64,000 nt of DNA from Calditrichia bacterium (GTDB lineage: Bacteria > Calditrichota > Calditrichia > RBG-13-44-9 > J075). The stretch covers positions 32,001 through 96,000 of the forward strand of contig JBOEGD010000012.1 in the NCBI GenBank assembly GCA_050633245.1. The letters are read 5' to 3'. The notes under the pieces were generated by a model. It saw only the letters and a list, made by a program, of their open reading frames with translations, ran no database searches and had not been told where the DNA came from. The position numbers were made by a program, and so were the translations under genes. Below, one piece after another: positions 1 to 64,000 of the stretch (positions are counted from its first letter, which is position 1; each line of letters starts with the position of its first letter).

Positions 1-4
1 CCTG

Positions 5-292
5 TTGGCAATTACAGCGGTGCTCTCTATTTGGCACTTGGAAGGCGTAAACCGTCTGCTGATAATCGGCGCTGCAGCGATCTATTTCTTCGCAGTACAA
101 TTGCCGACCGTTATTGTTAATGTGCCGTTAAACAACCAGCTGCAGGCACAGAGTCTTTCATCAATGAACGAATCGGAACTACAGGTGGCAAGAAAACAGT
201 TTGAACCTCGTTGGGTGCGCTGGAATGCTATTCGAACAATCTTTGCGATAGTAACATCCACGCTGCTAATCATTCTGTTAATAAGACTGTAA
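5..292 (+). CDS. DUF1772/anthrone-oxygenase-like membrane protein (5' end probably upstream of the window)
   Basis: Hydrophobic helices with the T.IVNVPLNNQL and WVRWNAIRT motifs typical of DUF1772. Confidence 0.75.
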   Translation: MAITAVLSIWHLEGVNRLLIIGAAAIYFFAVQLPTVIVNVPLNNQLQAQSLSSMNESELQVARKQFEPRWVRWNAIRTIFAIVTSTLLIILLIRL

Positions 293-413
293 GTGTTATG
301 ATCTAAACACTTTTTTTATTACCATGTTCTAGTAACACATTTTTTGATCTTCTAATACTCGCCAGCAAATCGACACCCGATAAACCAGCCGTCCCTTTTC
401 CGGAGCAACATAT

Positions 414-2093
414 ATGAATGCTATGTACAGAATATTACTCTTTGGAATAATCCTGAGTTTTCTGTTGATGTCTGGTTGTGCCCACACGGCCAAGAAAAGC
501 CAGGCTCCCTCTCTAACATGGGCTGAGCAAGATCTGGGCAGTTTTCCATATCATCCGCTCGTTTATCATCTGGACCTCTCCATCCTAACCTATCAATTAT
601 ATAGCCAATCGCTGGTCTGGCCATTCGATCCATACTACGAGGAGATGAAAAAAGATCGCAGCGAGTTCATCAAGAAAGTCAAAGCCTGGGCAAAACAAAA
701 AGGTTCTGAGCAAGATGACAAAGCACCAGTTCTGGATTCCTATCGCGGTCCCGGCGTACTAAACGGGTTTGAGAATAACGCACGGCACGATCCGATTCTC
801 TATAACTATGCACGCATCCATCCGTGGGGCAGCAGTATTACAAATGCGCTGGGGCGATGGACAGAGTACTTGACGCCAACAGAGCTTACAGGAAAGATTA
901 AAGACGTATACGTTTCCTATAGAAAAGCCGGCAGCTTAATGGGAACGCTTTCTCTCGACCGCATTGTCCCGAAACGCAACGATAGTACGCCTGATGCCAA
1001 AGACGTTCTACTGGCCTTCGAAGGTGGAACCGGCGATAAAGGCGAAGTAAACCAGCCAGCATCACAAAGCCTTATGGGATTCGTACTGCTGCGAACAAAG
1101 CCGAACGAGCATTACGATATTCACATTGCCTTTCGTGGCAGCAGGAGTGGTTCCGGAGCCAGAGCAATGCGTCAGGCATTTAGTGACGACAATGCGGGCG
1201 GCAACCCCGATTGGATTACGGACATGGGTTACGATCGAGTTGTTCCCGGCGAAGGCGCAGAACATGTAACAACCATCAGTGCCGTTAGCCGAGGTATGGC
1301 GCGTAGCATCAAGTCCATTCTTCCGCAGGTGTTTAACTGTCTTAAAAAAGTTGCCGACATCAGGCAAGGTGCTAAACCAGACAATATTTATGTTACCGGA
1401 CATAGCCTTGGAGGCGCCCTCGGACAGCATTTTGTCAGCGCCATCCTATTGGGGAATCTATATGGCCCAAAGGCCTCAGGGGATGCAATGCCTGCAACTC
1501 TGACCAGCTGGCCGTGGCAACAAATTAAGCTTATTACTTATAGCGCACCGCGTGTTGGTGATGAGGAGTGGGCAAAATTATTAACCGAAACCGGGCTGGA
1601 ATCCGAGTTCTTTTCCAGTCGGTTTAACCCCATTGATGGCAATGCAGCTGACCCGGATGACCCGACAATTGTATCACGTCTACTCGATGACAGCCGCCCC
1701 GTTGGATACCGGGTTTTGATCTCTGATGACCCGCTCACCAGCGAAAAAGTTCCGGGTGGCGGCAAGCACGTAGGCAAAACGGTTTATGTGAACAAGCCCT
1801 CTATTCGAGAGTCTTTTCTGCCACCCGACCTTAGCGCTCACGAGCCCGAGAATGTTCGGCAATACCTCGTCGATAGCTTTGCCGATCCGCGAACGCCTGC
1901 CGCCGCCTGGGGCTATATAAAAATGGATGATATGGTTCCGGATTACGGCAGTGCAGAAAAAGGCAGCGTTGCCGGATTAATCAGGCTTGCCAACGCGGTT
2001 AAAAAATACTATGCAGATAAGGACATTTGGTTTGACACAGAGGCATTTGACCGAGACCTCGCAATTCGATTCTCGATATATAGAGGTGAATAG
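414..2093 (+). CDS. Class-3 lipase-like alpha/beta hydrolase, lipoprotein
   Basis: Lipobox LMSGC; IAFRGS oxyanion motif; YVTGHSLGG nucleophile elbow; TYSAPRVGD. Confidence 0.8.
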   Translation: MNAMYRILLFGIILSFLLMSGCAHTAKKSQAPSLTWAEQDLGSFPYHPLVYHLDLSILTYQLYSQSLVWPFDPYYEEMKKDRSEFIKKVKAWAKQKGSEQDDKAPVLDSYRGPGVLNGFENNARHDPILYNYARIHPWGSSITNALGRWTEYLTPTELTGKIKDVYVSYRKAGSLMGTLSLDRIVPKRNDSTPDAKDVLLAFEGGTGDKGEVNQPASQSLMGFVLLRTKPNEHYDIHIAFRGSRSGSGARAMRQAFSDDNAGGNPDWITDMGYDRVVPGEGAEHVTTISAVSRGMARSIKSILPQVFNCLKKVADIRQGAKPDNIYVTGHSLGGALGQHFVSAILLGNLYGPKASGDAMPATLTSWPWQQIKLITYSAPRVGDEEWAKLLTETGLESEFFSSRFNPIDGNAADPDDPTIVSRLLDDSRPVGYRVLISDDPLTSEKVPGGGKHVGKTVYVNKPSIRESFLPPDLSAHEPENVRQYLVDSFADPRTPAAAWGYIKMDDMVPDYGSAEKGSVAGLIRLANAVKKYYADKDIWFDTEAFDRDLAIRFSIYRGE

Positions 2094-2274
2094 GATCAAA
2101 GGATGCGAACAGATATTGAAAATTTCCAGCGACTGGCAACAAAATAGTGTGCTGGTGCCTCGATTCCGATCGGCGCGATAAAAATTGACCCCGTTCTCTA
2201 AAAAGGCATATTACTAAATTAATCTTGTGCTAATCTGTAAGTTTTTATCACGTCTTGCGGAGGTAGAAAAACGG

Positions 2275-2304
2275 TTGACACATTCATAGCCCTTCTTGTA
2301 GATT
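2275..2304 (+). promoter_or_regulatory. Putative sigma70 promoter of the DPP-IV gene
   Basis: TTGACA-N18-TAGATT about 115 bp upstream of ATG 2419. Confidence 0.4.
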
Positions 2305-2418
2305 AAAGAAAATTAGTCCCAACAACCTATTTTATATCATTCGTCCATTCAGCTTGCCAGTCATTAACAAGCCTGAGTTTTGTAATGCGCTGAATATTCA
2401 GAAACCGAAGGAATTCCT

Positions 2419-4671
2419 ATGAAGATCAAGGCAAAACTACTTATCATGCTGGTTTTGGGAGCTTTGCTCATTCCGGCATTTGCCACAGCACAAACAAAAG
2501 GAAACACCCTAACGCTCGAAGGACTTTACAAAGACAATGAATTCCGCTTAAATCGCTTTGGACCGGCCCGGTGGCTGGAAGATGGCTCCGGTTACACCAC
2601 GCTTGAAAAGGCAGAGCAATTCCCCAAGGCCAGAGAAATTATTAAATACAGTCCGAAATCCGGTAAGCGATCTATTTTGGTCAATGCAAGTAAATTGGTT
2701 CCGGCAGATGCTGAAAGCCCACTACCAATCTCTAACTATCACTGGTCGGCTGATGGCAAGATGCTGTTGATCTTCACAAATACCGTAAAGGTCTGGCGAT
2801 ATGAAACCAGAGGGGATTACTGGCTTTTAAACCTCTCTTCGGGTAAGCTCTCTCAGCTGGGGAAATTTGCAAAACCATCGACAATGATGTTCGCTAAGTT
2901 CTCGCCCGATGGCAAGAGCGTCGGCTATGTCGTTGAGAATAATATTTATGTGGAAGATCTGAAGAGCGCCAGGGTCACTCAGCTAACGAAAGACGGTTCA
3001 ACTCGTTTTATTAATGGTACATTTGACTGGGTTTATGAGGAAGAACTCTCCTGTCGCGATGGATTCCGCTGGAGTCCCGATAGCAAAACCATTGCCTATT
3101 GGCATTCAGACACTGAAGGAACCGGCGTATTTTATCTGATCAACAATCTTGATTCGATATATTCTCAGCCCATTCCATTTCCATATCCCAAAGTCGGCAC
3201 AGCAAACTCTGCGGTTAAGGTTGGCGTTGTAGCCGCTACCGGTGGCGATACCCGCTGGTTTGATATTCCGGGAGATCCGAGAAATAACTATTTGGCAAGA
3301 ATGGAATTCATCCCAAAGTCTAATGAGTTGATGATTCAGCAGCTAAACCGACTCCAGAATACCAATACGGTTTGGATAGCAGACATCAAGTCTATGAAGA
3401 TAGACAATATTTTAACCGATAAAGACGATGCCTGGCTGGATATCCACGATAACATTCAGTGGCTCGACAACGAGAAGTCTTTTACCTGGACCAGCGAAAA
3501 AGACGGCTGGATGCATTTATACAAGGTATCCAGGGACGGCAAAAAGATGGAGTTGATCACCAAGGGCGACTTTGACGTGGTGCGAATCAATAACATCGAT
3601 GAAAGAAGCGGCTATGTGTACTATATCGCCTCGCCAACTAACTTTACACAGCGCTATCTGTATCGCAGCCGTATTGACGGCAAGGGAAAAGCTGAGCGCA
3701 TTAGCCCGAAAAACAAAACCGGGCAATTTTCCTATCAGATGTCAGCCAACTCAAAATGGGCTATTGCTACATACAATAATGCCGAGACGCCGCACAGGAT
3801 TTCCGTTGTCAGCCTTCCCAGGCACAAGGAAGTAAAGCTGCTTGAAGGAAATTCTGAACTTAAGGCGAAGTACGATGCCCTGAACTTAAATCCAAAAGAG
3901 TTTCTAAAGGTAGATATCGGTGAGGTTGTTTTCGACGCGTGGATGATAAAGCCGGCAGGGTTCGATGCCTCCAAAAAATATCCGATAATCTTCTTTGTTT
4001 ATGGCGAACCGGCCGGCTCAACCGTTCAGGATCGCTGGACGAGCAGGGCATTGTGGCATCAGTATTTAGCGCAGCAGGGCTACATTGTAATGAGCGTAGA
4101 CAATCGCGGCACCAAGGTTCCGCGCGGTCGCGACTGGCGCAAGTCGATTTACCGGCAGGTCGGCATATTGGCGGCTCACGACCAGGCGAAAGCGGCTCGC
4201 AAGATCTTCGAGCAATATCCATTTATCGATACTGATCGTGTCGGCATGTGGGGCTGGAGCGGTGGTGGCCAGATGACCATGAACTGCATGTTCCGCTACC
4301 CTGAGATTTACAAAACCGGCGTTGCACTGGCCTTTGTTGCCGACCAGCGCCTATACGACACCATCTACCAGGAGCGCTACATGGGCCTGCCTGACGATAA
4401 CGCAGCTGGTTATCACGATGGCTCACCGATAAACCACGCCCATAAGCTGGACGGCAATCTGATGATCATTCATGGTACTGCCGATGACAATGTGCATTAT
4501 CAGAGTTTCGAAATGCTGGTGGATAGATTAATCAAGCACGATAAACTCTTCAGCATGATGTCTTATCCAATGCGTTCGCACAGTATCCGGGAACGAGAGA
4601 ATACCTCGCTACACTTGCGCCGCGTAATAGATGACTATTGGAAGAAAAATTTGCCAACAGGCAGCAGATAG
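2419..4671 (+). CDS. S9B dipeptidyl peptidase IV family serine peptidase
   Basis: Signal peptide; DWVYEEE motif; GWSGGG nucleophile; HGTADDNVH; C-terminal His (RSHSI). Confidence 0.93.
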   Translation: MKIKAKLLIMLVLGALLIPAFATAQTKGNTLTLEGLYKDNEFRLNRFGPARWLEDGSGYTTLEKAEQFPKAREIIKYSPKSGKRSILVNASKLVPADAESPLPISNYHWSADGKMLLIFTNTVKVWRYETRGDYWLLNLSSGKLSQLGKFAKPSTMMFAKFSPDGKSVGYVVENNIYVEDLKSARVTQLTKDGSTRFINGTFDWVYEEELSCRDGFRWSPDSKTIAYWHSDTEGTGVFYLINNLDSIYSQPIPFPYPKVGTANSAVKVGVVAATGGDTRWFDIPGDPRNNYLARMEFIPKSNELMIQQLNRLQNTNTVWIADIKSMKIDNILTDKDDAWLDIHDNIQWLDNEKSFTWTSEKDGWMHLYKVSRDGKKMELITKGDFDVVRINNIDERSGYVYYIASPTNFTQRYLYRSRIDGKGKAERISPKNKTGQFSYQMSANSKWAIATYNNAETPHRISVVSLPRHKEVKLLEGNSELKAKYDALNLNPKEFLKVDIGEVVFDAWMIKPAGFDASKKYPIIFFVYGEPAGSTVQDRWTSRALWHQYLAQQGYIVMSVDNRGTKVPRGRDWRKSIYRQVGILAAHDQAKAARKIFEQYPFIDTDRVGMWGWSGGGQMTMNCMFRYPEIYKTGVALAFVADQRLYDTIYQERYMGLPDDNAAGYHDGSPINHAHKLDGNLMIIHGTADDNVHYQSFEMLVDRLIKHDKLFSMMSYPMRSHSIRERENTSLHLRRVIDDYWKKNLPTGSR

Positions 4672-4724
4672 TCTTTGCTACACGGTAAGAGATGCTCCCA
4701 TTGAAAGGTTCGTTCAATGTCACA

Positions 4725-4762
4725 AAGGGATTGGGTTATCCTCCCGGATAACCCAATCCCTT
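4725..4762. repeat. Perfect 17-bp inverted repeat (terminator or REP-like)
   Basis: AAGGGATTGGGTTATCC-TCCC-GGATAACCCAATCCCTT just downstream of the DPP-IV stop. Confidence 0.8.
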
Positions 4763-4945
4763 ATCTACTCAATGAGTTGCCGAAACTCCATTGAACGATT
4801 AACGACCTTCCCCATCAAAATTTTTAATCCAACAGGCATTTGAGAGTTGTATGGAAACCAGAAAATCATTATCGTAGTATAAGACATTCTAATATCTGCC
4901 TACAGTTAATGTCCAATCATGCTGCTTCTTTAGAAAGGTGCTGTT

Positions 4946-6538
4946 TTGGATAACAAAAAAGCAAAAATACCAGAGCTGCTGCAAGATAAAGGCGGGCTGA
5001 AAAGCGGCGTTTCCAGGGAAGTCTCCCGGGAAACCGGTGCTCCGGAGGCCATGATTTATGGCGTCGGCAGTTTTTTTCATCTTCTTTCAAACCCCGACAC
5101 TAAGGTACGAGTGTGCACCGGCCTCTCCTGCCAACTTGCCGGCGCAAATAAGATTCTTGAGGCCGCCAAAGCCGCAGGTCTTCCGGTGGAAGGCTGTTCC
5201 TGCCTGGCCGCCTGTGATCAACCTCCGGTGGTTTTGCGCGATCGCGACGTGATAACGCAGATTCAGTTATCGGATATCGAACAGACGGGCGGCGATTGGA
5301 AACAGTTAAAGCCTGAAATTGCTTCTGGTGGCTACGCATGGTCCGGGGCCGTAGGTCCTGACCGGGACGATTCCGAAAAGCAGGTTTTCAACCTGCTCGG
5401 GCAACTCGACTGGTCCGGGGCAGCTCTTAAAAAAGCAAGTGCCATGGATCCGGATGACGTAATTCAGCTAGTGGAAGACTCCGGGCTGCAGGGACGCGGG
5501 GGAGCGGGATTTCCGGCCCATATCAAATGGAGGGCGGTGCGGGAGCAACAAGAGCCGCAGCGCTATCTGGTATTGAACGCAGATGAAGGTGAACCCGGCA
5601 CCTTTAAGGACGGCGAGATTATGATGCGCCGTCCGGATCTGATAATCGAGGGGCTGGCAATAGCCGCTCGAACCGTAGGTGCAACAGACATTTATCTCTA
5701 CCTGCGTGGCGAATTTACCTTTCCCAAAATAGCGATGGCGACAGCATTGGAAAAATTCAGTGAGCAGGGGTTACTCGATGATCTGAATTTTCACTTTCAC
5801 GATGGACAGGGAGCGTATATTTGCGGTGAGGAAACCGCGCTTCTGGAAGCCCTCGAAGGTAAACGGGGAATGCCCCGGTTGAAGCCCCCTTTTCCGGTAG
5901 AAAACGGACTGTGGGGCAAACCAACCCTGATTCACAATGTTGAAACGATTGCCTGTGTGCCGCCGGTTATGCTGCACGGAGGAGAATGGTTTAAAGACCT
6001 TGGACGCACCGAGCCCGGGACGAAGCTGTATTGCATCAGCGGACATGTGCAAAATCCCGGAACCTACGAATTACCACTTGGCGTAACGCTGGACGAGCTG
6101 GTTGCAGAAGCCGGTGGGTACGTCGGTACGCTAAAAGCCTTTTGTCCCGGTGGTGCCAGCTCCGGGTTTCTGCCGGCCACGATGAGCAACCTGCCACTCG
6201 ATTTTAAAGGCTTGGCCAAGGTTGGTTCCATGCTCGGTTCCGCCGGAATTATTGTTCTCAACAATACGGTTAATATGAAGTGGGCGGCCGGACACCAACT
6301 GCGCTTTTTTGAAGACGAGAGTTGTGGCCAATGTGCCCCCTGCCGGATCGGCACCCGTTACCTGCGAGAGGCAATAGACGCCTCTATTGAAGGAACGGAA
6401 AGCCCCGACACACCGAACCTTGAAGTTGCAGACGAGGTAGCATGGCAAATGAATGAAGGTTCTATTTGCGGATTGGGGCAAATTGCCGCTCTACCGCTTA
6501 CCACCGCCAGGAAATACTTCCCCGAGGATTTTATATGA
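4946..6538 (+). CDS. NuoE-NuoF fusion (FdsG/FdsB-like diaphorase subunit of an NAD-dependent formate dehydrogenase)
   Basis: N-terminal CTGLSC...CLAAC [2Fe-2S] motif; GRGGAGFP, NADEGEPG and GAYICGEETAL NuoF motifs; ESCGQCAPC...SICGLG [4Fe-4S]. TTG start is uncertain. Confidence 0.9.
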   Translation: MDNKKAKIPELLQDKGGLKSGVSREVSRETGAPEAMIYGVGSFFHLLSNPDTKVRVCTGLSCQLAGANKILEAAKAAGLPVEGCSCLAACDQPPVVLRDRDVITQIQLSDIEQTGGDWKQLKPEIASGGYAWSGAVGPDRDDSEKQVFNLLGQLDWSGAALKKASAMDPDDVIQLVEDSGLQGRGGAGFPAHIKWRAVREQQEPQRYLVLNADEGEPGTFKDGEIMMRRPDLIIEGLAIAARTVGATDIYLYLRGEFTFPKIAMATALEKFSEQGLLDDLNFHFHDGQGAYICGEETALLEALEGKRGMPRLKPPFPVENGLWGKPTLIHNVETIACVPPVMLHGGEWFKDLGRTEPGTKLYCISGHVQNPGTYELPLGVTLDELVAEAGGYVGTLKAFCPGGASSGFLPATMSNLPLDFKGLAKVGSMLGSAGIIVLNNTVNMKWAAGHQLRFFEDESCGQCAPCRIGTRYLREAIDASIEGTESPDTPNLEVADEVAWQMNEGSICGLGQIAALPLTTARKYFPEDFI

Positions 6539-9351
6539 AAAAAGAAAATATGCAGATGATCATAAACGGTAAAGCGATCTCCTTTACCGAAGGCGAAACT
6601 ATCCTGAGTATCGCTGACCGAAATGGCTGGAAAATCCCCACACTTTGCCACGATCCGCGTCTGGACCCCGCAGGAGCCTGCCGCACCTGTCTGGTTGAAG
6701 TAGAGGGATCACGCCGACTGGTTCCCTCTTGCGCTCAAAAAGCAACAGATGGCATGGTGGTAAGCACCGAAAGCCAACGTATAGACAGACATCGCAAGTC
6801 GCTGCTTGCTCTGTATATGACCGATCACCCGCACGATCGTGCACTTGCCGAAATAGGATCTCCAAATCAGCTGCTCGATATGGTTGAACAATTTCAGGCC
6901 CCCACCAGCTGGGGACAGATGGAATCGCAGCGCGATCACCGCGATCACGATCATAATCCCTATATCCATTTTAATGCCGAAACCTGCATTGCCTGCGCCC
7001 GCTGTGTGCGCTATTGCGAGGAGATTGAAGCAGTCTCTGCCATTACTTTGGCCAACCGGGGATCCAAAACAACCATCTCTACCGTTGATGATCTGTCGCT
7101 GCTGGAAACAACTTGCGAAAAGTGCGGCGGATGTATTGATGTCTGTCCCACCGGAGCAATGACGGAGAAACTACCGTTAACCCGGAGCGCAAAGCCGGAG
7201 CGCGAGCTACAAAAGGTCCGCTCCACCTGCAATTTTTGCGGCGTGGGCTGTCAACTCGATTTGAATGTTGACCCGACGGCAAACAATGGTAATGGGCAGA
7301 TCGTTAAAGTGTCCAGTCCTCCTCCCGGCACCACTACAAACGACGGGAATCTCTGCGTAAAAGGACGTTTTGCTTACGACTTTATTCATCATAAAGACCG
7401 CCTTACCCAACCACTGATTCGCAGAGAAGATGGAGAATTGCACCCTGCCACCTGGGACGAGGCCCTACAAACGGCCGCAGACGGATTGCAACAGGTTGCA
7501 AAACGTCACGGCCCGGACGCGCTGGCGTTTGTCAGCTCTTCACGCTGCACGGTAGAAGAAAATTATCTGGTGCAAAAGCTGTCCCGGGGAGTCTTCCGCA
7601 CCAACAATGTGCATCAATGCGCCGCCACATGACACGCTCCTACTGTGGCCGGTCTGGTCAACACGTTTGGAGCAGGTGCAATGACGAATTCAATTGGTGA
7701 GATTCGCGATGCAGATTTTCTTTTTGTTATCGGAAGCAATACCAGTGAAGCACATCCGATTATCGCGATGGAAATGAAGCAGGCGGTACGACGTGGTGCG
7801 ACTCTTGTCGTAGCAGACCCTCGCGCAATCTGGATGACCTCCATCGCGGAGAAGCATATGCAGTTAAAACCGGGCACCGATGTCTGGCTGTTGAATGCCA
7901 TGGCACACGTTATTGTTGACGAAGATCTGATCGATCATCAATTTATCAATCAACAAACCGAAAACTTCGAGTCGGTGAAACAGGCGGTGGCAGCCTATAC
8001 ACCAGAGAAGGCGGAAGCCATTACCGGCGTATCAGCGGAGGATATTCGCTGGACTGCCCGGCGTTATGCGACGACGGAAAAAGCGGGAATTTACTATACC
8101 CTGGGAATAACCGAGCACTCACACGGAACAGATAATGTGTATGCACTGGCCAATCTGGTACTGATGACCGGTCATTTAGGGAAACCCTCTTCAGGTATGA
8201 ACCCTCTTCGCGGACAAAACAATGTACAGGGGGCAAATGATGCCGGCGCCAGTCCTATTTTCTACCCGGGATATCAGCGCGTAGATGATCCTGAAGTTCA
8301 TGCAAAATACGAAACATCCTGGGGCGTTCCTCTCTCCACCACACCAGGGCTTAATCTAAATGAGATGATGAAAGTAGCCGGGGAACGTATTAAGGCGTTC
8401 TTTATCATGGGCGAGGACATCGTTATTTCGGAGCCCAACGTGCTTCGCTTGGAAGCAGCACTCAATAATGTTGAATTTCTGATCCAGCAGGAACCCTTCT
8501 TAAATGAGACCTCTCGCTTCGCGGACGTCATTTTCCCCGCCTCAGTCTTCGCAGAAAAGGACGGTGTGTTCACAAATTCGGAACGACGGGTTCAGCGGGT
8601 ACGCAAAGCAGTTAACCCACCGGGTGAGGCTCGTGTCGACTGGCAGATCCTCGCTCAACTGGCGAACAGCTGTGGTGCCGGGTGGAATTATCAAAGCCCG
8701 GCGGAAGTCTATGCCGAGATGGTGAAAGATGCTCCCAAGTTTGCCGGTATCAGTCATGAGCGCCTTGAAGAAACGCATCGGAACCCCGGCAAGAGCGGAA
8801 TCCAGTGGCCCTGTCCAACTCCCGATCATCCCGGAACTGAATATCTTCACAGTAGCGGAGTGCTACGTGGTAAAGGTTTATTCCAAGCAGTTGAGTATTC
8901 TCCATCGGCAGAGCTGCCGGATGAAGAATATGGCCTGGTCCTGTCCACCGGAAGAACCCTATACCACTATAATGCTGCCACACAAACGCGACGGGAGTCT
9001 GGGCTGCATATGAAGCAATCGGAAGCCTTTATCGAAATCCATCCGCGCGATGCGAGAAAGCGCGGCGTGCAGCACAAGGACTTGGTGGAAGTGAAAACCC
9101 GTCGTGGCAGCGTAAACTTGCGGGCACTTTATTCGCGGCAGGTGCGCCCTGGCTGCATCTGGATGCCCATGCACTTTGCAGAGGCTCGGGCAAATGTCCT
9201 CACGAATGATGTAGGCGATAAGGTTACCGGAACCGCAGAGTATAAGGTCTGCGCAGCGGAGGTTAGACCTATTGAACGGGCTAAAGAAGGCGATACGCTT
9301 TTCCCAGGCGCCTATTTTCATGAAAACGGACCAGGCAATGGCAGAACATAA
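6535..9351 (+). CDS. fdhF: Selenocysteine-containing formate dehydrogenase alpha subunit (FdsA/FdhF type); joins ORFs 6466..7632 and 7645..9351 by UGA readthrough
   Basis: ATG 6535 overlaps the upstream stop (ATGA). [2Fe-2S], 2x[4Fe-4S] and CNFCGVGC motifs. CAAT-TGA-HAPTVAGL is in frame with the downstream molybdopterin domain (PLRGQNNVQG), matching the C-x-x-x-U-H active-site motif. Confidence 0.93.
7646..7660 (+). promoter_or_regulatory. Bacterial SECIS hairpin
   Basis: TGGCCG-GTC-TGGTCA stem-loop with GGTCT at the apex, 13 nt after TGA 7630-7632, in the same position and form as the E. coli fdhF SECIS. Confidence 0.85.
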
Positions 9352-9602
9352 ACGGGCTCTTATCAATCGAAATTAAATTCCGGATTCTTCCGGGCTTCAA
9401 GTTAATGGGGTGACCATTCCGCACGATCTGTTCTATTTGCTTTTGTTGTCCCAAATTCTTACCATTTAATATACAATTTCCTATTCTTTCTCTGCACCAC
9501 GATTTCTAACAGAATTTTCTACAGCCTACTAAAACTCGATTGTAAAGCGTACATCAAACAAGTTCGTAATTATTTTATAATAACCATCTCCTGGAGGTTA
9601 CA

Positions 9603-10058
9603 ATGGTAAATTATACCCCGGAAACAAGAGGCAGCAAGAAAGAACCAACCACAACAGACGTGTTGGCCAAGGACATCATGCTCAAGAGCTTTGTTCATTT
9701 GAAAGAGTCTCTGACAACCGCAGAAGCTGCGCAAACGCTGTTGGATTACAAACTACCCGGTGCTCCGGTGGTTAATGAGCGGGAAGAGATTGTCGGGTTT
9801 CTTTCTGAGAAGGATTGCCTAAACCGAGTGATTAAATCGCGTTATCTAAACACGCCATCTATTCCGATATCCGAATACATGTCCACCGAGCTGGTCACCG
9901 TTTCGCCAGACAGCAGTTTGTTTTTCGTCGTTGAACTCTTTACCAAACATCCATATCATTGCTATCCCGTGGTAGAGCACAATAAAGTTGTCGGTCTGAT
10001 TTATCGTCATCATTGTTTAAAAGCAACGATGGAAACATATAGAAGGGGATTTGCGTAA
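9603..10058 (+). CDS. CBS-domain pair protein
   Basis: AKDIM...GAPVV...VGFLSEKD and EYMS...YPVV...VVGLI CBS motifs; GGAGG RBS. Confidence 0.9.
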   Translation: MVNYTPETRGSKKEPTTTDVLAKDIMLKSFVHLKESLTTAEAAQTLLDYKLPGAPVVNEREEIVGFLSEKDCLNRVIKSRYLNTPSIPISEYMSTELVTVSPDSSLFFVVELFTKHPYHCYPVVEHNKVVGLIYRHHCLKATMETYRRGFA

Positions 10059-10104
10059 CAGGATAGCGGGAAAAATTCGACAGTATTTATAAAGGAACCT
10101 CAGC

Positions 10105-11574
10105 ATGAATTTTGTATTCTCGGGCTGCATAACAGCGCTTTTTACATTGACATCGCTCGCGTTCTCTCAAGGCAGCGGTAGGATAGACCTGAACAGCCTC
10201 GAGAATTATGCTAATCAGTCCCGACCATCTTATATCTTCAAAGACAACACACCGGCAAACAACCCGATTACCGATGCAGGAGCCACCCTCGGGAGGGTTT
10301 TGTTCTACGATAAAAGGCTATCGGTAAACAATTCCGTATCATGTGCCGGCTGCCATCATCAACGGCATGCTTTTGGCGACCCCAATCAGGTCAGCACCGG
10401 TGTAAACGGTATAACAGGCCGCCATTCCATGCGGCTCATCAATACGCGCTTCGCTAGAGAATGGCGCTTCTTCTGGGATGAGCGTGCCGCCTCACTGGAA
10501 CAACAATCTACCATGCCGCTTCAGGATCACATTGAAATGGGATTTAGCGGAACAATGGGTGACCCGGAGCTCGACTCACTGTTAAACAAAATGTCGACAC
10601 TGGATTATTATTCTGTCCTCTTTGACTTCGTATATGGAGACCCGGGAATATCCGAGGAACGTATACAACTGGCAATGGCCCAGTTTATTCGCAGCATAGA
10701 ATCCTTCGACTCACGCTTCGACGAAGGGCTGACGCAAACCGGAAACATGCGCGTTAATTTTCCAAACTTCACTGAATCCGAGAATGATGGCAAGTTGCTG
10801 TTTTTGAACTTTCCGTTTTTTAATAATGACGGAGAGCGTGTTGCAGGCGGTGCAGGCTGCGCCTTTTGTCACAATCCGCCGGAGTTCAACATAAGAGCGG
10901 GTTCCGGAAATAACGGCTTTACACGCAAAATCGGCGGCGGCAAAGATTTCAGTATTACCCGTTCCCCTACACTGCGCGATATCGCAGCTGCAAACGGGGA
11001 CTTACACGGTGGACTTATGCATACGGGAGACAGGAATACCTTACAAGAAACGATCGATCATTATGATGATATCCTTATCGAGACAGGCAATTTTCGAATC
11101 GACCCGGTGTTGGTAGTTGGAGGCCGCGGCTGGCGCCTCAGGCTAACACCGGGTGAGCGAATTGCCTTGGAAGATTTCATAAAAACACTGACTGGCTCGA
11201 ACGTTTACACCGATCTTAAATGGTCGGATCCATTTGATGCAAACGGCGATTTGGAAATTACTCCACCTTCAACCACAGGCACTGAGCCACAGGCCCCTGC
11301 CGATGCCCTTACCTTTGAGCTTGCGCAAAACTATCCAAACCCATTCAATCCGTCCACTACTATTTCCTATCGTATCGGCCAGTCCAGCCGGGTAAACCTT
11401 AGCGTTTATAATATTCTGGGAATGGAAATCACCACACTGGTGAATAAATTTCAGGAAGCTGGGAGGTATGATATTCCGTTTAACGCAGAGAATTTACCGG
11501 CAGGTGTATATTTTTATCGCCTGACAGCAGACAGACAGCCGGTTGAAACCCGTAAAATGCTGCTAAGTAAGTAG
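10105..11574 (+). CDS. Di-heme cytochrome c peroxidase/MauG family protein with C-terminal secretion (T9SS/Por-type) domain
   Basis: LGRVLFYDKRLS, SCAGCH, FWDERA, CAFCH, PTLRD..MHTG; C-terminal QNYPNPFNPSTTI...GVYFYRL...RKMLLSK. Confidence 0.88.
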   Translation: MNFVFSGCITALFTLTSLAFSQGSGRIDLNSLENYANQSRPSYIFKDNTPANNPITDAGATLGRVLFYDKRLSVNNSVSCAGCHHQRHAFGDPNQVSTGVNGITGRHSMRLINTRFAREWRFFWDERAASLEQQSTMPLQDHIEMGFSGTMGDPELDSLLNKMSTLDYYSVLFDFVYGDPGISEERIQLAMAQFIRSIESFDSRFDEGLTQTGNMRVNFPNFTESENDGKLLFLNFPFFNNDGERVAGGAGCAFCHNPPEFNIRAGSGNNGFTRKIGGGKDFSITRSPTLRDIAAANGDLHGGLMHTGDRNTLQETIDHYDDILIETGNFRIDPVLVVGGRGWRLRLTPGERIALEDFIKTLTGSNVYTDLKWSDPFDANGDLEITPPSTTGTEPQAPADALTFELAQNYPNPFNPSTTISYRIGQSSRVNLSVYNILGMEITTLVNKFQEAGRYDIPFNAENLPAGVYFYRLTADRQPVETRKMLLSK

Positions 11575-11691
11575 AGACCCGACTGGAAGGCACTGGCTCG
11601 CCGGCATGCACCCCTGTCAACGAGCTGGTAGCGTTACTGAAAAAGCAGTAGGTTATTATTGTAGGCATGACACGAAGAAAGGAATTTCAGA

Positions 11692-13164
11692 TTGAATTTT
11701 GCACGCTTGAAGTATATCCCGACAGCATTAGTAGTGCTTACATCGCTCGCCTTCTCTCAAGGCAGCGGTACCATCGACCTGAACAGTCTCGAGAATTACG
11801 CTGATCAGCCCCGCCCATCCTATATTTTAAAAGACAACACTCCGGCAACCAATCCGCTTACCGATGCCGGAGCAACCCTCGGCAGAGTATTATTTTATGA
11901 TAAGAGGCTCTCGGTAAACAATTCCGTTAGCTGTGCCAGTTGCCACCATCAACAATTTGCTTTTGGTGATCCTGACCAGGTGAGCACAGGCGTAAATGGC
12001 ATTACCGCCCGCCATTCAATGCGACTCATCAATACACGTTTTGCCGAAGAAAAAAAATTCTTTTGGGATGAACGTGCCGCTTCGCTGGAAGAACAAACAT
12101 CGATGCCGCTTCAGGATCATATCGAGATGGGATTTAGCGGAACGATGGGTGATCCAGAGCTCGATTCGCTGCTAAATAAAATGTCTGCACTGGAATACTA
12201 TTCGATTCTCTTCAAATTTGTATATGGAGACGCAGCCATATCCGAGGCACGCATACAGCTGGCAATGGCTCAGTTTATTCGCAGTATAGAGTCTTTTGAC
12301 TCACGCTTCGATGCCGGACTGACACAAACTGGCGACATAGACGCGTATTTCCCGAACTTCACTAAGGCTCAGAACTCCGGAAAACAGCTGTTTCTGGGAA
12401 CACCGGTATTTAATAATGATGGCGAGCGTATTGCGGGAGGCGCCGGATGTGCATTATGCCATACTCCTCCGGAGTTCGACATTAAACCAGGCTCCGGGAA
12501 TAACGGCTTTACTCGTAAACTTGGCGGTGGAAATGATTTTAATATTACCCGTGCTCCCACCCTGCGCGACGTTGTCAAATTCAACGGCGCTTCGAACGGT
12601 GGACTCATGCATACGGGTGGCATGTTCAGCATAATCCATGTGATCGACCATTATGATAAGATTGAGATCGTGGAGGGCAACGAACAAATCGACTCGGTAC
12701 TGGTGAGAAGCGGCAGGGGTTGGAACCTCCTGCTCTCTACTCAAGAGGTTAGAGATCTGTTCAGATTTATTGCAACACTGGGCGGTACAAATGTTTATTT
12801 CAACCCCAAGTGGTCCAATCCATTCGACGCAAACGGCGATTTGGAAGTGATTCCACCAACCACCACAGGCATTGAGCCTCAGGCTCCTGCTGATGCACTG
12901 ACTTTTGAGCTGATGCAGAACTATCCCAACCCATTCAATCCATCGACGACGATCTCCTACCGAGTCAGTCAATCCAGCCGGGTAAACCTAACCGTCTATA
13001 ACATTTTGGGAAAGGCAATTGCCACACCGGTAAATGGATTTCAGGAAGCGGGGCGCTACAGCATTTCGTTCAACGCGGCTGATTTAACAGCCGGAATTTA
13101 TTTTTATCGTTTAACTGCGGACGGCCAGCAGGTCGCAACCCGAAAAATGCTGCTGAGTAAGTAA
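11692..13164 (+). CDS. Second di-heme cytochrome c peroxidase/MauG family protein with secretion CTD (tandem paralog)
   Basis: Same architecture (SCASCH, CALCH, NYPNPFNPST); long stretches near-identical to 10105..11574; TTG start. Confidence 0.88.
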   Translation: MNFARLKYIPTALVVLTSLAFSQGSGTIDLNSLENYADQPRPSYILKDNTPATNPLTDAGATLGRVLFYDKRLSVNNSVSCASCHHQQFAFGDPDQVSTGVNGITARHSMRLINTRFAEEKKFFWDERAASLEEQTSMPLQDHIEMGFSGTMGDPELDSLLNKMSALEYYSILFKFVYGDAAISEARIQLAMAQFIRSIESFDSRFDAGLTQTGDIDAYFPNFTKAQNSGKQLFLGTPVFNNDGERIAGGAGCALCHTPPEFDIKPGSGNNGFTRKLGGGNDFNITRAPTLRDVVKFNGASNGGLMHTGGMFSIIHVIDHYDKIEIVEGNEQIDSVLVRSGRGWNLLLSTQEVRDLFRFIATLGGTNVYFNPKWSNPFDANGDLEVIPPTTTGIEPQAPADALTFELMQNYPNPFNPSTTISYRVSQSSRVNLTVYNILGKAIATPVNGFQEAGRYSISFNAADLTAGIYFYRLTADGQQVATRKMLLSK

Positions 13165-13236
13165 AGAATGCTCCTTTAATTGCTCAACAGCATCTAAACC
13201 GAGTCGGTAAATCAACTTGTTTTTAGCGGAAGTGCA

Positions 13237-14814
13237 CTAGACACTTCCCAAGGCGATGTAAATACCAATGGTTACGGCAACTAGACCTATTCCAAACCCT
13301 CTCGCATACTTCCACTGCGTCATGTCTACCACGCCAACATCCTGTATTTTAAATACTTCTTTGGGAGGATAAAAATATGATGCAATGTGCATTGCTACGA
13401 CATTTAGCACAAACTCGATGCCCCAGATATGTACAAAATGCAGATCAACTTTCAGAATAAAGTAAGTGGTTATATAAAAGGCAAACCCAAACAGTAAGCC
13501 AACCTTTGCGCCGGTAGCCGAAACTTTTGGGAAAAAGAATCCAGCCAGTATTACGGTAGCCATTGGAATAAAAAAGATGCCGTTAAGTTCTTGTAGCAGC
13601 TGATACAAGCCTTCCGGAGCATCAGCAACTAAGGGTGCAACAGCAATAGAGACAACAGCAAGGATAAGAGACACCGTTTTCCCCATCCACACCTGCTGCT
13701 TTTCACTGGCATCCGTATTTAGATAGCGTTTGTAAACCCCGAGACTAAAAATAGTTGCCGCACTGTTTAACCCACTGTTAAACGTACTCAAAACAGCCCC
13801 CATTACCACCGCGACAAAAAAACCTGTCATCCAGTAAGGCAATACTTTGTTTACCAATAGCGGGTAAATAGTATCCTGCTCATTATACAGTGAATCTCCA
13901 AAGTGATAATAGGCGATAAGTCCGGGCAGGATAATAACAATGGGAATAAGGATTTTCAAAATACCGGCATATAGTAAGCCTTTTTGCGCCTCAACTAAAC
14001 TTTTTGCCCCGAGGACGCGCTGAATGATTGACTGATGCATGCACCAGAAATAGAGCTGATTCACAATCAATCCTGTAAATAGCACTTCAAAAGGTAGTAT
14101 AGAATCTCGTGCTCCAATAACGTTAAACTTGGAAGGCTCATATTCAAACACCTTTACCAAACCAGAGGCAATGTTTCCATCTCCAATGCTCCAAAGGGCC
14201 AAAACAGGTATCAAAACTCCGGCTATCAGCAATCCATAACCATTAACCGTGTCTGTATAGGCAACCATTTTTAATCCACCAAATATGGCATAAATCGATC
14301 CGACGACCCCAATAGCAATAACTGTAATCCACATTCCCGTTCCTTGAGACACTCCCAGCATTTCAGAAATATTGAAGATGCTTTCGATATTAATCGCACC
14401 GGTGTACAGCACAATTGGCAGAAGTGTCGTAACAAAGGAAATAATTAACAATAAGGCGATCATTGTTCTGGTCATACCATCAAACCGATGTTCCAGGAAC
14501 TCCGGTATTGTGGTTAGTCCCATCTTCAGATACCGAGGCACAAAATACAGTGCCGCCGCCACCAACGCGACCGCCGATGTTACTTCCCACGCGATGATTA
14601 TGGCACCAAAACGATAGGAAGACCCATTCATGCCGATTAAATGTTCGGTAGAGATATTGGTTAACAACATCGATCCGGCAATCACAACGCCGGTTAAACT
14701 TCGCCCCCCTAAGAAATATCCATCTTTGGAATCCAGATTGTCTTTTCTAAGACGATAGGCCGAATAAATTGCTACAAACGCAGTAAACCCCAGAAAGCTC
14801 AAAAATTGAATCAT
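13237..14814 (-). CDS. Solute:sodium symporter (SSS), YidK-like sugar/inositol transporter
   Basis: GYFLGGRSL, SMLLTNISTEHLIG, TIPEFLEHRF, GGLKMVAYTD and QSIIQRVL motifs; many TM helices. Confidence 0.9.
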   Translation of the reverse strand: MIQFLSFLGFTAFVAIYSAYRLRKDNLDSKDGYFLGGRSLTGVVIAGSMLLTNISTEHLIGMNGSSYRFGAIIIAWEVTSAVALVAAALYFVPRYLKMGLTTIPEFLEHRFDGMTRTMIALLLIISFVTTLLPIVLYTGAINIESIFNISEMLGVSQGTGMWITVIAIGVVGSIYAIFGGLKMVAYTDTVNGYGLLIAGVLIPVLALWSIGDGNIASGLVKVFEYEPSKFNVIGARDSILPFEVLFTGLIVNQLYFWCMHQSIIQRVLGAKSLVEAQKGLLYAGILKILIPIVIILPGLIAYYHFGDSLYNEQDTIYPLLVNKVLPYWMTGFFVAVVMGAVLSTFNSGLNSAATIFSLGVYKRYLNTDASEKQQVWMGKTVSLILAVVSIAVAPLVADAPEGLYQLLQELNGIFFIPMATVILAGFFFPKVSATGAKVGLLFGFAFYITTYFILKVDLHFVHIWGIEFVLNVVAMHIASYFYPPKEVFKIQDVGVVDMTQWKYARGFGIGLVAVTIGIYIALGSV

Positions 14815-15210
14815 AACTGCACCGCCGACATTTTGTTATTCTTACGCTCGTTGGTCTGAGAGTGGTTCAGCAGGTCTGCGAAGCACTGCCATTTAATGAT
14901 CGAGCCTATTATAAATACGCGAATGAATCGACATAAAAAAGGGGCAGAGTGAATAGAACCCAATTTTGCATTGTTCGAATTAATAAGTATACTTATTTCA
15001 AATGGCCTGTTGAAAGACCAATACAGGTTGCCAAATCAACAGCCCGGCCCCTGACTCAGACTTTAATTAGTTCGCTCGTATATAAAGCAAATAGATAATG
15101 CAGGACTCAACGTCAGACAAAACAGCTTGAACCTGCCTTCCTGTTAAGAATTGATTTTACAACGCGCTCAACTACTTATTCTTTGTGACCAAATTAAGGA
15201 GGTCCAACAA

Positions 15211-17931
15211 ATGCAAGCTAATCAACCGTATTCAAGGGCAGCAAAACTCTATCAAATTCTAATTGTGACTTTTGCTTTTTGCTTTGTGCTCTCAACACAC
15301 CTTCAAAGCCAGGAGACGTTTGGAAATATTGATGGAAGAATTACAGATGGTGATGGCAAGGCTTTAACTGGTGCAAACGTGATTCTACAAGGAGCAAATA
15401 AGGGCACCGCAACGGATTTAAATGGACGCTATAATATAAACCGGGTTACTGCAGGGTCTTATACCTTGGAAGTTTCTTACATTGGCTATCAGACACAGAC
15501 GGTTGAAATTAGCATCAGCGACGGACAGACTACAACCCAAGACATTCAGCTGAGCGCTGCGATTTTTGATGTGAGTGAAGAGGTCGTTTGGGGAATTCGT
15601 GCAAAAGGACAAGCTGCTGCACTTACCAGACAAAAAAATGCTGCAAATATTGTAAACATTGTTGCTGCTGACCAGATGGGACGCTTTCCCGATGGTAATG
15701 CCTCTGAAGCTGTTCAGCGCGTACCGGGCGTCGCTCTGGAGCGAGATCAGGGTGAGGGGCGCTATATTCAAATTCGAGGCGGCTCTGCACTAATGTCTTC
15801 CATTACCTTTAATGGCGAGAGAATCCCTTCACCGGAAGATAGCAGGCAGATCGCACTTGATGCTGTGCCGGTAGACATTCTGGAATCGATTGAAGTAGCG
15901 AAAGCAATTACACCGGACATGGATGCCGATGCAATCGGAGGTAGTGTAAATCTTGTTACGAAGAAGGCGCCATTTGAGAGACTCGTAAACCTTGAGTTAG
16001 CCGGCGGATACAATGCCATACGCGAAAACGGCGGCGGGAGTGGCAATATCACATTGGGCACCCGAACGGCAAATGATAAAATCGGCATTCTTGCAAATGC
16101 CAGCTGGAATCGACGCAGTCTCGGCTCAGACAATGTGGAACCGGAGTATGATCTGGGAGACCCTGGTTTAGGTGATGACGTTCTGAGCGAACTGCAAACG
16201 CGACTCTATGATATCGATCGAACCCGAGTTGGCCTGAATACAATGCTGGATTTCCGCCATAGCAATCAGTCTTCAAATTTTCTAAATATCATTTATTCTC
16301 AAAGTAAGGACGAGCAATTACGCCGAAAGTTTGTAAATGCAGATTTTGATGATGGCGATGTATTGGAACTGGAAGATAACTGGAGAACCGAAGACCTTAG
16401 TACATTAAACCTGTCTGGCGGCGGAGATCATAATCTGAACAATGGGATGGCTATTAACTATAATGTCACCTATGTAAAATCCAGAGAAGAGAAACCAGAC
16501 ATTCAGGAAATCGTATGGGTTCAGGAAGGCCTGACCAGCTTTAGCCCATCCATCGCAGATCCCGAAAACATAACTGCTAATCCGGGATCTGTATCGGGTG
16601 AGTATGAATTCGACAAAATCGAAACGGAAACAAGCGAAATCAATAATGAAGACGTCGTTGCTGCACTCAGCTTCAGCCTTCCTCTGAACATCGGAAGCAC
16701 AGACGGGAAGCTTACATTTGGCGGTAAATTCAGAACCAAAACAAAAGACCAACAAGTTGAAGTAATGGAATATGGGCTTGTCGCTGGTGATGCAATTTTG
16801 GGAGATGGATTTGGCGAAGACTTCAGCCTGGATGGATTTAACCCGGGCAATTACCCCTTTCCGGGAACTGTTACTAATGTCGACGATTTGCAAAACATCG
16901 TCAGTTCATTTTCGTCCCGCTTTGGAGAATTGGAAAGCGAAAAAGATATCGAAGCCGATGCTGAAGATTATGAAGTGAAAGAACGTGTTGTCGCCGGGTT
17001 TGGCATGATTGAGTTGAATGTATCTGAAAAGTTTACTTTGATTCCCGGTGTTCGTTTTGAACAAACCAATGACGAAACTCAGGGTTTCGAGTTCGACAGC
17101 GAGCTGGAAACAACCGTTGCCTCACCCGTTGCGGAAGAGTCATACGGCAATTTTTTTCCTATGATGCATCTGCGCTATCGCGCGACACCCTATACGAATG
17201 TTAGAGCCGCTTATACTTCTGCTATTGCCAGACCCAATTTTTACGATCTTGTCCCCTATCGAATTCGTGATGATGAAGATTTATTTATCGGAAATGCTGA
17301 ATTATCACCAACAACTTCTGCCAATTTAGATCTGCTTGTAGAACACTACAATCAATCGATTGGCGTTCTTTCGGGCGGCATATTTTACAAACGGCTTACC
17401 GACCCCATTTTTGTTTTCGTAGAAGACAACACATTAGGTGGCGATACAAATCAGCCACGCAATGGAGAATCCGGCAATATATTTGGTGCTGAATTAGCCA
17501 TTCAGCAACAGTTAAGATTTCTTCCCGGAGCTCTCAATGGACTGGGATTCTATGGAAACTTCACCTATGTGGATTCTAAATTGACGTTGCCCGATGGACG
17601 TGAGGTTAAACTCCCGGGACAGGCAAATAATATTCTCAACCTTGCACTAAACTATGAAAAGTCGGGCTTTTTTGCGCAAACAAGTGTGAGTTATCATGGC
17701 GACTATCTAATGGAAGTGGGTGGCAGCGAGGAAGAAGATTTGTTTATCGACAAACATCTGCAGATTGATGCCTCAGCAAGCTATCAATTGTCGGAGACTT
17801 TCAATGTTTTCCTTGAACTCGTTAATCTTAACAATGAGCGATTTAAAGTATTTGAAGGGGTCAGCGAACGCCCGCGACAGCTTGAGTATTATGAAACCTC
17901 AGGCCGGTTGGGACTAAGGTTCAATCTGTAA
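15211..17931 (+). CDS. TonB-dependent receptor with N-terminal carboxypeptidase-regulatory-like domain
   Basis: AAGGAGG RBS before ATG 15211; GRITD..GANV..VSYIGY domain; plug EAVQRVPGV, ERDQGEGRYIQIRG, TPDMDADAIGG; C-terminal NLNNE...GLRFNL. Confidence 0.92.
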   Translation: MQANQPYSRAAKLYQILIVTFAFCFVLSTHLQSQETFGNIDGRITDGDGKALTGANVILQGANKGTATDLNGRYNINRVTAGSYTLEVSYIGYQTQTVEISISDGQTTTQDIQLSAAIFDVSEEVVWGIRAKGQAAALTRQKNAANIVNIVAADQMGRFPDGNASEAVQRVPGVALERDQGEGRYIQIRGGSALMSSITFNGERIPSPEDSRQIALDAVPVDILESIEVAKAITPDMDADAIGGSVNLVTKKAPFERLVNLELAGGYNAIRENGGGSGNITLGTRTANDKIGILANASWNRRSLGSDNVEPEYDLGDPGLGDDVLSELQTRLYDIDRTRVGLNTMLDFRHSNQSSNFLNIIYSQSKDEQLRRKFVNADFDDGDVLELEDNWRTEDLSTLNLSGGGDHNLNNGMAINYNVTYVKSREEKPDIQEIVWVQEGLTSFSPSIADPENITANPGSVSGEYEFDKIETETSEINNEDVVAALSFSLPLNIGSTDGKLTFGGKFRTKTKDQQVEVMEYGLVAGDAILGDGFGEDFSLDGFNPGNYPFPGTVTNVDDLQNIVSSFSSRFGELESEKDIEADAEDYEVKERVVAGFGMIELNVSEKFTLIPGVRFEQTNDETQGFEFDSELETTVASPVAEESYGNFFPMMHLRYRATPYTNVRAAYTSAIARPNFYDLVPYRIRDDEDLFIGNAELSPTTSANLDLLVEHYNQSIGVLSGGIFYKRLTDPIFVFVEDNTLGGDTNQPRNGESGNIFGAELAIQQQLRFLPGALNGLGFYGNFTYVDSKLTLPDGREVKLPGQANNILNLALNYEKSGFFAQTSVSYHGDYLMEVGGSEEEDLFIDKHLQIDASASYQLSETFNVFLELVNLNNERFKVFEGVSERPRQLEYYETSGRLGLRFNL

Positions 17932-17970
17932 GCGATTAGCTGGTTCGCAGTTAATAACAGTCTTATGCAG

Positions 17971-18003
17971 TTCTTCTTTGCCACACTTATTGGCAAAGAA
18001 GAA
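17971..18003. terminator. Stem-loop after the TonB receptor gene
   Basis: TTCTTCTTTGCCA-CACTTAT-TGGCAAAGAAGAA, perfect 13-bp stem. Confidence 0.65.
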
Positions 18004-18074
18004 CGATTCAATATGTTTATGACAATAGACAATGTTTAAGTGCTTCAACGCTACTTCTCTATGCAAGGAAAGAA

Positions 18075-19160
18075 ATGAATAAGCCTTTGAAACTGGCAGT
18101 GCTCGGAGTGGGTAGAATGGGTTTTATTCATGCACGCCACGTTCAGGAACTGGCCGAGAAGACCAATACCTGTCAACTGGTTGCTGTAGCTGACACAGAT
18201 AGAGACTTCTCCGCCAAAACAGCCCATAAGCTCCAGCAACATCAGAATACAAAAATTTACTCCTATGCGAGTGCTACGGAACTGGCAATTAGCAATAGTA
18301 TAGATGCTGCAGTTATTGCTTCTCCCACTGTAAATCACTATCAAGATACCAAAATACTTGTTGATGCAGGCTATCGCGTGCTTTTAGAAAAACCGCTCAC
18401 TGCTTCACTTCAAGATGCGAAAGAACTTACAGGCTATTTAGACTCCAGTCAGAAGGCCAGTACTTCTGTGATGCTGGCTTTTATGAGGCGATTTGACGAG
18501 CCATTAATGCTGGCAAAAAAACTATTGGACTCCGGCAAAATTGGCCGTCCGTTTAAATACTCGTCTATTTTGGAAGATCCGCTTCCACCACCGGAAGGTT
18601 ATATCAGCCCGGGGCTTTTGCTGGATATGGCAATTCATAATATTGATGAAATTCTCTGGCTGCATGGAGACAAACCGGAACGTGCGATTGCTTTCGGCTC
18701 AAACCTCTATAGCCATGGAGAAAGTGATGTTGAGGAAGATTTTGATGATGCAATGCTGCAATTATGGTTTCCGGGTAATGTGCTCGGGCAGATTCAGGTA
18801 AGCAGAAATCACGTCGCGGGCTATCGTGCCGAAACGTGGATTTACGGTGAGCAAGGTATGATTCACGTTGGACATTTTCAGGATGACCCACATGCCATTT
18901 CCGTGAACTCTTATAGTCGTGACAATCAGGTGATTGAGAAAAAGATATTCATGCAGCGAAAGTATGAGGAGGACGTTCCGGTTTTTGCAACCCGGTTCGG
19001 CAATTCCTATAAATCCGAACTGACTCATTTTGTCGATCAATGTCATACCAACTCTCCATTTTCCGTGACACATATAGATGGATTTCTCGCACAACAGGTT
19101 GCTTTCGCGAGTCAACGCACGGTAAAAGGCGCAGATGGCGCGAATCTCATTAGATACTAA
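18075..19160 (+). CDS. Gfo/Idh/MocA oxidoreductase, myo-inositol 2-dehydrogenase-like
   Basis: GVGRMG Rossmann motif, EKP, FMRRFD and DMAIHNID motifs. Confidence 0.85.
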   Translation: MNKPLKLAVLGVGRMGFIHARHVQELAEKTNTCQLVAVADTDRDFSAKTAHKLQQHQNTKIYSYASATELAISNSIDAAVIASPTVNHYQDTKILVDAGYRVLLEKPLTASLQDAKELTGYLDSSQKASTSVMLAFMRRFDEPLMLAKKLLDSGKIGRPFKYSSILEDPLPPPEGYISPGLLLDMAIHNIDEILWLHGDKPERAIAFGSNLYSHGESDVEEDFDDAMLQLWFPGNVLGQIQVSRNHVAGYRAETWIYGEQGMIHVGHFQDDPHAISVNSYSRDNQVIEKKIFMQRKYEEDVPVFATRFGNSYKSELTHFVDQCHTNSPFSVTHIDGFLAQQVAFASQRTVKGADGANLIRY

Positions 19161-19480
19161 CTAAAGATGTTGCCGAACGAACTTCGATTATAGGTTTCAA
19201 TCAACACCTGTCTTTTTGAGAAAAAAATTCTTTTCCTATTGATTGTCTTGGTAGAACAAGATAATTTAAGACAAAAGAGTCTTTATTCTTAAACAGAGGC
19301 ACCAATGACACACTCAGGTCGGGAATAGATAAAAATGATCATAAAGAATGTTGATTTTTCTTTCCAGTTGAGGAAGTCAACATTCCTTTTCGGACAGTAG
19401 CAAGATTAACAATCGCCGGAAGCAACTGCTACGCCCCAAACCTGTATGGAAGCAATAAACAGACGTATAATGGAGGCAAC

Positions 19481-20713
19481 ATGAAGCACCTCAAGTTATT
19501 AGCCATAGCATTTTTATGTGTAACGCCACTTTTCGTTTGGGCGGATGGAGATGAGGAAAATAAAGACTGGAAGTTAATTGCACAAATCCGCCAGCGCTCG
19601 GAAGTCGATAATCGGGATTTTAACAGCGATACCGGGCTCGAATCGTTCACCGGTCTGCGGTCCCGTCTGGGTGTACTGTTCACACCGGCCGAGGACCTGA
19701 GTGCCTTTTTTCAAGTGCAGGATACGCGATTCTTCGGAACGGAAACCAGCACGCTCTTCGACGGTAGGGCAGATAATTTCGACCTGCGCCAGGCCTACTT
19801 CCACCTTAAGGATCTCTTTAGCTGGCCGGTAGATATTAAAATGGGTCGTATGGAAGTAAACTATGGGCCCCAGCGCTTGATCGGCGCGGTTGGATGGCAT
19901 CCAATTGGACGCAGCTTCGATGGAGGAATACTCACCATCAAAGGGGACGGGAAATCTCTCGATATTTTTTCCTTTAAAGAAGTGGAAGAATTTGAAATTG
20001 AAGACAAAGGCGATCGCAGTGTAGGCGGAGCTTACGGAAATATAAATGTCGGGGACAGCCATAAGGTGCAGCCATTTATTATCTGGCAGATCAGCACGCC
20101 GGATTCGATCATCAATCGCTTCACTACCGGATTTTATGTCAATGGAAAGCCCGGCAACTTTCGCCATGAGCTTGAGTTCGCCTATCAGGGTGGTTCAGTG
20201 GGCGATCTGGACGTAGCAGCCTACATGTTTGCAGCTAACTTCGGCTACGTATTCTCAGATGTATCAACAAAACCCATGGTTTCCATCGGCGTTGATTATC
20301 TAAGCGGTGACGATACCTTGGGGGATAATGACATCAAGTTCTTTGACACCCTGTATGGCACCAACCACAAATATTACGGTTTCATGGATTACTTTCTAAA
20401 CATTCCGGTCAATACCTTTGGCCGTGGATTGATGGATCTGCATCTAAGGTCTTCCATAAATATTAACAAAAGCACCAAGCTTGCCTTAGCGCTGCACAAC
20501 TTTTCTTCCACTGAAGACTTTGTGGGAACCGGCGGCGAGACCGAAACCGCGTTCGGAAAGGAAATCGACCTCACACTGACGCATAAGTACAACTCTCAGC
20601 TTGGCATAACCATCGGTGCATCCATATTCTCACCGGGTGAGATCTTTAAACAAGAGCGCGGTGAAGATCTGTCCAGCTGGTATTACCTGATGACAACAGT
20701 TAATTTGAAGTAA
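19481..20713 (+). CDS. Alginate-export-family outer-membrane beta-barrel
   Basis: Signal peptide; RSRLG, QVQD.R, LRQAY, GRMEVNYGPQRLIG..GW...GRSFDG, SGDD, LYGTNHKYYG.MD motifs. Confidence 0.85.
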   Translation: MKHLKLLAIAFLCVTPLFVWADGDEENKDWKLIAQIRQRSEVDNRDFNSDTGLESFTGLRSRLGVLFTPAEDLSAFFQVQDTRFFGTETSTLFDGRADNFDLRQAYFHLKDLFSWPVDIKMGRMEVNYGPQRLIGAVGWHPIGRSFDGGILTIKGDGKSLDIFSFKEVEEFEIEDKGDRSVGGAYGNINVGDSHKVQPFIIWQISTPDSIINRFTTGFYVNGKPGNFRHELEFAYQGGSVGDLDVAAYMFAANFGYVFSDVSTKPMVSIGVDYLSGDDTLGDNDIKFFDTLYGTNHKYYGFMDYFLNIPVNTFGRGLMDLHLRSSININKSTKLALALHNFSSTEDFVGTGGETETAFGKEIDLTLTHKYNSQLGITIGASIFSPGEIFKQERGEDLSSWYYLMTTVNLK

Positions 20714-20735
20714 TATCATTCAAGAAAATCTGTAG

Positions 20736-20778
20736 AAAAAAAGCGTTCCTTATAAAAACGGTGAGGAGCGCTTTTTTT
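20736..20778 (+). terminator. Rho-independent (bidirectional) terminator
   Basis: AAAAAAAGCGTTCCT...AGGAGCGCTTTTTTT. Confidence 0.75.
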
Positions 20779-21134
20779 AGACCGTGTTGACAACAGCAAT
20801 TTTCAGAGAAAGTAGACGAATTATGCCACTCCGCGAGGCTTGTGGAATCTTTTTTTTACTTAGCTCTAATGACTCGGGGCTAAAACGAGATGTTTAGATA
20901 AAAATGTTCTAAAAAGCAACAGAGGTACTTTAATATGTATAGTAGCGTACATCATAAAACTACATAAACCCCAGAGGGGTAACATAAAATCAAATTGTCC
21001 ACACGATCTAATGGATCTCCAAAAAACAGCGAGTTTTTATCTGGAGATTGATCGAATAGCTCTCCCTAAATCAATCCGGCTTGGCTTCAATTCCATAGAT
21101 CCCTATATTCTCTTTTACGTCTAACAGGAGATGT

Positions 21135-22277
21135 ATGGAGACATTTCAAGCAAGTGTAGTTGATGGTATGTATAGCGGGATGCTCATCATGTCTTCCCTT
21201 CAGGGATTTGTTCTGGCAGCAATTCTATTTTTTCATGCCCGGCTAAAGAGTCGTTCCAATCAATTTTTAGCACTTTCCTTATTCGCCGTCTCGATTGTGG
21301 TATTGTACGACGGTCTATATTATGTGAATCTGAATAATCTTGCCGATTCGATTCTGGCCTTTCTTCCCATTTACTTAACAAGCCCAATCTCGATCGGTAT
21401 TTATTTTTTTGTTACTTACCTGATCCATCCCAAACATCAGCTAACAAGTTGGGAAAAATGGTGGCCTGTACCAATTATCCTTGAAGTATTTCTACAAATT
21501 GGTCTGATAATCATAAATGTGTATTCTGAAAGCGGCACAATTTCCATTTCAGAAAAGTCCATCATACTTATTGAACAATCCATTGGTTTGCCTACATCGC
21601 TGATTCTTATTCCTCTGGCATTAAAGAAGGTCTATCACTATCACACTTTTTTGTTTCAGAATTATTCAACAATTGCCCAAAAAGACCTCAAATGGCTAAG
21701 GCGGGCATTACTTCTTAAATATGGATTAACCTTGTTATGGCTGGTAAGTTTTATATTTGAGTGGGCAGGTTTTTCCGTCAATTTAATTTATGAGATCCTA
21801 ACCCTCAGCTTGGCAATCGTGCTATTTGGTATAAGCTACTTTCTGCTACTACATTACCATCTTTTTCAAATAGTTCCTATCCAGACAGCGGAAAGAACGC
21901 AGGATAATTACCCAAAAAAGCTGTCACCTAAAACTGATCAATATTACGATGTTCTCAAGGATCTAATGCAAAACGAAGCTCTATACAAAAACTCCTCCCT
22001 GACATTAAGCATGCTTGCAGAACGGCTGGAAATTAGCAGTGGCTATTTGTCGCAGATTATTAATGAGAAAGAGCAAAAGAACTTCTTCGAATTTATTAAC
22101 CATTATCGTATCGAGGCAGTAAAAAGCAATCTTGTGGATAAGAAATTCGACCAGTATAGCATTATGGGTATCGCATCCGAATGCGGGTTTAGTTCAAAGT
22201 CGGCATTTAATTCTGTTTTTAAGAAACTTACCGGCTATACACCTTCAGCTTATAAAAAACGCCATCATCCAAGATAG
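21135..22277 (+). CDS. AraC-family regulator with N-terminal multi-TM sensor
   Basis: About 7 hydrophobic helices; C-terminal LSQIINE..NFFEFINHYR...ECGFSSKSAFNSVFKK.TGYTPS. Confidence 0.92.
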   Translation: METFQASVVDGMYSGMLIMSSLQGFVLAAILFFHARLKSRSNQFLALSLFAVSIVVLYDGLYYVNLNNLADSILAFLPIYLTSPISIGIYFFVTYLIHPKHQLTSWEKWWPVPIILEVFLQIGLIIINVYSESGTISISEKSIILIEQSIGLPTSLILIPLALKKVYHYHTFLFQNYSTIAQKDLKWLRRALLLKYGLTLLWLVSFIFEWAGFSVNLIYEILTLSLAIVLFGISYFLLLHYHLFQIVPIQTAERTQDNYPKKLSPKTDQYYDVLKDLMQNEALYKNSSLTLSMLAERLEISSGYLSQIINEKEQKNFFEFINHYRIEAVKSNLVDKKFDQYSIMGIASECGFSSKSAFNSVFKKLTGYTPSAYKKRHHPR

Positions 22278-22434
22278 TTTTTAGTTTGGGACCGTCCAGA
22301 ATTCCACACTTTTAAAAACTCCGCACCAGTTTTTTCGCATCAATCTGCATCGATCCGGTATATTTCAGCATTCATAAAAAGAGATGCATACCGACTGTTT
22401 AAGATCAATTAACCTTAAAGGAACGAAGAAAAAG

Positions 22435-23604
22435 ATGAATAGAAGAGAATTCCTGAAACTTTCCAGCATACTTGGCCTTTCCGCACCATTTTACTCATTG
22501 CTTAGCTCATGCAATAAAAATACTCTGGGTGTTGGAAATTTTTCCGGATCGGTAACCATCATCGGCGCCGGTGCAGCGGGAATGGCAGCAGGTTATCTAT
22601 TGGCACAGCAAGGTATCGATTATCAAATCCTGGAAGCATCTTCTACCCACGGGGGAAGGATGAAGCGTACCACAAATTTTGCGGATTTTCCGGTGCCACT
22701 GGGTGCAGAATGGCTACACGTTGAAACTGGTATTTTTAAAGAGATCGTTAATAAGAACTCTACTCCAATTAATGTCGATACCACTCCATACGACCGGGAA
22801 ACAGAATATGGTCTCTATGAAGGTCAGCGAGTTTCTATAGAAGAAATGGGATTTAAAAAAGAACGTAAATTCATTAATTCTACCTGGTTCGACTTTTTTG
22901 ATCAATACATCTTCCCTTCTGTGCGGGAGAAGATCATTTATAATACAGTCGTTGAATCTATAGACTACTCAGCAAACAAGGTAGCGATACAAACAGCAAA
23001 CAAAGATTTCTCTGCAGATAAGGTGATTGTTACCATCCCGCTGAAGATCCTGCAGAGTGGAAGCATCACTTTTTCTCCTGAATTACCTCAAAAAAAACAG
23101 TCGGCAATAAACGAAGCTACTGTCTGGGATGGCTGTAAGGCGTTTATTGAATTTTCAGAAAAGTTTTATCCTGCCTTTGTAGGATTTGAGATTCAACCGG
23201 AAAAAGCAGGACAAAAGCTATACTATGATGCCTCCTATGGCCAGAATTCATCGAAACATATTCTGGGACTCTTTGCTGTCGGAAGCGGAACTATTCCCTA
23301 TGTTCAGTTAACCGATGCTGCTCTTATCGACTATATACTTAATGAGTTGGATGTCATTTTTAATAATCAGGCAACTGCCAACTATGTAAAACACATTTTT
23401 CAAAACTGGAATGAAGAACCGCATATTAATGGGGCCTACTTATACGACCACGAAAGTTGGTCCCGGGTACGAAAACTTGGCGATTCGGTAAGCGGAAAGT
23501 TATTTTTTGCTGGTGAGGCATATACAGATGGGGGTGACTGGGCAAGCGTACATGCAGCCGCAAGATCTGCCAGACGGGCGGTCAGCAAGATACTACAGTC
23601 CTGA
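22435..23604 (+). CDS. Tat-exported flavin monoamine-oxidase-family oxidoreductase (lipoprotein)
   Basis: MNRREFLK twin-arginine signal, LSSC lipobox, IIGAGAAG, LEA...GGR, GAEWLH, FFAGEA. Confidence 0.85.
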   Translation: MNRREFLKLSSILGLSAPFYSLLSSCNKNTLGVGNFSGSVTIIGAGAAGMAAGYLLAQQGIDYQILEASSTHGGRMKRTTNFADFPVPLGAEWLHVETGIFKEIVNKNSTPINVDTTPYDRETEYGLYEGQRVSIEEMGFKKERKFINSTWFDFFDQYIFPSVREKIIYNTVVESIDYSANKVAIQTANKDFSADKVIVTIPLKILQSGSITFSPELPQKKQSAINEATVWDGCKAFIEFSEKFYPAFVGFEIQPEKAGQKLYYDASYGQNSSKHILGLFAVGSGTIPYVQLTDAALIDYILNELDVIFNNQATANYVKHIFQNWNEEPHINGAYLYDHESWSRVRKLGDSVSGKLFFAGEAYTDGGDWASVHAAARSARRAVSKILQS

Positions 23605-23690
23605 GTTAAAAGGCACAGCTATAATTTTACTCTCGGTATAAATATGTATGAATGATGTTAACAATCACGAATATCCTACAAAAGAACCAG

Positions 23691-24004
23691 TTATTTATTA
23701 AAAGTCTCATCTATCTTTGCCTTAGCCACTTTCTTCAGATTCAAACAAACTCCAGGACTTACTTTCGTCGATATCCAATCAGCTCCTTCCTCTTTCCCGG
23801 CGACTTCTCATGTCCCTTAGAGAAAGTACCAATTCTCACTAACAGTTTTATGAACCATAGCGGTGCTAGTTTGTTCAACTGGTATCGAACAATGACATAT
23901 ACCTCCAGCTTCATAGGTCGTCAAGAGGCGAATCTCTGAACCATCTGGAGCAAGAGGTCATATTCCGTTTTCAAAATTTCCGTTACAATTTTTTGCTTTT
24001 TCAT
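23691..24004 (-). pseudogene. Degraded cupin-domain gene
   Basis: AGGAGG RBS and ATG 24004. After a frameshift near 23950 it reads APDGSEIRLL...GGICHCSIP...HKTVSENWYFL*GT*EV, with in-frame TAA at 23817-19 and TGA at 23808-10. Confidence 0.7.
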
Positions 24005-24236
24005 GTCTTCCTCCTGCCTCCTTAAGACTGCAAGATAAAGCCTCACTCTACCGCATTTAATTTAGACAAAACTACTCATACCAATCAGGTTAGAACGTTC
24101 GGTATACAATGAGGATAGTATTCAAATAAAGTTTCAAATCTTTGATCTCCTAAGAGAATAATCCCAAGCAAAAACCTAATAGATAATTGCGGGCCAGCAA
24201 CTCCCATGTAGCATGAACCCAACAACAACTTCGCAA

Positions 24237-24959
24237 CTACCACCATACACCGAACGTAGCCAAGTAGCTCATTCCACTTGATTCAATCCTCTTTTCCAGA
24301 GGTAAACGAAAAACCTCTTCGGCATCTTCATCTTTTAAAAGGGTTTTACCATATAGAGCGGAGACAGCAATCGAAAAACCATTATCCAATTGCAAATAGA
24401 GGCCAGTTTCTAAATTCCAGCCGTTTCCATAGGAGTTCTGCTCAATGACAGCATCAGTATCAGGATTTTTTATCTTACTTTTCAAAATATTATATGTGTA
24501 AGAAGGCCTTATCAAAACGCCAAAATCCTCGATCACCGAATGAGTTCGAATACCACTCTCAAGAAAGTTATTATTGATACCAATATCAAATAACGAGGCG
24601 CGAAGGGTAAGTCTTACTGAAAGCGGGACAAGGAATCGGTTATAGTTTAGCTCAGCGATTTCTGTGAATGAATCCGTTGGTTCAGACGGAGCCAGTACAT
24701 AATCAAATGACGTATATTTTTCGTTGAAGAAAAATCCCCCTAAGCCAATATCAGCTCTAACTTCGCCCTCACCCGATAATACCTGATAATAAAATATACC
24801 CCAATAGTCCGCTACCGGGAATACATTCGAATATGATGCACCATAGCTAATGTCAACATATTGTGATTTATCATGGGCTGCGACAAACTGACTTGGCAAA
24901 CAAATCAAGCAGGTGCTAGTTAACACCATCAACCTGTTAATACTAAATATTTTCCTCAT
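24237..24959 (-). CDS. Hypothetical exported protein, probable outer-membrane beta-barrel
   Basis: Signal-like N-terminus from MRKIFS; alternating beta pattern; C-terminal aromatic YLATFGVWW. Confidence 0.55.
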   Translation of the reverse strand: MRKIFSINRLMVLTSTCLICLPSQFVAAHDKSQYVDISYGASYSNVFPVADYWGIFYYQVLSGEGEVRADIGLGGFFFNEKYTSFDYVLAPSEPTDSFTEIAELNYNRFLVPLSVRLTLRASLFDIGINNNFLESGIRTHSVIEDFGVLIRPSYTYNILKSKIKNPDTDAVIEQNSYGNGWNLETGLYLQLDNGFSIAVSALYGKTLLKDEDAEEVFRLPLEKRIESSGMSYLATFGVWW

Positions 24960-25253
24960 CAGTCCCTTGTGATTAAGAATATCAAACAGCAATTCATGCT
25001 AGATGTAAGTATTGAGACCTTGCTTGATATATATGCAATTTTCTTTTATTGGCTCTCTCAAAGAGGCCCATAAAATAATTAATTTCAGAAAATTATATTG
25101 GTTTCAGGGGGAGTTGTTATTAAATAATAACAAATACGGTACTGAATTGTCAAGGTCTATTTCTCTGTCAAATCAATGTATTTCCTTACATGCAGCAACC
25201 CCCTGCTAAAGGGTCCTTTTAACAACACACCTGATATTTATAAATGACATTCC

Positions 25254-26108
25254 TTACCCCCTGGCAAGCATCGGAACGGTAAATACTCCCTTAGGTAATT
25301 CAAAATTGCCTCGCGTGAAGAGATAATCCTCTTTGTTCACTACAGCCATATATCCTGAGCTGAGCTTGTCCGGCGTAAAATAGTATTTTATTTTTTGAAC
25401 CGCTTCCGTAGCGATATACGGATACAACTTTTCGATAGTTGGAATCACCTTTCCGACAATATCAAAAAGTTTCAGGAACTGGCCTTCAATTTTATAAATC
25501 ACAAACACATCCAGTTCAGCGATATAATAGATATCATTCTTGAAAAGATTATCACAATACCAAAGGAATAGCCAATTCTGTTCTATATCCCCATACACAT
25601 TGGATATAGAAGTTCGCCTGCGAACGTATTCAGCCAATCGACTTGCATCAGATGCTCGACGAATATCTACGTTACTAACCTGGGAAGGGTGAAAAACCGT
25701 AATCGGTGGTGACGCTTCAAAATGACCGGCCATTTCGATTGGCATAAAGTTGAACTGCTGATAAAAATCTGCCAGATTACGGTTTGCCAGAAGAAACGCT
25801 GACCCATTTTGAGCATTGATGTACGAATCTACCTGCTGGAATAACCGCCTTATCAATCCCTGCTTTCGATAGTCTGGCATCGTGCAAACGGTTTGGACCA
25901 TATAAGCAATTTGCTTTTTCCCGTTTATACACTGATGGAACGTACCGACAGAGACGTTGGCAACAATTTTCCCGTTATCAACAAAAGAAAACGGCATATA
26001 GTGCAGATCATTTTCTTTTAACACTGTAAAGCCGAATATTTTCAGACTCAGTTTATTCAGGCTATCGCGAAGGACAGTATCGCTTGCGTAATTGGTAACG
26101 AATCTCAT
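25254..26108 (-). CDS. GNAT-family N-acetyltransferase
   Basis: IVANVSV, VCTMPDYRKQGL acetyl-CoA motif, FYQQFNF. Confidence 0.85.
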   Translation of the reverse strand: MRFVTNYASDTVLRDSLNKLSLKIFGFTVLKENDLHYMPFSFVDNGKIVANVSVGTFHQCINGKKQIAYMVQTVCTMPDYRKQGLIRRLFQQVDSYINAQNGSAFLLANRNLADFYQQFNFMPIEMAGHFEASPPITVFHPSQVSNVDIRRASDASRLAEYVRRRTSISNVYGDIEQNWLFLWYCDNLFKNDIYYIAELDVFVIYKIEGQFLKLFDIVGKVIPTIEKLYPYIATEAVQKIKYYFTPDKLSSGYMAVVNKEDYLFTRGNFELPKGVFTVPMLARG

Positions 26109-26206
26109 TTATTTCTTCCAAAGTATATTTTCTTATGGGGTAATAACTCCAACGGAAGTAATATAATACTGAACAACTAAATTCCGTCAGAGGAGACCGC
26201 CATTTT

Positions 26207-27091
26207 ATGCCCCATATATTAAAGAACGATGAGCTCTCGGTTCACATAGATTTACCGGGAGAGAATTATAACTCTACCCGCTTTGATCAGACCGGTAAAA
26301 TTACAGACGTCCTGTATCGAGGGATTCGCGTATCCGGCGTTGAGAGAACCGATGCAGAGAACGAGAACTCGTTTGGCAAGGGATTCTATAATGAGTTTGG
26401 TATTGACGCTGCGTTGGGGTTTGATGAGGCAGAAGTCGGCGGACGGTTTCACAAAATAGGTGTCGGCTTATTAAGAAAAGACGATGATCAATACCAGTTT
26501 AACAAACGTTACGAGCTACAGCCGGCCAAGTTTGAGGTAATTACCGAATCGAACAGGGTTCTCATAACCTGTAAATCACAGTCTACTTCAGGTTATGCTT
26601 ATATGTTGGAAAAGGAAATTGTTTTGCACGATAGTGCTTTTACCTTGAAATACCGTTTACACAATACCGGTGAAAAGGATATTGTTACCGATGAATACGT
26701 GCATAATTTCACGGCGATTAATGATGAGTTAATGGGACCGGATTATCAGCTGATCTTCCCCTTTCAGCTGAACCCCGATCAATTTACGGCTTCCGTTAAT
26801 CCCGAGCAGGTGATTAGTATTGACAAGCATCAAGTAAATTTTACAGGTTCGCCCGGCGAGCAATTCTTTTTTAGCCATCTTAACGGTAAGCATACTTCTG
26901 TGGCCAAGTGGGAACTGTGGCAACTCAAAAGTAAGATCGGACTAAGCGAAACCGGGAGTTTTCAAACCAATAAAATAAACCTTTGGGGTTGGAAACACGT
27001 GATTAGCCCGGAGTTGTTTTTCTATATACATGTCAAACCTGGTCAATCCACAGAATGGTCCAGAACATATGATGTGTTTAGGTTAGATTAA
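26207..27091 (+). CDS. Galactose-mutarotase-like (aldose epimerase fold) protein
   Basis: RFDQTG, GFYNEFG, YRLHNTGEKDIVTDEYVHNF, SPELF..I.VKPGQS..W. Confidence 0.6.
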   Translation: MPHILKNDELSVHIDLPGENYNSTRFDQTGKITDVLYRGIRVSGVERTDAENENSFGKGFYNEFGIDAALGFDEAEVGGRFHKIGVGLLRKDDDQYQFNKRYELQPAKFEVITESNRVLITCKSQSTSGYAYMLEKEIVLHDSAFTLKYRLHNTGEKDIVTDEYVHNFTAINDELMGPDYQLIFPFQLNPDQFTASVNPEQVISIDKHQVNFTGSPGEQFFFSHLNGKHTSVAKWELWQLKSKIGLSETGSFQTNKINLWGWKHVISPELFFYIHVKPGQSTEWSRTYDVFRLD

Positions 27092-27142
27092 GAATACATA
27101 TCATTAGAAAGTACAGTACTCAAAAATGCGCGGGTATATTAA

Positions 27143-27703
27143 TTGGATCAATATTTAAAGTATTCTCTTCGCGAAACTCCGATGATTGGATTATCAATTG
27201 AGCAGGTTAGGACAATGCTTAAGAAATACGACTTTTTTTGTAAAGACACTCCATGGAGTGAAAAATGGGCCAATTCAACTGGCAAGGGAATTGTCCACCA
27301 GTATGAGTTGAATGAAGATGGTTTGATTATTTTCGATAAGTCGACAGACTTATTTTGGCAGCAATCCGGTTCAGGGGAGCTACAAGAAGAAGGAGTATTA
27401 TCTTATATCTCTGAGTTGAATGAGCAACGCTTTGGTGGTTGCTCTAATTGGCGTGTACCGACTCTGGAAGAAGCTATGAGCCTGATGGAACCAAGGCAAG
27501 CCAATAAAGTTTATATTTCTCCAGTATTTGATTCACGGCAACATTGGATATGGACAAGCGATCTACTGGAGGAAAATAAACGGGGATACAGTGATGCAAT
27601 TTGGGATGTCTCATATGGTCAGGGACGTTGCACACTGAATCCATTCGATTTTGCCAACAGCAACTATGTCCGTGCCGTTTACTCTGCAAGTGATCAGAAT
27701 TAA
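27143..27703 (+). CDS. DUF1566 (Lcl C-terminal) domain protein, possibly N-terminally truncated
   Basis: DKSTDLFWQQ, FGGCSNWRVPTLEEAMSL, WIWTSD, NYVRAV; TTG start. Confidence 0.8.
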   Translation: MDQYLKYSLRETPMIGLSIEQVRTMLKKYDFFCKDTPWSEKWANSTGKGIVHQYELNEDGLIIFDKSTDLFWQQSGSGELQEEGVLSYISELNEQRFGGCSNWRVPTLEEAMSLMEPRQANKVYISPVFDSRQHWIWTSDLLEENKRGYSDAIWDVSYGQGRCTLNPFDFANSNYVRAVYSASDQN

Positions 27704-27809
27704 TATAGCATTATGATCTTTAGTCTAAATTGCGACGTTGATTGACCATTTAGGCCACGCCTATCGATCTTCTCAATGACCGAGAATTTGATTTTTTGCG
27801 CATGAAGTA

Positions 27810-28847
27810 TTATTGCCTGCTTAAAATCTGAGCAATACGATTATAAACAATCTTCGATATTTCCCAGGCGTTGCCGCCGCTGGTATTCACGAACTGGATT
27901 ACAACCGTATCCATATCCTCATGATAGCGGGCAATACTTTGGTATCCCGGTAGTAAGCCGGTATGGTTATATTTATAGATAGAGGAGTAAATGGATTGTT
28001 CCTGATCGGTTAACAATGAGCCATCATTCAAAGCTCTTATGAACACGCCAACGTCTTTTACAGTCGCGACCATTGAACCACCGGGGTGTATAAAATCGTT
28101 ATACTTTATATCAGGACCATAACCGACATAATAGCCACTCATCACCTCGTTTAAATTGACCTCACTCAACAAGCTGTAGGTGTTATTCAGCTCAAGTGGC
28201 AGTAGAATTTCCTCTCTCACATACTGATGATGACTGTATCCTAAAACTTTGTCAAGAATTAGACCAATCAACCAATAATTGGTATTGGAATAACGATACT
28301 CAGCATCAGGCTCAAAATCTGCAGGCATATCCAACACCAACTCAGAAGGTCCCATATTGTCTTTGTAAGGACTGGTCCACGGGTAATCCGGATGATCACT
28401 GTAATTGTAAATCCCACTGCGATGCTGCACCAGCACTCTCAGATTGATTCTTTCTGCATTTTCTATTCGTCCGGCAAATTCGGGCAAGTAATCGGCGAGC
28501 GTACTATCCAGAGACAATCGCTTTTCATTGACCAGTTCGGCTACCGCAACGGCGATATATAACTTGCTGATACTGGCAATCTTAAATAATGCCTGTGGAT
28601 CGGCCGGGATCTTATTTTCCCGGTTTTTCCAGCCGGCAGAGTATAATGTCGCCGGCTTATCGGCTTTCTGCACATATACGACAATACCGTCAAGGCCGTG
28701 CTGAATCGCATCATCCACTTCTTCCTGAACGGTATCAGGTAATGGCTGTAACCATGCCCAGACAATATCCCAGGGTGGAAATATCACAATACAAATAACA
28801 GCAATAATCGGCATGATGATTCGAAGGAGTCGGACGGTAGGCTTCAT
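27810..28847 (-). CDS. Serine hydrolase, beta-lactamase-related (class C / D-alanyl peptidase family)
   Basis: F.IASISK (SxxK), LVQHRSG, YSNTNY, HTG motifs; N-terminal TM anchor. Confidence 0.88.
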   Translation of the reverse strand: MKPTVRLLRIIMPIIAVICIVIFPPWDIVWAWLQPLPDTVQEEVDDAIQHGLDGIVVYVQKADKPATLYSAGWKNRENKIPADPQALFKIASISKLYIAVAVAELVNEKRLSLDSTLADYLPEFAGRIENAERINLRVLVQHRSGIYNYSDHPDYPWTSPYKDNMGPSELVLDMPADFEPDAEYRYSNTNYWLIGLILDKVLGYSHHQYVREEILLPLELNNTYSLLSEVNLNEVMSGYYVGYGPDIKYNDFIHPGGSMVATVKDVGVFIRALNDGSLLTDQEQSIYSSIYKYNHTGLLPGYQSIARYHEDMDTVVIQFVNTSGGNAWEISKIVYNRIAQILSRQ

Positions 28848-29160
28848 TTTTTTGATAGTACTTTGGTCCTTCAGCGTCGCTAAACGCTACACTCAGCGGA
28901 AGCGTGGGTTTTCAAGTATTGTAGATTTATTTCGAGATCTCATGTTAATACAAAATACGGATTTCTTGTTTATTTACGAAAACTTAAATCTACGCGGACA
29001 GTTAAAAGCTCGCTTTTCCTTCAATTCTTTCAACACATCCTCAAGCACTGCCTGCGTATTAGACAATTTCTCTCGGTTTTGATAGGGCGAGACCAAAAGA
29101 CATCCAACAATCATGGGAGAGAGTTGGATGCGTGGTTTGCCTTTTCAATACAGCATCGGC

Positions 29161-30021
29161 CTAGCACCCGATATTTTCTACTGGTGCATTACCTTGCTGA
29201 AATATAAGGATCTTATTTACACGTAGGTTACCATCCCAATACCAGCGAAGACCATTGTTATACTGCCAGAAGTTATCACCGGTATCTACAAGTTCCGGTG
29301 GTCCAAAATTGGCTAAAACTTCTGATTGCAATGATCCGATTCCGAGAAAATCGCGCGTTACATCCGCGAATGGTCCTTCCATAATGATAACCGTTGCGAC
29401 TTCGTCTTGCTCTGGAGTTATTCCGGTCCCTGGCAGAAAGATAGAAATCCCCTGATTAGTATATTTCACAATATGCCCGGATATGCTGCCGAAAGGGTCA
29501 ACAATAGTGCAGAACGTATCCGAAAAACCAAGAATTTGAATAATGTGTTGATAGGTATCTCCTATTTCTATTCCTGCCGCACCGATTCCTTGTAGGATAG
29601 TGACGTTATAAAACACCTCAAAAGACACGGAAATTTCTGAAGTTGTTTCTTCTGCTTCCAACCGAAGTACATCTGTATAGTCTCCTATCGGTTGAAAAAT
29701 GTCAGCAGTCAACTTTAGAGTATCAGGAATGGAGGAACTGGCACCTTCAAATCTCTCCAGCGCGAGCCAGGAAGGCTGACCCACCACTCTCCAGCTACAA
29801 GCTGAGCCATTATTAGAAGCACTAACTGTTATTTCACTTGCATTAGCCTCCTGTGTTAATACAACGGCGTTCTGGCCCGCCGATATTGTAAGATCGCACA
29901 GTAGAGGATCTGTAGTCTCACTACAACTTAACTGCATGAAAACAGTAACACTCATAATTAGTAGGAGAACAAGCTGAGGTAGAGAGAATAAATCTCGGAT
30001 AGATTGTTTTTGTAAATACAT
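29161..30021 (-). CDS. Lipoprotein with BACON-like Ig domain
   Basis: Lipobox QLSC; SWRVVGQPSWLAL BACON-like pattern; two IG/LG-x-S/T...V...FG-x-P repeats. Confidence 0.55.
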   Translation of the reverse strand: MYLQKQSIRDLFSLPQLVLLLIMSVTVFMQLSCSETTDPLLCDLTISAGQNAVVLTQEANASEITVSASNNGSACSWRVVGQPSWLALERFEGASSSIPDTLKLTADIFQPIGDYTDVLRLEAEETTSEISVSFEVFYNVTILQGIGAAGIEIGDTYQHIIQILGFSDTFCTIVDPFGSISGHIVKYTNQGISIFLPGTGITPEQDEVATVIIMEGPFADVTRDFLGIGSLQSEVLANFGPPELVDTGDNFWQYNNGLRWYWDGNLRVNKILIFQQGNAPVENIGC

Positions 30022-30317
30022 AACACCTCCCCAATAAACGGAACATTAAACCTTTGTTTGCACATTATTTCTTGAAGTTCGAATTGACAAAATGTAATCG
30101 ATCAATGTGGGGGAGTTATTGTTAATAATAGCATGTTTGCTTGAAACATGTCAAGAATTATACCTAAAAAATAGTTGACAACTTTTTGCTAAATTTCACA
30201 TCTAGTCGTTCAAGTAAACCGACTTATTTGCGAATAATAACAGCTTGACGTTATGTTAATCCAACGCTCACAAAAAGCAAAGTGCCTCTAATCAAAACTA
30301 TAGGAGCGCTTTTATAT

Positions 30318-30363
30318 TGGTGCTCCCCCCAGGGAGTGTCGAGTGAATACATCTGGGTGGTGA
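30318..30363. mobile_element. Relic attachment site (displaced tRNA-Glu 3' end plus degenerate attP arm)
   Basis: The minus strand reads GGGAGCACCA at 30327-30318; 30331-30363 matches 31622-31654 at 28 of 33 positions. Confidence 0.65.
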
Positions 30364-30502
30364 GGGCGGCACTATATAAATCAATCCACTAATTCGATCT
30401 TATTTGATATCATACACTCAACGTTCAAAATTCAGGGTTGTTCAATAACCAGAGAATCCACTGGGTTGGACAGTTTTTCCGCCTACAGCCGTTGCATATC
30501 TG

Positions 30503-31411
30503 CTACTCATAATTTACGACCTCAATATAAATATCATATTGCTTGTTCTTTTTGGCAATGTAGGCAATGTGTTTTCCATCCGGCGACCAACTCGGTTCGG
30601 TGACACGGTTGAAGCCCTCTCCCATTTTCTGCAGCACCTTGCCTTGCAAATCCAGGATCTGAATATAGCGGATATCTTCACTTTCCTTCTTGGCAGAAGC
30701 AATGAACTTTCCGTCCGGGGACCAGGACGGGCAGAAATCGTGACCGGGGCTATTGGTTACTCGCTGTAACGATTGATCAGCAACACTAAGAATGTAGATT
30801 TCATCGTCTTTACCTTCCGTATCGCGGCGTGAGAAGAAAGCGATTTGGGAGCCGTCCGGTGAGTAACGCGGCCAGACATTGCGGAAGGAACCCGGGTCAA
30901 TTGCCGAATCTGTCGCTGTCGTTGAAGTCGCTGGAATTTCGATTCGCTTTACACCAACACCAATAGTGAAACTAAAGAGGTCGATATTACCCTCAACAGC
31001 GGCACAGTAAACAATCGATTTTCCGCCAGGCGACCAATGGGGCATCATCTCGCTTTCCGGGGACTGGGTGATCCCATCGAGGTTGTTAGAGACAAGATCA
31101 TAGATATACAGATCAGGCTGGCCGTTAAGATCACTCTGCAAAACAATGGATTCATTCTTCGGGGAAAAGGCCGGAAAACGCTCGTTCCGGGGAGTATCAA
31201 GGACCTTCTCAATTCGGCGCTCATCAACCATCAATAAAAAAATCCCCCAGGAGCTGTCAACCTTGCTTTCAAAGAGAATTTTTTTGCCGTCCGCCGACCA
31301 GGTGGGATAACGCTCATCCGCGGGGGTATCGGTGAGCTGGATGGGGCCATTTTTACCCTGCGGAAAAGCAGCGGCCGTAAAAGAAAGGAGGATGAAGAAA
31401 AGCGTGCGCAT
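30503..31411 (-). CDS. TolB-like beta-propeller (PD40 repeats), exported
   Basis: Signal peptide; six P.(W/F/Y)S(P/A)(D/G/K)G-type repeats. Confidence 0.85.
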   Translation of the reverse strand: MRTLFFILLSFTAAAFPQGKNGPIQLTDTPADERYPTWSADGKKILFESKVDSSWGIFLLMVDERRIEKVLDTPRNERFPAFSPKNESIVLQSDLNGQPDLYIYDLVSNNLDGITQSPESEMMPHWSPGGKSIVYCAAVEGNIDLFSFTIGVGVKRIEIPATSTTATDSAIDPGSFRNVWPRYSPDGSQIAFFSRRDTEGKDDEIYILSVADQSLQRVTNSPGHDFCPSWSPDGKFIASAKKESEDIRYIQILDLQGKVLQKMGEGFNRVTEPSWSPDGKHIAYIAKKNKQYDIYIEVVNYE

Positions 31412-31579
31412 ATTTGTCCGTCTTTTTTAGAGTGTAAGTATTCAAGTTCTCCAGGATTGATTTGATTTTAATCTAAAAGATGATTTAAAAAGAGGCAAGT
31501 CTAAAGCCCTCAAGAAGAAAAACACCCCAAGCGATGCGAACCCCTGCAAAACATCCTCTCCATACCCCCATAAAAACAA

Positions 31580-31607
31580 AACGGGTTATCCGTTTGGATA
31601 ACCCGTT
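31580..31607 (-). terminator. Hairpin terminator next to the left attachment site
   Basis: AACGGGTTATCC-GTTT-GGATAACCCGTT, followed by a T-run on the minus strand. Confidence 0.7.
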
Positions 31608-31691
31608 GCGCTGTACTCCCAAGGGAGTGTCGAGTCTATACTTGTAGGTGGTGAAGCAATACACAATTAACTTGCAAAATAGATATAATAT

Positions 31692-32000
31692 CTACTTCAG
31701 GATCTTATTCAATTGTATTAAGATCTTCTCTTTCGATGGAACTCCATCTGGATAATATCTTCATGTAGGAGCGGCTGGTGCTGGTCTTGACACCCCAAAT
31801 AGATCTGTTGAATTTAGTAATATAGTTGGTGTTCCATAACCTGTTCTGCAATCGTGAGCAGGGAGCTCACCTACATCAATTATTTCTACTTGTTGCGGTA
31901 GACGCAGTTCTTTAATTGCATCAATTAAGTGCTCATACATTGTTTGAGAGTTTGAACAATTGGAACGCGTTAAGAAGCAGATTTTTTTATTTCTATCCAT
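31692..32000 (-). CDS. Small thioredoxin-like selenoprotein (UGA readthrough at 31763-31761)
   Basis: ORF ...GYGTPTILLNSTDLFG...APT-TGA continues in frame as RYYPDGVPSKEKILIQLNKILK*. U falls at the C-R-x-Y position of GSPTIL..D.F thioredoxin-like proteins. SECIS-like hairpin 12 nt downstream. Confidence 0.75.
31735..31748 (-). promoter_or_regulatory. Putative SECIS hairpin
   Basis: Minus strand GATGG-AGTT-CCATC with GT in the apex, 12 nt after the in-frame TGA. Confidence 0.7.
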
Positions 32001-32272
32001 AAAAATTTTTCATGGTTGATTGATAAAAATTAAGATTTTACTGAACAAACTCTTTGAAATGCTTTTTTGGATCGTTCTTAATACTGCCAACGTTTTATAG
32101 TTGAAACGAAACAAATACAATGCGTCTTAAAATATACTATATATTTCCTTTACTACAATGATCGCTGGATCTTAATCAACTTAAAGTTTCCAAGATTTAT
32201 CGGATAAGGCTAAAGTCCCCGACATTTTTGTTCTCACAAAACTACCGCGATCTAGATCCACTCCTGAAATAG

Positions 32273-32312
32273 AACGAGTCTACTCCGGGGGAATGAAGTA
32301 GACTCGTTTTTT
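32273..32312. terminator. Stem-loop downstream of the large secreted-protein gene
   Basis: AACGAGTCTACT...AGTAGACTCGTT-TTTT. Confidence 0.65.
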
Positions 32313-32367
32313 AATAGCAATGCCGCCGGGGTCCAGTAGGCAACATCACTGTAATTATGGGCTATAC

Positions 32368-35300
32368 TTACTTAAGAAGCAGAACCCGTTGGGTTTGCTC
32401 ATGTTGACTCGTGCTTAATCTTACAAAATACGTTCCGCTGGCAACACCGGAGGCGTTCCACTGATAGTTGTGCTCACCGGCATTTAGATTCTGATTCACC
32501 AGTGTTTGCACCAAACGACCATTAATATCGTAAACCTTCAGATTTACAATCGTGCGTTCCGGAATACTAAAGCGGAAGGTGGTTGACGGATTAAACGGGT
32601 TCGGATAATTGGGAAAGAATGTAAATTGATTTGGTATATTGGTCTCATCTCCTATACCGGTCGGATTACCAATCGTGAATGAGCCGCTTGCCACAGCACT
32701 GCCTAAGAATGCGGCATCGACTGATTGTATGGACCAGACGTAACTTCCTTCTTCCAGGTTATCGATTAACCAGTTGACGGTAGCCCCAACATTTCCGGGT
32801 TCCGGCAGGCGATAGGCCGTGGATATCGGCGTACCGTTTTGAGAAACCTTTAATTCATAGGTCAATGCCGCAGCGGGCGTATGGTCGTCATTGGCAGCAT
32901 TCCATGTAAATACTACAGAGCTATCCGGTTGAACGTCAGCACTGAGACCATTAGGAGGTGTCGGTGCCAGGTTTTGCCCGGGGGAATCGTTGCGATAGAG
33001 ATGCATCTGAGCTTCCACTAGCCCATTGCCACCGGGGACAAAATACTGTCCGGCTATAAAGTAATCGAGATCCCCCTCACCATCAATATCTAACCAGGAG
33101 AAGGTTCCGCCGCGGGTTCCGGATGCCCTTGGGGCAGGCAGATCAGTCCCGGACTGACTGAAAACACCCCCATTGTTTTCATATATCCGTGCACGCCCTT
33201 CGATCTGCGAGCCTGAGTTATAAGTGCCTCCAAGCAGAATGTCGACATCGCCATCATTATCGTAATCCGCCCATGTAACGGCATTTACATCAAACCAGCC
33301 TTCACAGGGAATACAGTTGATAATCTCGATTGGTGAGTAGACATCATTATCGTTCTGATAGATTCGCAAGACGTTTTTATAGGTGCCGTCGGTATCATTA
33401 ACATTTCCACCGATCAGAATATCCAAATCTCCGTCGGCATCATAGTCGCCCCAATTTGCAGCCCCATGTTCTATAGTCAGTGAGTCGATGATATCCTGAG
33501 GGGTAAAGAATCCGTTTCCATCATTGCGATAGCGGCGAATAAAACCATCAAAGGTTAGCGGCTCTATATTAATTAGCAGTAAATCCAGATCCTGGTCGCC
33601 GTCATAATCTGCCCAAAAGCTCTGCGCGTGTGGAGCCGAGGTAAGTGCTGCATTCGTTTCCTCAGTAAAGATCCAGCCACCGCTGCCGTTTGGCCCATCA
33701 TTGCGCATCAGCTTTGTTTCATGTAAAAAAGTGATGTTATTATAAACCGACGGTAGCAAAAGATCGGCATCACCGTCGTTATCGTAATCTGCCCATGAAA
33801 TAGAATTCAGATCAAACTCTGCCTGGCCGTTGTCTTCCCAATATCCGGGCAGGAGCGTATTCGTCGGCACCATACTACCGGCATCATTTCGATATAGAAT
33901 TGTTTTTCCGTTCGTCCCAACCACCAAGTCCGGATCATTATCATTATCGACATCTCCCCAGGCCATGTCGGATGCTCCGGATGTCAGGGTGTCGAAGGGG
34001 AGGGAGATGTATTCAAAGTCCCATTGGGTTTGTGTGGATGAACCGTTATTTTGCAATAGTAGTAGCCGATAATCAACGCTTTGGTTATAGACGACATAAA
34101 AACCGAGCACCGCAATATCCAGATCGCCATCCAGATCAAAATCAGCCGGTGCGGTGGTAATAACCCAGAAGTCCTCATCCTGCGGCGTTACAAAAACGGA
34201 ATCAATGGGAGTAACTTCTGTAAATGCTCCAAAGGTACCTCCGGGACCAGGCTGAGCAACTACAGCTCGGAGAGTCGTATTGGAGTCGCCGTCATCATCA
34301 ACCACGGTTAATCTTACCAGATAGGTGTTTGCTGCGGCAAAGGTATGCGACGGATTGCGCTCGGTTGAAGTCGTCCCGTCACCAAACTCCCAGAACCAGC
34401 TGATAATTGTTCCGTCCGGGTCATTACTGGTATCGGTAAAATCAACGCTTAAACCAATGGTGTTAAACGTGAATGATGCTGCCGGTGGACGGTTTAACGG
34501 TGGAGGTGGTGGACCATTAAAATGTTCAATATATCCTTGAAATCCACCTGTCCAGGCATTGCCTGCTGTATCTGCTACGATCGTGCTAAAATTGCCAAAG
34601 CCTTCTGAACCAATTTGTAGCACTGCCCAGTTTTGTCCACCGTTAGCGGAATAATAGGCTAGGTTATCCAGTGTACTGAGCCAGATTTCATTTGGACCGA
34701 GTAAGTAGATGTCACTGAATTTAACCGACGTGGTTTGGGTCGGGAGTTCTTCCCAGGTTAATCCGCCGTCATTGCTGCGGGCCGCATAGCCGCCCCAGCC
34801 CACCACATAGCCGGTTGCTTCATCATAAAAATCAATATCAGCAACCTGAAACGGTGAGCCCGGCAGGGTTCCGGAAAACCAGTTCTGGCCGTTGTCATTC
34901 GTGATTTGCAATGGGCCACCGACGTTTACCGCCCAACCGTTTGGACCTTCGAAGTCCACAGCAACATACAGTCCTCCAAAGCCCGGTATGCCGGTCCATG
35001 TAGCTCCACCGTCAATTGTTTGTAATAATGCTCCTCCAATAGGCCCACTTCCGATAACCCACCCTTCAGATGGGCTACTGAATTGTAGATCATAACCGGA
35101 AAAGCCGCTGGGTTTTGCAATCAGAGGCTGCCAGCTTGCACCACCATCACCGCTGATGTGAACTTGTCCTGAGTTATCGATAATTGCTATTTCCTGAGCA
35201 GAAATAATGTCCACCGCTTCAATGTCTACGAAACCAAGACTTTGCTGCAGCTGCCATTTTCCATTTCCATCTGTCGTCAGGATAGTCCCTTCATCCCCTA

Positions 35301-36480
35301 CAGCAATCATTCGTCCATCATCGAAACGAGCTATGTCGTTAATTGCCTGACCAACTCCGCTGGATATCTGAGACCATGAGTTACCGCCATCTGTTGATTT
35401 TATAGCAAAGCCGTGACCGTATGCAAAATAGCCGGTTGAGGATGTAGGGAAAACAGGTACTGCACTACCGAAAAATCCCGGCCTTGGTCCTGGTGAAGCG
35501 AAAGTTTGACTCCAGGTCGCACCACCATCAATAGACAAATACATGTTTCCATCTTTATCTGCTCCAACAACGTTTTGTGTATCAAGAACTGTTAGAGCCA
35601 ATACGCCGGAAGGCATAACGGTGCCGATATCTGTCCAGGTTGCCCCACCATCTGCTGATCTGAAGACGCGGTTGTCCAAATTAGGAAATGCCCCTGTTCC
35701 CCAGGCAAGAACCGTTGTTTCAGAAAGCACGGTGAAGTTTGACTTTTCATTTGCCGAACCAACATCGATCCATGTTGAACCGCTATTCGTACTACGCATT
35801 ATTCTATCATCCACAATTGCCAGCAGGGTATTAGCAGACAGGTAAGTGGCATCCTTTGCATCGCCGGATAGCAGTAGAGAAATTGTGCTGCCGCCGTCAG
35901 TTGTCCCGTAAAGGCCACTTGCCGAAACGCCCAGTGCGTTTTGAGCATCAAAGAAGTCAAACCGGAATATATCATTTGGAGAAGCAGACCAATTCAGACC
36001 TCCATCAATACTTACCTGTATGCCGAAGTTACCACTGGCGATTCCAAAGTCAGGCGTGTAAAACTCCATAAAATAGGTTGAGCCTAAAAATGGAATCTCT
36101 GTCCAGGTGGTGCCCCCGTCCAATGTCCGGTAATTATTATTTCCATAGGTCCAGCCTCTTTGCGAATCGAGAAAGAATATACCGTTCAGCGGTGAATTCA
36201 GGTTGATCGGCACATTTCTCTGTACCCAGGTATCACCTCGGTCTGTTGATTCAAAGAGTGCACCATTGTTGTCAAAAGGGTCATCATCGGTGGCAAGAAA
36301 TATTCTATTTTCAGTCGGTGCAGCCATACCGCCTACATCAAGATCTGTTGGAACAGGACTCTCTGTCGACCATTGCGTGAAACCTGTGGAGTGCAGCAAA
36401 AAACACATCAGGAAGGTTAATAAGAATGTTGTTGAGCGATATGTATTTTGTATTACTAGTTTTGTTTTGAACGTTTTCAT
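32368..36480 (-). CDS. Large secreted protein: YCF48/BNR (Asp-box) propellers + PKD + FG-GAP/VCBS repeats + Fn3-like + secretion CTD
   Basis: Many S/T.DGG.TW Asp-boxes; WEFGDG PKD motif; repeated W.DYD.DGD.D FG-GAP; NYPNPFNPST. Confidence 0.85.
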   Translation of the reverse strand: MKTFKTKLVIQNTYRSTTFLLTFLMCFLLHSTGFTQWSTESPVPTDLDVGGMAAPTENRIFLATDDDPFDNNGALFESTDRGDTWVQRNVPINLNSPLNGIFFLDSQRGWTYGNNNYRTLDGGTTWTEIPFLGSTYFMEFYTPDFGIASGNFGIQVSIDGGLNWSASPNDIFRFDFFDAQNALGVSASGLYGTTDGGSTISLLLSGDAKDATYLSANTLLAIVDDRIMRSTNSGSTWIDVGSANEKSNFTVLSETTVLAWGTGAFPNLDNRVFRSADGGATWTDIGTVMPSGVLALTVLDTQNVVGADKDGNMYLSIDGGATWSQTFASPGPRPGFFGSAVPVFPTSSTGYFAYGHGFAIKSTDGGNSWSQISSGVGQAINDIARFDDGRMIAVGDEGTILTTDGNGKWQLQQSLGFVDIEAVDIISAQEIAIIDNSGQVHISGDGGASWQPLIAKPSGFSGYDLQFSSPSEGWVIGSGPIGGALLQTIDGGATWTGIPGFGGLYVAVDFEGPNGWAVNVGGPLQITNDNGQNWFSGTLPGSPFQVADIDFYDEATGYVVGWGGYAARSNDGGLTWEELPTQTTSVKFSDIYLLGPNEIWLSTLDNLAYYSANGGQNWAVLQIGSEGFGNFSTIVADTAGNAWTGGFQGYIEHFNGPPPPPLNRPPAASFTFNTIGLSVDFTDTSNDPDGTIISWFWEFGDGTTSTERNPSHTFAAANTYLVRLTVVDDDGDSNTTLRAVVAQPGPGGTFGAFTEVTPIDSVFVTPQDEDFWVITTAPADFDLDGDLDIAVLGFYVVYNQSVDYRLLLLQNNGSSTQTQWDFEYISLPFDTLTSGASDMAWGDVDNDNDPDLVVGTNGKTILYRNDAGSMVPTNTLLPGYWEDNGQAEFDLNSISWADYDNDGDADLLLPSVYNNITFLHETKLMRNDGPNGSGGWIFTEETNAALTSAPHAQSFWADYDGDQDLDLLLINIEPLTFDGFIRRYRNDGNGFFTPQDIIDSLTIEHGAANWGDYDADGDLDILIGGNVNDTDGTYKNVLRIYQNDNDVYSPIEIINCIPCEGWFDVNAVTWADYDNDGDVDILLGGTYNSGSQIEGRARIYENNGGVFSQSGTDLPAPRASGTRGGTFSWLDIDGEGDLDYFIAGQYFVPGGNGLVEAQMHLYRNDSPGQNLAPTPPNGLSADVQPDSSVVFTWNAANDDHTPAAALTYELKVSQNGTPISTAYRLPEPGNVGATVNWLIDNLEEGSYVWSIQSVDAAFLGSAVASGSFTIGNPTGIGDETNIPNQFTFFPNYPNPFNPSTTFRFSIPERTIVNLKVYDINGRLVQTLVNQNLNAGEHNYQWNASGVASGTYFVRLSTSQHEQTQRVLLLK

Positions 36481-36526
36481 TTTATCCCCATTTGCAAATA
36501 CGGTTGGTCTTTTCGTGCTATGATGA

Positions 36527-37744
36527 TTACTTCATTAAAAGCATTTTACGCATCAATGCGGAGCCATTTTGTTTTAACTCGTAGAAATAAACACCGCTCG
36601 GTAAATATTCTGCCTCAAATGTATAGGTGTATTCTCCTGATGGGGCTGTTGCGACGTTTATAGATTGAACTATCTGTCCAACAGCGTTAAATATATTTAG
36701 CTGAACAGGACCCGCTTTTAGAACCCGGTAACGAATTGTAGTGGATGGATTAAAGGGATTTGGGTAGTTTTGATCAAGTTCGATTCCTTCAGGGTGGATG
36801 GACGTTACATCCTCAATACCGGTTGCGGATTCAAACACATATATCACGCCCGCATCTCCGACAGCCCAGCCACGCTCGGGGGAGGCAAAGTGTACTTCGG
36901 TAATTTCACCAAAGGCTGTTCCATTGAACTGCAGCGTCCAGTTTAAGCCGCCATCTGTGGTTTGGTAGATATTATGGCCTTCGCTGGTTGCCCATCCCAG
37001 TTCATTATTGATAAAAAACAGGCCGTTAAGATCTTCTACTATTCCTGTTGAACGTGAGGACCAGGTAGTTCCACCGTTATCGGTAAACAAAAGCGAAGGA
37101 GTGCTGCTGCGGCTAATATAGCCAACTTGGCTGTCTAGAAACTGTACGTCCTGAATGTCATCGCCGCCCGGTGATTGGCTAACCCAACTGGCTCCGGCAT
37201 TCTGAGTATGACGCAGAAGAGCTCCGTTACCGACGATCCAGGCGAGGTCACTTCCGATTGCATCAATGGAGCGGATTCTTGAGCCGCTTCCGGTTACCAA
37301 GCTGCTCCAGTTTACTCCGTTGTCCACAGACCGGATTGCCGCGCCACCCTCTCCGGCAGCCCAGACAACGTCACCACTGCCCCAGGCAACACCACGAAGC
37401 TGCGAGGCCGTAGGGGAGGTCTGCAAGGTCCAGGATTGGCCGCCGTTTGTGGTTTGAAAGACCGTGCCGCCATCACCTACAACAATCCCGAGATTGGCAT
37501 CTTTAAATGCTATGCCCTGTAAATCAGCGCCAGTTAATGCCACCGAATTCCAGTTCATCCCACCATCTGTTGTATGTAGTAACACTCCATTATCTCCGCA
37601 GACCCAGGCTTCAGCAGCACTTAGGGCAAACACATCATCAAGGTCAGCCGTTACGCCACTGTTTTGTGCTGACCAGTTTTGCGCATGTAAACCCATGCTG
37701 ATTACCAGCAGGAAAAACCAAATTAACTTAGCATTCTTTTTCAT
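36527..37744 (-). CDS. YCF48-like beta-propeller secreted protein with secretion CTD
   Basis: GGAGAGG RBS before MKKNAK; HTTDGG..W repeats; QNYPNPFNPST...RKMLLMK. Confidence 0.85.
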   Translation of the reverse strand: MKKNAKLIWFFLLVISMGLHAQNWSAQNSGVTADLDDVFALSAAEAWVCGDNGVLLHTTDGGMNWNSVALTGADLQGIAFKDANLGIVVGDGGTVFQTTNGGQSWTLQTSPTASQLRGVAWGSGDVVWAAGEGGAAIRSVDNGVNWSSLVTGSGSRIRSIDAIGSDLAWIVGNGALLRHTQNAGASWVSQSPGGDDIQDVQFLDSQVGYISRSSTPSLLFTDNGGTTWSSRSTGIVEDLNGLFFINNELGWATSEGHNIYQTTDGGLNWTLQFNGTAFGEITEVHFASPERGWAVGDAGVIYVFESATGIEDVTSIHPEGIELDQNYPNPFNPSTTIRYRVLKAGPVQLNIFNAVGQIVQSINVATAPSGEYTYTFEAEYLPSGVYFYELKQNGSALMRKMLLMK

Positions 37745-37783
37745 AATCCTCTCCTTTCCATCGCCTTTTGGCAACGGATATTG

Positions 37784-39619
37784 TTAAAAGTGAAACCCGA
37801 AACTAAAAAACATTGTTGGAATACCCATCAGTGCCAGCCCACTTAAGCTGACGCCAACAAGCACCAGCAAAAATGGCACAATCACAGCGGTCTGTATAAA
37901 CGGGTTTAGCCAGGAAGACCGATGCAGTAAAGGCATAAGAGCAAAGCCGAAAGCAAGCCCCAGGAAAGATATCTGCATTAGCTTCAGGCAGACGATTCCG
38001 AACAAAATACCACAGGCAACCTCGAATAATTGTACCGGCTTTTGATCCGGATGACTGCGGTAGAAAAACTCTTTTACACCAGTCCTGAACCGGTCCTTAA
38101 ATGGAGGTAAAGAGCTTTTCTCAACGTTCTCGGATTTATCGCCGGTTACCAGGAAAGTTGCCTTACCGGTGAGCATGTAAGACAGTACCCCAACGCTGGA
38201 TAGGGGGCCCAGCGTGGCATAAACTGCCGTACTGTGGGTGAGGAATTTCGCGAGCCTGACTGGTTGCCTATACATATCCAACAAAAAGCACAGTACCGGG
38301 GCAAATAGCGTAAGTGTGGTAAGGATAAAAAAGTCCGCTGTTAGCAAGACATTAAATCCCGGATCCAGCACATAAATTGGCAACACCCATTCACTGCCTG
38401 CGAGAGCGATGGTTACATCTTTTTCGATACCAAAATACCAGGGGAACAGCAGGTTGGTATTGATCATAAAGAGAAAGTAAAACAGCGTCAGCGGCAGGTT
38501 GAGCGTAGGGAAAAGAATATCAAATTTCTCCTGCCAGGTTATGGTTCTGCTCTTTAAAAGGCGCCCGGATTCATAACGCAGAAATTCACAGGTACCGCGG
38601 GTCCATTTCATATGGCGGACGCGAAAGCTTCGTATATCTTCGGGAAAGTCTTCATAGCAGACCACCTCTTTCGCGAAGTAGCCTCGCCAGCCAAGCTCCC
38701 TTGCGCGAATGGCAAAGGCGAGGTCTTCGCTAACAATTTCCGGGAATCCGCCCATGGCAGTCCAGCATTCCTTGCGCAACACTGCACCATGTCCCAGAAA
38801 CATCACAAATCCAAATCTGTTGCGTAATGGCTGATACCAGCGCCAGTGGATATCAATGCCGATTCCCATAGCTTTGGCAAGCGGCGAATCTGCAGCAGGA
38901 TTGCATTTATGATTAGCCTGCACGAATCCAATAGAGCTATCGGCTTCCATATAGGGGACCGTTTTCGAGAGAAAATCCGGTGGTAGAATTTCATCTGCAT
39001 CTGCTATGGCAAAATAAGGCTCATCTAGTTGTTGCAGAGCATTGTTGAGGTTTCCGGCTTTAAATCCTTTCCTATCTGTTCGCCGGATTACTCGAACATT
39101 TGAATGCCGGGAAGCAAACGCATCTACTTTTTGTTTGTATTCAACGGAGCTACTGTCATCAAGTAAGTAAACGGTATAGTTTTTATAGTCCTGCCGAACA
39201 CAGGATTCCACACTAGCCTCAACAAAGTCATTGCATGTTGTATATAAAAGCGCTATCGGTGGTTCAAAAGCATCCTTATTGATTGCTGGCAACGTGGGTT
39301 CAGGCGGAAGGAAGTATTTATTGATTAACGCAAAAACAATAACACCGATATTAAAAAAGCCATATAGCCATGCAACCAGAACAAATACGATAAAGAACCC
39401 TAATATTCCTTGAGCAATCGGGTCACTGCTAATCGACAAAATGCTGAGCAACCGAGGCATAAACCAGACCATGCTTGCTCCCCACAGAGCAAAGATGAAC
39501 CAATAGAGTGCACTGGAGGGACTTGCAGCCTGAATAGTAGAACTGTATGGCTTCTGCGCTGATGAACATCTTTTCTTTTGTTTATTTTCTATTTGAAGGC
39601 ATAGCGATTCCTGAGTCAT
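37784..39619 (-). CDS. Processive GT2 glycosyltransferase (cellulose-synthase-like), membrane-bound
   Basis: DDS, RKGFKAGNLN, DADE, SEDL, and RHMKW (QxxRW variant); flanking TM helices. Confidence 0.9.
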   Translation of the reverse strand: MTQESLCLQIENKQKKRCSSAQKPYSSTIQAASPSSALYWFIFALWGASMVWFMPRLLSILSISSDPIAQGILGFFIVFVLVAWLYGFFNIGVIVFALINKYFLPPEPTLPAINKDAFEPPIALLYTTCNDFVEASVESCVRQDYKNYTVYLLDDSSSVEYKQKVDAFASRHSNVRVIRRTDRKGFKAGNLNNALQQLDEPYFAIADADEILPPDFLSKTVPYMEADSSIGFVQANHKCNPAADSPLAKAMGIGIDIHWRWYQPLRNRFGFVMFLGHGAVLRKECWTAMGGFPEIVSEDLAFAIRARELGWRGYFAKEVVCYEDFPEDIRSFRVRHMKWTRGTCEFLRYESGRLLKSRTITWQEKFDILFPTLNLPLTLFYFLFMINTNLLFPWYFGIEKDVTIALAGSEWVLPIYVLDPGFNVLLTADFFILTTLTLFAPVLCFLLDMYRQPVRLAKFLTHSTAVYATLGPLSSVGVLSYMLTGKATFLVTGDKSENVEKSSLPPFKDRFRTGVKEFFYRSHPDQKPVQLFEVACGILFGIVCLKLMQISFLGLAFGFALMPLLHRSSWLNPFIQTAVIVPFLLVLVGVSLSGLALMGIPTMFFSFGFHF

Positions 39620-39622
39620 GAT

Positions 39623-41008
39623 CTAATTCCTTTCCAGACGGAGTTTGAGACCAACGGAAATAGTCTGATAGTCCAGAAGGGGCGTTGATTCATATCGATA
39701 TTGAGCATACAGCCAATGCTGATGAAGCAAAAGCAGGTCGGTTTGTAAGGAGGCACTAAAAATGTCGCCTTCTGCAGCAGGGATTACACTTGTGGTTTGA
39801 CCATAAACAACCGAACTGCTAAGCCTAAGAAGAGTATGGACATCGAATGAAGTATTGAGTACTGTCCTCCAGTCGGAATCCCGGCGTTCATTAAAGCTGG
39901 AAAAATACATCAGAGGTTCGAGAAACAGCCTAGGGTTCGGAGAATATCCAAAACCGGCATACCCTGCTAAATCTGACTTCCGCTGTGAGGCAGAAGCAGC
40001 TATTCCACCAGCTTTGATCGTGAAGCTTTTGCCCAGGAAGAAAACTTGCTCAAGACTACCTATCAGCAGTTCCTCGCCTGTAGGGATGTCGACTACTCCC
40101 ATCTCCAGCTTACTGGTCAGGTGTGGAGTAAAATGATTAGACAAGCCTAAAAAATAACCCGGAACCACCTCATTAAGTTGTTGGAAAAATAGATTATCAG
40201 CACCAAGAGAATTGTCATATCTTGCCCAAAAACGCAGATCCTCACCGGGCCAAACTCCCAGCTCAACTGCCCTGAGATCATTAAAGGATTCATTCTTGAA
40301 TTGGCTGTTACCACCTCGAATATCCAGTTCTAAAATTGGTGAACGCCTGGTTGTTTGATGCAGATAGTTTTCATACTCTGAATCAGCAGCTCCCTGCCTA
40401 GATGCCTCACGAAACATTCTGCGCGCATCGCGGAATTTACCCGTAGCATGATACGCTCTACCTAACCCAGCAGATGAAGCGGCATCCAGCTCTCCAATAG
40501 CTTTTAGTTTCTCAAACCACTTAACAGCTTCGGTAGGTTGATTCTGCCATAGAGATGACCAAGCCATTCCTTTAATTGCTTCAGGATGATCCGGCGATTT
40601 GTTTAACAACCTTAAGAACCGATTTTCACCGGCTTCAAAGTCATTTGCCCAAATCAGATTGTAGCCAAGACCTATGAGCGCGTCGGAGTTGTTTGGATGC
40701 GTAACTAAAACGAGCAGAAAATCGGCCTGGGCAGCACTGTAGTTTTTTTGCCAGGCACGCAAATGCGCTCTACTCATTCTTGCCTGAAGATGTTCAGGAT
40801 CTGCTTCCAGGATGCGAGTATAGACTTTCTCTGCATTTGCATAGTCACCCTTATTGGTATAGACCGCAGCCTGATCAAACAGGGATTCTAATGGCACTCC
40901 CTTTTGGGCATGAAGCATTGCGGGTATACAAATGCAAATGCTAATTAATAGATAAACGGATAGCTTTAAGTAACCGTACAAACTGGTGAAGTAATCGCCT
41001 CTCTTCAT
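39623..41008 (-). CDS. TPR repeats plus C-terminal outer-membrane beta-barrel (YaiO/PgaA-like export protein)
   Basis: Signal peptide; about 5 TPRs (PEHLQARMSRA, PNNSDALIGLG); beta-strand C-terminal half. Confidence 0.7.
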   Translation of the reverse strand: MKRGDYFTSLYGYLKLSVYLLISICICIPAMLHAQKGVPLESLFDQAAVYTNKGDYANAEKVYTRILEADPEHLQARMSRAHLRAWQKNYSAAQADFLLVLVTHPNNSDALIGLGYNLIWANDFEAGENRFLRLLNKSPDHPEAIKGMAWSSLWQNQPTEAVKWFEKLKAIGELDAASSAGLGRAYHATGKFRDARRMFREASRQGAADSEYENYLHQTTRRSPILELDIRGGNSQFKNESFNDLRAVELGVWPGEDLRFWARYDNSLGADNLFFQQLNEVVPGYFLGLSNHFTPHLTSKLEMGVVDIPTGEELLIGSLEQVFFLGKSFTIKAGGIAASASQRKSDLAGYAGFGYSPNPRLFLEPLMYFSSFNERRDSDWRTVLNTSFDVHTLLRLSSSVVYGQTTSVIPAAEGDIFSASLQTDLLLLHQHWLYAQYRYESTPLLDYQTISVGLKLRLERN

Positions 41009-41069
41009 AAGTATTCTCCCAGATAATCATTACAAAAAATTTTATTGGAGGGTATCCGGGACAATCCTA

Positions 41070-41085
41070 TTCAAAGTATGTGCCA
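41070..41085 (-). promoter_or_regulatory. Putative sigma54-type promoter of the cargo operon
   Basis: TGGCAC-ATACT-TTGAA about 60 bp upstream of ATG 41008; the -12 element is GA instead of GC. Confidence 0.45.
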
Positions 41086-41480
41086 TTTATGAAGTCTAGG
41101 GGGCTAACTAAAATAGATATAGGTGTTTACAAATCTAAGGAGGATTAGAAGAGGTAAGGAGTTAAAACTCTGACATGCACGGAGGTGCAAAATATGCTGA
41201 TGGGCAAACTATTATATCAAAAGAAATAAACTGAGGAAGAAATTATATAAAATAATTATATACGATATATTGCCCTCCCCTTAAAACAAATCAAAATCTG
41301 ATAATGGATAGTTAATTCAGTTACAGAAAGTTATTATTTAAAGGGGCACAATCTATCTTGATTCACATATTTGGCTTAGTTTTCTAATAAGAAGCCAAAT
41401 ATAAGAATCTGCGATTTATGCAAAATAGTAAGTAGTTTTAAAATCAATTGCTTTTTGAATTAACAAGATAAATCCCCATA

Positions 41481-42416
41481 TCATTCATCCATAATCTGGT
41501 TTACTTCAATATTGATATCCATTGGAGGGGGTACAATATCCCCCTGTCTTAGACGTTGGATTCGCTCTAACTCATTCAGGGCCTTATAAAACTGACGGTT
41601 CAATGCCCCCTCATACCGCAGCAGCCGGTCCAGGCTATCCTTACCGGGCATTTGTCCTAGCTTACTCTTAACTTCCAGAGCCATGCGGTCTTTCTCCTGT
41701 TCTTTGCTCAGAGCCTTTTTGAGTTCTTGAATTTTATCCTGACACTCTTTTACAAGATCATCGCATTTCTTAATGAGGGCTTTCCAGATTTGTGCATCGG
41801 ACCAGTTAAGGGCAGTATTGATAAACTTGTGCAGATCAGGTGCTTCAAGATACTCGGCAATATTATGTTCATCGATTGTTTCATCCAGATCTCCGTGCAA
41901 GTGATCCCAGTTTTCTTCCCAGTCATAGATTTCGCTCAGAGGCACCTTCTTTTTAAATTTTTCCGATAAATCCGCTTTATCTTTTTTCCAATGTTCAATG
42001 ATGCCTTGCTGCTGTTCAATTTCTTCCTGAAGTTTTTCAACCTGATCATGGATCTTTTCGCCCCGCCAGTCTTTCGCATCAAAATAGTAATCCGTTGCAT
42101 AATCTAGGCTGCTGCGAATCAAACCAACCTCATAACGATAAGCCCGGCGTAAACGCCAATACAGTGAGGCAATCTTTTCCAGCAGCATCTCTTCAATAGT
42201 GCCGACCGGTTGGAGCTCCTGCTTCAGGTCATTCAATAGCTGCTCAAATTCTTTTGGATCTTCTGCCCCCTCCCCTTTCAGCACCACAACTTCTTTGGCA
42301 AGCAGACCATGCTTAACAGCATTGAACCTCACAATGGCTTTGCCAGTATCAGTTTTCACTCCACCCTTTTTTGCATTCTTTCGATTGGCTGCAAGCTGCT
42401 TTTTCGAAACGGTCAT
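41481..42416 (-). CDS. Conserved mobile-element hypothetical protein
   Basis: S.KQLAANRKNA...T..GKA...FNAVKHGL N-terminus and LLRYE..LNRQFYKAL C-terminus; coiled coils. Confidence 0.7.
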   Translation of the reverse strand: MTVSKKQLAANRKNAKKGGVKTDTGKAIVRFNAVKHGLLAKEVVVLKGEGAEDPKEFEQLLNDLKQELQPVGTIEEMLLEKIASLYWRLRRAYRYEVGLIRSSLDYATDYYFDAKDWRGEKIHDQVEKLQEEIEQQQGIIEHWKKDKADLSEKFKKKVPLSEIYDWEENWDHLHGDLDETIDEHNIAEYLEAPDLHKFINTALNWSDAQIWKALIKKCDDLVKECQDKIQELKKALSKEQEKDRMALEVKSKLGQMPGKDSLDRLLRYEGALNRQFYKALNELERIQRLRQGDIVPPPMDINIEVNQIMDE

Positions 42417-42433
42417 TATCTTATCCTTTCAAT

Positions 42434-42676
42434 CTAGTTCTTAAATCGTGCGCTGAGTATTAGCCTGAGGGACATTTTCTCTGCTACCTCGCGGGAAAGA
42501 CCACCATCACATTCTATGATGGCTGCTCGTTCATCAAATTGTTCTTTTTCAATCCCTGAAAATCGATCAATTAGAATACGCTGAGCAACCGTTACCAGCT
42601 TTGAGTAGTCTTTTGTTTTCGGAGGATCACAACTCTCTATCCGCCATTCACCTTTTTCAAATATCATTACTTCCAT
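42434..42676 (-). CDS. Small phage/satellite-type hypothetical protein
   Basis: FDERAAIIECDGGLSREVAE motif seen in phage replication-region proteins. Confidence 0.65.
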   Translation of the reverse strand: MEVMIFEKGEWRIESCDPPKTKDYSKLVTVAQRILIDRFSGIEKEQFDERAAIIECDGGLSREVAEKMSLRLILSARFKN

Positions 42677-42691
42677 ACTTGCCCCCTACAC

Positions 42692-42873
42692 AGTTACCAA
42701 GGTAACTATTGGACTTAAACCACTATTTTTATTTCTCTTAACCGGTTACTGAATGGTAACTTCTGGTGACTTTTGGATAGAATTATTTGGCAAGGTTACC
42801 AGAGGTAACCGCTCAGTAACCAGCTTAATCAAGCAAAAACAATGCTTTACAAATCAAAGTTACCCTGGTTACT
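42692..42873. repeat. Iteron-like GGTTAC/GTAACC cluster (candidate origin of the element)
   Basis: About 10 RGTTAC/GTAACY-type copies in both orientations, including palindromes AGTTACC-AA-GGTAACT (42692-42707) and GGTTACC-AGA-GGTAACC (42794-42810). Confidence 0.65.
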
Positions 42874-44676
42874 GTTAGCGGTATATTGACCGCGTGCCTC
42901 CCTGGTTAACTGCCCTTCAGCGTACATTTGAGTAACCAGCTTTTTTATACTGCCTTTCGATTTCCCTGTTTGTTCTGCAATCTCTGTTGGAGAAAGCGGC
43001 TTATCGCTGTTGGAAACCGTTTCGAGGATTTTCTTTCTAGGCTCGCTCAACTCTACATCTTCCGCTTCACCTTGTGATACCCAGAGTCCAGTCGTCTTAT
43101 CAAAAGTGACAGACAGTTTTAAGCTTTCCATATCCCGACCGGTAATGTGCAAAACAGAATCGGTTGCTCCCGGTACCAATACCATTACACAATCAGCAGC
43201 GGCGGTAACGCCGGTCGTGCCGGTAACATCATCAAGGGCATAGTCAGATCGCGTTTTGCGGGTATGATGAATCAGCACAATAGCAAGATGATATTCCATA
43301 GCGATCTTTTGAAGACTTGCTGTTGTCTTATAGTCCTCGGAATACAGATCGCTGTTTCGCTTTGGATTGGCAAAGCGCCCAAAAGTATCTATAACGACCA
43401 TTCGGATATCTTTTTTTTGATCCAGGCAGTTTCTAAGTTGAAGATCCCCACCATCTTCCAGTTGGTTAAAGTCCGGCATAAAATGAAAACTCTCTAATCC
43501 CTTTACTCCCGGATCAAAGCGCAACATAGTTTTAATCCTATCAGCCAAACGGCGCGGAGTATCTTCAAGGCCTAAATAAAGCACTTCCCCTTCTCTGGCC
43601 GAGTAGTCGCTTAACGCTTTACCGCCGGAGGCTATTGCTAAGGACCAGCTAAGAGCCATAAAAGACTTACCGCTTTTGGGTCTTCCTGCTAAGATGGTTA
43701 GACCTTCTGGAACAAGCTTGTCGATTGCCCATTGCGGTTCGGGGAAATCCAGTGTTACTAAATCATGGCCGGAGTAGATTGGAAACTTCCGTGGTAAGGG
43801 CTCATTTGTCGCTTTACTTTCAACAAATTTCGCAGCATCAATTAGCACTTCAATGTCAGGTTTTGTTAGGTTACTCTGATTAAAGTAATCCGATAAATCG
43901 ACGTATTTTTTCGGCAATCTGATCAGTTTTAGTTTATGCTTTTCCTTACCCTCTATTCTCTCAAATACCCCCTGCTCAGTAAGATCCTTATCCAAAAGAA
44001 AAATATGAGTCCCTTTACCCAGCCTTATCTTTACAGTCTTATTATAGTGTGAAACTATGCCATAAGAATCATCCAGCCCCATTTCAATAGCTGTTAGATA
44101 ATCCGTTCTGCCTTCAACGTGGATAAACTTTCGATGCTTAGCTGGATTATAGATTAGTCGTCCTTTTAAAAAGGCCAGAGCATATCCGGCTTTGCTATGG
44201 TTTATCTTTATCCGTGCTTTCTGTAGCGTCTTGAGGGAGTAAGTTTTATTGAGTTTTTCTTTGATGGCTTTCAGGTCTGTATCGGTGGGTTCTCTCAAAT
44301 CGAGCTCATGCAGGGGGTAAAAACGAAATCGGTTTTGAACATCAGAAGAGATAAAGCGCAACTGCATTTTATCAGGCTTCTTCTTCAATCGTGGATCAAG
44401 ATGTTTATCCTCACTCCAGAAACGCTCATCCAGCCAGCGCATTGCCTCAGCACCATCCAGGTTCAAAACCTGCTTAACCAGTTCTATATTATTTCCCTGC
44501 AATCCGCAGCCGAAACAGGTAAAACCTTTGCCGTCCTTTGCAATGCTCAAGCTGGCTTTTTTATCTTCATTATTATGTGCCGCTTTATTGAAGCAATGCC
44601 AGTTGCTGTTTTTGCCTTTCTTCAGGCCGAGTTCCTCGGCAATATTTGTCGTTAGTATTCCCTTGTAGTCCCTCAT
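42847..44676 (-). CDS. Primase-helicase: CHC2 zinc finger + degenerate Toprim + RepA/AAA_25 helicase + wHTH
   Basis: C..H...CFGC zinc finger; VEGRTD and DLSDY; Walker A GRPKSGKS; VVIDT; IHHTRK; C-terminal LSPTEIAEQTGKS. Confidence 0.85.
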   Translation of the reverse strand: MRDYKGILTTNIAEELGLKKGKNSNWHCFNKAAHNNEDKKASLSIAKDGKGFTCFGCGLQGNNIELVKQVLNLDGAEAMRWLDERFWSEDKHLDPRLKKKPDKMQLRFISSDVQNRFRFYPLHELDLREPTDTDLKAIKEKLNKTYSLKTLQKARIKINHSKAGYALAFLKGRLIYNPAKHRKFIHVEGRTDYLTAIEMGLDDSYGIVSHYNKTVKIRLGKGTHIFLLDKDLTEQGVFERIEGKEKHKLKLIRLPKKYVDLSDYFNQSNLTKPDIEVLIDAAKFVESKATNEPLPRKFPIYSGHDLVTLDFPEPQWAIDKLVPEGLTILAGRPKSGKSFMALSWSLAIASGGKALSDYSAREGEVLYLGLEDTPRRLADRIKTMLRFDPGVKGLESFHFMPDFNQLEDGGDLQLRNCLDQKKDIRMVVIDTFGRFANPKRNSDLYSEDYKTTASLQKIAMEYHLAIVLIHHTRKTRSDYALDDVTGTTGVTAAADCVMVLVPGATDSVLHITGRDMESLKLSVTFDKTTGLWVSQGEAEDVELSEPRKKILETVSNSDKPLSPTEIAEQTGKSKGSIKKLVTQMYAEGQLTREARGQYTANSNQGNFDL

Positions 44677-44852
44677 GCTACTTTCTCCTTGCTGGCCGAA
44701 GCGCGGGGAATCAGCTTCTGGGGTAATTGCAATGAAGACTTCCCCTTTTCATCCTTTAGAATTTGCTTGGCAATGATCAAGGAAAATAGAGCAATTCCTT
44801 TGTTGAGAGCATCCTGCGGGATTTGTAGCTTCTCTGCTAAATTCAAACTCAT
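44673..44852 (-). CDS. Small hypothetical protein (59 aa, below ORF-track cutoff)
   Basis: MSLNLAEKLQIPQDALNKGIALFSLIIAKQIL...KEKVA*; its stop overlaps the primase start (ATGA). Confidence 0.55.
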   Translation of the reverse strand: MSLNLAEKLQIPQDALNKGIALFSLIIAKQILKDEKGKSSLQLPQKLIPRASASKEKVA

Positions 44853-44872
44853 TTCCAGTTTCTTCCGTTATC

Positions 44873-45112
44873 CTAATGTTTTTGCTTCTTAGTAGGCTTC
44901 TTGTTCATCAAGAGAAAAAGATCATCGAAATCAGCGTCCTTGAAAACCATCTGAAACTTTTTTCGCATCTCAGGAGAGGGATAACGTATTCCGTTCAGAA
45001 GTTGAGAAATATATCCGCTGCTTGTGTTCAGTTTGATTGCTAAGCCATTTTGTGACAAATTTTTCCTTGCCATCAATTCTCTGATATTTTCCGCCTTCAG
45101 TTGAACCTTCAT
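44873..45112 (-). CDS. XRE/Cro-like HTH regulator
   Basis: LSQNGLAIKLNTSSGYISQLLNG.RYPS...FDDLF; divergent from the repressor gene. Confidence 0.85.
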   Translation of the reverse strand: MKVQLKAENIRELMARKNLSQNGLAIKLNTSSGYISQLLNGIRYPSPEMRKKFQMVFKDADFDDLFLLMNKKPTKKQKH

Positions 45113-45121
45113 TGAATTCTC

Positions 45122-45214
45122 GCTTGCAAAATTTAACCACTTTGTTTGCTGAATTATAAAACATGAAGTCAACGATAGCAAATTTTTTGCAAAATTAGTG
45201 CTTGCAAAATTTAA
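45122..45214. promoter_or_regulatory. Operator-like repeats between the divergent HTH genes
   Basis: GCTTGCAAAATTTAA at 45122-45136 and 45200-45214; partial TTGCAAAATT at 45187-45196. Confidence 0.65.
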
Positions 45215-45267
45215 GCAGACAATAGTATATTAGCTGAGATCACCGCACTGAAAACCAAGGAGAAGAA

Positions 45268-45624
45268 ATGGGTAAAGAGTTTGGAGCGTACCTAAGAAAA
45301 TTAAGAGATGATCTGGGTATGAGCCTTAGACAAGTTCAACAAGCAGCAAAAATTTCTAATAGCTATCTGTCTCAGATTGAATCCGGCGAAAGGGGAATAC
45401 CTAATTTTAAGATTCTAAGTAGATTAGCAGAGGCCTATGGAGTACCTGTTGCACAATTAGCTGAGGCTGCTGAAAAGGCTGAAGCTGGAGATGCGCTTGG
45501 AGAACCAAGTTTATCGAAAGATGCAGCTTTTGTGTCCAGAGGATACGAGAAACTATCAGATGATAACAAAAAAATGTTGAGTGAGTTTCTACAACACCTT
45601 ATTAACAAGGAAAAGAAAGAATAA
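45268..45624 (+). CDS. XRE-family repressor (ImmR/CI-like)
   Basis: FGAYLRKLR...MSLRQV...ISNSYLSQIESGER; AAGGAG RBS. Confidence 0.9.
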   Translation: MGKEFGAYLRKLRDDLGMSLRQVQQAAKISNSYLSQIESGERGIPNFKILSRLAEAYGVPVAQLAEAAEKAEAGDALGEPSLSKDAAFVSRGYEKLSDDNKKMLSEFLQHLINKEKKE

Positions 45625-45628
45625 GGAT

Positions 45629-46588
45629 ATGACTGAGTGGCTAAAATCGCCTGCATATTGCGGAATGAATCCGCTTTTGTATGGGAGGAGAGTTGTTAAA
45701 GAAATGAACCTGGTAGCCCCCCCGGTTAATGAATTAGATGTTGCAGATTTTTTGGGCTACGAAGTTAAAAAGATTAAAAAGAGCGATACTGAGAATTTTC
45801 CAGGGGTTTGGGATAGTTTAAAAACCGCCTGCGCACATCTGTTCAGAGATAAGAATCTAATTCTAATCCGGGATGATATGACGCTCGGAAGAGATCGTCA
45901 GGGTGTATTTCACGAAATAGGCCACGATCAAATCCCCTCACATAGAGGCCTGAACTATTCATGTAATGAGTCTGCTCTCACCCCAATTCGCCACAAATTA
46001 GTAGAGAAAGAAGCATTTCTATGTGGAAACGAAATAATGATGCCTGTCGAATGGATTTCGCAGGATATACTTGATCTTGATATTTCCTTTCGATCTATTA
46101 GTAAGATTGCCAATCGCTATCAAGCTTCTTTTGAAGCTACAGCAATTAGATACGCTTTAACCCACCCAGGAATTTGTGCAATTATTCTTGTCGAGTCCAA
46201 TGTTAACAAAAGTAAACAAGTAGATTCATTTTGCGGTTGTCACACTCATCAATTGACACTACCGGTAACCTGCCGAGAAACTAAGCCTAAAGAGGCTTAC
46301 CCCTTCCCGCTGGTAGTAAAGTATAGTGTTAAATCAAAGGCGTTCGTTGATTCAATCCGGCCGGGAATGGGAATCCGTGAGAATAATTTGCTTTTTCATA
46401 TCTGGAATTCGGATAAAGATTTTCGAGGAGAGTTGCCGTCTGAGGCCTTTAGAATGAGAAAGCGAACAGCATACCAAGCCGAAATCAAGATTCTAAAAAA
46501 TCCTACAAGAATGTTCATTCTACTCTGGCAGAATCACTTTCAGAGAAGACTTAAATATGAATATGGGAATATCATCACAGAAAGTTAA
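45629..46588 (+). CDS. ImmA/IrrE-family metallopeptidase (anti-repressor)
   Basis: R..VFHEIGH HExxH, EKEA....EIMMP, ASFEATAIR motifs. Confidence 0.85.
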   Translation: MTEWLKSPAYCGMNPLLYGRRVVKEMNLVAPPVNELDVADFLGYEVKKIKKSDTENFPGVWDSLKTACAHLFRDKNLILIRDDMTLGRDRQGVFHEIGHDQIPSHRGLNYSCNESALTPIRHKLVEKEAFLCGNEIMMPVEWISQDILDLDISFRSISKIANRYQASFEATAIRYALTHPGICAIILVESNVNKSKQVDSFCGCHTHQLTLPVTCRETKPKEAYPFPLVVKYSVKSKAFVDSIRPGMGIRENNLLFHIWNSDKDFRGELPSEAFRMRKRTAYQAEIKILKNPTRMFILLWQNHFQRRLKYEYGNIITES

Positions 46589-46596
46589 GGCACTCT

Positions 46597-48198
46597 ATGA
46601 AACGCTGCATCATAATCGCCCGCTCTTCAACCGACCGGCATGATGTTTCCTGCAAATCTCAGATTGCAGAAATCGAAGCGGAAGCTAGACGGCAAAACGA
46701 AGTAATCGTAAAAACAGCCGAATTTCCCAGAAAAAAGCATAGCGATTTTCTGGAAGATCCAGACTTCAAAGATATTCTGGCAGAAGCAAAGTTAAGGGAT
46801 CGGGAATGGGATAAAATCTGGTTTTATGATACTTCCCGCCTGTCGCGGAATCGCATGAAGGCACAGGTAACAAAAGCTTTTTTTCGCAAGCACGGTATTG
46901 AAGTCGGTTTTCTGAAGCTTCCGAAGACCGGAAATGAACCGATTGACAATGTGCTGGAAGGCATACTGGAAACCTTCGATCAACTGCACAGCGATTTTTC
47001 GCGGGCTGGCTCTATTCGCGGTCAGAAACAAAATATACGCTCCGGCTACCGCGCCGGGGGTAGTGCCCCCTACGGCTATCTGCTGAAAAAGCACAGCCTC
47101 GGTATGAACATCGATAAGGTTGAAATTACCAAGTCCACCCTTGAACCTCATCCTGAACAATTTCCCATTGTCCGAGAATACCTCCAGCGCCGAGCCGCAG
47201 GTGAAAGCCGGGGCTCCATACTGCGAGACTTCAAGAAACGTAGCATCAAAAGCGCCAAAGGGAAAGCCTATTGGTCACACTCTACTTGCAACTGTATAGA
47301 AAACAATCTTGATCTCTATTGCGGGCATCTGGTTTACAATCGACACAATAAGCGTATTGATGGAAAGTTTATCGGCGGTCAAAAGTATCGCCCCAGAGAA
47401 GAGTGGGAAATTCGCGAGAATGCCCATGAAGCCGCAATCACCACCAAAGAAGCTGATAAGATTCGCAAGCAACTAGATGCCAGGCGCACGCATAAGAAGC
47501 CAACCGCCAGAAACTATCTGTTAACCGGCTTCCTGAAATGCGGCGTTTGTAAAGGTCCGATGATTGGCGACAGCGGTTTTTATACGTGCAGCCATAAGCG
47601 TAAAAAGATATCAGACTGTAACCAGAACAATATTTTAGCCGAGCGGATTGATAAGAAAGCTATCGCCTTTGTAAAAAACGTTTTGTTGAAACAAACCCAT
47701 TTTGAAGCCATCGTTGAGCAAACCCGCAAAGCCTATGAAAAGGAAATCGGCAAATCCGCTGAACAAAAAAAGAGAGTCGAGCGGGAGCAGCTAAAACTGG
47801 ATAAACAAATTGAACGAGTAATGGACCTCTATTCCAGAGGAAAAATTTCCCCGGATATTATAGAGAAGCAAATTCAAGCACTCGAAAGTCAGAAAGCCGA
47901 CTTGCAGCTTGAGATGGATGGTGAGCAAGATATCCGTATTGCCCTGGAAGCAGCCGAAACGGAATTAAGTGAAACGGTTATCCGGCAATATGTAGACAAG
48001 TTTGAAGTATTACTGAGTGAAGATAATCTGGAGTTGATGCGGGAATTTTTGAAAACATTTATCTCTGAGATTGAGTTAGCACCACGGGCAGGGGGTAAAA
48101 CGCAAAAGCGGGCAGTGAACGTTTTCAGTCACATACCCGCTTTTACAAGGATAAAACTTGTACTCCCAAGGGGATTCGAACCCCTGTTGCCGCCGTGA
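46597..48198 (+). CDS. Large serine recombinase (integrase); last codons overlap tRNA-Glu antisense
   Basis: ARSST catalytic motif, DTSRLSRN, APYGY, HEAAIT, YLLTGFLKCGVC...YTC zinc ribbon, coiled coil. Confidence 0.93.
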   Translation: MKRCIIIARSSTDRHDVSCKSQIAEIEAEARRQNEVIVKTAEFPRKKHSDFLEDPDFKDILAEAKLRDREWDKIWFYDTSRLSRNRMKAQVTKAFFRKHGIEVGFLKLPKTGNEPIDNVLEGILETFDQLHSDFSRAGSIRGQKQNIRSGYRAGGSAPYGYLLKKHSLGMNIDKVEITKSTLEPHPEQFPIVREYLQRRAAGESRGSILRDFKKRSIKSAKGKAYWSHSTCNCIENNLDLYCGHLVYNRHNKRIDGKFIGGQKYRPREEWEIRENAHEAAITTKEADKIRKQLDARRTHKKPTARNYLLTGFLKCGVCKGPMIGDSGFYTCSHKRKKISDCNQNNILAERIDKKAIAFVKNVLLKQTHFEAIVEQTRKAYEKEIGKSAEQKKRVEREQLKLDKQIERVMDLYSRGKISPDIIEKQIQALESQKADLQLEMDGEQDIRIALEAAETELSETVIRQYVDKFEVLLSEDNLELMREFLKTFISEIELAPRAGGKTQKRAVNVFSHIPAFTRIKLVLPRGFEPLLPP

Positions 48199-48232
48199 AA
48201 GGGCGGAGTCCTAACCACTAGACGATGGGAGC
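48161..48232 (-). tRNA. tRNA-Glu(TTC)
   Basis: GCTCCCATCGTCTAGTGGTTAGGACTCCGCCC-TTTCAC-GGCGGCAACAGGGGTTCGAATCCCCTTGGGAGTA cloverleaf. Confidence 0.96.
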
Positions 48233-48290
48233 ACGTAAAAAATGTCGACAAATATAAGAAGACTTTTTACAAAAACAAATAAAAATTTTG

Positions 48291-48365
48291 GGTGAGTGAG
48301 GGGACTTGAACCCCCGGCCTCCAGGGTCACAACCTGGCGCTCTAACCAACTGAGCTACACCCACC
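48291..48365 (-). tRNA. tRNA-His(GTG)
   Basis: G-1 present; anticodon arm CCAGG-TTGTGAC-CCTGG; GGTTCAAGTCC T-arm. Confidence 0.96.
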
Positions 48366-48447
48366 ATGTACAGGCAATCCTTTAGCCTGTAGCAAAAAAA
48401 CAAATAAGATATCGATAAACAAAAATCAATACCTTTTTTAGAACTCG

Positions 48448-48521
48448 CGCTCCCTGGAGGACTCGAACCTCCAACCTACGGCTTAGAAGGCCGTTGCTCT
48501 ATCCGGTTGAGCTAAGGGAGC
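48448..48521 (-). tRNA. tRNA-Arg(TCT)
   Basis: Anticodon arm ACGGC-CTTCTAA-GCCGT; GGTTCGAGTCC T-arm. Confidence 0.96.
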
Positions 48522-48588
48522 CGGTGGGAAATCCTCGCAGAATGCGCATGTAGATATAGAGCGCAAAAAATTGCGATGTTCTTATTTG

Positions 48589-48662
48589 TCGGGGCGACTG
48601 GATTCGAACCAGCGGCCCCCTGCTCCCAAAGCAGGTGCGCTACCAGGCTGCGCCACACCCCG
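48589..48662 (-). tRNA. tRNA-Pro(TGG)
   Basis: CGGGGTG acceptor; anticodon arm CCTGC-TTTGGGA-GCAGG; GGTTCGAATCC T-arm. Confidence 0.96.
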
Positions 48663-48904
48663 ATTATAAATATATAATTTCTAAGATCAATCTTCCTGCG
48701 TTGTGTCAACGTAAAGAAGGACTCCAATATATAATATGCTATTGCTAAATCAAAACGAAATTTGTTGTGTATTTATTACACACTTTTTTTGTTGTCCATC
48801 TCACAAATCCCCAGCAAGACGTCGCTTCGGTTTTGGTACATTTTTTGAACTGAACTTTGTAGGGATTTGAGAAAAAACGCTACACCGTAAGGAGAGGATA
48901 TAGG

Positions 48905-49585
48905 ATGAGATGGTTCCTATTTATCGGGATGATACTTGCCAGCATTACCTTCAATGGATTTATTAAACAACCAGAAATAAGCACCAACGAGCAGGGCTGC
49001 GCAGGATCCGGCTGCCATTCCTTCGAAGCCAATCTGATGAAAGCCAAGTCTTCCGGCAATCTGAGCATTCGCGTCATGCCTAAAACACCGCCCGGAAAAC
49101 ATTCCATCAGCGCTGCCCTACTGGATCAGCAAGGACGCATGGTAGACTTTATCCAGACCGCCGGTAAAAAAGGTCTTCGCCTGAATGCACCCAACGCCGG
49201 ACGCTATAAGCTGCTCTACGCCACCAAACATGAAACAGCCGTTTGGGATACCACCTGGATCGATGTTACCAAACCAGCGATCAGCATTCCAACATCGCGA
49301 TTCGGTACGTCAAAGTTTCAATTCTTTCCAATTCACCCAAATCCGGCTTCCGGTGCTGCCGTGCTGCGATTCAACCTGCCGTCTAATACGAACGTGGAAA
49401 TCACGCTCTATACCCTGGGCAGCAAAAAGGTTCGTACAATCTACAGCGACCAAATGGACAGCGGCCTGCAGGAAGTGTATTGGGAAACTCGCGATGATCT
49501 AAAACGGCCATTGGCACCCGGCACGTATTTATGCCAGCTGAAAACCGGAATTAAGACGGTTGTGCAGAAGATAGAGATTCAATAA
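48905..49585 (+). CDS. Secreted protein with C-terminal FlgD-Ig/secretion domain
   Basis: Signal peptide; GCAGSGCH motif; HPNP...VYWETRDD...LAPGTYLCQL. Confidence 0.7.
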   Translation: MRWFLFIGMILASITFNGFIKQPEISTNEQGCAGSGCHSFEANLMKAKSSGNLSIRVMPKTPPGKHSISAALLDQQGRMVDFIQTAGKKGLRLNAPNAGRYKLLYATKHETAVWDTTWIDVTKPAISIPTSRFGTSKFQFFPIHPNPASGAAVLRFNLPSNTNVEITLYTLGSKKVRTIYSDQMDSGLQEVYWETRDDLKRPLAPGTYLCQLKTGIKTVVQKIEIQ

Positions 49586-49609
49586 AGACAGATCACACCT
49601 ACGCTGCTT

Positions 49610-49782
49610 GTAGGTTGCGGCTTTGCCGCTGGCAGGGGGTAGGACGTTTACCTGCTAACGCAGAGTCGCTGGTAGGGGGTGGTTTTAAACTGCCAGCGAA
49701 TACAGTGAGCGCCCTATAAACACCAGCGAAGGCCACAGGCCGAAGCGATCTACATACTACAAGCGGCAAAGCCGCGACCTAC
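49610..49782. repeat. Inverted pair of GTAG-type REP-like palindromes
   Basis: GTAGGTTGCGGCTTTGCCGCT (49610-49630) and its reverse complement with 1 mismatch (49762-49782). Confidence 0.7.
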
Positions 49783-49864
49783 CTCCTCTCCCACATTTTC
49801 CCCTTGCACTTTTCCACTTTCTCTCGCTTATTGATTTCAGCCAAATCTCTAAGGAAAAATTCCC

Positions 49865-50977
49865 ATGCAAAATATTGAAATCAAATATCGCGTAGACAAT
49901 ATGGCCGCGCTGAAAGATGCCGTACAGTCTCACCCTGAAGTCGAATTCAGTTATTCCCATCAACAAGAAGACACGTATTTCTTCACCGAAAGCGGCAGGT
50001 TAAAGATTCGTGTGGAAGACGAGAAACAGCCTCACCTGATTACCTACAACCGTTCTGACGAGGCGAAAGGACGCATAAGCACCTACGAACTAGACTTGCT
50101 TCCCGATGTCGACGCTACACGTAATGAACTCGCCAATACGTTCGGCATCAAGGCTGTCGTGCGAAAGCAACGCACGTTATTTCTCTTTCGCAATGTGCGT
50201 ATTCATCTTGATGAAGTGCAAGGTTTAGGCAATTACATGGAGTTGGAGTCTGTAATATCAGATGAGTTCCCGGCGAAGGTTGCCCAGCAAAACTTCGACG
50301 ACATCCTGACAATTGTCGACCCACTATGTGCCGAGGCCGAGGCAACAGGCTATCTGGAGCTGACGCTGAACGCTCAGCCACAAAAGCTAAAAGTAGTTCT
50401 GGCAACGCGAAACGAGCACAAGCTTGAAGAGATGGCAGCGATTTTAGGTGATCGCTACGAGCTACTTTCCACAGACAGCTTTCCGGGCATCGAAGAGATA
50501 GAAGAAACAGAATTAACCTTCGGGGGTAATGCCCTCTTAAAAGCACGTGCCGTTTTTGCTCACAGTAAACTCCCGACACTGGCGGATGATTCCGGACTGG
50601 AAGTCGATGCACTGGATAAAGCGCCCGGTATTTATTCGGCACGCTATGCCGGTGAGGCCGGCAATCATGCTGCGAACAATAAGAAACTGCTGGCCGCACT
50701 ATCCAACGTGCCGAACGAAAAACGCAGCGCCCGCTTTCGTTGTGCCATCGCACTGGTTACAGATTCCGGAGAACAAGTCGTTGAAGGTGCCATTGAAGGG
50801 CGCATTCTGCAACAGCTGACGGGTAGTGATGGCTTTGGATACGACCCGCTTTTTCTACCGAACGGCTATCAGCAAACTTTCGCTGAAATGCCCGAAGAGC
50901 TTAAGAATTCGATCAGCCATCGCGCACTGGCGCTAAAAAAGATGCAGCAAACGTTAGACAAAACCATCGCCGAATAA
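49865..50977 (+). CDS. rdgB: Fusion: CYTH (class IV adenylate cyclase/triphosphatase) + RdgB/HAM1 non-canonical purine NTP pyrophosphatase
   Basis: N-terminal NIEIK, QEDTYF, RLKIR, IHLDEVQGLGNYMELE; C-terminal ATRNEHK, ADDSGLEVDAL..APGIYSARY, GFGYDPLF, KNSISHR. Confidence 0.88.
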   Translation: MQNIEIKYRVDNMAALKDAVQSHPEVEFSYSHQQEDTYFFTESGRLKIRVEDEKQPHLITYNRSDEAKGRISTYELDLLPDVDATRNELANTFGIKAVVRKQRTLFLFRNVRIHLDEVQGLGNYMELESVISDEFPAKVAQQNFDDILTIVDPLCAEAEATGYLELTLNAQPQKLKVVLATRNEHKLEEMAAILGDRYELLSTDSFPGIEEIEETELTFGGNALLKARAVFAHSKLPTLADDSGLEVDALDKAPGIYSARYAGEAGNHAANNKKLLAALSNVPNEKRSARFRCAIALVTDSGEQVVEGAIEGRILQQLTGSDGFGYDPLFLPNGYQQTFAEMPEELKNSISHRALALKKMQQTLDKTIAE

Positions 50978-50996
50978 AAAACCTACGGAGCAAACC

Positions 50997-52166
50997 ATGC
51001 CGTCTTTTCCGAAGTTCACTCCTCGTCCAGATATGATCAGCGGGTCCGTTTTTGAAGCCTTTCTGCCGAAGATGCAGGAAAAAGGAGACGATCTGGTGCG
51101 TCTGCACCTCGGCGATTCGTTTATCTCGCCGTCTTATCCCCTACCGCTACAAGAGGAATTCAGCAAATCTTTTCCCGGATTTAACCGCTATTGCAATACC
51201 TTTGGCATCGCGCCATTGCGCAAGGCACTGGCGGACAAGCTAAACAAGACGAACAATCTTCCGGTGACTTCGGAAAACATCATGGTGTCTTCCGGCGGCT
51301 CGAATGGACTCAGCGCAATTACGCAGGCAATTCTTCAGGAAGGCGATGAAATTCTTATTCCCACCCCATACTGGCCCTTCTTTCGCGGCATGGTCGACCT
51401 GAGCGGTGCATCGAAAAAAGAGATCCCCTTCTACACCCGCTTATATGAAGAACCGAATCTCAATATTTTCGAACTCCTAGAATCCCATCTTTCCGAGCGA
51501 ACAACGGCCATTTATCTGAATAGTCCGAACAATCCCAGTGGATTCGTATTGTCCGCAGAGCAACTTCAGGTCATTGCAAACTTTGCCATCAAGCATAATC
51601 TCTGGGTGATTTCTGATGAAGCGTATGATGGCATGACTTATGGCAAGCCTCATCATTCAATTGCCGCGTTTCCCGGCATGTTCGAACGCACCTTCAGCGT
51701 CTACACCTTCTCGAAGCTTTACATGTTTGCCGGAATTCGTCTTGGCTATGTTGCCGCCGAGGCACATAATCTGAAGCAAATCAACAAGATCCTTGTCCAC
51801 CAAATTTACGGTGCCAATACGCCGGGACAACAAATGCTGCTGGAACCACTCCGCACACAAGAACAATGGAGCCGCACATTCGTGCAACATTGCGAGACCG
51901 TGCGTGATCGCATGCATCAATCGCTACAACCCGAGCATCATATTCCCGACGGTGCGTATTACTTTTTCTTTTCGATTGAGCCGTATTTAAATGGACGTGC
52001 TTATATGGACGTCATCCACGAGTTAATGGATGCCGGTGTTTCCGTGGCATTGGGGAAAGACTTTGGGCAGGATTATGAACACTATATTCGAGTGTGCTAC
52101 GCCGCCGAGAACTCAGATCGCATTGAACTGGCCACCCGGCGACTGAACACCGTCTTATGCGGTTGA
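50997..52166 (+). CDS. PLP-dependent aminotransferase class I/II
   Basis: NSPNNPSG, SDEAY, TFSK...GIRLGY. Confidence 0.9.
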   Translation: MPSFPKFTPRPDMISGSVFEAFLPKMQEKGDDLVRLHLGDSFISPSYPLPLQEEFSKSFPGFNRYCNTFGIAPLRKALADKLNKTNNLPVTSENIMVSSGGSNGLSAITQAILQEGDEILIPTPYWPFFRGMVDLSGASKKEIPFYTRLYEEPNLNIFELLESHLSERTTAIYLNSPNNPSGFVLSAEQLQVIANFAIKHNLWVISDEAYDGMTYGKPHHSIAAFPGMFERTFSVYTFSKLYMFAGIRLGYVAAEAHNLKQINKILVHQIYGANTPGQQMLLEPLRTQEQWSRTFVQHCETVRDRMHQSLQPEHHIPDGAYYFFFSIEPYLNGRAYMDVIHELMDAGVSVALGKDFGQDYEHYIRVCYAAENSDRIELATRRLNTVLCG

Positions 52167-53105
52167 TGGCGCTTCCGGGTCGGCTCCGGTCGCATAAAAA
52201 TCGTCAATTTTCACCTCATCAATATAAGGACCAGCCGGAGTTGTATCGCCTCCCAGCCTCTCATACATGGACGTTTCTCCACCGTAAAGCGCCAGACGGA
52301 AAATCATTCTCACCAGCATAAACAGCTGATGCAACACGAATAGCAGCAGTATGATAAAAGCGCTGGGTGCAGAAAGAGCATCTGCTATCGGGGCATAACC
52401 TAATACCAACAGGATACTCAATAAATAGAATGCAAATCCCAGTGTTATGGTGCGGCGAATGTTGGATAGAACGAACCCGGTCCCCCGACGTAAGGCCTTC
52501 CAAGCGGATCGTTCATCGGTAAAGACGGTGTAGATTCTCGAATAGTCAAAAATAACAAAGGCAATGATTAGAATAAATCCACGCCAGAAAACCCGAAAGC
52601 CGGACAGCCAGTACTCCACTGAACCGGGAACATCATCTCCGTAAAAAATCTTCGGCAGATAAGCCCAAATAGCGTCTGACAAGAGCAAAAGCCCAGCCAC
52701 CGGAATAAACAGAAGTCCAAGCCGGAAGAACCGACCAAAAAACTTGCCACAACCTCCCCAAAACGTATCCCGGCTATAGGCTGCGTTTGATGAAAAGACC
52801 GCAAAAGCTCCACCGGAGAGGAAGAGGTTTACGATCCAATAAACAAGTGCCACAACAGCCAGCATCACAATAATAATAGAGAACATGGACTGATTGCTCT
52901 TAAAGAACTCGTGAACCAACGGGAAATCGAGTCCGTTGGACAAATTTCTGACCGCTCCGCTATCTCCCAAAAAGCTACCGAGTCCGATACGCATGGGCAA
53001 CATCAACAAAAAGGCAAAAAGCAGATTGGCCAAATAGAAAGTCACCAGAATTCGTTTGTTTGCCAGTACCTTGGCGAGACCGGCTTTTAAGCTCGAGAAT
53101 ACCAT
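52155..53105 (-). CDS. Multi-pass membrane protein
   Basis: About 6 hydrophobic helices; co-oriented with the M1 peptidase. Confidence 0.7.
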   Translation of the reverse strand: MVFSSLKAGLAKVLANKRILVTFYLANLLFAFLLMLPMRIGLGSFLGDSGAVRNLSNGLDFPLVHEFFKSNQSMFSIIIVMLAVVALVYWIVNLFLSGGAFAVFSSNAAYSRDTFWGGCGKFFGRFFRLGLLFIPVAGLLLLSDAIWAYLPKIFYGDDVPGSVEYWLSGFRVFWRGFILIIAFVIFDYSRIYTVFTDERSAWKALRRGTGFVLSNIRRTITLGFAFYLLSILLVLGYAPIADALSAPSAFIILLLFVLHQLFMLVRMIFRLALYGGETSMYERLGGDTTPAGPYIDEVKIDDFYATGADPEAPSTA

Positions 53106-53120
53106 TTTTATGTCCTATAA

Positions 53121-53183
53121 AGTTCAAGGTTCAAGGTTCAGAGTTCAAGGTTCTTAGGCGTCTTTGAACTCAGAACTTTGAAC
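53121..53183. repeat. Heptamer repeats (GTTCAAG)n facing inverted (TTGAAC)n copies
   Basis: AGTTCAAGGTTCAAGGTTCAGAGTTCAAGGTTC...TTTGAACTCAGAACTTTGAAC in the intergenic gap. Confidence 0.65.
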
Positions 53184-53188
53184 GGTGT

Positions 53189-55273
53189 TTACAGAAGAAA
53201 GAACGACGGCCAGTTAATCATCTCCGGTTGGTCCAAAATGAACTGCATCCAGAATAAAAATCGCGCCGACGTTTTATTCAGTCCCAACTTCGGAGGCGAA
53301 ACCATCTTGCTGTTATTCGCATAATTCGTGTCAAGCGTAAGCACATGATCCGGATCTACAGCCGCCTCAACCAGTTTAGCTTCTTTGAGGTATTTGAATT
53401 TCTTCCAGCGCGATTTGCCATCCCATTGTTCACGCAGCGTTTCACCATCAGAGAACGTCACTTCAACCTCAACCGGATGCGTAAAATCGCCCAGACGTCT
53501 CACCCGAACTTCTGAAAAGTGCAGTTTCTTCGTCAACGAGTCGGGTTCAAAAGGCGTCTCCAGCGAATCCAGCGTGCTGTCGATATCGGATAAGCTCTCG
53601 TCAAAGTCGAAGCCTTTTGGAGCCTTATACTTTTTTGTTCTGACATAGCTAATAGAGTAGTCTACTGTTTTTTCGCTAAAGAGAGCCTGTTGGAAAAAGC
53701 TGTCCAGATTTTTACCAGAGACCTCATTTGCAATATCCATAAAGTCCTGGGTGGTCGGATGTTTAAATCGCCAGCGCGTAACATAGGTGTTGATAATCTT
53801 GCGCATGGTCTCTTTGCCAACGATGTTGCGAAGTGTTGAAAGCAGCGTTCCCGAACGTGAATAGCTGGAAATACCGTAGCTCGCATTTGAATAATACTCC
53901 CACGCATTTTGTACAACGGGGTCGGCATCGGGAAAAATTCGGTAGATCATACGATGCATGTCTTCAGTATTCAGCTTGATGCCGAAAACATCGAGCATAT
54001 CGCCAGTCGGGCCATATTCAGCGTTCATTACCTCAATTTCGGTGAAGGTGTTTATTCCTTCATCCAGCCAAGCTTCTTCAAATTCATTTGAAGCCAACAG
54101 GTGATACCAGAAGTTATGACCAAATTCATGGATAATCACGTGCTCCAAAGAGCGAAACCCTTCCATCAAACCGTAGCTGGTTCCGGCAGTGATAAGCGTA
54201 GGGTATTCCATACCGCCGGTGGCTTCTGCACCGCGTCGCGGATCGATTACAGTTAAGTTGGGAAATGGATAATCTCCATACCAATCCTGAAAATAGCGAA
54301 CGGCCACTTTGGCGGCTTCTACATGACGCGGCCCCTGGGCGACGTGATCTTTCTGAACCAGTGCGCGAATATCAACATCCTGCTCACGGCCACGAAACTC
54401 CACATAATCCGAGCTTGCAGTCCAGGCAAAGTCATGCACATCCTCAGCGTGATAATAATGTGTTGCCGTCCCATCGTCATTTTGGTTAACTTCGACTTCC
54501 AGTCCGGTAGAACCAACAATGCGATCATCCGGCAGCGTAATCCAAACGTTGTAGACGCCGTAGTCGGCAAAGAATTCAGAATTCAAGTGAAATTGATGAC
54601 TATTCCATCCTTCATCAGTGAATTTGGCGACTTTGGGAAACCACTGTCCAGCAAACACATAATCTTTCATTGCACCGGTTCGCGCGACGGCCGGCTCCGG
54701 TAGAAGAGCTGTAAAGTCTACGAACAACGTTACAGTTTCTCCCGGCTCAACAGCTTCGGGAAGCGGCAGACGGAAATAACTCTTATCATATTCATCCGGG
54801 GTATCTGGCTGCATAAACTCCATACCAGCAGTAATATCGATCCCCGGCACGCGGCGCGGTTCTTCCTTACGCTGGATATTTAAATAGCGTTTTGCGTCAG
54901 CCGTCGATTCTTTAGGAAGCATGACAATCTGTTTGATTTCACTAAATCCCCAGCCATCTTCTTCACCCATCTTGCTATTACGGTGAACACCACCGGATTC
55001 CAGCATGAATGTCGAACGGTTATTTCGGAAGCCATTCATATAAAGGTGAAAACGCATTTCGGAAACAGGTTCATCAGATGCATTCTTCCAATGAATGAGC
55101 TGTCGACCTCGTAGTGAGTGTGTTTCCACATCTAAATCGACACGAATATCGTAATTTGCTATGCGTGGACTTAGCGGTGTTTCAAAAAGAGTTGGTTGCG
55201 CAAAAGAGAGGCTGCTGCAAAGAAAAAAGGCAACGCCAAGCCAGCGTAGATAAAGAACGTGATTTTCAAACAT
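53189..55273 (-). CDS. M1-family zinc aminopeptidase, exported
   Basis: QWFPKV, AEDVHDFAW, GGMEYP, HEFGH...WLDEG, HPTTQDF. Confidence 0.92.
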   Translation of the reverse strand: MFENHVLYLRWLGVAFFLCSSLSFAQPTLFETPLSPRIANYDIRVDLDVETHSLRGRQLIHWKNASDEPVSEMRFHLYMNGFRNNRSTFMLESGGVHRNSKMGEEDGWGFSEIKQIVMLPKESTADAKRYLNIQRKEEPRRVPGIDITAGMEFMQPDTPDEYDKSYFRLPLPEAVEPGETVTLFVDFTALLPEPAVARTGAMKDYVFAGQWFPKVAKFTDEGWNSHQFHLNSEFFADYGVYNVWITLPDDRIVGSTGLEVEVNQNDDGTATHYYHAEDVHDFAWTASSDYVEFRGREQDVDIRALVQKDHVAQGPRHVEAAKVAVRYFQDWYGDYPFPNLTVIDPRRGAEATGGMEYPTLITAGTSYGLMEGFRSLEHVIIHEFGHNFWYHLLASNEFEEAWLDEGINTFTEIEVMNAEYGPTGDMLDVFGIKLNTEDMHRMIYRIFPDADPVVQNAWEYYSNASYGISSYSRSGTLLSTLRNIVGKETMRKIINTYVTRWRFKHPTTQDFMDIANEVSGKNLDSFFQQALFSEKTVDYSISYVRTKKYKAPKGFDFDESLSDIDSTLDSLETPFEPDSLTKKLHFSEVRVRRLGDFTHPVEVEVTFSDGETLREQWDGKSRWKKFKYLKEAKLVEAAVDPDHVLTLDTNYANNSKMVSPPKLGLNKTSARFLFWMQFILDQPEMINWPSFFLL

Positions 55274-55517
55274 GAAATTGCTCCGAAATAAGCATGGAGG
55301 ATGATTATAGCGATAACCTGTTGTAGCAGATTGAAAAATGTATCAAAGCCGGAGCAAAAAGTCAAGTTATGCCATTGAGCGTAGTTAGAGAGACCTTTGC
55401 TAACATCCTTCTTTATATTGAACATTTGGCATAAAGTACGTATCTTATTCCCTAACTGAATGTGCGGGCTGAGAAAAAACACCCGCTTGCCACCACCGCA
55501 TCAAGACAGGCAACTTC

Positions 55518-56171
55518 ATGACTCCTGCTCAAGAGCAAATGCCCCTTGTTGATTTGTTAAAACTATGCTGCGACAGAAGCTCACCAAAACACGGTGAAGC
55601 CTGGCTTGAGTTTATGGAGCGCTATCGCCCGGTAATGGAAAACGCCATTTTAAAGCGCTGTAGATCCTGGGACGCACGTCAGCGACTTCCGCTTCAGCTT
55701 AAAGATGTGGCAAACGACATTCTCGGACGCGTTTTAGAACAACTGGTCGATCGCGATTTTAAAACATTGAGCACCTTTCGAAACCCGGACAGTCAGGCTA
55801 TGTTTTGTGCCTATCTCATACAAATCTCCAGAAATGCCGCTTCGGCCTATTTAAAGAAATGGAAATTCGATCGTATGACCGGAGAAGATCCGATAGATTG
55901 GCAGTCAGACAAACATGCTCAGGATGACAGCTTAGCATGGGAAATTTATGAATCACGCGTCTCTGAACTACGCGACACACGCAAGCGGCGCAGGCCGGGT
56001 AACCTCGAGCGCGATATCCATATTTTTCTGCTCTACCGATGGTCTGATTTCGACCAGAGTATGATTCTCTCTCATCCCTATCTGCGAAACATTGGTCATC
56101 GCGTTGTCGACCTCGTTGCAAATCGCATGGGCGAAAAAATTAAGCAGGGATACCAAACGCCTGATGCTTAG
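55518..56171 (+). CDS. Divergent ECF-type sigma factor-like protein
   Basis: Region-2-like AWLEFMERYRP...DVANDI...LVDRDFKTLSTF...FCAYL.QISRNA; atypical region 4 (ERDIHIFLLYRW). Confidence 0.7.
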   Translation: MTPAQEQMPLVDLLKLCCDRSSPKHGEAWLEFMERYRPVMENAILKRCRSWDARQRLPLQLKDVANDILGRVLEQLVDRDFKTLSTFRNPDSQAMFCAYLIQISRNAASAYLKKWKFDRMTGEDPIDWQSDKHAQDDSLAWEIYESRVSELRDTRKRRRPGNLERDIHIFLLYRWSDFDQSMILSHPYLRNIGHRVVDLVANRMGEKIKQGYQTPDA

Positions 56172-56183
56172 GACAGATATAGA

Positions 56184-56588
56184 ATGAATGTTTCACCGCT
56201 GCAAACAGGAATGCTTCTTGCACTTTTAGAGCTGCAACGCAATGGCAAAGTCATTTCAGTAGACTTGTCAGATGCAGAGCAGGCCGTACTGCACAATCTT
56301 GAAGAAGGTTTTGCGTTTCTTGCTGATCAATCCGATACGGTCAGCTTAAAGTCACTGCTAGACGGCATCACCTGTAGCGAAGTTCCCTGCCTTCGTCGCA
56401 AAAGTGAGTTATTGGCAATGATGTTTTTGATCGACTCGAGCACTGACGGTGAGGCAACAGAGCAAAATCGACAAGATTTTTTTCGCATGATGAATTCGTG
56501 CTATACTTGTTTTCAGGAATTCAGCGATATTATGCGCGGTTATTATCAGATAATCGATGCGCATGCCGAACAACAAAACGCAAAATAA
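56184..56588 (+). CDS. Small soluble protein with degenerate zinc-finger anti-sigma-like motif
   Basis: LKSLLDG...FFRMMNSCYTCFQEF (CxxC); directly downstream of the sigma gene. Confidence 0.45.
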   Translation: MNVSPLQTGMLLALLELQRNGKVISVDLSDAEQAVLHNLEEGFAFLADQSDTVSLKSLLDGITCSEVPCLRRKSELLAMMFLIDSSTDGEATEQNRQDFFRMMNSCYTCFQEFSDIMRGYYQIIDAHAEQQNAK

Positions 56589-56677
56589 CTTTTTTGAGAG
56601 ATTTTTAGCGCATTCTTCATCTTTATATACGAACAGCTCAAAAACTGGCATGGGATCCCCACTGCCGGAAAGATTGA

Positions 56678-57880
56678 ATGAATGCGAAAGAGAAGAAAAT
56701 GGACTCACTTTTTAAGCTCAGTCATAGCGAATTAGCAGATTATATTCGCAGCACCGCCAGTGCACCTTTATTAAAGCGTGTAGAAAACCTGCGCGGCGAA
56801 GATGCAAGTTATCGTCTATTATTCGACATGATAGATAACGTGCGCTATGGCGCCGGTATTCCGTCAGCGCCTCGGACAGAGCAAAGACCCATCCCTTTGG
56901 AACCCATTAACATAGACCACAACACACTGGAAGGCTTGCTAAGCGGCAACGCCACGGTGGCTGACGGACGAAGTTTTCTAAGTCAGTTGATGTCTTCCCG
57001 CCGCTACTACCAGCAGTTTTTTCTGCACCTGTTGGAAATGGACCCACAGCGTCAATCAGAGATCATCAGCGATCTCGGTGAAGTTGTGCAGGTGCGAAGC
57101 AATCGCGAACTGGTAGAAGACATTATTGGCATTGTTCCTAAAACCATGAAGTCGCCCGGTGGCTTTACGCTACCAGATTTCCTTAACAACTTTGGCTGGC
57201 GTTTCGCTACGGCAATCCCTGCATTACTGGTTTTGCTGCTGGTCGGTAATGCGTTTATGGCAGGCCCGCTCGGTAAATTTGATGTTCGGGAGAATGCTCC
57301 AAATGGCTATCAGCACAATCTGGTTAATGCGACGCGCGGGGCAACACAGTCGCATTTCGATGTCAACAACCTGCTGCGTCAGGTTCAATCTCTCAATGGC
57401 CTTCTGGTAACCAGCTCAAGCGATTATGATACCAGTGAGTACGATGAAGCAATAGCAATGCTTAGCAAGGGCAAAGGTATCGCCCAGAAACTTCGCAGGG
57501 AATCGATTGCAGCAATGGAAGACAGCCTATCTCACCAACCGGATTCCAACCTGGCAAATCTATTAATGGAAGCGCGTAAGGTAACGCAAGACTATCACTT
57601 CTATCTCGGAATATATCATCTGGTTCGCAATAAGCCCGGCGATGCGCAAAAAGCCGTCGTGCTGTTAACCGATGCAAAACTTCTCGCCGAAGGCTATGCA
57701 CTTGACACAGCCCATAGAGAGAGCTATTATTTAGGATTGGCAAATGCATTCGCCGACGATAAAGCAACCGCTCTAAAACTGCTGCGCGCGATACCGGAGA
57801 ACTCACCCTATTCTGTACGTGCCAACACCGCTATCGAAAGACTTGGACTCAACTTTTTTGAGCGCATGATAGACTGGTAA
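56678..57880 (+). CDS. Single-pass membrane anti-sigma-like protein with external TPR-like domain
   Basis: IDHNTLEGLLSG...FLSQLMSS; TM AIPALLVLLLVG; ATRG; YHFYLGIYHL and ESYYLGLA TPR-like helices. Confidence 0.55.
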   Translation: MNAKEKKMDSLFKLSHSELADYIRSTASAPLLKRVENLRGEDASYRLLFDMIDNVRYGAGIPSAPRTEQRPIPLEPINIDHNTLEGLLSGNATVADGRSFLSQLMSSRRYYQQFFLHLLEMDPQRQSEIISDLGEVVQVRSNRELVEDIIGIVPKTMKSPGGFTLPDFLNNFGWRFATAIPALLVLLLVGNAFMAGPLGKFDVRENAPNGYQHNLVNATRGATQSHFDVNNLLRQVQSLNGLLVTSSSDYDTSEYDEAIAMLSKGKGIAQKLRRESIAAMEDSLSHQPDSNLANLLMEARKVTQDYHFYLGIYHLVRNKPGDAQKAVVLLTDAKLLAEGYALDTAHRESYYLGLANAFADDKATALKLLRAIPENSPYSVRANTAIERLGLNFFERMIDW

Positions 57881-57914
57881 GCGCGTGGACAGAATTGTTT
57901 TGCATTTTGGTTTT

Positions 57915-57980
57915 GTCACCTCGAGCGCAGTCGAGAGGCTGGTAAGCTCTCAATAGGGCTTCGACTCCGCTAAGCCTGAC
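57915..57980. repeat. REP-like palindromic element
   Basis: GTCACCTCGAGCGCAGTCGAGAG...CTTCGACTCCGCTAAGCCTGAC, resembling the GTCA..GAGCG.AGTCGAAG intergenic repeats of FCB genomes. Confidence 0.55.
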
Positions 57981-58093
57981 CAAATTAGTCGCAAGGTACT
58001 GTCAAATAATACTGTCTTAGCGCTTAAACAAAACAGCTTTAAACTATACATATTCCAACTCAATGCTTTCGCCTGCATCTGGAGGGAAATCGT

Positions 58094-59878
58094 ATGCACA
58101 TTTCCAAAACGGGTCGTCACTTACCCATCCGCCCGGAATTGTTGAGCGTCGTCTGTGGTATTCTATGGGCTGCAGCTCTACTTCTGCTCAGCACGTCCAC
58201 AATGCTGACTGCACCCGGTAATTCTACCTTACTGTTTGATTTTGTTCAATCCGCGCTTCCCGGATATTCCCTAACCGCTATTGGCATTCTTATTGGCGTT
58301 TTTTGGGCCTTTGCCGCAGGATATATTTTTGGCTTTCTGATCGGTTTTGTCTACAAAATGCTCATGCGCCGCAAATTGCGCAATGTCAGCTCATCATTGT
58401 TAAAAATCAATCCGTCTGAGCAACCCTTTGTTATTCAGGAAGGCATCGGAGAGAAACCGTATACCATTGCCTTTGTTGCAAATCCATTCCTGCTTGTTCC
58501 GCAAGAAGACGGAACGAATGCCGTTCAGATTGATCCAATCATGGCTAAAAAGGAACTATTCCATCAGGTTGTGGTGCGCTGTTTACGCAGCTTCGCAAAC
58601 AACGGGCTACTGCGTCAGCCGGAAATTTTTAATCGCCTGAGGCTGGTTATCTATTTCGATCCAAATATCGAGCTGGATATTTTGCGCAATCGCCCCGTTA
58701 CATTAAACGCTGATGAAGCATTATGTATCGGATACGATCCGTCAATTATTGGCCCGATTATAGATACCGAGAAAATCTACTCGTATGTAAAAGAAAGAAT
58801 TACCTCATACTGCGACGTTGTTTATATGATTTCAGCAAGCGATATCTATACGCGTTCATCTGCACGTTTTACTCAGGAAGAGACTATGTCTGAGGGTGTA
58901 AATTACAATTTTACATTTACCCCGGACACTTCAGTTTTCGAAACGCGGCGGCATGCCTGGTGTGCAAAAGTTCCCGGTGTTGTGGCATTATCTGCCTGGG
59001 ACGATCGTTTAAAAACACCAGTTCATGAATTTGCACATGCAATGTCTTCCGTAGAAAACGGCGCAATTGACGATGAATATATCGATGATACTTTTGCCAG
59101 TCTTACCCACCGCATCAACAAGCAATATCGCGTAGGTTATATCTTAAATGATGCTGCAATTGAGCAGTTGAGAAAACATGCTCCGGCCATTGTTGGTACG
59201 TTAATGCCCTTAAAGGATCGTCCATTCGCTGATAGAATAGCGTTTCTGGATAAGCTTAAAGTCGTGCTATCAGAGGAAGAACTCAATCAGTATTTAGATG
59301 TCATCCTGGAGTATGCCTTCTTTCGTCCGGTATTTTTCCTTACCGAAACGTCTATCGCCAAAATTGTAAACGCTATTGATGTTGAAAGCGATAAAGACAA
59401 AGTACGCGCAGCCACCGTGCGCATGAAAGGCAAGCGCTTCTATTCACGTAGCTTGTTCTATCGCGAATTCGCCAAAGAAATTAGCAATCGGAATCTGTTT
59501 ATGCGTTATCGCTCGCTTGTAGCACGCTTTTCGCACTTTCAGAATTATCCGGTGCCGCATGTTTTTGCACATTACAAATTGGCCGGCAGCGAGATGAAGA
59601 CGTATTATTCAGATCGCAATCGCAGCGATAAAGAAATGTCATGGCGATCGTTTTCACCAGAGCGGAGCTCCACGCGGCTTTCCTGTATTATGGACATTGC
59701 TGTATACGGCTATCGTTTCGATAAATTGCTGTTCGATTGGATGTACGACCGCCTCTATGTGAAAATGAATCGACCGGCAACAGCCTGCAGCCATCCGGCA
59801 CCTCCCGGAAACGCGGCCGAAGATCGTACCCATACCAATATTCAGATCAATCTGCTAAATGAGGAGAATCGTTCATGA
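58094..59878 (+). CDS. Membrane-anchored zinc metallopeptidase-like protein
   Basis: Two N-terminal TMs; VHEFAHAM...DDEY (M64-like HExxH-to-DEY spacing); C-terminal SCIMD (Met-turn-like). Confidence 0.7.
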   Translation: MHISKTGRHLPIRPELLSVVCGILWAAALLLLSTSTMLTAPGNSTLLFDFVQSALPGYSLTAIGILIGVFWAFAAGYIFGFLIGFVYKMLMRRKLRNVSSSLLKINPSEQPFVIQEGIGEKPYTIAFVANPFLLVPQEDGTNAVQIDPIMAKKELFHQVVVRCLRSFANNGLLRQPEIFNRLRLVIYFDPNIELDILRNRPVTLNADEALCIGYDPSIIGPIIDTEKIYSYVKERITSYCDVVYMISASDIYTRSSARFTQEETMSEGVNYNFTFTPDTSVFETRRHAWCAKVPGVVALSAWDDRLKTPVHEFAHAMSSVENGAIDDEYIDDTFASLTHRINKQYRVGYILNDAAIEQLRKHAPAIVGTLMPLKDRPFADRIAFLDKLKVVLSEEELNQYLDVILEYAFFRPVFFLTETSIAKIVNAIDVESDKDKVRAATVRMKGKRFYSRSLFYREFAKEISNRNLFMRYRSLVARFSHFQNYPVPHVFAHYKLAGSEMKTYYSDRNRSDKEMSWRSFSPERSSTRLSCIMDIAVYGYRFDKLLFDWMYDRLYVKMNRPATACSHPAPPGNAAEDRTHTNIQINLLNEENRS

Positions 59879-60525
59879 CACCGTTTCATCCAAAATTCAG
59901 ACAGTTGTTATTGGCAGATAAAGATCATCAAAAAGCTGGATTAACCCCAAGCCTGCTGCACGAGTTCGAATGCCTTGGCGTTAAGCTCTCCTATATTCTG
60001 AACTACCCGCCAAACAATGCGCAGATCGAAGTTTACCTGTTAACCAATGATGGCTACAACAACATCAGTTATGTGCTACAGGGGAATAACGATTGGGGCA
60101 TCTTAAGTGACGTTCTTGGTGGAGTTATCGATCAGCCATTCCGCGGAGCACTCAGCTATCTTTCGCATATTGAAACACAGCTGCTCCAGTGGAATGATAT
60201 TGAGGGGGCACGCATATTCAAAGACCATCGCGCTCTCATCCTGCAGGAAACGAGTGTGAGTAGCCACCCAGTTGCCCTCGGAGATGGCCCGACACTGGAA
60301 GAGCTCCGAAGCGAGATTACATTTTTTCGCAACAACTTTCTGGTAAACTACGATACAGTGCATCAGCACTGGGTAGGCATACAGAAACGATCCGCAAACA
60401 AGCGTTATCTAAGCACGTCTACCGGCCTAAATCTATTTGGATTTTTCATTTCGCTATTTTTAACATTCTTTCCAAGACGAGAGCAAGAAATCAGAGTTCA
60501 GTACCCTTCAGGTGAGGCAAAATAA
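59875..60525 (+). CDS. Hypothetical protein with C-terminal TM helix
   Basis: GAGGAG RBS; ATGA overlap with the upstream stop; C-terminal LFGFFISLFLTFF. Confidence 0.65.
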   Translation: MTPFHPKFRQLLLADKDHQKAGLTPSLLHEFECLGVKLSYILNYPPNNAQIEVYLLTNDGYNNISYVLQGNNDWGILSDVLGGVIDQPFRGALSYLSHIETQLLQWNDIEGARIFKDHRALILQETSVSSHPVALGDGPTLEELRSEITFFRNNFLVNYDTVHQHWVGIQKRSANKRYLSTSTGLNLFGFFISLFLTFFPRREQEIRVQYPSGEAK

Positions 60526-63451
60526 ATTGCAGCGCGATCTCCTACATTGTCTGCTGGTATTGCTGCTCGGTTTGATGCTGACATCTTGCGAGCAACAAAC
60601 TGCCGCCGAGGCGATAAAGCTTGAACCACTATCCCCGGAGGAAGAATACCGTTCCCTGTTATCGGCGTCGGACGCTACCTTTGAGCGTGCAGAAAAAGTA
60701 GTTACGGAAAATCCACTGTATTTCAGACAGCGCGTTTATTATCAGCTTCTCGACAAAGCGCTTTCCATGAAAATAACTGGGGATGATAGTCTCGCAGAGG
60801 CAACATTTTCTGAGGCCAGGCAGATGGCGCAAATCTTCCAAAGCAAGCTGGATGATTCGTTTCTAATGGTACAGCACCGCTTTTCGACAACACTCAGCAA
60901 CAAAGATATTCATAAAAAGCTACAGGTCGATTCATTATATAAGCTGGGCAACGACTCGCTTCGCAAGAAGAACTATGCGGCGGCAGATAAATTCTTTGAG
61001 AATTCGATTCGCATCGCTAAAGAGATTGGCGACCAGCGTCGGGTTGTAGATAATCACTTGCGTCAGCAGTTTATGCTCGATCGTCAAAAACGGCTGCGAG
61101 AATCGATCTCGCGAGGAAAAGAAGCGCTGAAGCTCGCCAACACCATTGGGTATCACTATCGCGCAGCTTGGATATTGCACTACATGGCTCTTTCCAGTGA
61201 ACTGCTTGGCGAATATGCTGCAGCAGTCGACTACTCCAGCCGCGCCGCGAAAGCGGCTGGAATAACCAAAGACTATCGCTGCCTGTCCGATACTCAATGG
61301 CTTGAAGGCATAGCGCTGTATCGGTTGGGACGCTTTGCAGAGTCTGTTGAGACACTCAATCATGCACTCGAAGCCAGCATTCAACGAGAAAGCCTTTCTA
61401 TACAGGCCAAGATCCACAATTCACTGGCGAACTCGCATAAAAGCCTGGGCAATTATTCTAACGCCGAAGAAAACTACCTGGACTCCTGGAAACTATTCGA
61501 AAAGCTGGATCGTCAAAAAGACATTGCAATTACGCAGGCAAATCTTGCTGACCTCTATCGCGTAATGGGTGCGCAGGATGAAGCACTTAAAATGTTTAAG
61601 ATGGCCTATTTGTATTACGAAGCCAATGAGCGGCATTACGACCGTATCGCGATTGTGAAGCGCATGGGCGATACCTATCGTAATCAGGGCAATTTGAAAA
61701 TGGCCCGGACAAGTGGGCGCACTGCTCTGGACGAGATTCTTGTGCAGGAGAAAAGTGGCTCTGATGCCTACGCCCTGCTAAAACCGGAGGCTTACCTCAG
61801 CCTTGGCGATGTTGAACGTGATTTCGACAATACATCGGCAGCAATGCCCCTTTACCAGGAGGCATTGACCGCTTTTAAACTATTGGACAATCGGTTTGGG
61901 ATTCTGGAGGGTTATCTAAAAATAGGTGATTTGCATTTTCGCGACGGTAATAACTTCAAGGCAGAATCGTCATTAAAGAAGGCACGGGGAATTGCCGCCA
62001 GCATCCGGCACCCACGGGCACTGGCACTGGCCGATTTTTCTTTAGGCAAACTATGGACGCAGAAAAAGGAGTTCAGTAAGGCAGAAAAGGCTCTGGAAAA
62101 TGCGATTGTCGGCGTGGAGCAAACCCGCAGCAACATCGAAGATGAGAATCGCCTCAACGAGCTTCAAATTAGCTACTTCGCTACGATGCAGGACATATAT
62201 GATGAGATGGTTTATCTGCAGCTACTCATGGAACAGCCCAAAGAAGCATTCTACTATTCTGAGCAGGCGCGGGCACGCTCTCTGCGAGATCTCTTGCAAA
62301 GCGAAGGCGGTTCTGCGCCAATCGGCCTTGTGAAGCCTCAAGACCTATTAGCAGCAAACACGACCCTGTTAGAATACAAATTTGTAAAAGATGATCTTAT
62401 CTGTTTTGTGGTACAAGAGAACAATTTCGCCGCCGTAAAGCTGCCCCGGCAGCGTGAACAAACCGAAGCAGCAATTCGCGGTTTTTTGACCGCAATTGGT
62501 GCCAATCACTATCAGGATTTTCTCGAAAAAACCAAGCAAGATGGTGCAGGCTACTACAACTCAATGAACCTCTCGGCGAAACAGCTATGGCAGCTGCTGT
62601 TGAGTCCGCTTGGCAAGAAACCTTTGCAGGCAGAGCACCTGATCATCGTTCCCGATGGTCTACTTCACTACCTGCCCTTTGCGGCACTGGTAGACAGCAG
62701 TAATCAATTTCTGATAGAAAAACGCATTGTTTCCTATTTGCCCGCGGCTTCTTTATTGGACAGACAAATTGGCGCGCAACCCGCTGCAGACTGGCAGCTT
62801 CTGGCTGCTGCAACGCCGGAAATGGGATTACCATTTACCCGGCAGGAAGTTGAAGCGATCGCCGGATATTTCCAAAAGAGCACTCTACTCCACTCTATGA
62901 ATGAGCTTAGCGAAGAACAACTATTGAATCATTTCAACAAACAATTCGAGGTTATTCATCTCGCCTGTCACGCAGAAATAGATGAACGCACACCGCGCTA
63001 CTCAAGTATTTTCGTGGGCCCAACCAGCGGGATTGAAAAAACAAGCCTGCTGCGCGGCAGCGAGATTAGTGACAATCGCGACGACAACAATCTAATGGCT
63101 CATGAGCTTTATCGGCTAGACTTTAGCAATACCAAGCTCATCGGGCTCTCGGCATGCAAGAGCGCCACCGGTCGCTACGTCAGCGGCGAAGGAATGATTG
63201 GTTTTATTCATCCACTGATGTCGGCAGGCGCGGAGTCTGTCCTTGCGACGTTGTGGGAGATTAGCGATGAACATACGCCCAAACTCATGCAGCTTTTCTA
63301 CGAAAACTGGATAGAGAAAAAGATGGGACGCGCCGAAGCACTCGCAAGCGCACAACGGCAGATAATTCAGGCAACAAGAGAGAATTCAAATATAAATTAT
63401 GCGCACCCTCAACTTTGGGCAGCATTTACGCTGACCGGCGCACATAACTAG
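60512..63451 (+). CDS. TPR-CHAT (caspase-like cysteine protease) lipoprotein
   Basis: Lipobox LTSC; about 10 TPRs; EQARARSL, IVPDGLLHYLPFAAL, IHLACHA (His), LSACKS (Cys), TLWEISD, HPQLWAAF. Confidence 0.92.
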   Translation: MRQNKLQRDLLHCLLVLLLGLMLTSCEQQTAAEAIKLEPLSPEEEYRSLLSASDATFERAEKVVTENPLYFRQRVYYQLLDKALSMKITGDDSLAEATFSEARQMAQIFQSKLDDSFLMVQHRFSTTLSNKDIHKKLQVDSLYKLGNDSLRKKNYAAADKFFENSIRIAKEIGDQRRVVDNHLRQQFMLDRQKRLRESISRGKEALKLANTIGYHYRAAWILHYMALSSELLGEYAAAVDYSSRAAKAAGITKDYRCLSDTQWLEGIALYRLGRFAESVETLNHALEASIQRESLSIQAKIHNSLANSHKSLGNYSNAEENYLDSWKLFEKLDRQKDIAITQANLADLYRVMGAQDEALKMFKMAYLYYEANERHYDRIAIVKRMGDTYRNQGNLKMARTSGRTALDEILVQEKSGSDAYALLKPEAYLSLGDVERDFDNTSAAMPLYQEALTAFKLLDNRFGILEGYLKIGDLHFRDGNNFKAESSLKKARGIAASIRHPRALALADFSLGKLWTQKKEFSKAEKALENAIVGVEQTRSNIEDENRLNELQISYFATMQDIYDEMVYLQLLMEQPKEAFYYSEQARARSLRDLLQSEGGSAPIGLVKPQDLLAANTTLLEYKFVKDDLICFVVQENNFAAVKLPRQREQTEAAIRGFLTAIGANHYQDFLEKTKQDGAGYYNSMNLSAKQLWQLLLSPLGKKPLQAEHLIIVPDGLLHYLPFAALVDSSNQFLIEKRIVSYLPAASLLDRQIGAQPAADWQLLAAATPEMGLPFTRQEVEAIAGYFQKSTLLHSMNELSEEQLLNHFNKQFEVIHLACHAEIDERTPRYSSIFVGPTSGIEKTSLLRGSEISDNRDDNNLMAHELYRLDFSNTKLIGLSACKSATGRYVSGEGMIGFIHPLMSAGAESVLATLWEISDEHTPKLMQLFYENWIEKKMGRAEALASAQRQIIQATRENSNINYAHPQLWAAFTLTGAHN

Positions 63452-63492
63452 GGTGCAGAACAGCCCTTCAACAGCAACAGGAGGAACGAGCA

Positions 63493-63879
63493 ATGAATGA
63501 AGATCTTTTATTGCTGGCCGACACCACAACCAACCATGAAGGTGAAGAGCCACCGCCAACCGACATGTTTTATACACGTGCAGCTCTTCAGCGCTCCAGC
63601 GCTTTAGATGCCATGCGTCTTGGCGTCTCCATCGGCATTGCCTGGATGGTATTATTTTTACTTATTATTCCCGGTGCTCTCATGTCCGGAGGCAATGCCT
63701 CACTCTTGGTCGTGCAGGCATTTTACCCGGGATTTACGGCCGGAGCAAGCGGGATTCTATTTGGCCTGGCACTTAGCTTTGTATATGGCACCATCGGTGG
63801 GATTGCCATCGGTTCGCTATATAATTCGCTCGTCCAGCGTGAAGTTTTAGCTGGTGAGAATTACGAAACATATGGTTAG
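63493..63879 (+). CDS. Two-TM membrane protein
   Basis: AGGAGG RBS; TM-FYPGF-TM architecture similar to the N-terminus of 58094..59878. Confidence 0.7.
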   Translation: MNEDLLLLADTTTNHEGEEPPPTDMFYTRAALQRSSALDAMRLGVSIGIAWMVLFLLIIPGALMSGGNASLLVVQAFYPGFTAGASGILFGLALSFVYGTIGGIAIGSLYNSLVQREVLAGENYETYG

Positions 63880-63904
63880 TCAAATCAATTGATTGGAGTA
63901 AAAA

Positions 63905-64000
63905 ATGCCTCTAAATTATGATAGCGAATCAAAGCCAAAACGCGGTGGAAAAATCAAGCCGCCAGATGATCAGGAAGATCGGCCAACACGCCGCGGAAAT
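63905..64000 (+). CDS. Start of a further ORF (runs off the window)
   Basis: GGAG RBS, then ATG 63905 MPLNYDSESKPKRGGKIKPPDDQEDRPTRRGN, open to the window end. Confidence 0.5.
   Translation, partial: MPLNYDSESKPKRGGKIKPPDDQEDRPTRRGN

Follow-up and report, generated by a model that had tools for sequence, protein, structure and literature searches.

The DNA analysed here is a stretch of 64,000 nucleotides from a Calditrichia bacterium (the window), in which a 14-bp direct repeat at 31612-31625 and 48159-48172 bounds an island of 16,547 bp. The two copies are identical, and they are the only ones found genome-wide with one mismatch allowed. The right copy lies at the 3' end of a minus-strand gene for tRNA-Glu(UUC), anticodon ttc (48160-48232), which must be preserved since no other tRNA-Glu is among the 35 tRNAs that the assembly was found to contain. 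The intrinsic terminator of the tRNA operon, a 12-bp stem and T run on the minus strand (31580-31607), belongs to the attB B arm; the island now lies between it and tRNA-Glu. Within the island, cargo genes on the minus strand (32368-41008) encode a secreted propeller protein of 1370 residues, a T9SS-sorted BNR protein, a GT2 glycosyltransferase and a TPR protein. The PD40 gene had no tblastn match in 11 loci of relatives, which at ~2-3.5 kb are too short to be informative. A primase-helicase gene on the same strand (42847-44676), with a CHC2 zinc finger and an AAA_25/DnaB-like domain, probably serves to replicate the excised element. No second recombinase was found among the island's main ORFs, and the segment 31612-48172 is an integrated mobile island that is neither conjugative nor a phage.

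The right part of the island carries a regulatory module and the integrase. On the plus strand, a gene for an XRE-type repressor (45268-45624, Pfam) directly precedes one for an ImmA/IrrE-type metalloprotease (45581-46588, Pfam), which in turn lies directly upstream of a large serine recombinase (LSR) gene at 46597-48198. By gene order and Pfam, this XRE-ImmA-LSR operon stands opposite a divergent gene for a small HTH protein of 102 residues (44873-45181, minus strand), which is accompanied by a small, likewise divergent ORF of 59 residues (44673-44852, minus strand). A pattern scan found promoter-like sites on both strands at 45153-45231, and a 25-nt repeat occurs at 45115-45139 and 45193-45217. 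An XRE-ImmA-integrase operon facing a divergent promoter is the layout of ICEBs1, and by sequence both the gene order and the divergent promoter-like sites match it here. The initial annotation had recognised no recombination directionality factor (RDF), which is correct; however, an ICEBs1-like module leaves the ordinary RDF route to directionality open. The HTH protein and the 59-residue ORF are candidates, as yet unproven, for a Cro/excisionase-like factor.

The product of 46597-48198, which has 533 residues in the integrated state, is a true large serine recombinase by its domains, residues and fold, and as such would catalyse attP x attB recombination with a 2-nt staggered cut. Pfam assigns Resolvase, Recombinase and Zn_ribbon_recom domains, with PF00239 at residues 5-150 (E 3.9e-12), PF07508 at 186-296 and PF13408 at 308-355; it also matches a PHROG integrase family. 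Across 40 sequences, residues R9, S10, S11, Q22, D78, R81 and R84 show little or no variation; this set, with the nucleophilic serine and the Arg/Asp/Arg pocket, was paired by eye with the Bxb1 residues R8/S10/Q22/D81/R82/R85 listed in a passage of PMC12884075. A search of the PDB with the single LSR sequence gave no match at 1e-3, and a profile search was needed; this recovered SPbeta SprA (E 1.9e-19, over positions 50-498), PhiC31, TP901-1 and A118 (over 246-506). Foldseek matched the predicted structure best to complexes of SprA (E 1.5e-17), PhiC31 and Bxb1. The predicted structure contains long helices at 366-413 and 419-456, in keeping with the coiled coil embedded in the zinc ribbon domain of such enzymes, followed by strands at 489-511. 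The genome holds one LSR copy, and no other was found.

Joining the two ends of the island gives the attP site that the initial annotation had described, and its coordinates and sequence are as claimed there. The site consists of a 24-nt P arm (48144-48167, plus strand), which lies in the LSR frame at the codons for ..FTRIKLVLP, an AA dinucleotide (48168-48169) and a 24-nt P' arm (31623-31646, plus strand). The arms are complementary at 6/6 inner and 9/10 outer positions (16/24 overall), and attP falls within the 3'-terminal part of the LSR gene. In the computed 148-nt attP, AA is the single clear centre of symmetry, with a score of 16/24 compared with 12 for the runner-up. Scores of at least 16 occur at 417 positions of the 6.35-Mb genome (6.6e-5 per position), which corresponds to a chance of ~1e-3 given the ~13 possible centres in the 14-bp repeat. 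The AA falls within the 14-bp identity of attL and attR, at 31621-31622 in the left core and 48168-48169 in the right core, and corresponds to tRNA positions 65/66, at the boundary between T stem and acceptor stem. We thus agree that AA is the most likely crossover, a position inferred from the symmetry of the sequence. Symmetry at AA is weak in the computed attB (8/24), which counts against this placement. In the A118 model, the outer attP motif is shifted inward in attB, and a search by eye for such a shifted motif in this attB gave no convincing match.

Related loci also bear on the position of the crossover. In three of them (L020, L021 and L031), the identity between attL and attR stops exactly at AA, and 5/6 tRNA-Glu loci where attL was found have their best attP centre at this tRNA position; in L071, the best centre lies elsewhere and scores 11/24. 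In both tRNA-Met loci, the best centre is GG, which lies in the repeat or at its end. In 8 of the 13 contigs examined, a natural free-form attP has its centre immediately after TGGCGTCCCC, again at the same tRNA position, and the other five candidate free-form contigs have no clear site at the expected place.

These features suggest how integration may proceed. The LSR would recognise an attP of ~50 bp with the left arm in its own last codons and the right arm at the opposite island end. Strand exchange would occur at the AA of tRNA positions 65/66, where the tRNA itself provides the short palindrome CCC-AA-GGG. The tRNA is rebuilt intact because the 3' strand of its acceptor stem is duplicated in the P arm. 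In the integrated state, the LSR frame crosses the T arm in antisense and stops at a TGA complementary to U35-C36-A37 (48196-48198). As the frame runs antisense through the tRNA, the tRNA sets the last 8 residues of the integrated form, and the P' arm would set the last 9 of the free form (31626-31654, plus strand, with the stop at 31652-31654). Control of directionality more likely falls to a separate factor, one whose expression the divergent XRE/ImmA promoter drives.

Because the insertion site lies within the last codons of the LSR gene, integration changes the last residues of the enzyme. The integrated form ends in ...KLVLPR-GFEPLLPP*, its last 8 codons being antisense tRNA-Glu, and the computed free form ends in ...KLVLPR-ECRVYTCRW*, with 9 different residues. 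The exchange of 8 to 9 terminal residues proposed in the initial annotation is therefore borne out by the computed free form. The integrase segment exchanged in phage Mx8 is, in comparison, reportedly long. Alternative free-form tails can be seen directly in free-form contigs of relatives. In the predicted structure, the last strand ends at residue 511 (505-511), and residues 517-533 have a pLDDT <50 and are without secondary structure; the alignment to the A118 integrase structure stops nearby, at profile position 506, near which the conserved fold ends. The seven free-form tails of the window's clade range from 9 to ~45 residues and share neither length nor motif, none ends in Ala-Ala (0/7), and the ssrA-like Ala-Ala tag of the type described for phage BPs is absent from the window's own free-form tail, which ends in ..CRW. 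Given this predicted disorder and lack of conservation, the swapped residues are most likely a neutral by-product of placing attP on the end of the gene, and their exchange probably has little effect in this element. Disordered C-termini are also where degrons sit, which counts against the argument for neutrality. The further idea, that directionality or stability is set by the two tails as functional isoforms, finds no support in this element, where the tail is predicted to be disordered and the free-form tails of the clade have no shared motif.

The neighbourhood of the island holds traces of a related element. A remnant left end (attL') on the plus strand at 30320-30455 combines a core-like and a P'-arm-like stretch with ~100 nt similar to the element's end. 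Its copy of the P' arm (30327-30363) is 84% alike (31/37). This copy keeps the position of the stop codon, perhaps a sign that the free-form tail is constrained, or that only the DNA site is. The B-arm-like part of the remnant resembles the 3' end of a different tRNA, with an encoded CCA. A decayed attR-like site (31510-31546, plus strand; 80%) follows, with stretches like the P arm, the core and the T arm of a tRNA. Outside this genome, the window LSR was found in 0/40 genomes of relatives searched, none of which is of the same genus, so that there is no empty attB to compare; the Pro-Arg-His-Glu tRNA cluster is conserved in these relatives, and the flank downstream is not comparable. A single-protein search for close relatives found none in genome contigs. 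Metagenome contigs gave one integrated copy of 1.5 kb (L084) and one distant match, neither of which shows a free-form tail for the window's close clade.

An LSR frame that ends within a tRNA gene on the opposite strand is not a one-off: this layout is typical of a large LSR family aimed at tRNA-Glu or tRNA-Met. Among 70 related loci, the LSR stop lies within a tRNA called by ARAGORN in 46 (42 Glu and 4 Met), as it does in the window, and in 40 of these 46 the overlap is exactly 41 nt. Of the remaining 24, seven have a tRNA-like tail without an ARAGORN call, five run off the contig end and 12 show no sign of the layout. The record titles of the loci name Desulfobacterota, Betaproteobacteria, Nitrospinota, Calditrichaceae, Rokubacteria and Solirubrobacterales. 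According to Islander (PMC4383910), serine integrases were not known to target tDNAs. The titles, abstracts and passages that made up the literature searched describe neither a pan-phylum tRNA-Glu LSR family nor a serine integrase with an Ala-Ala tail. In the preprint by Durrant et al. (10.1101/2021.11.05.467528), the main text contains no occurrence of ‘tRNA’, and its supplements may list such sites. Given short sites and a nearly universal target in tRNA-Glu, these LSRs could become integration tools, their landing sites being already present in many bacteria.

The initial annotation had also proposed a survey for conserved alternative tails. None is seen among the seven free-form tails of the window's clade; in sister clades, however, the free-form tails carry a recurrent end. 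Ala-Ala terminates 9/16 free-form tails in a proteobacterial/phage clade and 2/2 in the tRNA-Met clade (11/26 overall), compared with 21/580 ORFs of at least 100 residues in 19 of the same loci. The naive binomial for this enrichment is 6.5e-10, a value that overstates the case because the loci are related. Both the alanine and the stop codons vary between loci, and the residues are constant. The C-terminal signals of ssrA and MuA are recognised by ClpX, and the Ala-Ala ends of the sister clades look like a degron of this kind. With such ends enriched on free-form tails, the isoform idea is reasonable for the family and may hold in other elements. The sister-clade tails are thus a concrete, testable case of integrase stability possibly tied to integration state.

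If the tail swap were a working switch in this element, the free and integrated LSR would differ in stability or activity, and the integration state would feed back on the enzyme and help to set directionality without a classical RDF. Such a switch would amount to built-in control of directionality or timing in a serine integrase. We consider it unlikely, even though the layout is kept across LSRs from several phyla that are just ~25-35% identical and the Ala-Ala ends of sister clades stand well above the control ORFs. Tested precedents can be cited from passages on the IntP/IntX forms of Mx8 (PMC6070905) and on the ssrA-like tag that integration removes in BPs (PMC4557955), and the same speculation appears in a passage on DsiB (PMC3146451). 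Against it, neither the window's own tail nor the remnant copy, which ends in ..SGW, is of the Ala-Ala type, the window clade offers no common motif in its place, and relatedness makes the binomial too favourable. Doubt is greater still for the proposal that attP was placed in the LSR gene to write the integration state into the enzyme, with a free-form tail (Ala-Ala in sister clades) leading to rapid turnover and an integrated form that has an inert, tRNA-coded tail and is also damped by antisense read-through; in the window, ..CRW would then have to do the work of Ala-Ala as a distinct signal, so far unrecognised.

The layout could instead act on RNA, with read-through from the tRNA operon running antisense into the LSR gene and damping its expression when integrated. 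Integration puts 16.5 kb between the operon and its native terminator, the strong minus-strand one at 31607-31580 just outside attL, and the minus strand within the LSR gene offers a single terminator-like site with a weak 5-bp stem (47408-47391). There is also a promoter-like site (10/12) just upstream of tRNA-Pro (48690-48663). These readings come from pattern scans in which the number of sites is within shuffle expectation, and tRNA 3' processing may limit read-through; we regard antisense damping as conceivable and on balance improbable. It is also rather unlikely that the island is an immobile fossil whose symmetric site is without present function. A decayed sister element does adjoin the island, and the near-identical copy in L084, at a coverage of ~2, shares the attR junction and carries a stop codon within its LSR frame. 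The excision joints 48172-31626 and 31611-48173 were not among contigs from four sequencing runs of 3 studies, but these are low-depth contigs holding 14-20% of sampled words and say nothing on excision. In the window itself, however, all 533 codons of the LSR are open and the residues invariant in the family are kept, the two 14-bp repeats are identical, 16/24 positions of the P and P' arms still pair up, and the regulatory and replication genes are intact. The island may still be active. The reading we hold with considerable confidence is that of an island inserted by its own LSR into the 3' end of tRNA-Glu, with crossover at AA and a tail exchange that is most likely a neutral by-product. 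The annotation of the window is thereby settled, with exact island ends, an integrase and defined attP, attB, attL and attR, and the apparent run of the integrase gene into a tRNA is explained.

The phage-type LSRs (SPbeta SprA, PhiC31, Bxb1, A118/LI and TP901-1) have the domain order and fold in common with this LSR, as well as a short attP of ~50 bp with imperfect inverted arms and a non-palindromic central dinucleotide, at 13-20% sequence identity in structural alignments. The classic members are not known to target tRNA genes or to carry attP in their own gene. A shared target appears in Thermotogota Group 1 proviruses, whose serine recombinases adjoin tRNA-Glu and are proposed to recognise it, with tRNA-Phe or tRNA-Pro proposed for others of the group; the likeness is one of adjacency, the passages of that source giving neither att sites nor gene overlap (10.1101/2020.11.07.368316). 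The layout with attP in the integrase gene is already in print for phage Mx8 and for DsiB of Dehalococcoides. In Myxococcus phage Mx8 (PMC6070905; cited in PMC4383910), attP lies inside the integrase gene and the target is a tRNA, as in the window, and a passage describes how integration makes a new int 3' end with changed properties; its Int is a tyrosine recombinase, however, with other chemistry and att architecture than this LSR. Mycobacteriophage BPs and its relatives also have attP in a coding gene, and integration removes a C-terminal ssrA-like degradation tag (PMC4557955). There, the split gene is the repressor, and the integrase, which also bears a proteolysis signal, is a tyrosine recombinase; the window tail, in contrast, is without Ala-Ala. 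DsiB, a serine recombinase of ~540 residues from the ssrA-specific genomic islands of Dehalococcoides (McMurdie et al. 2011, PMC3146451), differs in its target (ssrA rather than tRNA-Glu) and in having a partner, the small serine recombinase DsiA, that this island lacks; the passages available from that report map neither a crossover nor a symmetric attP. Its likeness to the LSR described here is therefore one of layout, not of established homology: the 3' end of dsiB always overlaps att, the stop codon lies outside the island, the target is the 3' end of a tRNA-like gene (tmRNA), and McMurdie et al. suggested that DsiB may differ between its circular and integrated states.

The integrase of this mobile island is a large serine recombinase (LSR) of 533 residues, encoded on the plus strand at 46597-48198 by an ORF that runs into the tRNA gene at which the island is inserted. 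The island lies between 14-bp direct repeats at 31612-31625 and, inside tRNA-Glu(UUC), at 48159-48172. The copies are spaced 16,547 bp apart, and no third copy was found in the 6.35-Mb assembly with one mismatch allowed. The tRNA gene (48160-48232, minus strand) is the final member of a Pro-Arg-His-Glu cluster whose order is kept in related genomes. The final 8 codons and stop of the LSR are antisense to it, the TGA at 48196-48198 being the complement of anticodon-loop U35-C36-A37. Of the 35 tRNAs detected in the assembly, this gene encodes the sole tRNA-Glu, which has a G1-U72 pair; CCA is not encoded. The LSR carries all three Pfam domains of its class: Resolvase (residues 5-150), Recombinase (186-296), and Zn_ribbon_recom (308-355). 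For structure comparison, a profile built from 40 members of the family matches SPbeta SprA over positions 50-498 (E 1.9e-19), as well as the integrase structures of PhiC31, TP901-1, and A118 (the last over positions 246-506). An AlphaFold model (mean pLDDT 82.5) finds its best Foldseek matches in the DNA complexes of SprA, PhiC31, and Bxb1.

The attachment site of the excised circle, attP, can be computed by script by joining the P side (to 48172) to the P' side (from 31626). This 148-nt join has one outstanding symmetry centre, the AA at 48168-48169, around which 16 of 24 arm positions are complementary (inner 6/6, outer 10/12); the runner-up centre scores 12. Scores of at least 16 occur at 6.6e-5 of genome positions and, as the repeat offers about 13 possible centres, the chance of such symmetry is ~1e-3. 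The AA falls at tRNA positions 65/66, where the T-stem 3' strand meets the acceptor-stem 3' strand, and it is these two strands of tRNA-Glu that form the inner palindrome. The computed empty site, attB, has weak symmetry at the AA (8/24). The initial annotation had described a symmetric attP inside the integrase gene, with integration swapping the tail of the protein from a computed free-form end, ...KLVLPR-ECRVYTCRW and stop, to ...KLVLPR-GFEPLLPP and stop. Coordinates, symmetry scan, and computed tails bear this observation out in every detail, and the two sequence stretches it named are found as stated. This anatomy, with the crossover at the AA, is well supported and in our view very probable.

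The same layout is widespread among relatives. A protein search returned 64 LSR homologues at E <=1e-10, and a tRNA-coded tail, ..(A/V)(S/L)P(R/T/G)G(F/L/V/I)EP.., ends most full-length homologues, down to ~30% identity. Profile scanning of one genome per species gave 70 LSR loci, in 42 of which the stop lies within a minus-strand tRNA-Glu and in 4 within a tRNA-Met; 7 have a tRNA-like tail that ARAGORN does not call, 5 ORFs extend past the contig end, and 12 show no tRNA sign at the stop. Of the 46 loci where a tRNA was called, 40 overlap it by exactly 41 nt. Hosts, by record title, include Desulfobacterota, Betaproteobacteria, Nitrospinota, Calditrichaceae, Rokubacteria, and Solirubrobacterales. 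The tRNA-Met branch (records titled Solirubrobacterales or uncultured bacterium) is distant within the family and has the tail ..AGAGFEPATFGL; the overlap with tRNA-Met(CAT) is again 41 nt in L064, L072, L074, and L077, and L068, L069, and L075 join these loci by tail. The left island end falls inside the available 10 kb in 8 loci, giving lengths of 5.8 to 11.4 kb. Identity between the integrated junctions, attL and attR, ends precisely at the AA in L020, L021, and L031, and the tRNA position of the best computed-attP centre is unchanged in 5 of 6 tRNA-Glu loci (the exception is L071); in both tRNA-Met loci the best centre is a GG, either within the repeat or at its end. Some IMG/VR contigs are phage-size genomes with the LSR mid-contig. 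In 8 of 13 mid-contig-LSR contigs, taken from the two collections, the sequence directly 3' of TGGCGTCCCC is a symmetric site that matches at 14-18 of 24 positions and lies 60-85 nt ahead of the LSR stop. These are natural free-form attP sites, and they directly place attP within the integrase gene for this family. Several IMG/VR provirus records of ~40 kb (L088-L092, L103) end 3 nt past the LSR stop, and their predicted boundary therefore cuts inside the tRNA.

The LSR frame, repeats, and both attP arms of the element are intact, and the LSR is present once in the genome. In public runs the element and its relatives are represented solely by contigs at low depth; one contig spans the attR junction, and no attP or attB joint was found among them. 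A 1.5-kb metagenome contig, L084, shares the attR junction, with identities of 86% (DNA) and 96% (protein); its LSR (L084:3-542, 96% identical over residues 354-533, coverage ~2) has an in-frame stop, which may be a sequencing error or mark a dead copy. The tRNA locus also bears traces of what we read as an earlier related element. A second P'-arm copy at 30327-30363 matches at 31 of 37 positions with an identical stop position, within about 135 nt of likeness (attL-like site, 30320-30455), and a decayed attR-like stretch at 31510-31546 has P-arm-like, core-like, and T-arm-like parts. Between them lies only a PD40/TolB-like gene (30503-31411, minus strand). A lost second tRNA-Glu copy is plausible because a relative (G007, locus L008) has two tRNA-Glu genes in tandem.

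What the tail swap does is a separate question. It had been proposed that the two tails make state-dependent isoforms that set directionality or stability. For the window's element this is without support: its clade's free-form tails, collected from junction computation, free-form contigs, and database proteins (P0001, P0013, P0020, P0033, L020, L021, L031; n=7), vary in length between 9 and about 45 residues, and no end motif is common to them. The LSR model has its last strand at 505-511, and for residues 517-533 it shows no secondary structure (pLDDT <50), so that both the residues encoded by the P arm and the exchanged tail would lie in a predicted disordered end past the conserved fold. 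The surrounding genes are conventionally arranged. The XRE repressor, ImmA-type protease, and LSR genes are co-oriented, and diverging from them are genes for a small HTH protein and a primase-helicase, along with a 59-aa ORF; promoter-like sites lie between on both strands. This is an ICEBs1-like arrangement, one in which a small divergent gene could encode an ordinary directionality factor. Likely operator sites are the two copies of a 25-nt direct repeat (84% alike; 45115-45139 and 45193-45217) in this divergent promoter region. The layout could also act on RNA. Insertion puts the tRNA operon's strong intrinsic terminator (31607-31580, minus strand, 12-bp stem) 16.5 kb from tRNA-Glu, and a pattern scan found no strong or comparable terminator-like site past the tRNA inside the LSR gene, so antisense read-through into the LSR is possible. 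Functional isoforms are unsupported and improbable for this element, yet worth testing in two sister clades.

There, the free-form tails favour the proposal. Ala-Ala ends 11 of 26 free-form tails (L094, L095, L098, L105, L106, L109, L045, L064, L077, P0052, P0056), against 21 of 580 control ORFs of >=100 aa from 19 of the same loci, a comparison for which the naive binomial value is too favourable because the loci are related. The enrichment is confined to the proteobacterial/phage (9/16) and tRNA-Met (2/2) clades and absent from the window's clade (0/7). Such ends include ..RRAA, ..KLAA, ..KKAA, and ..IVAA, and Arg/Lys often comes before the pair; the LSRs concerned share 20-54% mutual identity, except three close pairs at 69-72%. 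Different loci encode the conserved residues with different Ala codons and end in different stop codons, suggesting that selection acts on the C-terminal peptide. In the ssrA tag, the decisive element is a C-terminal Ala-Ala, and these tails are candidate C-terminal degrons that integration would remove. In phage BPs, the repressor loses an ssrA-type tag on integration, and a proteolysis signal is present on the integrase too (PMC4557955).

The element belongs to a known kind, its layout having precedents in the literature. Islander states that serine integrases were not known to target tRNA genes and that the Mx8 and SSV integrases run across attP (PMC4383910), and the word tRNA does not occur in the main text of the preprint by Durrant et al. 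(10.1101/2021.11.05.467528). In Thermotogota proviruses, serine recombinases adjoin tRNA-Glu (preprint 10.1101/2020.11.07.368316). The Dehalococcoides DsiB is a 540-residue serine recombinase whose gene always extends at its 3' end into attL and ssrA, and its authors earlier suggested that the enzyme is perhaps fully functional in one state only (McMurdie et al. 2011, PMC3146451). The layout itself is therefore already known; what is new is the breadth of the family, the inferred crossover, and the Ala-Ala ends, rather than a new principle.

Follow-up and report, generated by a model that had tools for sequence, protein, structure and literature searches.

An ECF-type sigma factor and TPR-CHAT protease cluster of Calditrichota as a possible split relative of the Myxococcus DdvS/DdvA switch

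Does a caspase-like protease encoded beside a sigma factor help to release that factor, or is it one of the factor's products? This question is raised by a gene cluster of a Calditrichia bacterium (assembly GCA_050633245.1). The window analysed was a stretch of 64,000 nt, positions 32,001 to 96,000 of the forward strand of contig JBOEGD010000012.1. The host is an uncultured, marine-type bacterium. An initial annotation had described at least eight co-oriented genes; seven, numbered here g1 to g7, were located inside the window on the + strand, and the eighth, g8, encoding a second TPR-CHAT protein, begins 98 nt beyond its end.

Gene content and conservation of the cluster

The gene overlaps were as first annotated. 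The sequence ATGA at 59875 to 59878 is shared by g4 and g5, and the GTG start codon of g6 at 60512 lies 14 nt inside g5; judging from these overlapping ORFs, g5 is translationally coupled with both g4 and g6. Ahead of g4 lies a spacer of 213 nt and ahead of g8 one of 218 nt, which begins at 63880 and runs through the window end at 64000. A search upstream of g1, g4 and g8 for a promoter motif common to them gave none, which leaves self-regulation of the cluster by its sigma factor without support. Reading downstream of the window, as had been proposed, revealed g8 (64098 to 67391 in window coordinates, outside the window, + strand), which encodes 1097 aa and matched CHAT at 4.4e-60. As previously noted, neither CRISPR components nor a nucleotide sensor were seen among the eight proteins with Pfam, NCBIfam and PADLOC.

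The co-occurrence of these genes in other genomes was confirmed, and they form one conserved unit. Dozens of Calditrichota and KSB1-type species share this gene order with protein identities of only 25–45%, which places the arrangement far beyond chance. Sixty-five loci encoding the metzincin g4, all from different species, were compared. Among the Calditrichota and KSB1-type loci with enough flanking sequence, the sigma factor gene preceded g4 in 35 of 38 and a CHAT gene followed it in 36 of 37, and for metzincin relatives in other phyla both counts were 0 of 10. Of the 18 sigma loci, 13 contained a CHAT gene according to tblastn, and Pfam added one more. The four loci with no nearby CHAT gene were L015 and L016, which belong to one genus, and L026 and L028, which have short flanks. 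The constant core is composed of the sigma factor, the small CxxC protein, the TM-TPR protein and the TPR-CHAT protein. The metzincin cassette is accessory to this core and is absent from type-B loci.

Neighbouring genes vary between loci. The window locus is preceded by an M1 peptidase gene and followed by M3 oligoendopeptidase F and then large secreted proteins, and there were no mobile or defence genes around it and no adjoining CBASS or CRISPR. Loci of family f5 are followed by SusC/SusD-like uptake genes. The same genome carries a second sigma-g2-g3-CHAT locus, and this locus and those of several relatives are flanked by caspase C14, nSTAND-CHAT, NACHT-FGE and TCAD7-CHAT genes. Three matches to M50 site-2 proteases were found in the genome, all elsewhere than the locus. 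In one locus the gap between g3 and g4 is only 21 nt, indicating that the two genes are co-transcribed there.

The sigma factor and its candidate inhibitors

The first gene, g1 (55518 to 56171, +), encodes a divergent protein of 217 aa with predicted sigma2 and sigma4 domains. The window protein alone gave no Pfam or NCBIfam sigma match at E up to 0.1. The g1 family comprised 155 representatives, of which 111 were aligned; TIGR02937 (sigma70-ECF), Sigma70_r2 and the region-4 model Sigma70_r4_2 were matched by 67, 25 and only 1 of the 111, respectively, and a type III-E RpoE-like model was weakly matched by 12. In the PDB, ECF sigma factors made up all nine of the family profile's top matches (best E 4.8e-5, both domains aligned), and the alignment to AlgU and SigW extended through sigma4 (query 20–207). 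The AF2 model (pLDDT 88.4) consisted of two helical domains and, between them, a linker of low confidence, with neither region 1.1 nor region 3. Foldseek placed sigmaE, AlgU, CnrH and SigW in the top rows with E values of 0.06–0.5, and sigma2 alone superposed on region 2 of sigmaE with a TM of 0.70. By family profile and predicted fold, g1 belongs to the ECF-type sigma family, which bears out its initial annotation as a divergent sigma factor, and it appears to represent a branch of ECF-type sigma factors overlooked by standard single-sequence searches.

Directly after g1, a g2-like ORF was present in 18 of 18 loci of relatives. In the window, g2 (56184 to 56588, +) encodes a small CxxC protein of 134 aa, predicted to be soluble and ZAS-like, in which no TM segment was predicted. 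The family motif is C..HxxxCxxC, and in the window protein Met replaces the His ligand. In alignment A2, HxxxCxxC was found in 9 of 17 members, all nine of which also carry the upstream Cys and thus the CHCC ligand set seen in DdvA; only CxxC remains in the window copy, and Cys was lost in 7 of 17. Three further orthologues read by frame also carried HxxxCxxC. Pfam zf-HC2 matched only 1 of the 17 (E 0.048), and no relative of g2 was found in the PDB or the Atlas.

The third gene, g3 (56678 to 57880, +), encodes a protein of 400 aa with a single predicted TM segment at residues 172–190. A g3-like single-pass protein follows g2 in 17 of 18 sigma loci of relatives, and in one genome the sigma-g2-g3 trio was duplicated as one unit. 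The N-domain of about 170 aa, predicted to be cytoplasmic, begins with an anti-sigma-like LxxYLxG motif. The C-domain is predicted to be periplasmic and TPR-like and gave weak TPR matches; 17 orthologues of g3 were aligned (A3). Look-alikes of g3 in the Atlas were TPR proteins of 250–340 aa from Bacteroidota, Rhodothermota, Balneolota and Ignavibacteriota (scores 0.94–0.96). No fused g3-CHAT form was found in a search for longer g3-matching proteins, which is weak evidence. No anti-sigma model and no PDB entry matched either g2 or the N-domain of g3.

The proposed binding of the sigma factor to both neighbours was modelled as a complex of g1, g2 and g3 (residues 1–175), in which the g3 N-domain was scored and g2 was not. 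The g3 N-domain passed weakly, with a median score of 0.33 (runs 0.42, 0.31 and 0.33) versus 0.11 for the best control, in which the sigma factor was replaced; the other controls scored 0.01 and 0.00. The partner pLDDT was at least 66, and at least 18% of contacts agreed between runs. Of 80 solved complexes, 58 reached the mark, as did 2 of 110 mismatched pairs; scores up to 0.60 were obtained for only 7 of the 80 solved complexes and for both passing mismatched pairs. A weak pass of this kind is wrong more often than it is right if the pairing was not already likely. Taken with gene order and motifs, g2 and g3 are probable sigma inhibitors.

TPR-CHAT proteins and the metzincin cassette

The exported CHAT protein with an intact dyad, as initially annotated, was confirmed. 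The gene g6 (60512 to 63451, +) encodes a predicted lipoprotein TPR-CHAT protease of 979 aa, with Pfam matches to CHAT (8.7e-62) and TPR_12 (9.7e-24), a signal sequence and a lipobox, LTSC, at residues 23–26. The codons of the predicted catalytic residues His820 (CAC, 62969 to 62971, +) and Cys882 (TGC, 63155 to 63157, +) are intact, and g8 also keeps the His-Cys dyad, which showed no variation in any of the 14 CHAT proteins from these loci. A signal peptide and a C-terminal TM anchor were predicted for g8 (TM 3–21 and 1073–1091), and such an anchor was found in all seven type-B CHAT proteins. The CHAT profile matched DdvA (8rot_B) with an E value of 4.4e-13 across its H862-C907 dyad region, and DdvA was the only CHAT-region match among the 60 solved chains listed.

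The gene g4 (58094 to 59878, +) encodes 594 aa, with a two-helix membrane hairpin at residues ~14–98 followed by a domain at ~107–560 whose zinc-binding and catalytic motif HEFAH (codons 59024 to 59038, +) was invariant in alignment A4. A helical insert of about 150 aa (332–486) is present here and in a few copies. The best structural matches of the AF2 model (pLDDT 87.5) were igalysins (MEROPS M64) of the metzincin clan: VIA-align gave Z scores of 14.7 for BF3526 (rmsd 3.9, 220 aligned), 14.6 for BACOVA_00663 and 13.3 for the IgAse of Thomasclavelia ramosa, versus 9–9.8 for adamalysins, and Foldseek returned the same top matches (E 2.5e-3, prob 1.0). No Pfam family, Peptidase_M64 included, matched at E up to 0.1, and none was precomputed for 48 homologues. 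Eight residues were invariant in 40 sequences (H311, E312, H315, G323, D327, Y329, M533 and D534), as was the zinc motif HExxH-x7-G-x3-D. The conserved D327-E328-Y329 corresponds to D550-E551-Y552 of IgAse, in which Asp probably provides the third zinc ligand and Glu-Tyr come next, and the conserved Met-turn C531-I-M533 corresponds to C606-I-M608. However, the igalysin motif is HExxHxxxGxxD (PMC12237041), with a spacing of HExxH-x3-G-x2-D, and g4 lacks the two C-terminal-helix cysteines of the structural zinc site of IgAse. From its modelled structure, g4 combines a two-helix membrane hairpin with a metzincin domain of igalysin (M64) type.

The initial annotation of g4 as a membrane HEFAH metallopeptidase held for the fold, and g4 is predicted to be neither an intramembrane site-2 protease nor an exported enzyme. 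An M50 site-2 protease was rejected because the HExxH motif lies in a soluble-type metzincin domain after the hairpin and not within the membrane. In 37 of 40 members, K and R residues averaged 3.0 on the N-terminal flank of the hairpin and 2.7 on the C-terminal flank, versus 1.2 in its loop. The metzincin domain most likely faces the cytoplasm, a topology that rests on this charge bias and the model, whereas the igalysins known so far are secreted or lie at the surface.

A hairpin similar to that of g4 is encoded by g7 (63493 to 63879, +; 128 aa; predicted TM 45–63 and 88–106), a paralogue of the g4 N-terminus with 37–41% identity by tblastn. Of the 65 g4 loci, 23 carry a g7 gene after that for CHAT. 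The NCBIfam model NF037947 'holin_4' matched the hairpins of g4 and g7 with 42.8 and 37.2 bits, respectively, below its cut-off of 70. With these scores, no PHROG match and no phage genes nearby, a phage holin was rejected. The remaining member of the cassette, g5 (59875 to 60525, +), encodes 216 aa of no recognised family in Pfam, NCBIfam or PHROGs, with a short hydrophobic C-terminus below the TM threshold used. It gave one sub-significant PADLOC row (BnzB, E 0.004) and was recognisable by phmmer in 14 of 65 g4 loci.

Relation to known switches and competing explanations

The analysis established the identities, folds, predicted topology, intact catalytic residues and strict co-occurrence of the parts. 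The cluster looks like a variant of the DdvS/DdvA-type switch and not a wholly new logic, as the initial annotation had suggested. Myxococcus xanthus already provides a case, not cited in that annotation, of an exported TPR-CHAT protein joined to an ECF sigma factor and its anti-sigma factor: DdvS is an ECF sigma factor and DdvA a fused ZAS-TM-TPR-CHAT anti-sigma factor (PDB 8ROT/8RW5; PMC11506125). The TPR-CHAT part of DdvA blocks RseP, and its authors proposed CHAT autoproteolysis as the site-1 step (PMC11506125). Dyad mutants of DdvA behaved as wild type in the same text, so the protease step in DdvA itself is still a proposal. Common to both systems are an adjacent ECF-type sigma factor, a CHCC or ZAS-like element, an element that spans the membrane once and a TPR-CHAT in the periplasm with a His-Cys dyad, and in both CHAT is proposed as the site-1 step of regulated proteolysis. 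In contrast to the single DdvA polypeptide, the cluster encodes a soluble g2, a TM-TPR g3 and separate CHAT proteins anchored by lipid or by a C-terminal helix. Its sigma family is far more divergent, and it has two CHAT paralogues and an additional cassette of membrane-tethered metzincin, g5 and hairpin protein. The hosts also differ, being Calditrichota and KSB1 here, whereas DdvA-like proteins were reported only in Myxococcota and one Comamonas in the available part of that paper (PMC11506125). No publication describing this split sigma/CxxC/TM-TPR/CHAT form was found.

Other systems share single features with the cluster. As in the type III-E Craspase (Cas7-11/Csx29 TPR-CHAT/Csx30/RpoE), a TPR-CHAT is genetically coupled to an ECF-type sigma factor and an inhibitor-like protein; however, CHAT is exported here and cytoplasmic there, and the activating signal cannot be a target RNA. 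The Craspase module itself was rejected, with 38.3 bits for the Csx29 model NF041237 against a cut-off of 300 and no CRISPR array or cas genes among the neighbours read. Classical regulated proteolysis (DegS/RseP-RseA; PrsW/RasP-RsiW) likewise has a membrane anti-sigma factor, a periplasmic first protease and a later zinc protease, but the candidate for site 1 here is a caspase-like CHAT whose gene lies in the locus. Caspase/EACC2 conflict systems predicted computationally combine a caspase-fold peptidase with an ECF sigma factor plus a DUF1822 TPR protein (Kaur et al., eLife 2021, PMC8195603). In that text they are cytoplasmic multi-domain STAND/EACC systems, whereas the protease here is predicted to be periplasmic, and g3 had no DUF1822 match in Pfam.

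On balance, we lean somewhat towards the cluster being related to the DdvS/DdvA envelope switch of Myxococcus, in a split and elaborated form with protease-operated sigma release. We infer the binding and cleavage steps, their order, the signal and the output as follows. At rest, g1 would be held at the inner membrane by the cytoplasmic N-domain of g3 and the ZAS-like g2, with the TPR-CHAT proteins in the periplasm, g6 tethered by lipid and g8 by its C-terminal helix. Binding of a protein or peptide ligand by the TPR arrays of g6 and g8 would lead to cutting of g3 on its periplasmic side as the site-1 step. The stub of g3 would then be removed by an RseP-type protease of the genome or, in loci with the cassette, alternatively by the cytoplasm-facing metzincin g4 with g5 and g7. 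Freed g1 would transcribe its regulon, probably including this cluster. A bolder form, in which ligand-gated periplasmic CHAT and cytoplasm-facing metzincin are coupled through the shared holin-like hairpin (g4 N-terminus and g7) into a hitherto undescribed type of two-protease trans-membrane relay that replaces the classical site-1 and site-2 proteases and frees a new ECF sigma branch from a two-part anti-sigma factor (soluble ZAS-like and TM-TPR), seems unlikely to us.

ECF sigma factors commonly control adjacent genes. We give an appreciable, if minor, chance to the sigma factor, g2 and g3 being an ordinary sensor whose targets are g4 to g8, an inducible kit of envelope and membrane proteolysis that would turn over proteins, forage for peptides or remodel the surface, with no role in sigma release. 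The spacers before g4 and g8 could hold promoters, the M1 and M3 peptidase neighbours, the large secreted proteins and the SusC/SusD-like genes of family f5 would suit such a kit, and the core dispenses with the metzincin cassette. However, the position of CHAT beside the trio is constant across two phylum-level groups while other neighbours change, which suits a working part better than a target, and the nearest solved CHAT relative, DdvA, is itself part of an anti-sigma factor. Co-transcription of g3 and g4 in the locus with the 21-nt gap and the failure to find a promoter motif also argue against mere output. That failure also counts in favour of unrelated genes standing together by chance in this genome, which is extremely improbable given the order kept in dozens of species at such low identity and the overlapping start and stop codons.

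A role in conflict or abortive infection, in which periplasmic TPR-CHAT proteins sense an invader or competitor protein, the holin-like g4 N-terminus and g7 and the metzincin harm the membrane or proteins of the cell itself, and expression is amplified by the sigma factor, is improbable. It would fit the caspase and NACHT-type genes flanking the second locus and several relatives, which are typical of predicted conflict systems, and the resemblance of the hairpins to the NCBIfam 'bacteriophage holin' model. The DdvS regulon is a defence island (PMC11506125), and caspase systems with an ECF sigma factor plus a TPR protein were noted computationally (PMC8195603). However, PADLOC models matched none of the eight proteins above noise, the hairpins had no PHROG and sub-cut-off holin scores, neither mobile nor defence genes neighbour the window locus, and defence genes lie near only a subset of DdvA-like pairs (PMC11506125).

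Beyond the switch itself, g4 would represent a new, probably cytoplasmic, membrane-tethered branch of igalysin metzincins, with a holin-like hairpin module common to g4 and g7. DdvS/DdvA is so far the only studied sigma switch known to have a caspase-like protease domain outside the membrane. Its authors place it in few lineages (PMC11506125). The cluster may divide that logic among separate proteins that can be expressed one by one, and it is conserved in Calditrichota and KSB1, two phylum-level groups about which little is known. With the parts split, the question of whether CHAT makes the first cut becomes directly testable.

Gene organisation and surroundings of the cluster

Seven genes (g1–g7) were found in the same orientation on the + strand at 55518-63879, at the 3' end of the window. 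They encode a sigma factor (g1, 55518-56171, 217 aa), a CxxC protein (g2, 56184-56588, 134 aa), a membrane-anchored TPR protein (g3, 56678-57880, 400 aa), a putative metzincin peptidase (g4, 58094-59878, 594 aa), a protein of no recognisable family in Pfam, NCBIfam or PHROGs (g5, 59875-60525, 216 aa), a TPR-CHAT protein (g6, 60512-63451, 979 aa) and a small hairpin protein (g7, 63493-63879, 128 aa). The initial annotation had counted at least eight genes; the eighth, g8, encodes a second TPR-CHAT protein of 1097 aa on the + strand and starts at window coordinate 64098, outside the window. As a whole the observation was confirmed, including the gene overlaps (g4 and g5 share ATGA, and g6 begins at a GTG 14 nt within g5), the HEFAH motif of g4 starting at nt 59024, and the codons of the CHAT dyad of g6 (His820, CAC at 62969; Cys882, TGC at 63155). 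Its interpretation as a proteolytic signalling system was borne out in part. The source genome comprises 6.3 Mb in 59 contigs, of which C12 holds the window at 32001-96000, and public homologues are labelled Calditrichia or Calditrichota.

On the 3' side of g8 are a gene for an M3 oligoendopeptidase F and then genes for very large secreted proteins. Several of the latter, at window coordinates 69569-78324 (L032, contig C12), are repetitive, among them proteins of 1012 and 1171 aa, and two proteins encoded there have C-terminal tails that by eye resemble T9SS sorting tails. Divergent from g1, the minus strand at 52155-55273 encodes a secreted M1 peptidase of 694 aa together with a multi-pass membrane protein of 316 aa; the same pair is found upstream of the cluster in the related locus L017.

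The spacers upstream of g1, g4 and g8 span 55274-55517, 57881-58093 and 63880-64097, respectively. The 213-nt spacer before g4 held no convincing candidate for a small exported-peptide gene. Enumeration of bipartite (-35/-10 style) words and 7-mers upstream of g1, g4 and g8, with 20 sequences in one run and 38 and 43 in another, gave only AT-rich words in excess of shuffled sequences. A sigma-70 consensus scan of the cluster found promoters at chance level (12, with 12.0 expected), and a terminator consensus scan found no + strand terminator within the spacers.

Conservation of the cluster across genomes

Relatives of g1 were present in 23 of 61 related genomes, including 14/15 of the same family and 5/5 of a related family (f5). 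Among the 18 loci examined (of 32 matches listed, those on longer contigs), a g2-like ORF followed g1 in all 18 and a g3-like single-pass protein was present in 17. The series g1–g2–g3–g4–(g5)–lipoprotein CHAT–g7 of the window was complete in six loci (type A), while in seven others a CHAT of the g8 type, anchored at its C-terminus, came after g1–g2–g3 (type B). One further locus (L021) carried a divergent, cytoplasmic-looking CHAT with TCAD7, and no CHAT gene was found in the remaining 4/18 (two belong to the same genus, and the other two have short flanks). The locus in the window is of type A with an appended type-B CHAT. A second sigma–g2–g3–TPR-CHAT locus, of type B, was located in the same genome on contig C18 at 70348-76321 (L031:7349-13322, minus strand).

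A search from the g4 alignment returned relatives of g4 at 65 loci in species-representative genomes; in its own phylum, 18 of the 86 genomes examined had matches. The main counts were made on records labelled Calditrichota, KSB1, "Cytophagia" or unnamed and with enough flank. A sigma gene lay on the same strand within 5 kb upstream of g4 in 35/38 loci (one of the three misses has a sigma gene 6 kb upstream), a CHAT gene lay downstream in 36/37, and both were present at 28/30 loci with both flanks. The genes co-occur in other genomes, and chance adjacency is excluded by a gene order that is conserved across species. Fourteen loci had been assigned to other phyla by record title before counting; relatives of the g4 catalytic domain in Acidobacteriota, Planctomycetota, Binatia, Methylomirabilota and Actinomycetota had sigma in 0/10 and CHAT in 0/10. 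Catalytic-domain relatives of this kind (L096-L098, L103, L105-L107, L109, L112, L124 and L126) come from records of Acidobacteriota, Planctomycetota, Binatia, Methylomirabilota, Streptomyces and Thermomonospora, so that this branch of metzincins extends beyond the module.

Several loci had distinctive arrangements. The type-B locus on C18 is flanked by a protein with caspase C14 and DUF7379 hydrolase domains, by a protein with NACHT and FGE-sulfatase domains, and by a 425-aa protein that is CHAT-like by eye and has no Pfam match. In L017 (G003:C54, 2971-8730), three sigma genes and two g2–g3 pairs stand in tandem before a single g4–g5–CHAT–g7 cassette. In L028 (G003:C8, 7999-10389, minus strand), a 796-aa protein without a Pfam domain ends in a g1-like sigma domain; its gene follows an AAA ATPase gene and precedes a g2-like gene, with no g3 or CHAT nearby. 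In L021 (G011:C12, 5293-7329), the gene after sigma, g2 and g3 encodes a CHAT protein of 678 aa that has TCAD7 and DUF7363 domains but lacks an obvious export signal, an arrangement that links the trio to the predicted 'ternary complex' conflict systems. In family f5, genes for a SusC-like TonB-dependent receptor and a SusD-like lipoprotein directly follow the type-B locus (L018, 8436-12776) according to Pfam, which was applied to L018 only; L019, L027 and L029 have ORFs of similar size at this position.

Properties of the encoded proteins

Searched alone at E up to 0.1, the g1 protein had no match among the Pfam and NCBIfam sigma models. A word-index search returned only 4 proteins, and an exhaustive HMMER search was needed to recover the family of 155 cluster representatives (107 at E 1e-10 or better). 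Of 111 full-length representatives in the family alignment, 67 matched TIGR02937 (sigma70-ECF, best 1.6e-15), 25 matched Sigma70_r2 and only one matched Sigma70_r4_2. The nine best matches of the family profile among solved structures were all ECF sigmas (AlgU, RpoE, SigW and BldN-type; best E 4.8e-5), with both domains covered by the alignments. The AlphaFold model of g1 (pLDDT 88.4) had sigmaE, AlgU, CnrH and SigW on top in Foldseek, at weak E-values of 0.06-0.5, and region 2 by itself superposed at TM 0.70. From the family-level matches, the solved ECF sigmas and the predicted fold, we concluded that g1 encodes a strongly diverged ECF-type sigma factor; the divergent sigma factor read from the DNA is upheld at the level of the family and its profile, though not by a sigma-model match of g1 alone. 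The NCBIfam model of the type III-E CRISPR-associated RpoE-like sigma was matched by 12/111 members (best E 9.5e-7), which general ECF similarity alone may explain.

The g2 protein is soluble by transmembrane prediction. A C-terminal C...HxxxCxxC motif was present in 9/17 aligned family members and the cysteines were lost in 7/17; g2 of the window has Met at the position of the motif His, and three more orthologues, read by frame, have the full HxxxCxxC motif. Pfam zf-HC2 matched 1/17 members (E 0.048), no relatives were found in the PDB or PHROGs, and the best Atlas score was only 0.81, a lead at most. The g3 protein has no signal peptide and is predicted to place an N-domain of ~170 aa in the cytoplasm and a TPR-like domain in the periplasm, joined by one transmembrane helix (172-190). 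Its N-domain opens with LxxYLxG, which we take to resemble the pattern of anti-sigma domains. Language-model look-alikes of g3 (scores 0.94-0.96) are TPR proteins of 250-340 aa from Bacteroidota, Rhodothermota, Balneolota and Ignavibacteriota, with Bacteroidota well represented. About 12/17 g3 orthologues have an Arg, often as LRG, ~20-40 residues past the helix; this juxtamembrane Arg is a candidate cut site.

One complex was predicted, of g1, g2 and residues 1-175 of g3 (g3N), with g3N as the scored partner. The median score was 0.33 (runs 0.42, 0.31 and 0.33), in a range of 0.60 or under that held only 7 of 80 solved complexes and both passing mismatched pairs; the mark for these scores was reached by 58/80 solved complexes and 2/110 mismatched pairs. 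Partner pLDDT was at least 66 and contact agreement between runs at least 18%. The best control, with sigma replaced, dropped to 0.11 (the others gave 0.01 and 0.00), so that in the model the placement of g3N depends on sigma; this lends weak support to the proposal that g3 binds the sigma factor.

Pfam CHAT was matched by g6 (8.7e-62), which has a lipobox, and by g8 (4.4e-60), which has a signal peptide and a C-terminal transmembrane anchor; both are predicted to be extracytoplasmic. The His and Cys of the dyad were invariant in 14 CHAT proteins of these loci, and the exported CHAT with intact His and Cys described for g6 is sustained. Against the PDB, g6 alone gave only TPR matches. The profile of the 14 proteins matched DdvA, the anti-sigma factor of the Myxococcus ECF sigma DdvS (8rot_B, E 4.4e-13, chain residues 834-949 including H862 and C907), and this was the sole CHAT-region match to the profile among the 60 chains listed. 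The whole source genome had 13 CHAT matches. Two further large TPR-CHAT genes, on C4 at 77919-82887 (L130) and on C15 at 78961-82601 (L131), adjoin genes for proteins with HxxxCxxC motifs; the pair on C4 gave weak matches only (Sigma70_r2, E 0.011; zf-HC2, E 0.041).

No Pfam domain was found in g4 or in its 48 word-index homologues. The model of g4 (pLDDT 87.5) showed a two-helix hairpin (helices 14-38 and 62-98) and an alpha/beta domain at about 107-560, broken in this copy by a helical insertion at 332-486 that is absent from most homologues. The best three structural matches were the igalysin (M64) metzincins BF3526, BACOVA_00663 and the Thomasclavelia ramosa IgA peptidase (Z 14.7, 14.6 and 13.3; rmsd 3.9, 3.8 and 3.6 Å; 220, 223 and 228 residues aligned, respectively), and adamalysins/ADAMs followed at Z 9-9.8. 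Igalysins are described as carrying the motif HExxHxxxGxxD followed by Glu and a "switch" Tyr, together with a Met-turn of the form C-I-M (PMC12237041). In g4 the motif reads HEFAH-x7-G-x3-D327-E328-Y329 with a Met-turn of C531-I-M533, and H311, E312, H315, G323, D327, Y329 and M533 were invariant in 40 family sequences. However, g4 fails both the exact igalysin motif and the Pfam model. Based on the fold matches, the conserved Asp-Glu-Tyr and the C-I-M Met-turn, g4 is predicted to work like an igalysin and is treated as a new branch.

In the 37/40 g4-family members with two transmembrane segments, mean K+R counts were 3.0 in the N-flank, 2.7 in the C-flank and 1.2 in the loop, and in the model the N-terminal strand pairs with the strand following TM2. 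This bias and pairing indicate that both ends of g4 are most likely in the cytoplasm. A site-2 (M50) intramembrane protease was ruled out by fold and topology; genuine M50 genes gave 3 matches elsewhere in the genome. The g7 protein is a free-standing copy of the g4 hairpin (37-41% identity). The NCBIfam "bacteriophage holin" model scored 42.8 bits with the g4 hairpin and 37.2 bits with g7, both under the cut-off of 70, and neither hairpin matched PHROGs; with sub-threshold holin matches and phage genes absent, a prophage lysis cassette was rejected.

Proposed working of the module and comparison with DdvA

The constant core is a sigma factor, a ZAS-like g2, a membrane-anchored TPR protein g3 and a periplasmic TPR-CHAT protein, which together carry the same parts as DdvS and its single-chain anti-sigma factor DdvA. 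The cytoplasmic domain of DdvA is described with the same CHCC ligand set as the g2-family motif (PMC11506125). A look for g3-CHAT fusions among longer proteins gave none, a weak piece of evidence. In the published account, the TPR-CHAT domain of DdvA was shown to shield the protein from RseP, and signal-induced CHAT autoproteolysis was proposed as the site-1 step; in unstimulated cells the dyad mutants equalled the wild type, and the signal is stated not to be known (PMC11506125).

By analogy with DdvA, the most likely working is a relay in which g3 together with g2 would hold g1, and ligand binding to the TPR arrays would activate g6 or g8 to cut the periplasmic side of g3. The remaining stub of g3 would be cleared by RseP or, in type-A loci, may be cleared instead by the cytoplasm-facing metzincin g4, with the hairpin loops of g4 and g7 perhaps providing its coupling to the periplasm. 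We infer every step of this relay, on the ground of the observed parts list and linkage and the predicted topology. It is unlikely, though a real contender, that the proteases are targets of the sigma factor and not its release machinery. Less probable again is a conflict or abortive-infection device: some loci have defence-type neighbours, and caspase systems with an ECF sigma and a TPR protein offer a computational precedent (PMC8195603), but the window has no defence context and the eight cluster proteins gave nothing meaningful in PADLOC.

DdvA-like proteins are reported only from Myxococcota and one Comamonas in the main account (PMC11506125). Full-text searches of the literature gave only this paper as one that combines a periplasmic TPR-CHAT with a sigma factor and its anti-sigma, and nothing closer was found. 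Three parts of the cluster are new: a hidden branch of ECF sigmas, an igalysin-like metzincin that is tethered to the membrane and probably cytoplasmic, and a hairpin module common to g4 and g7.
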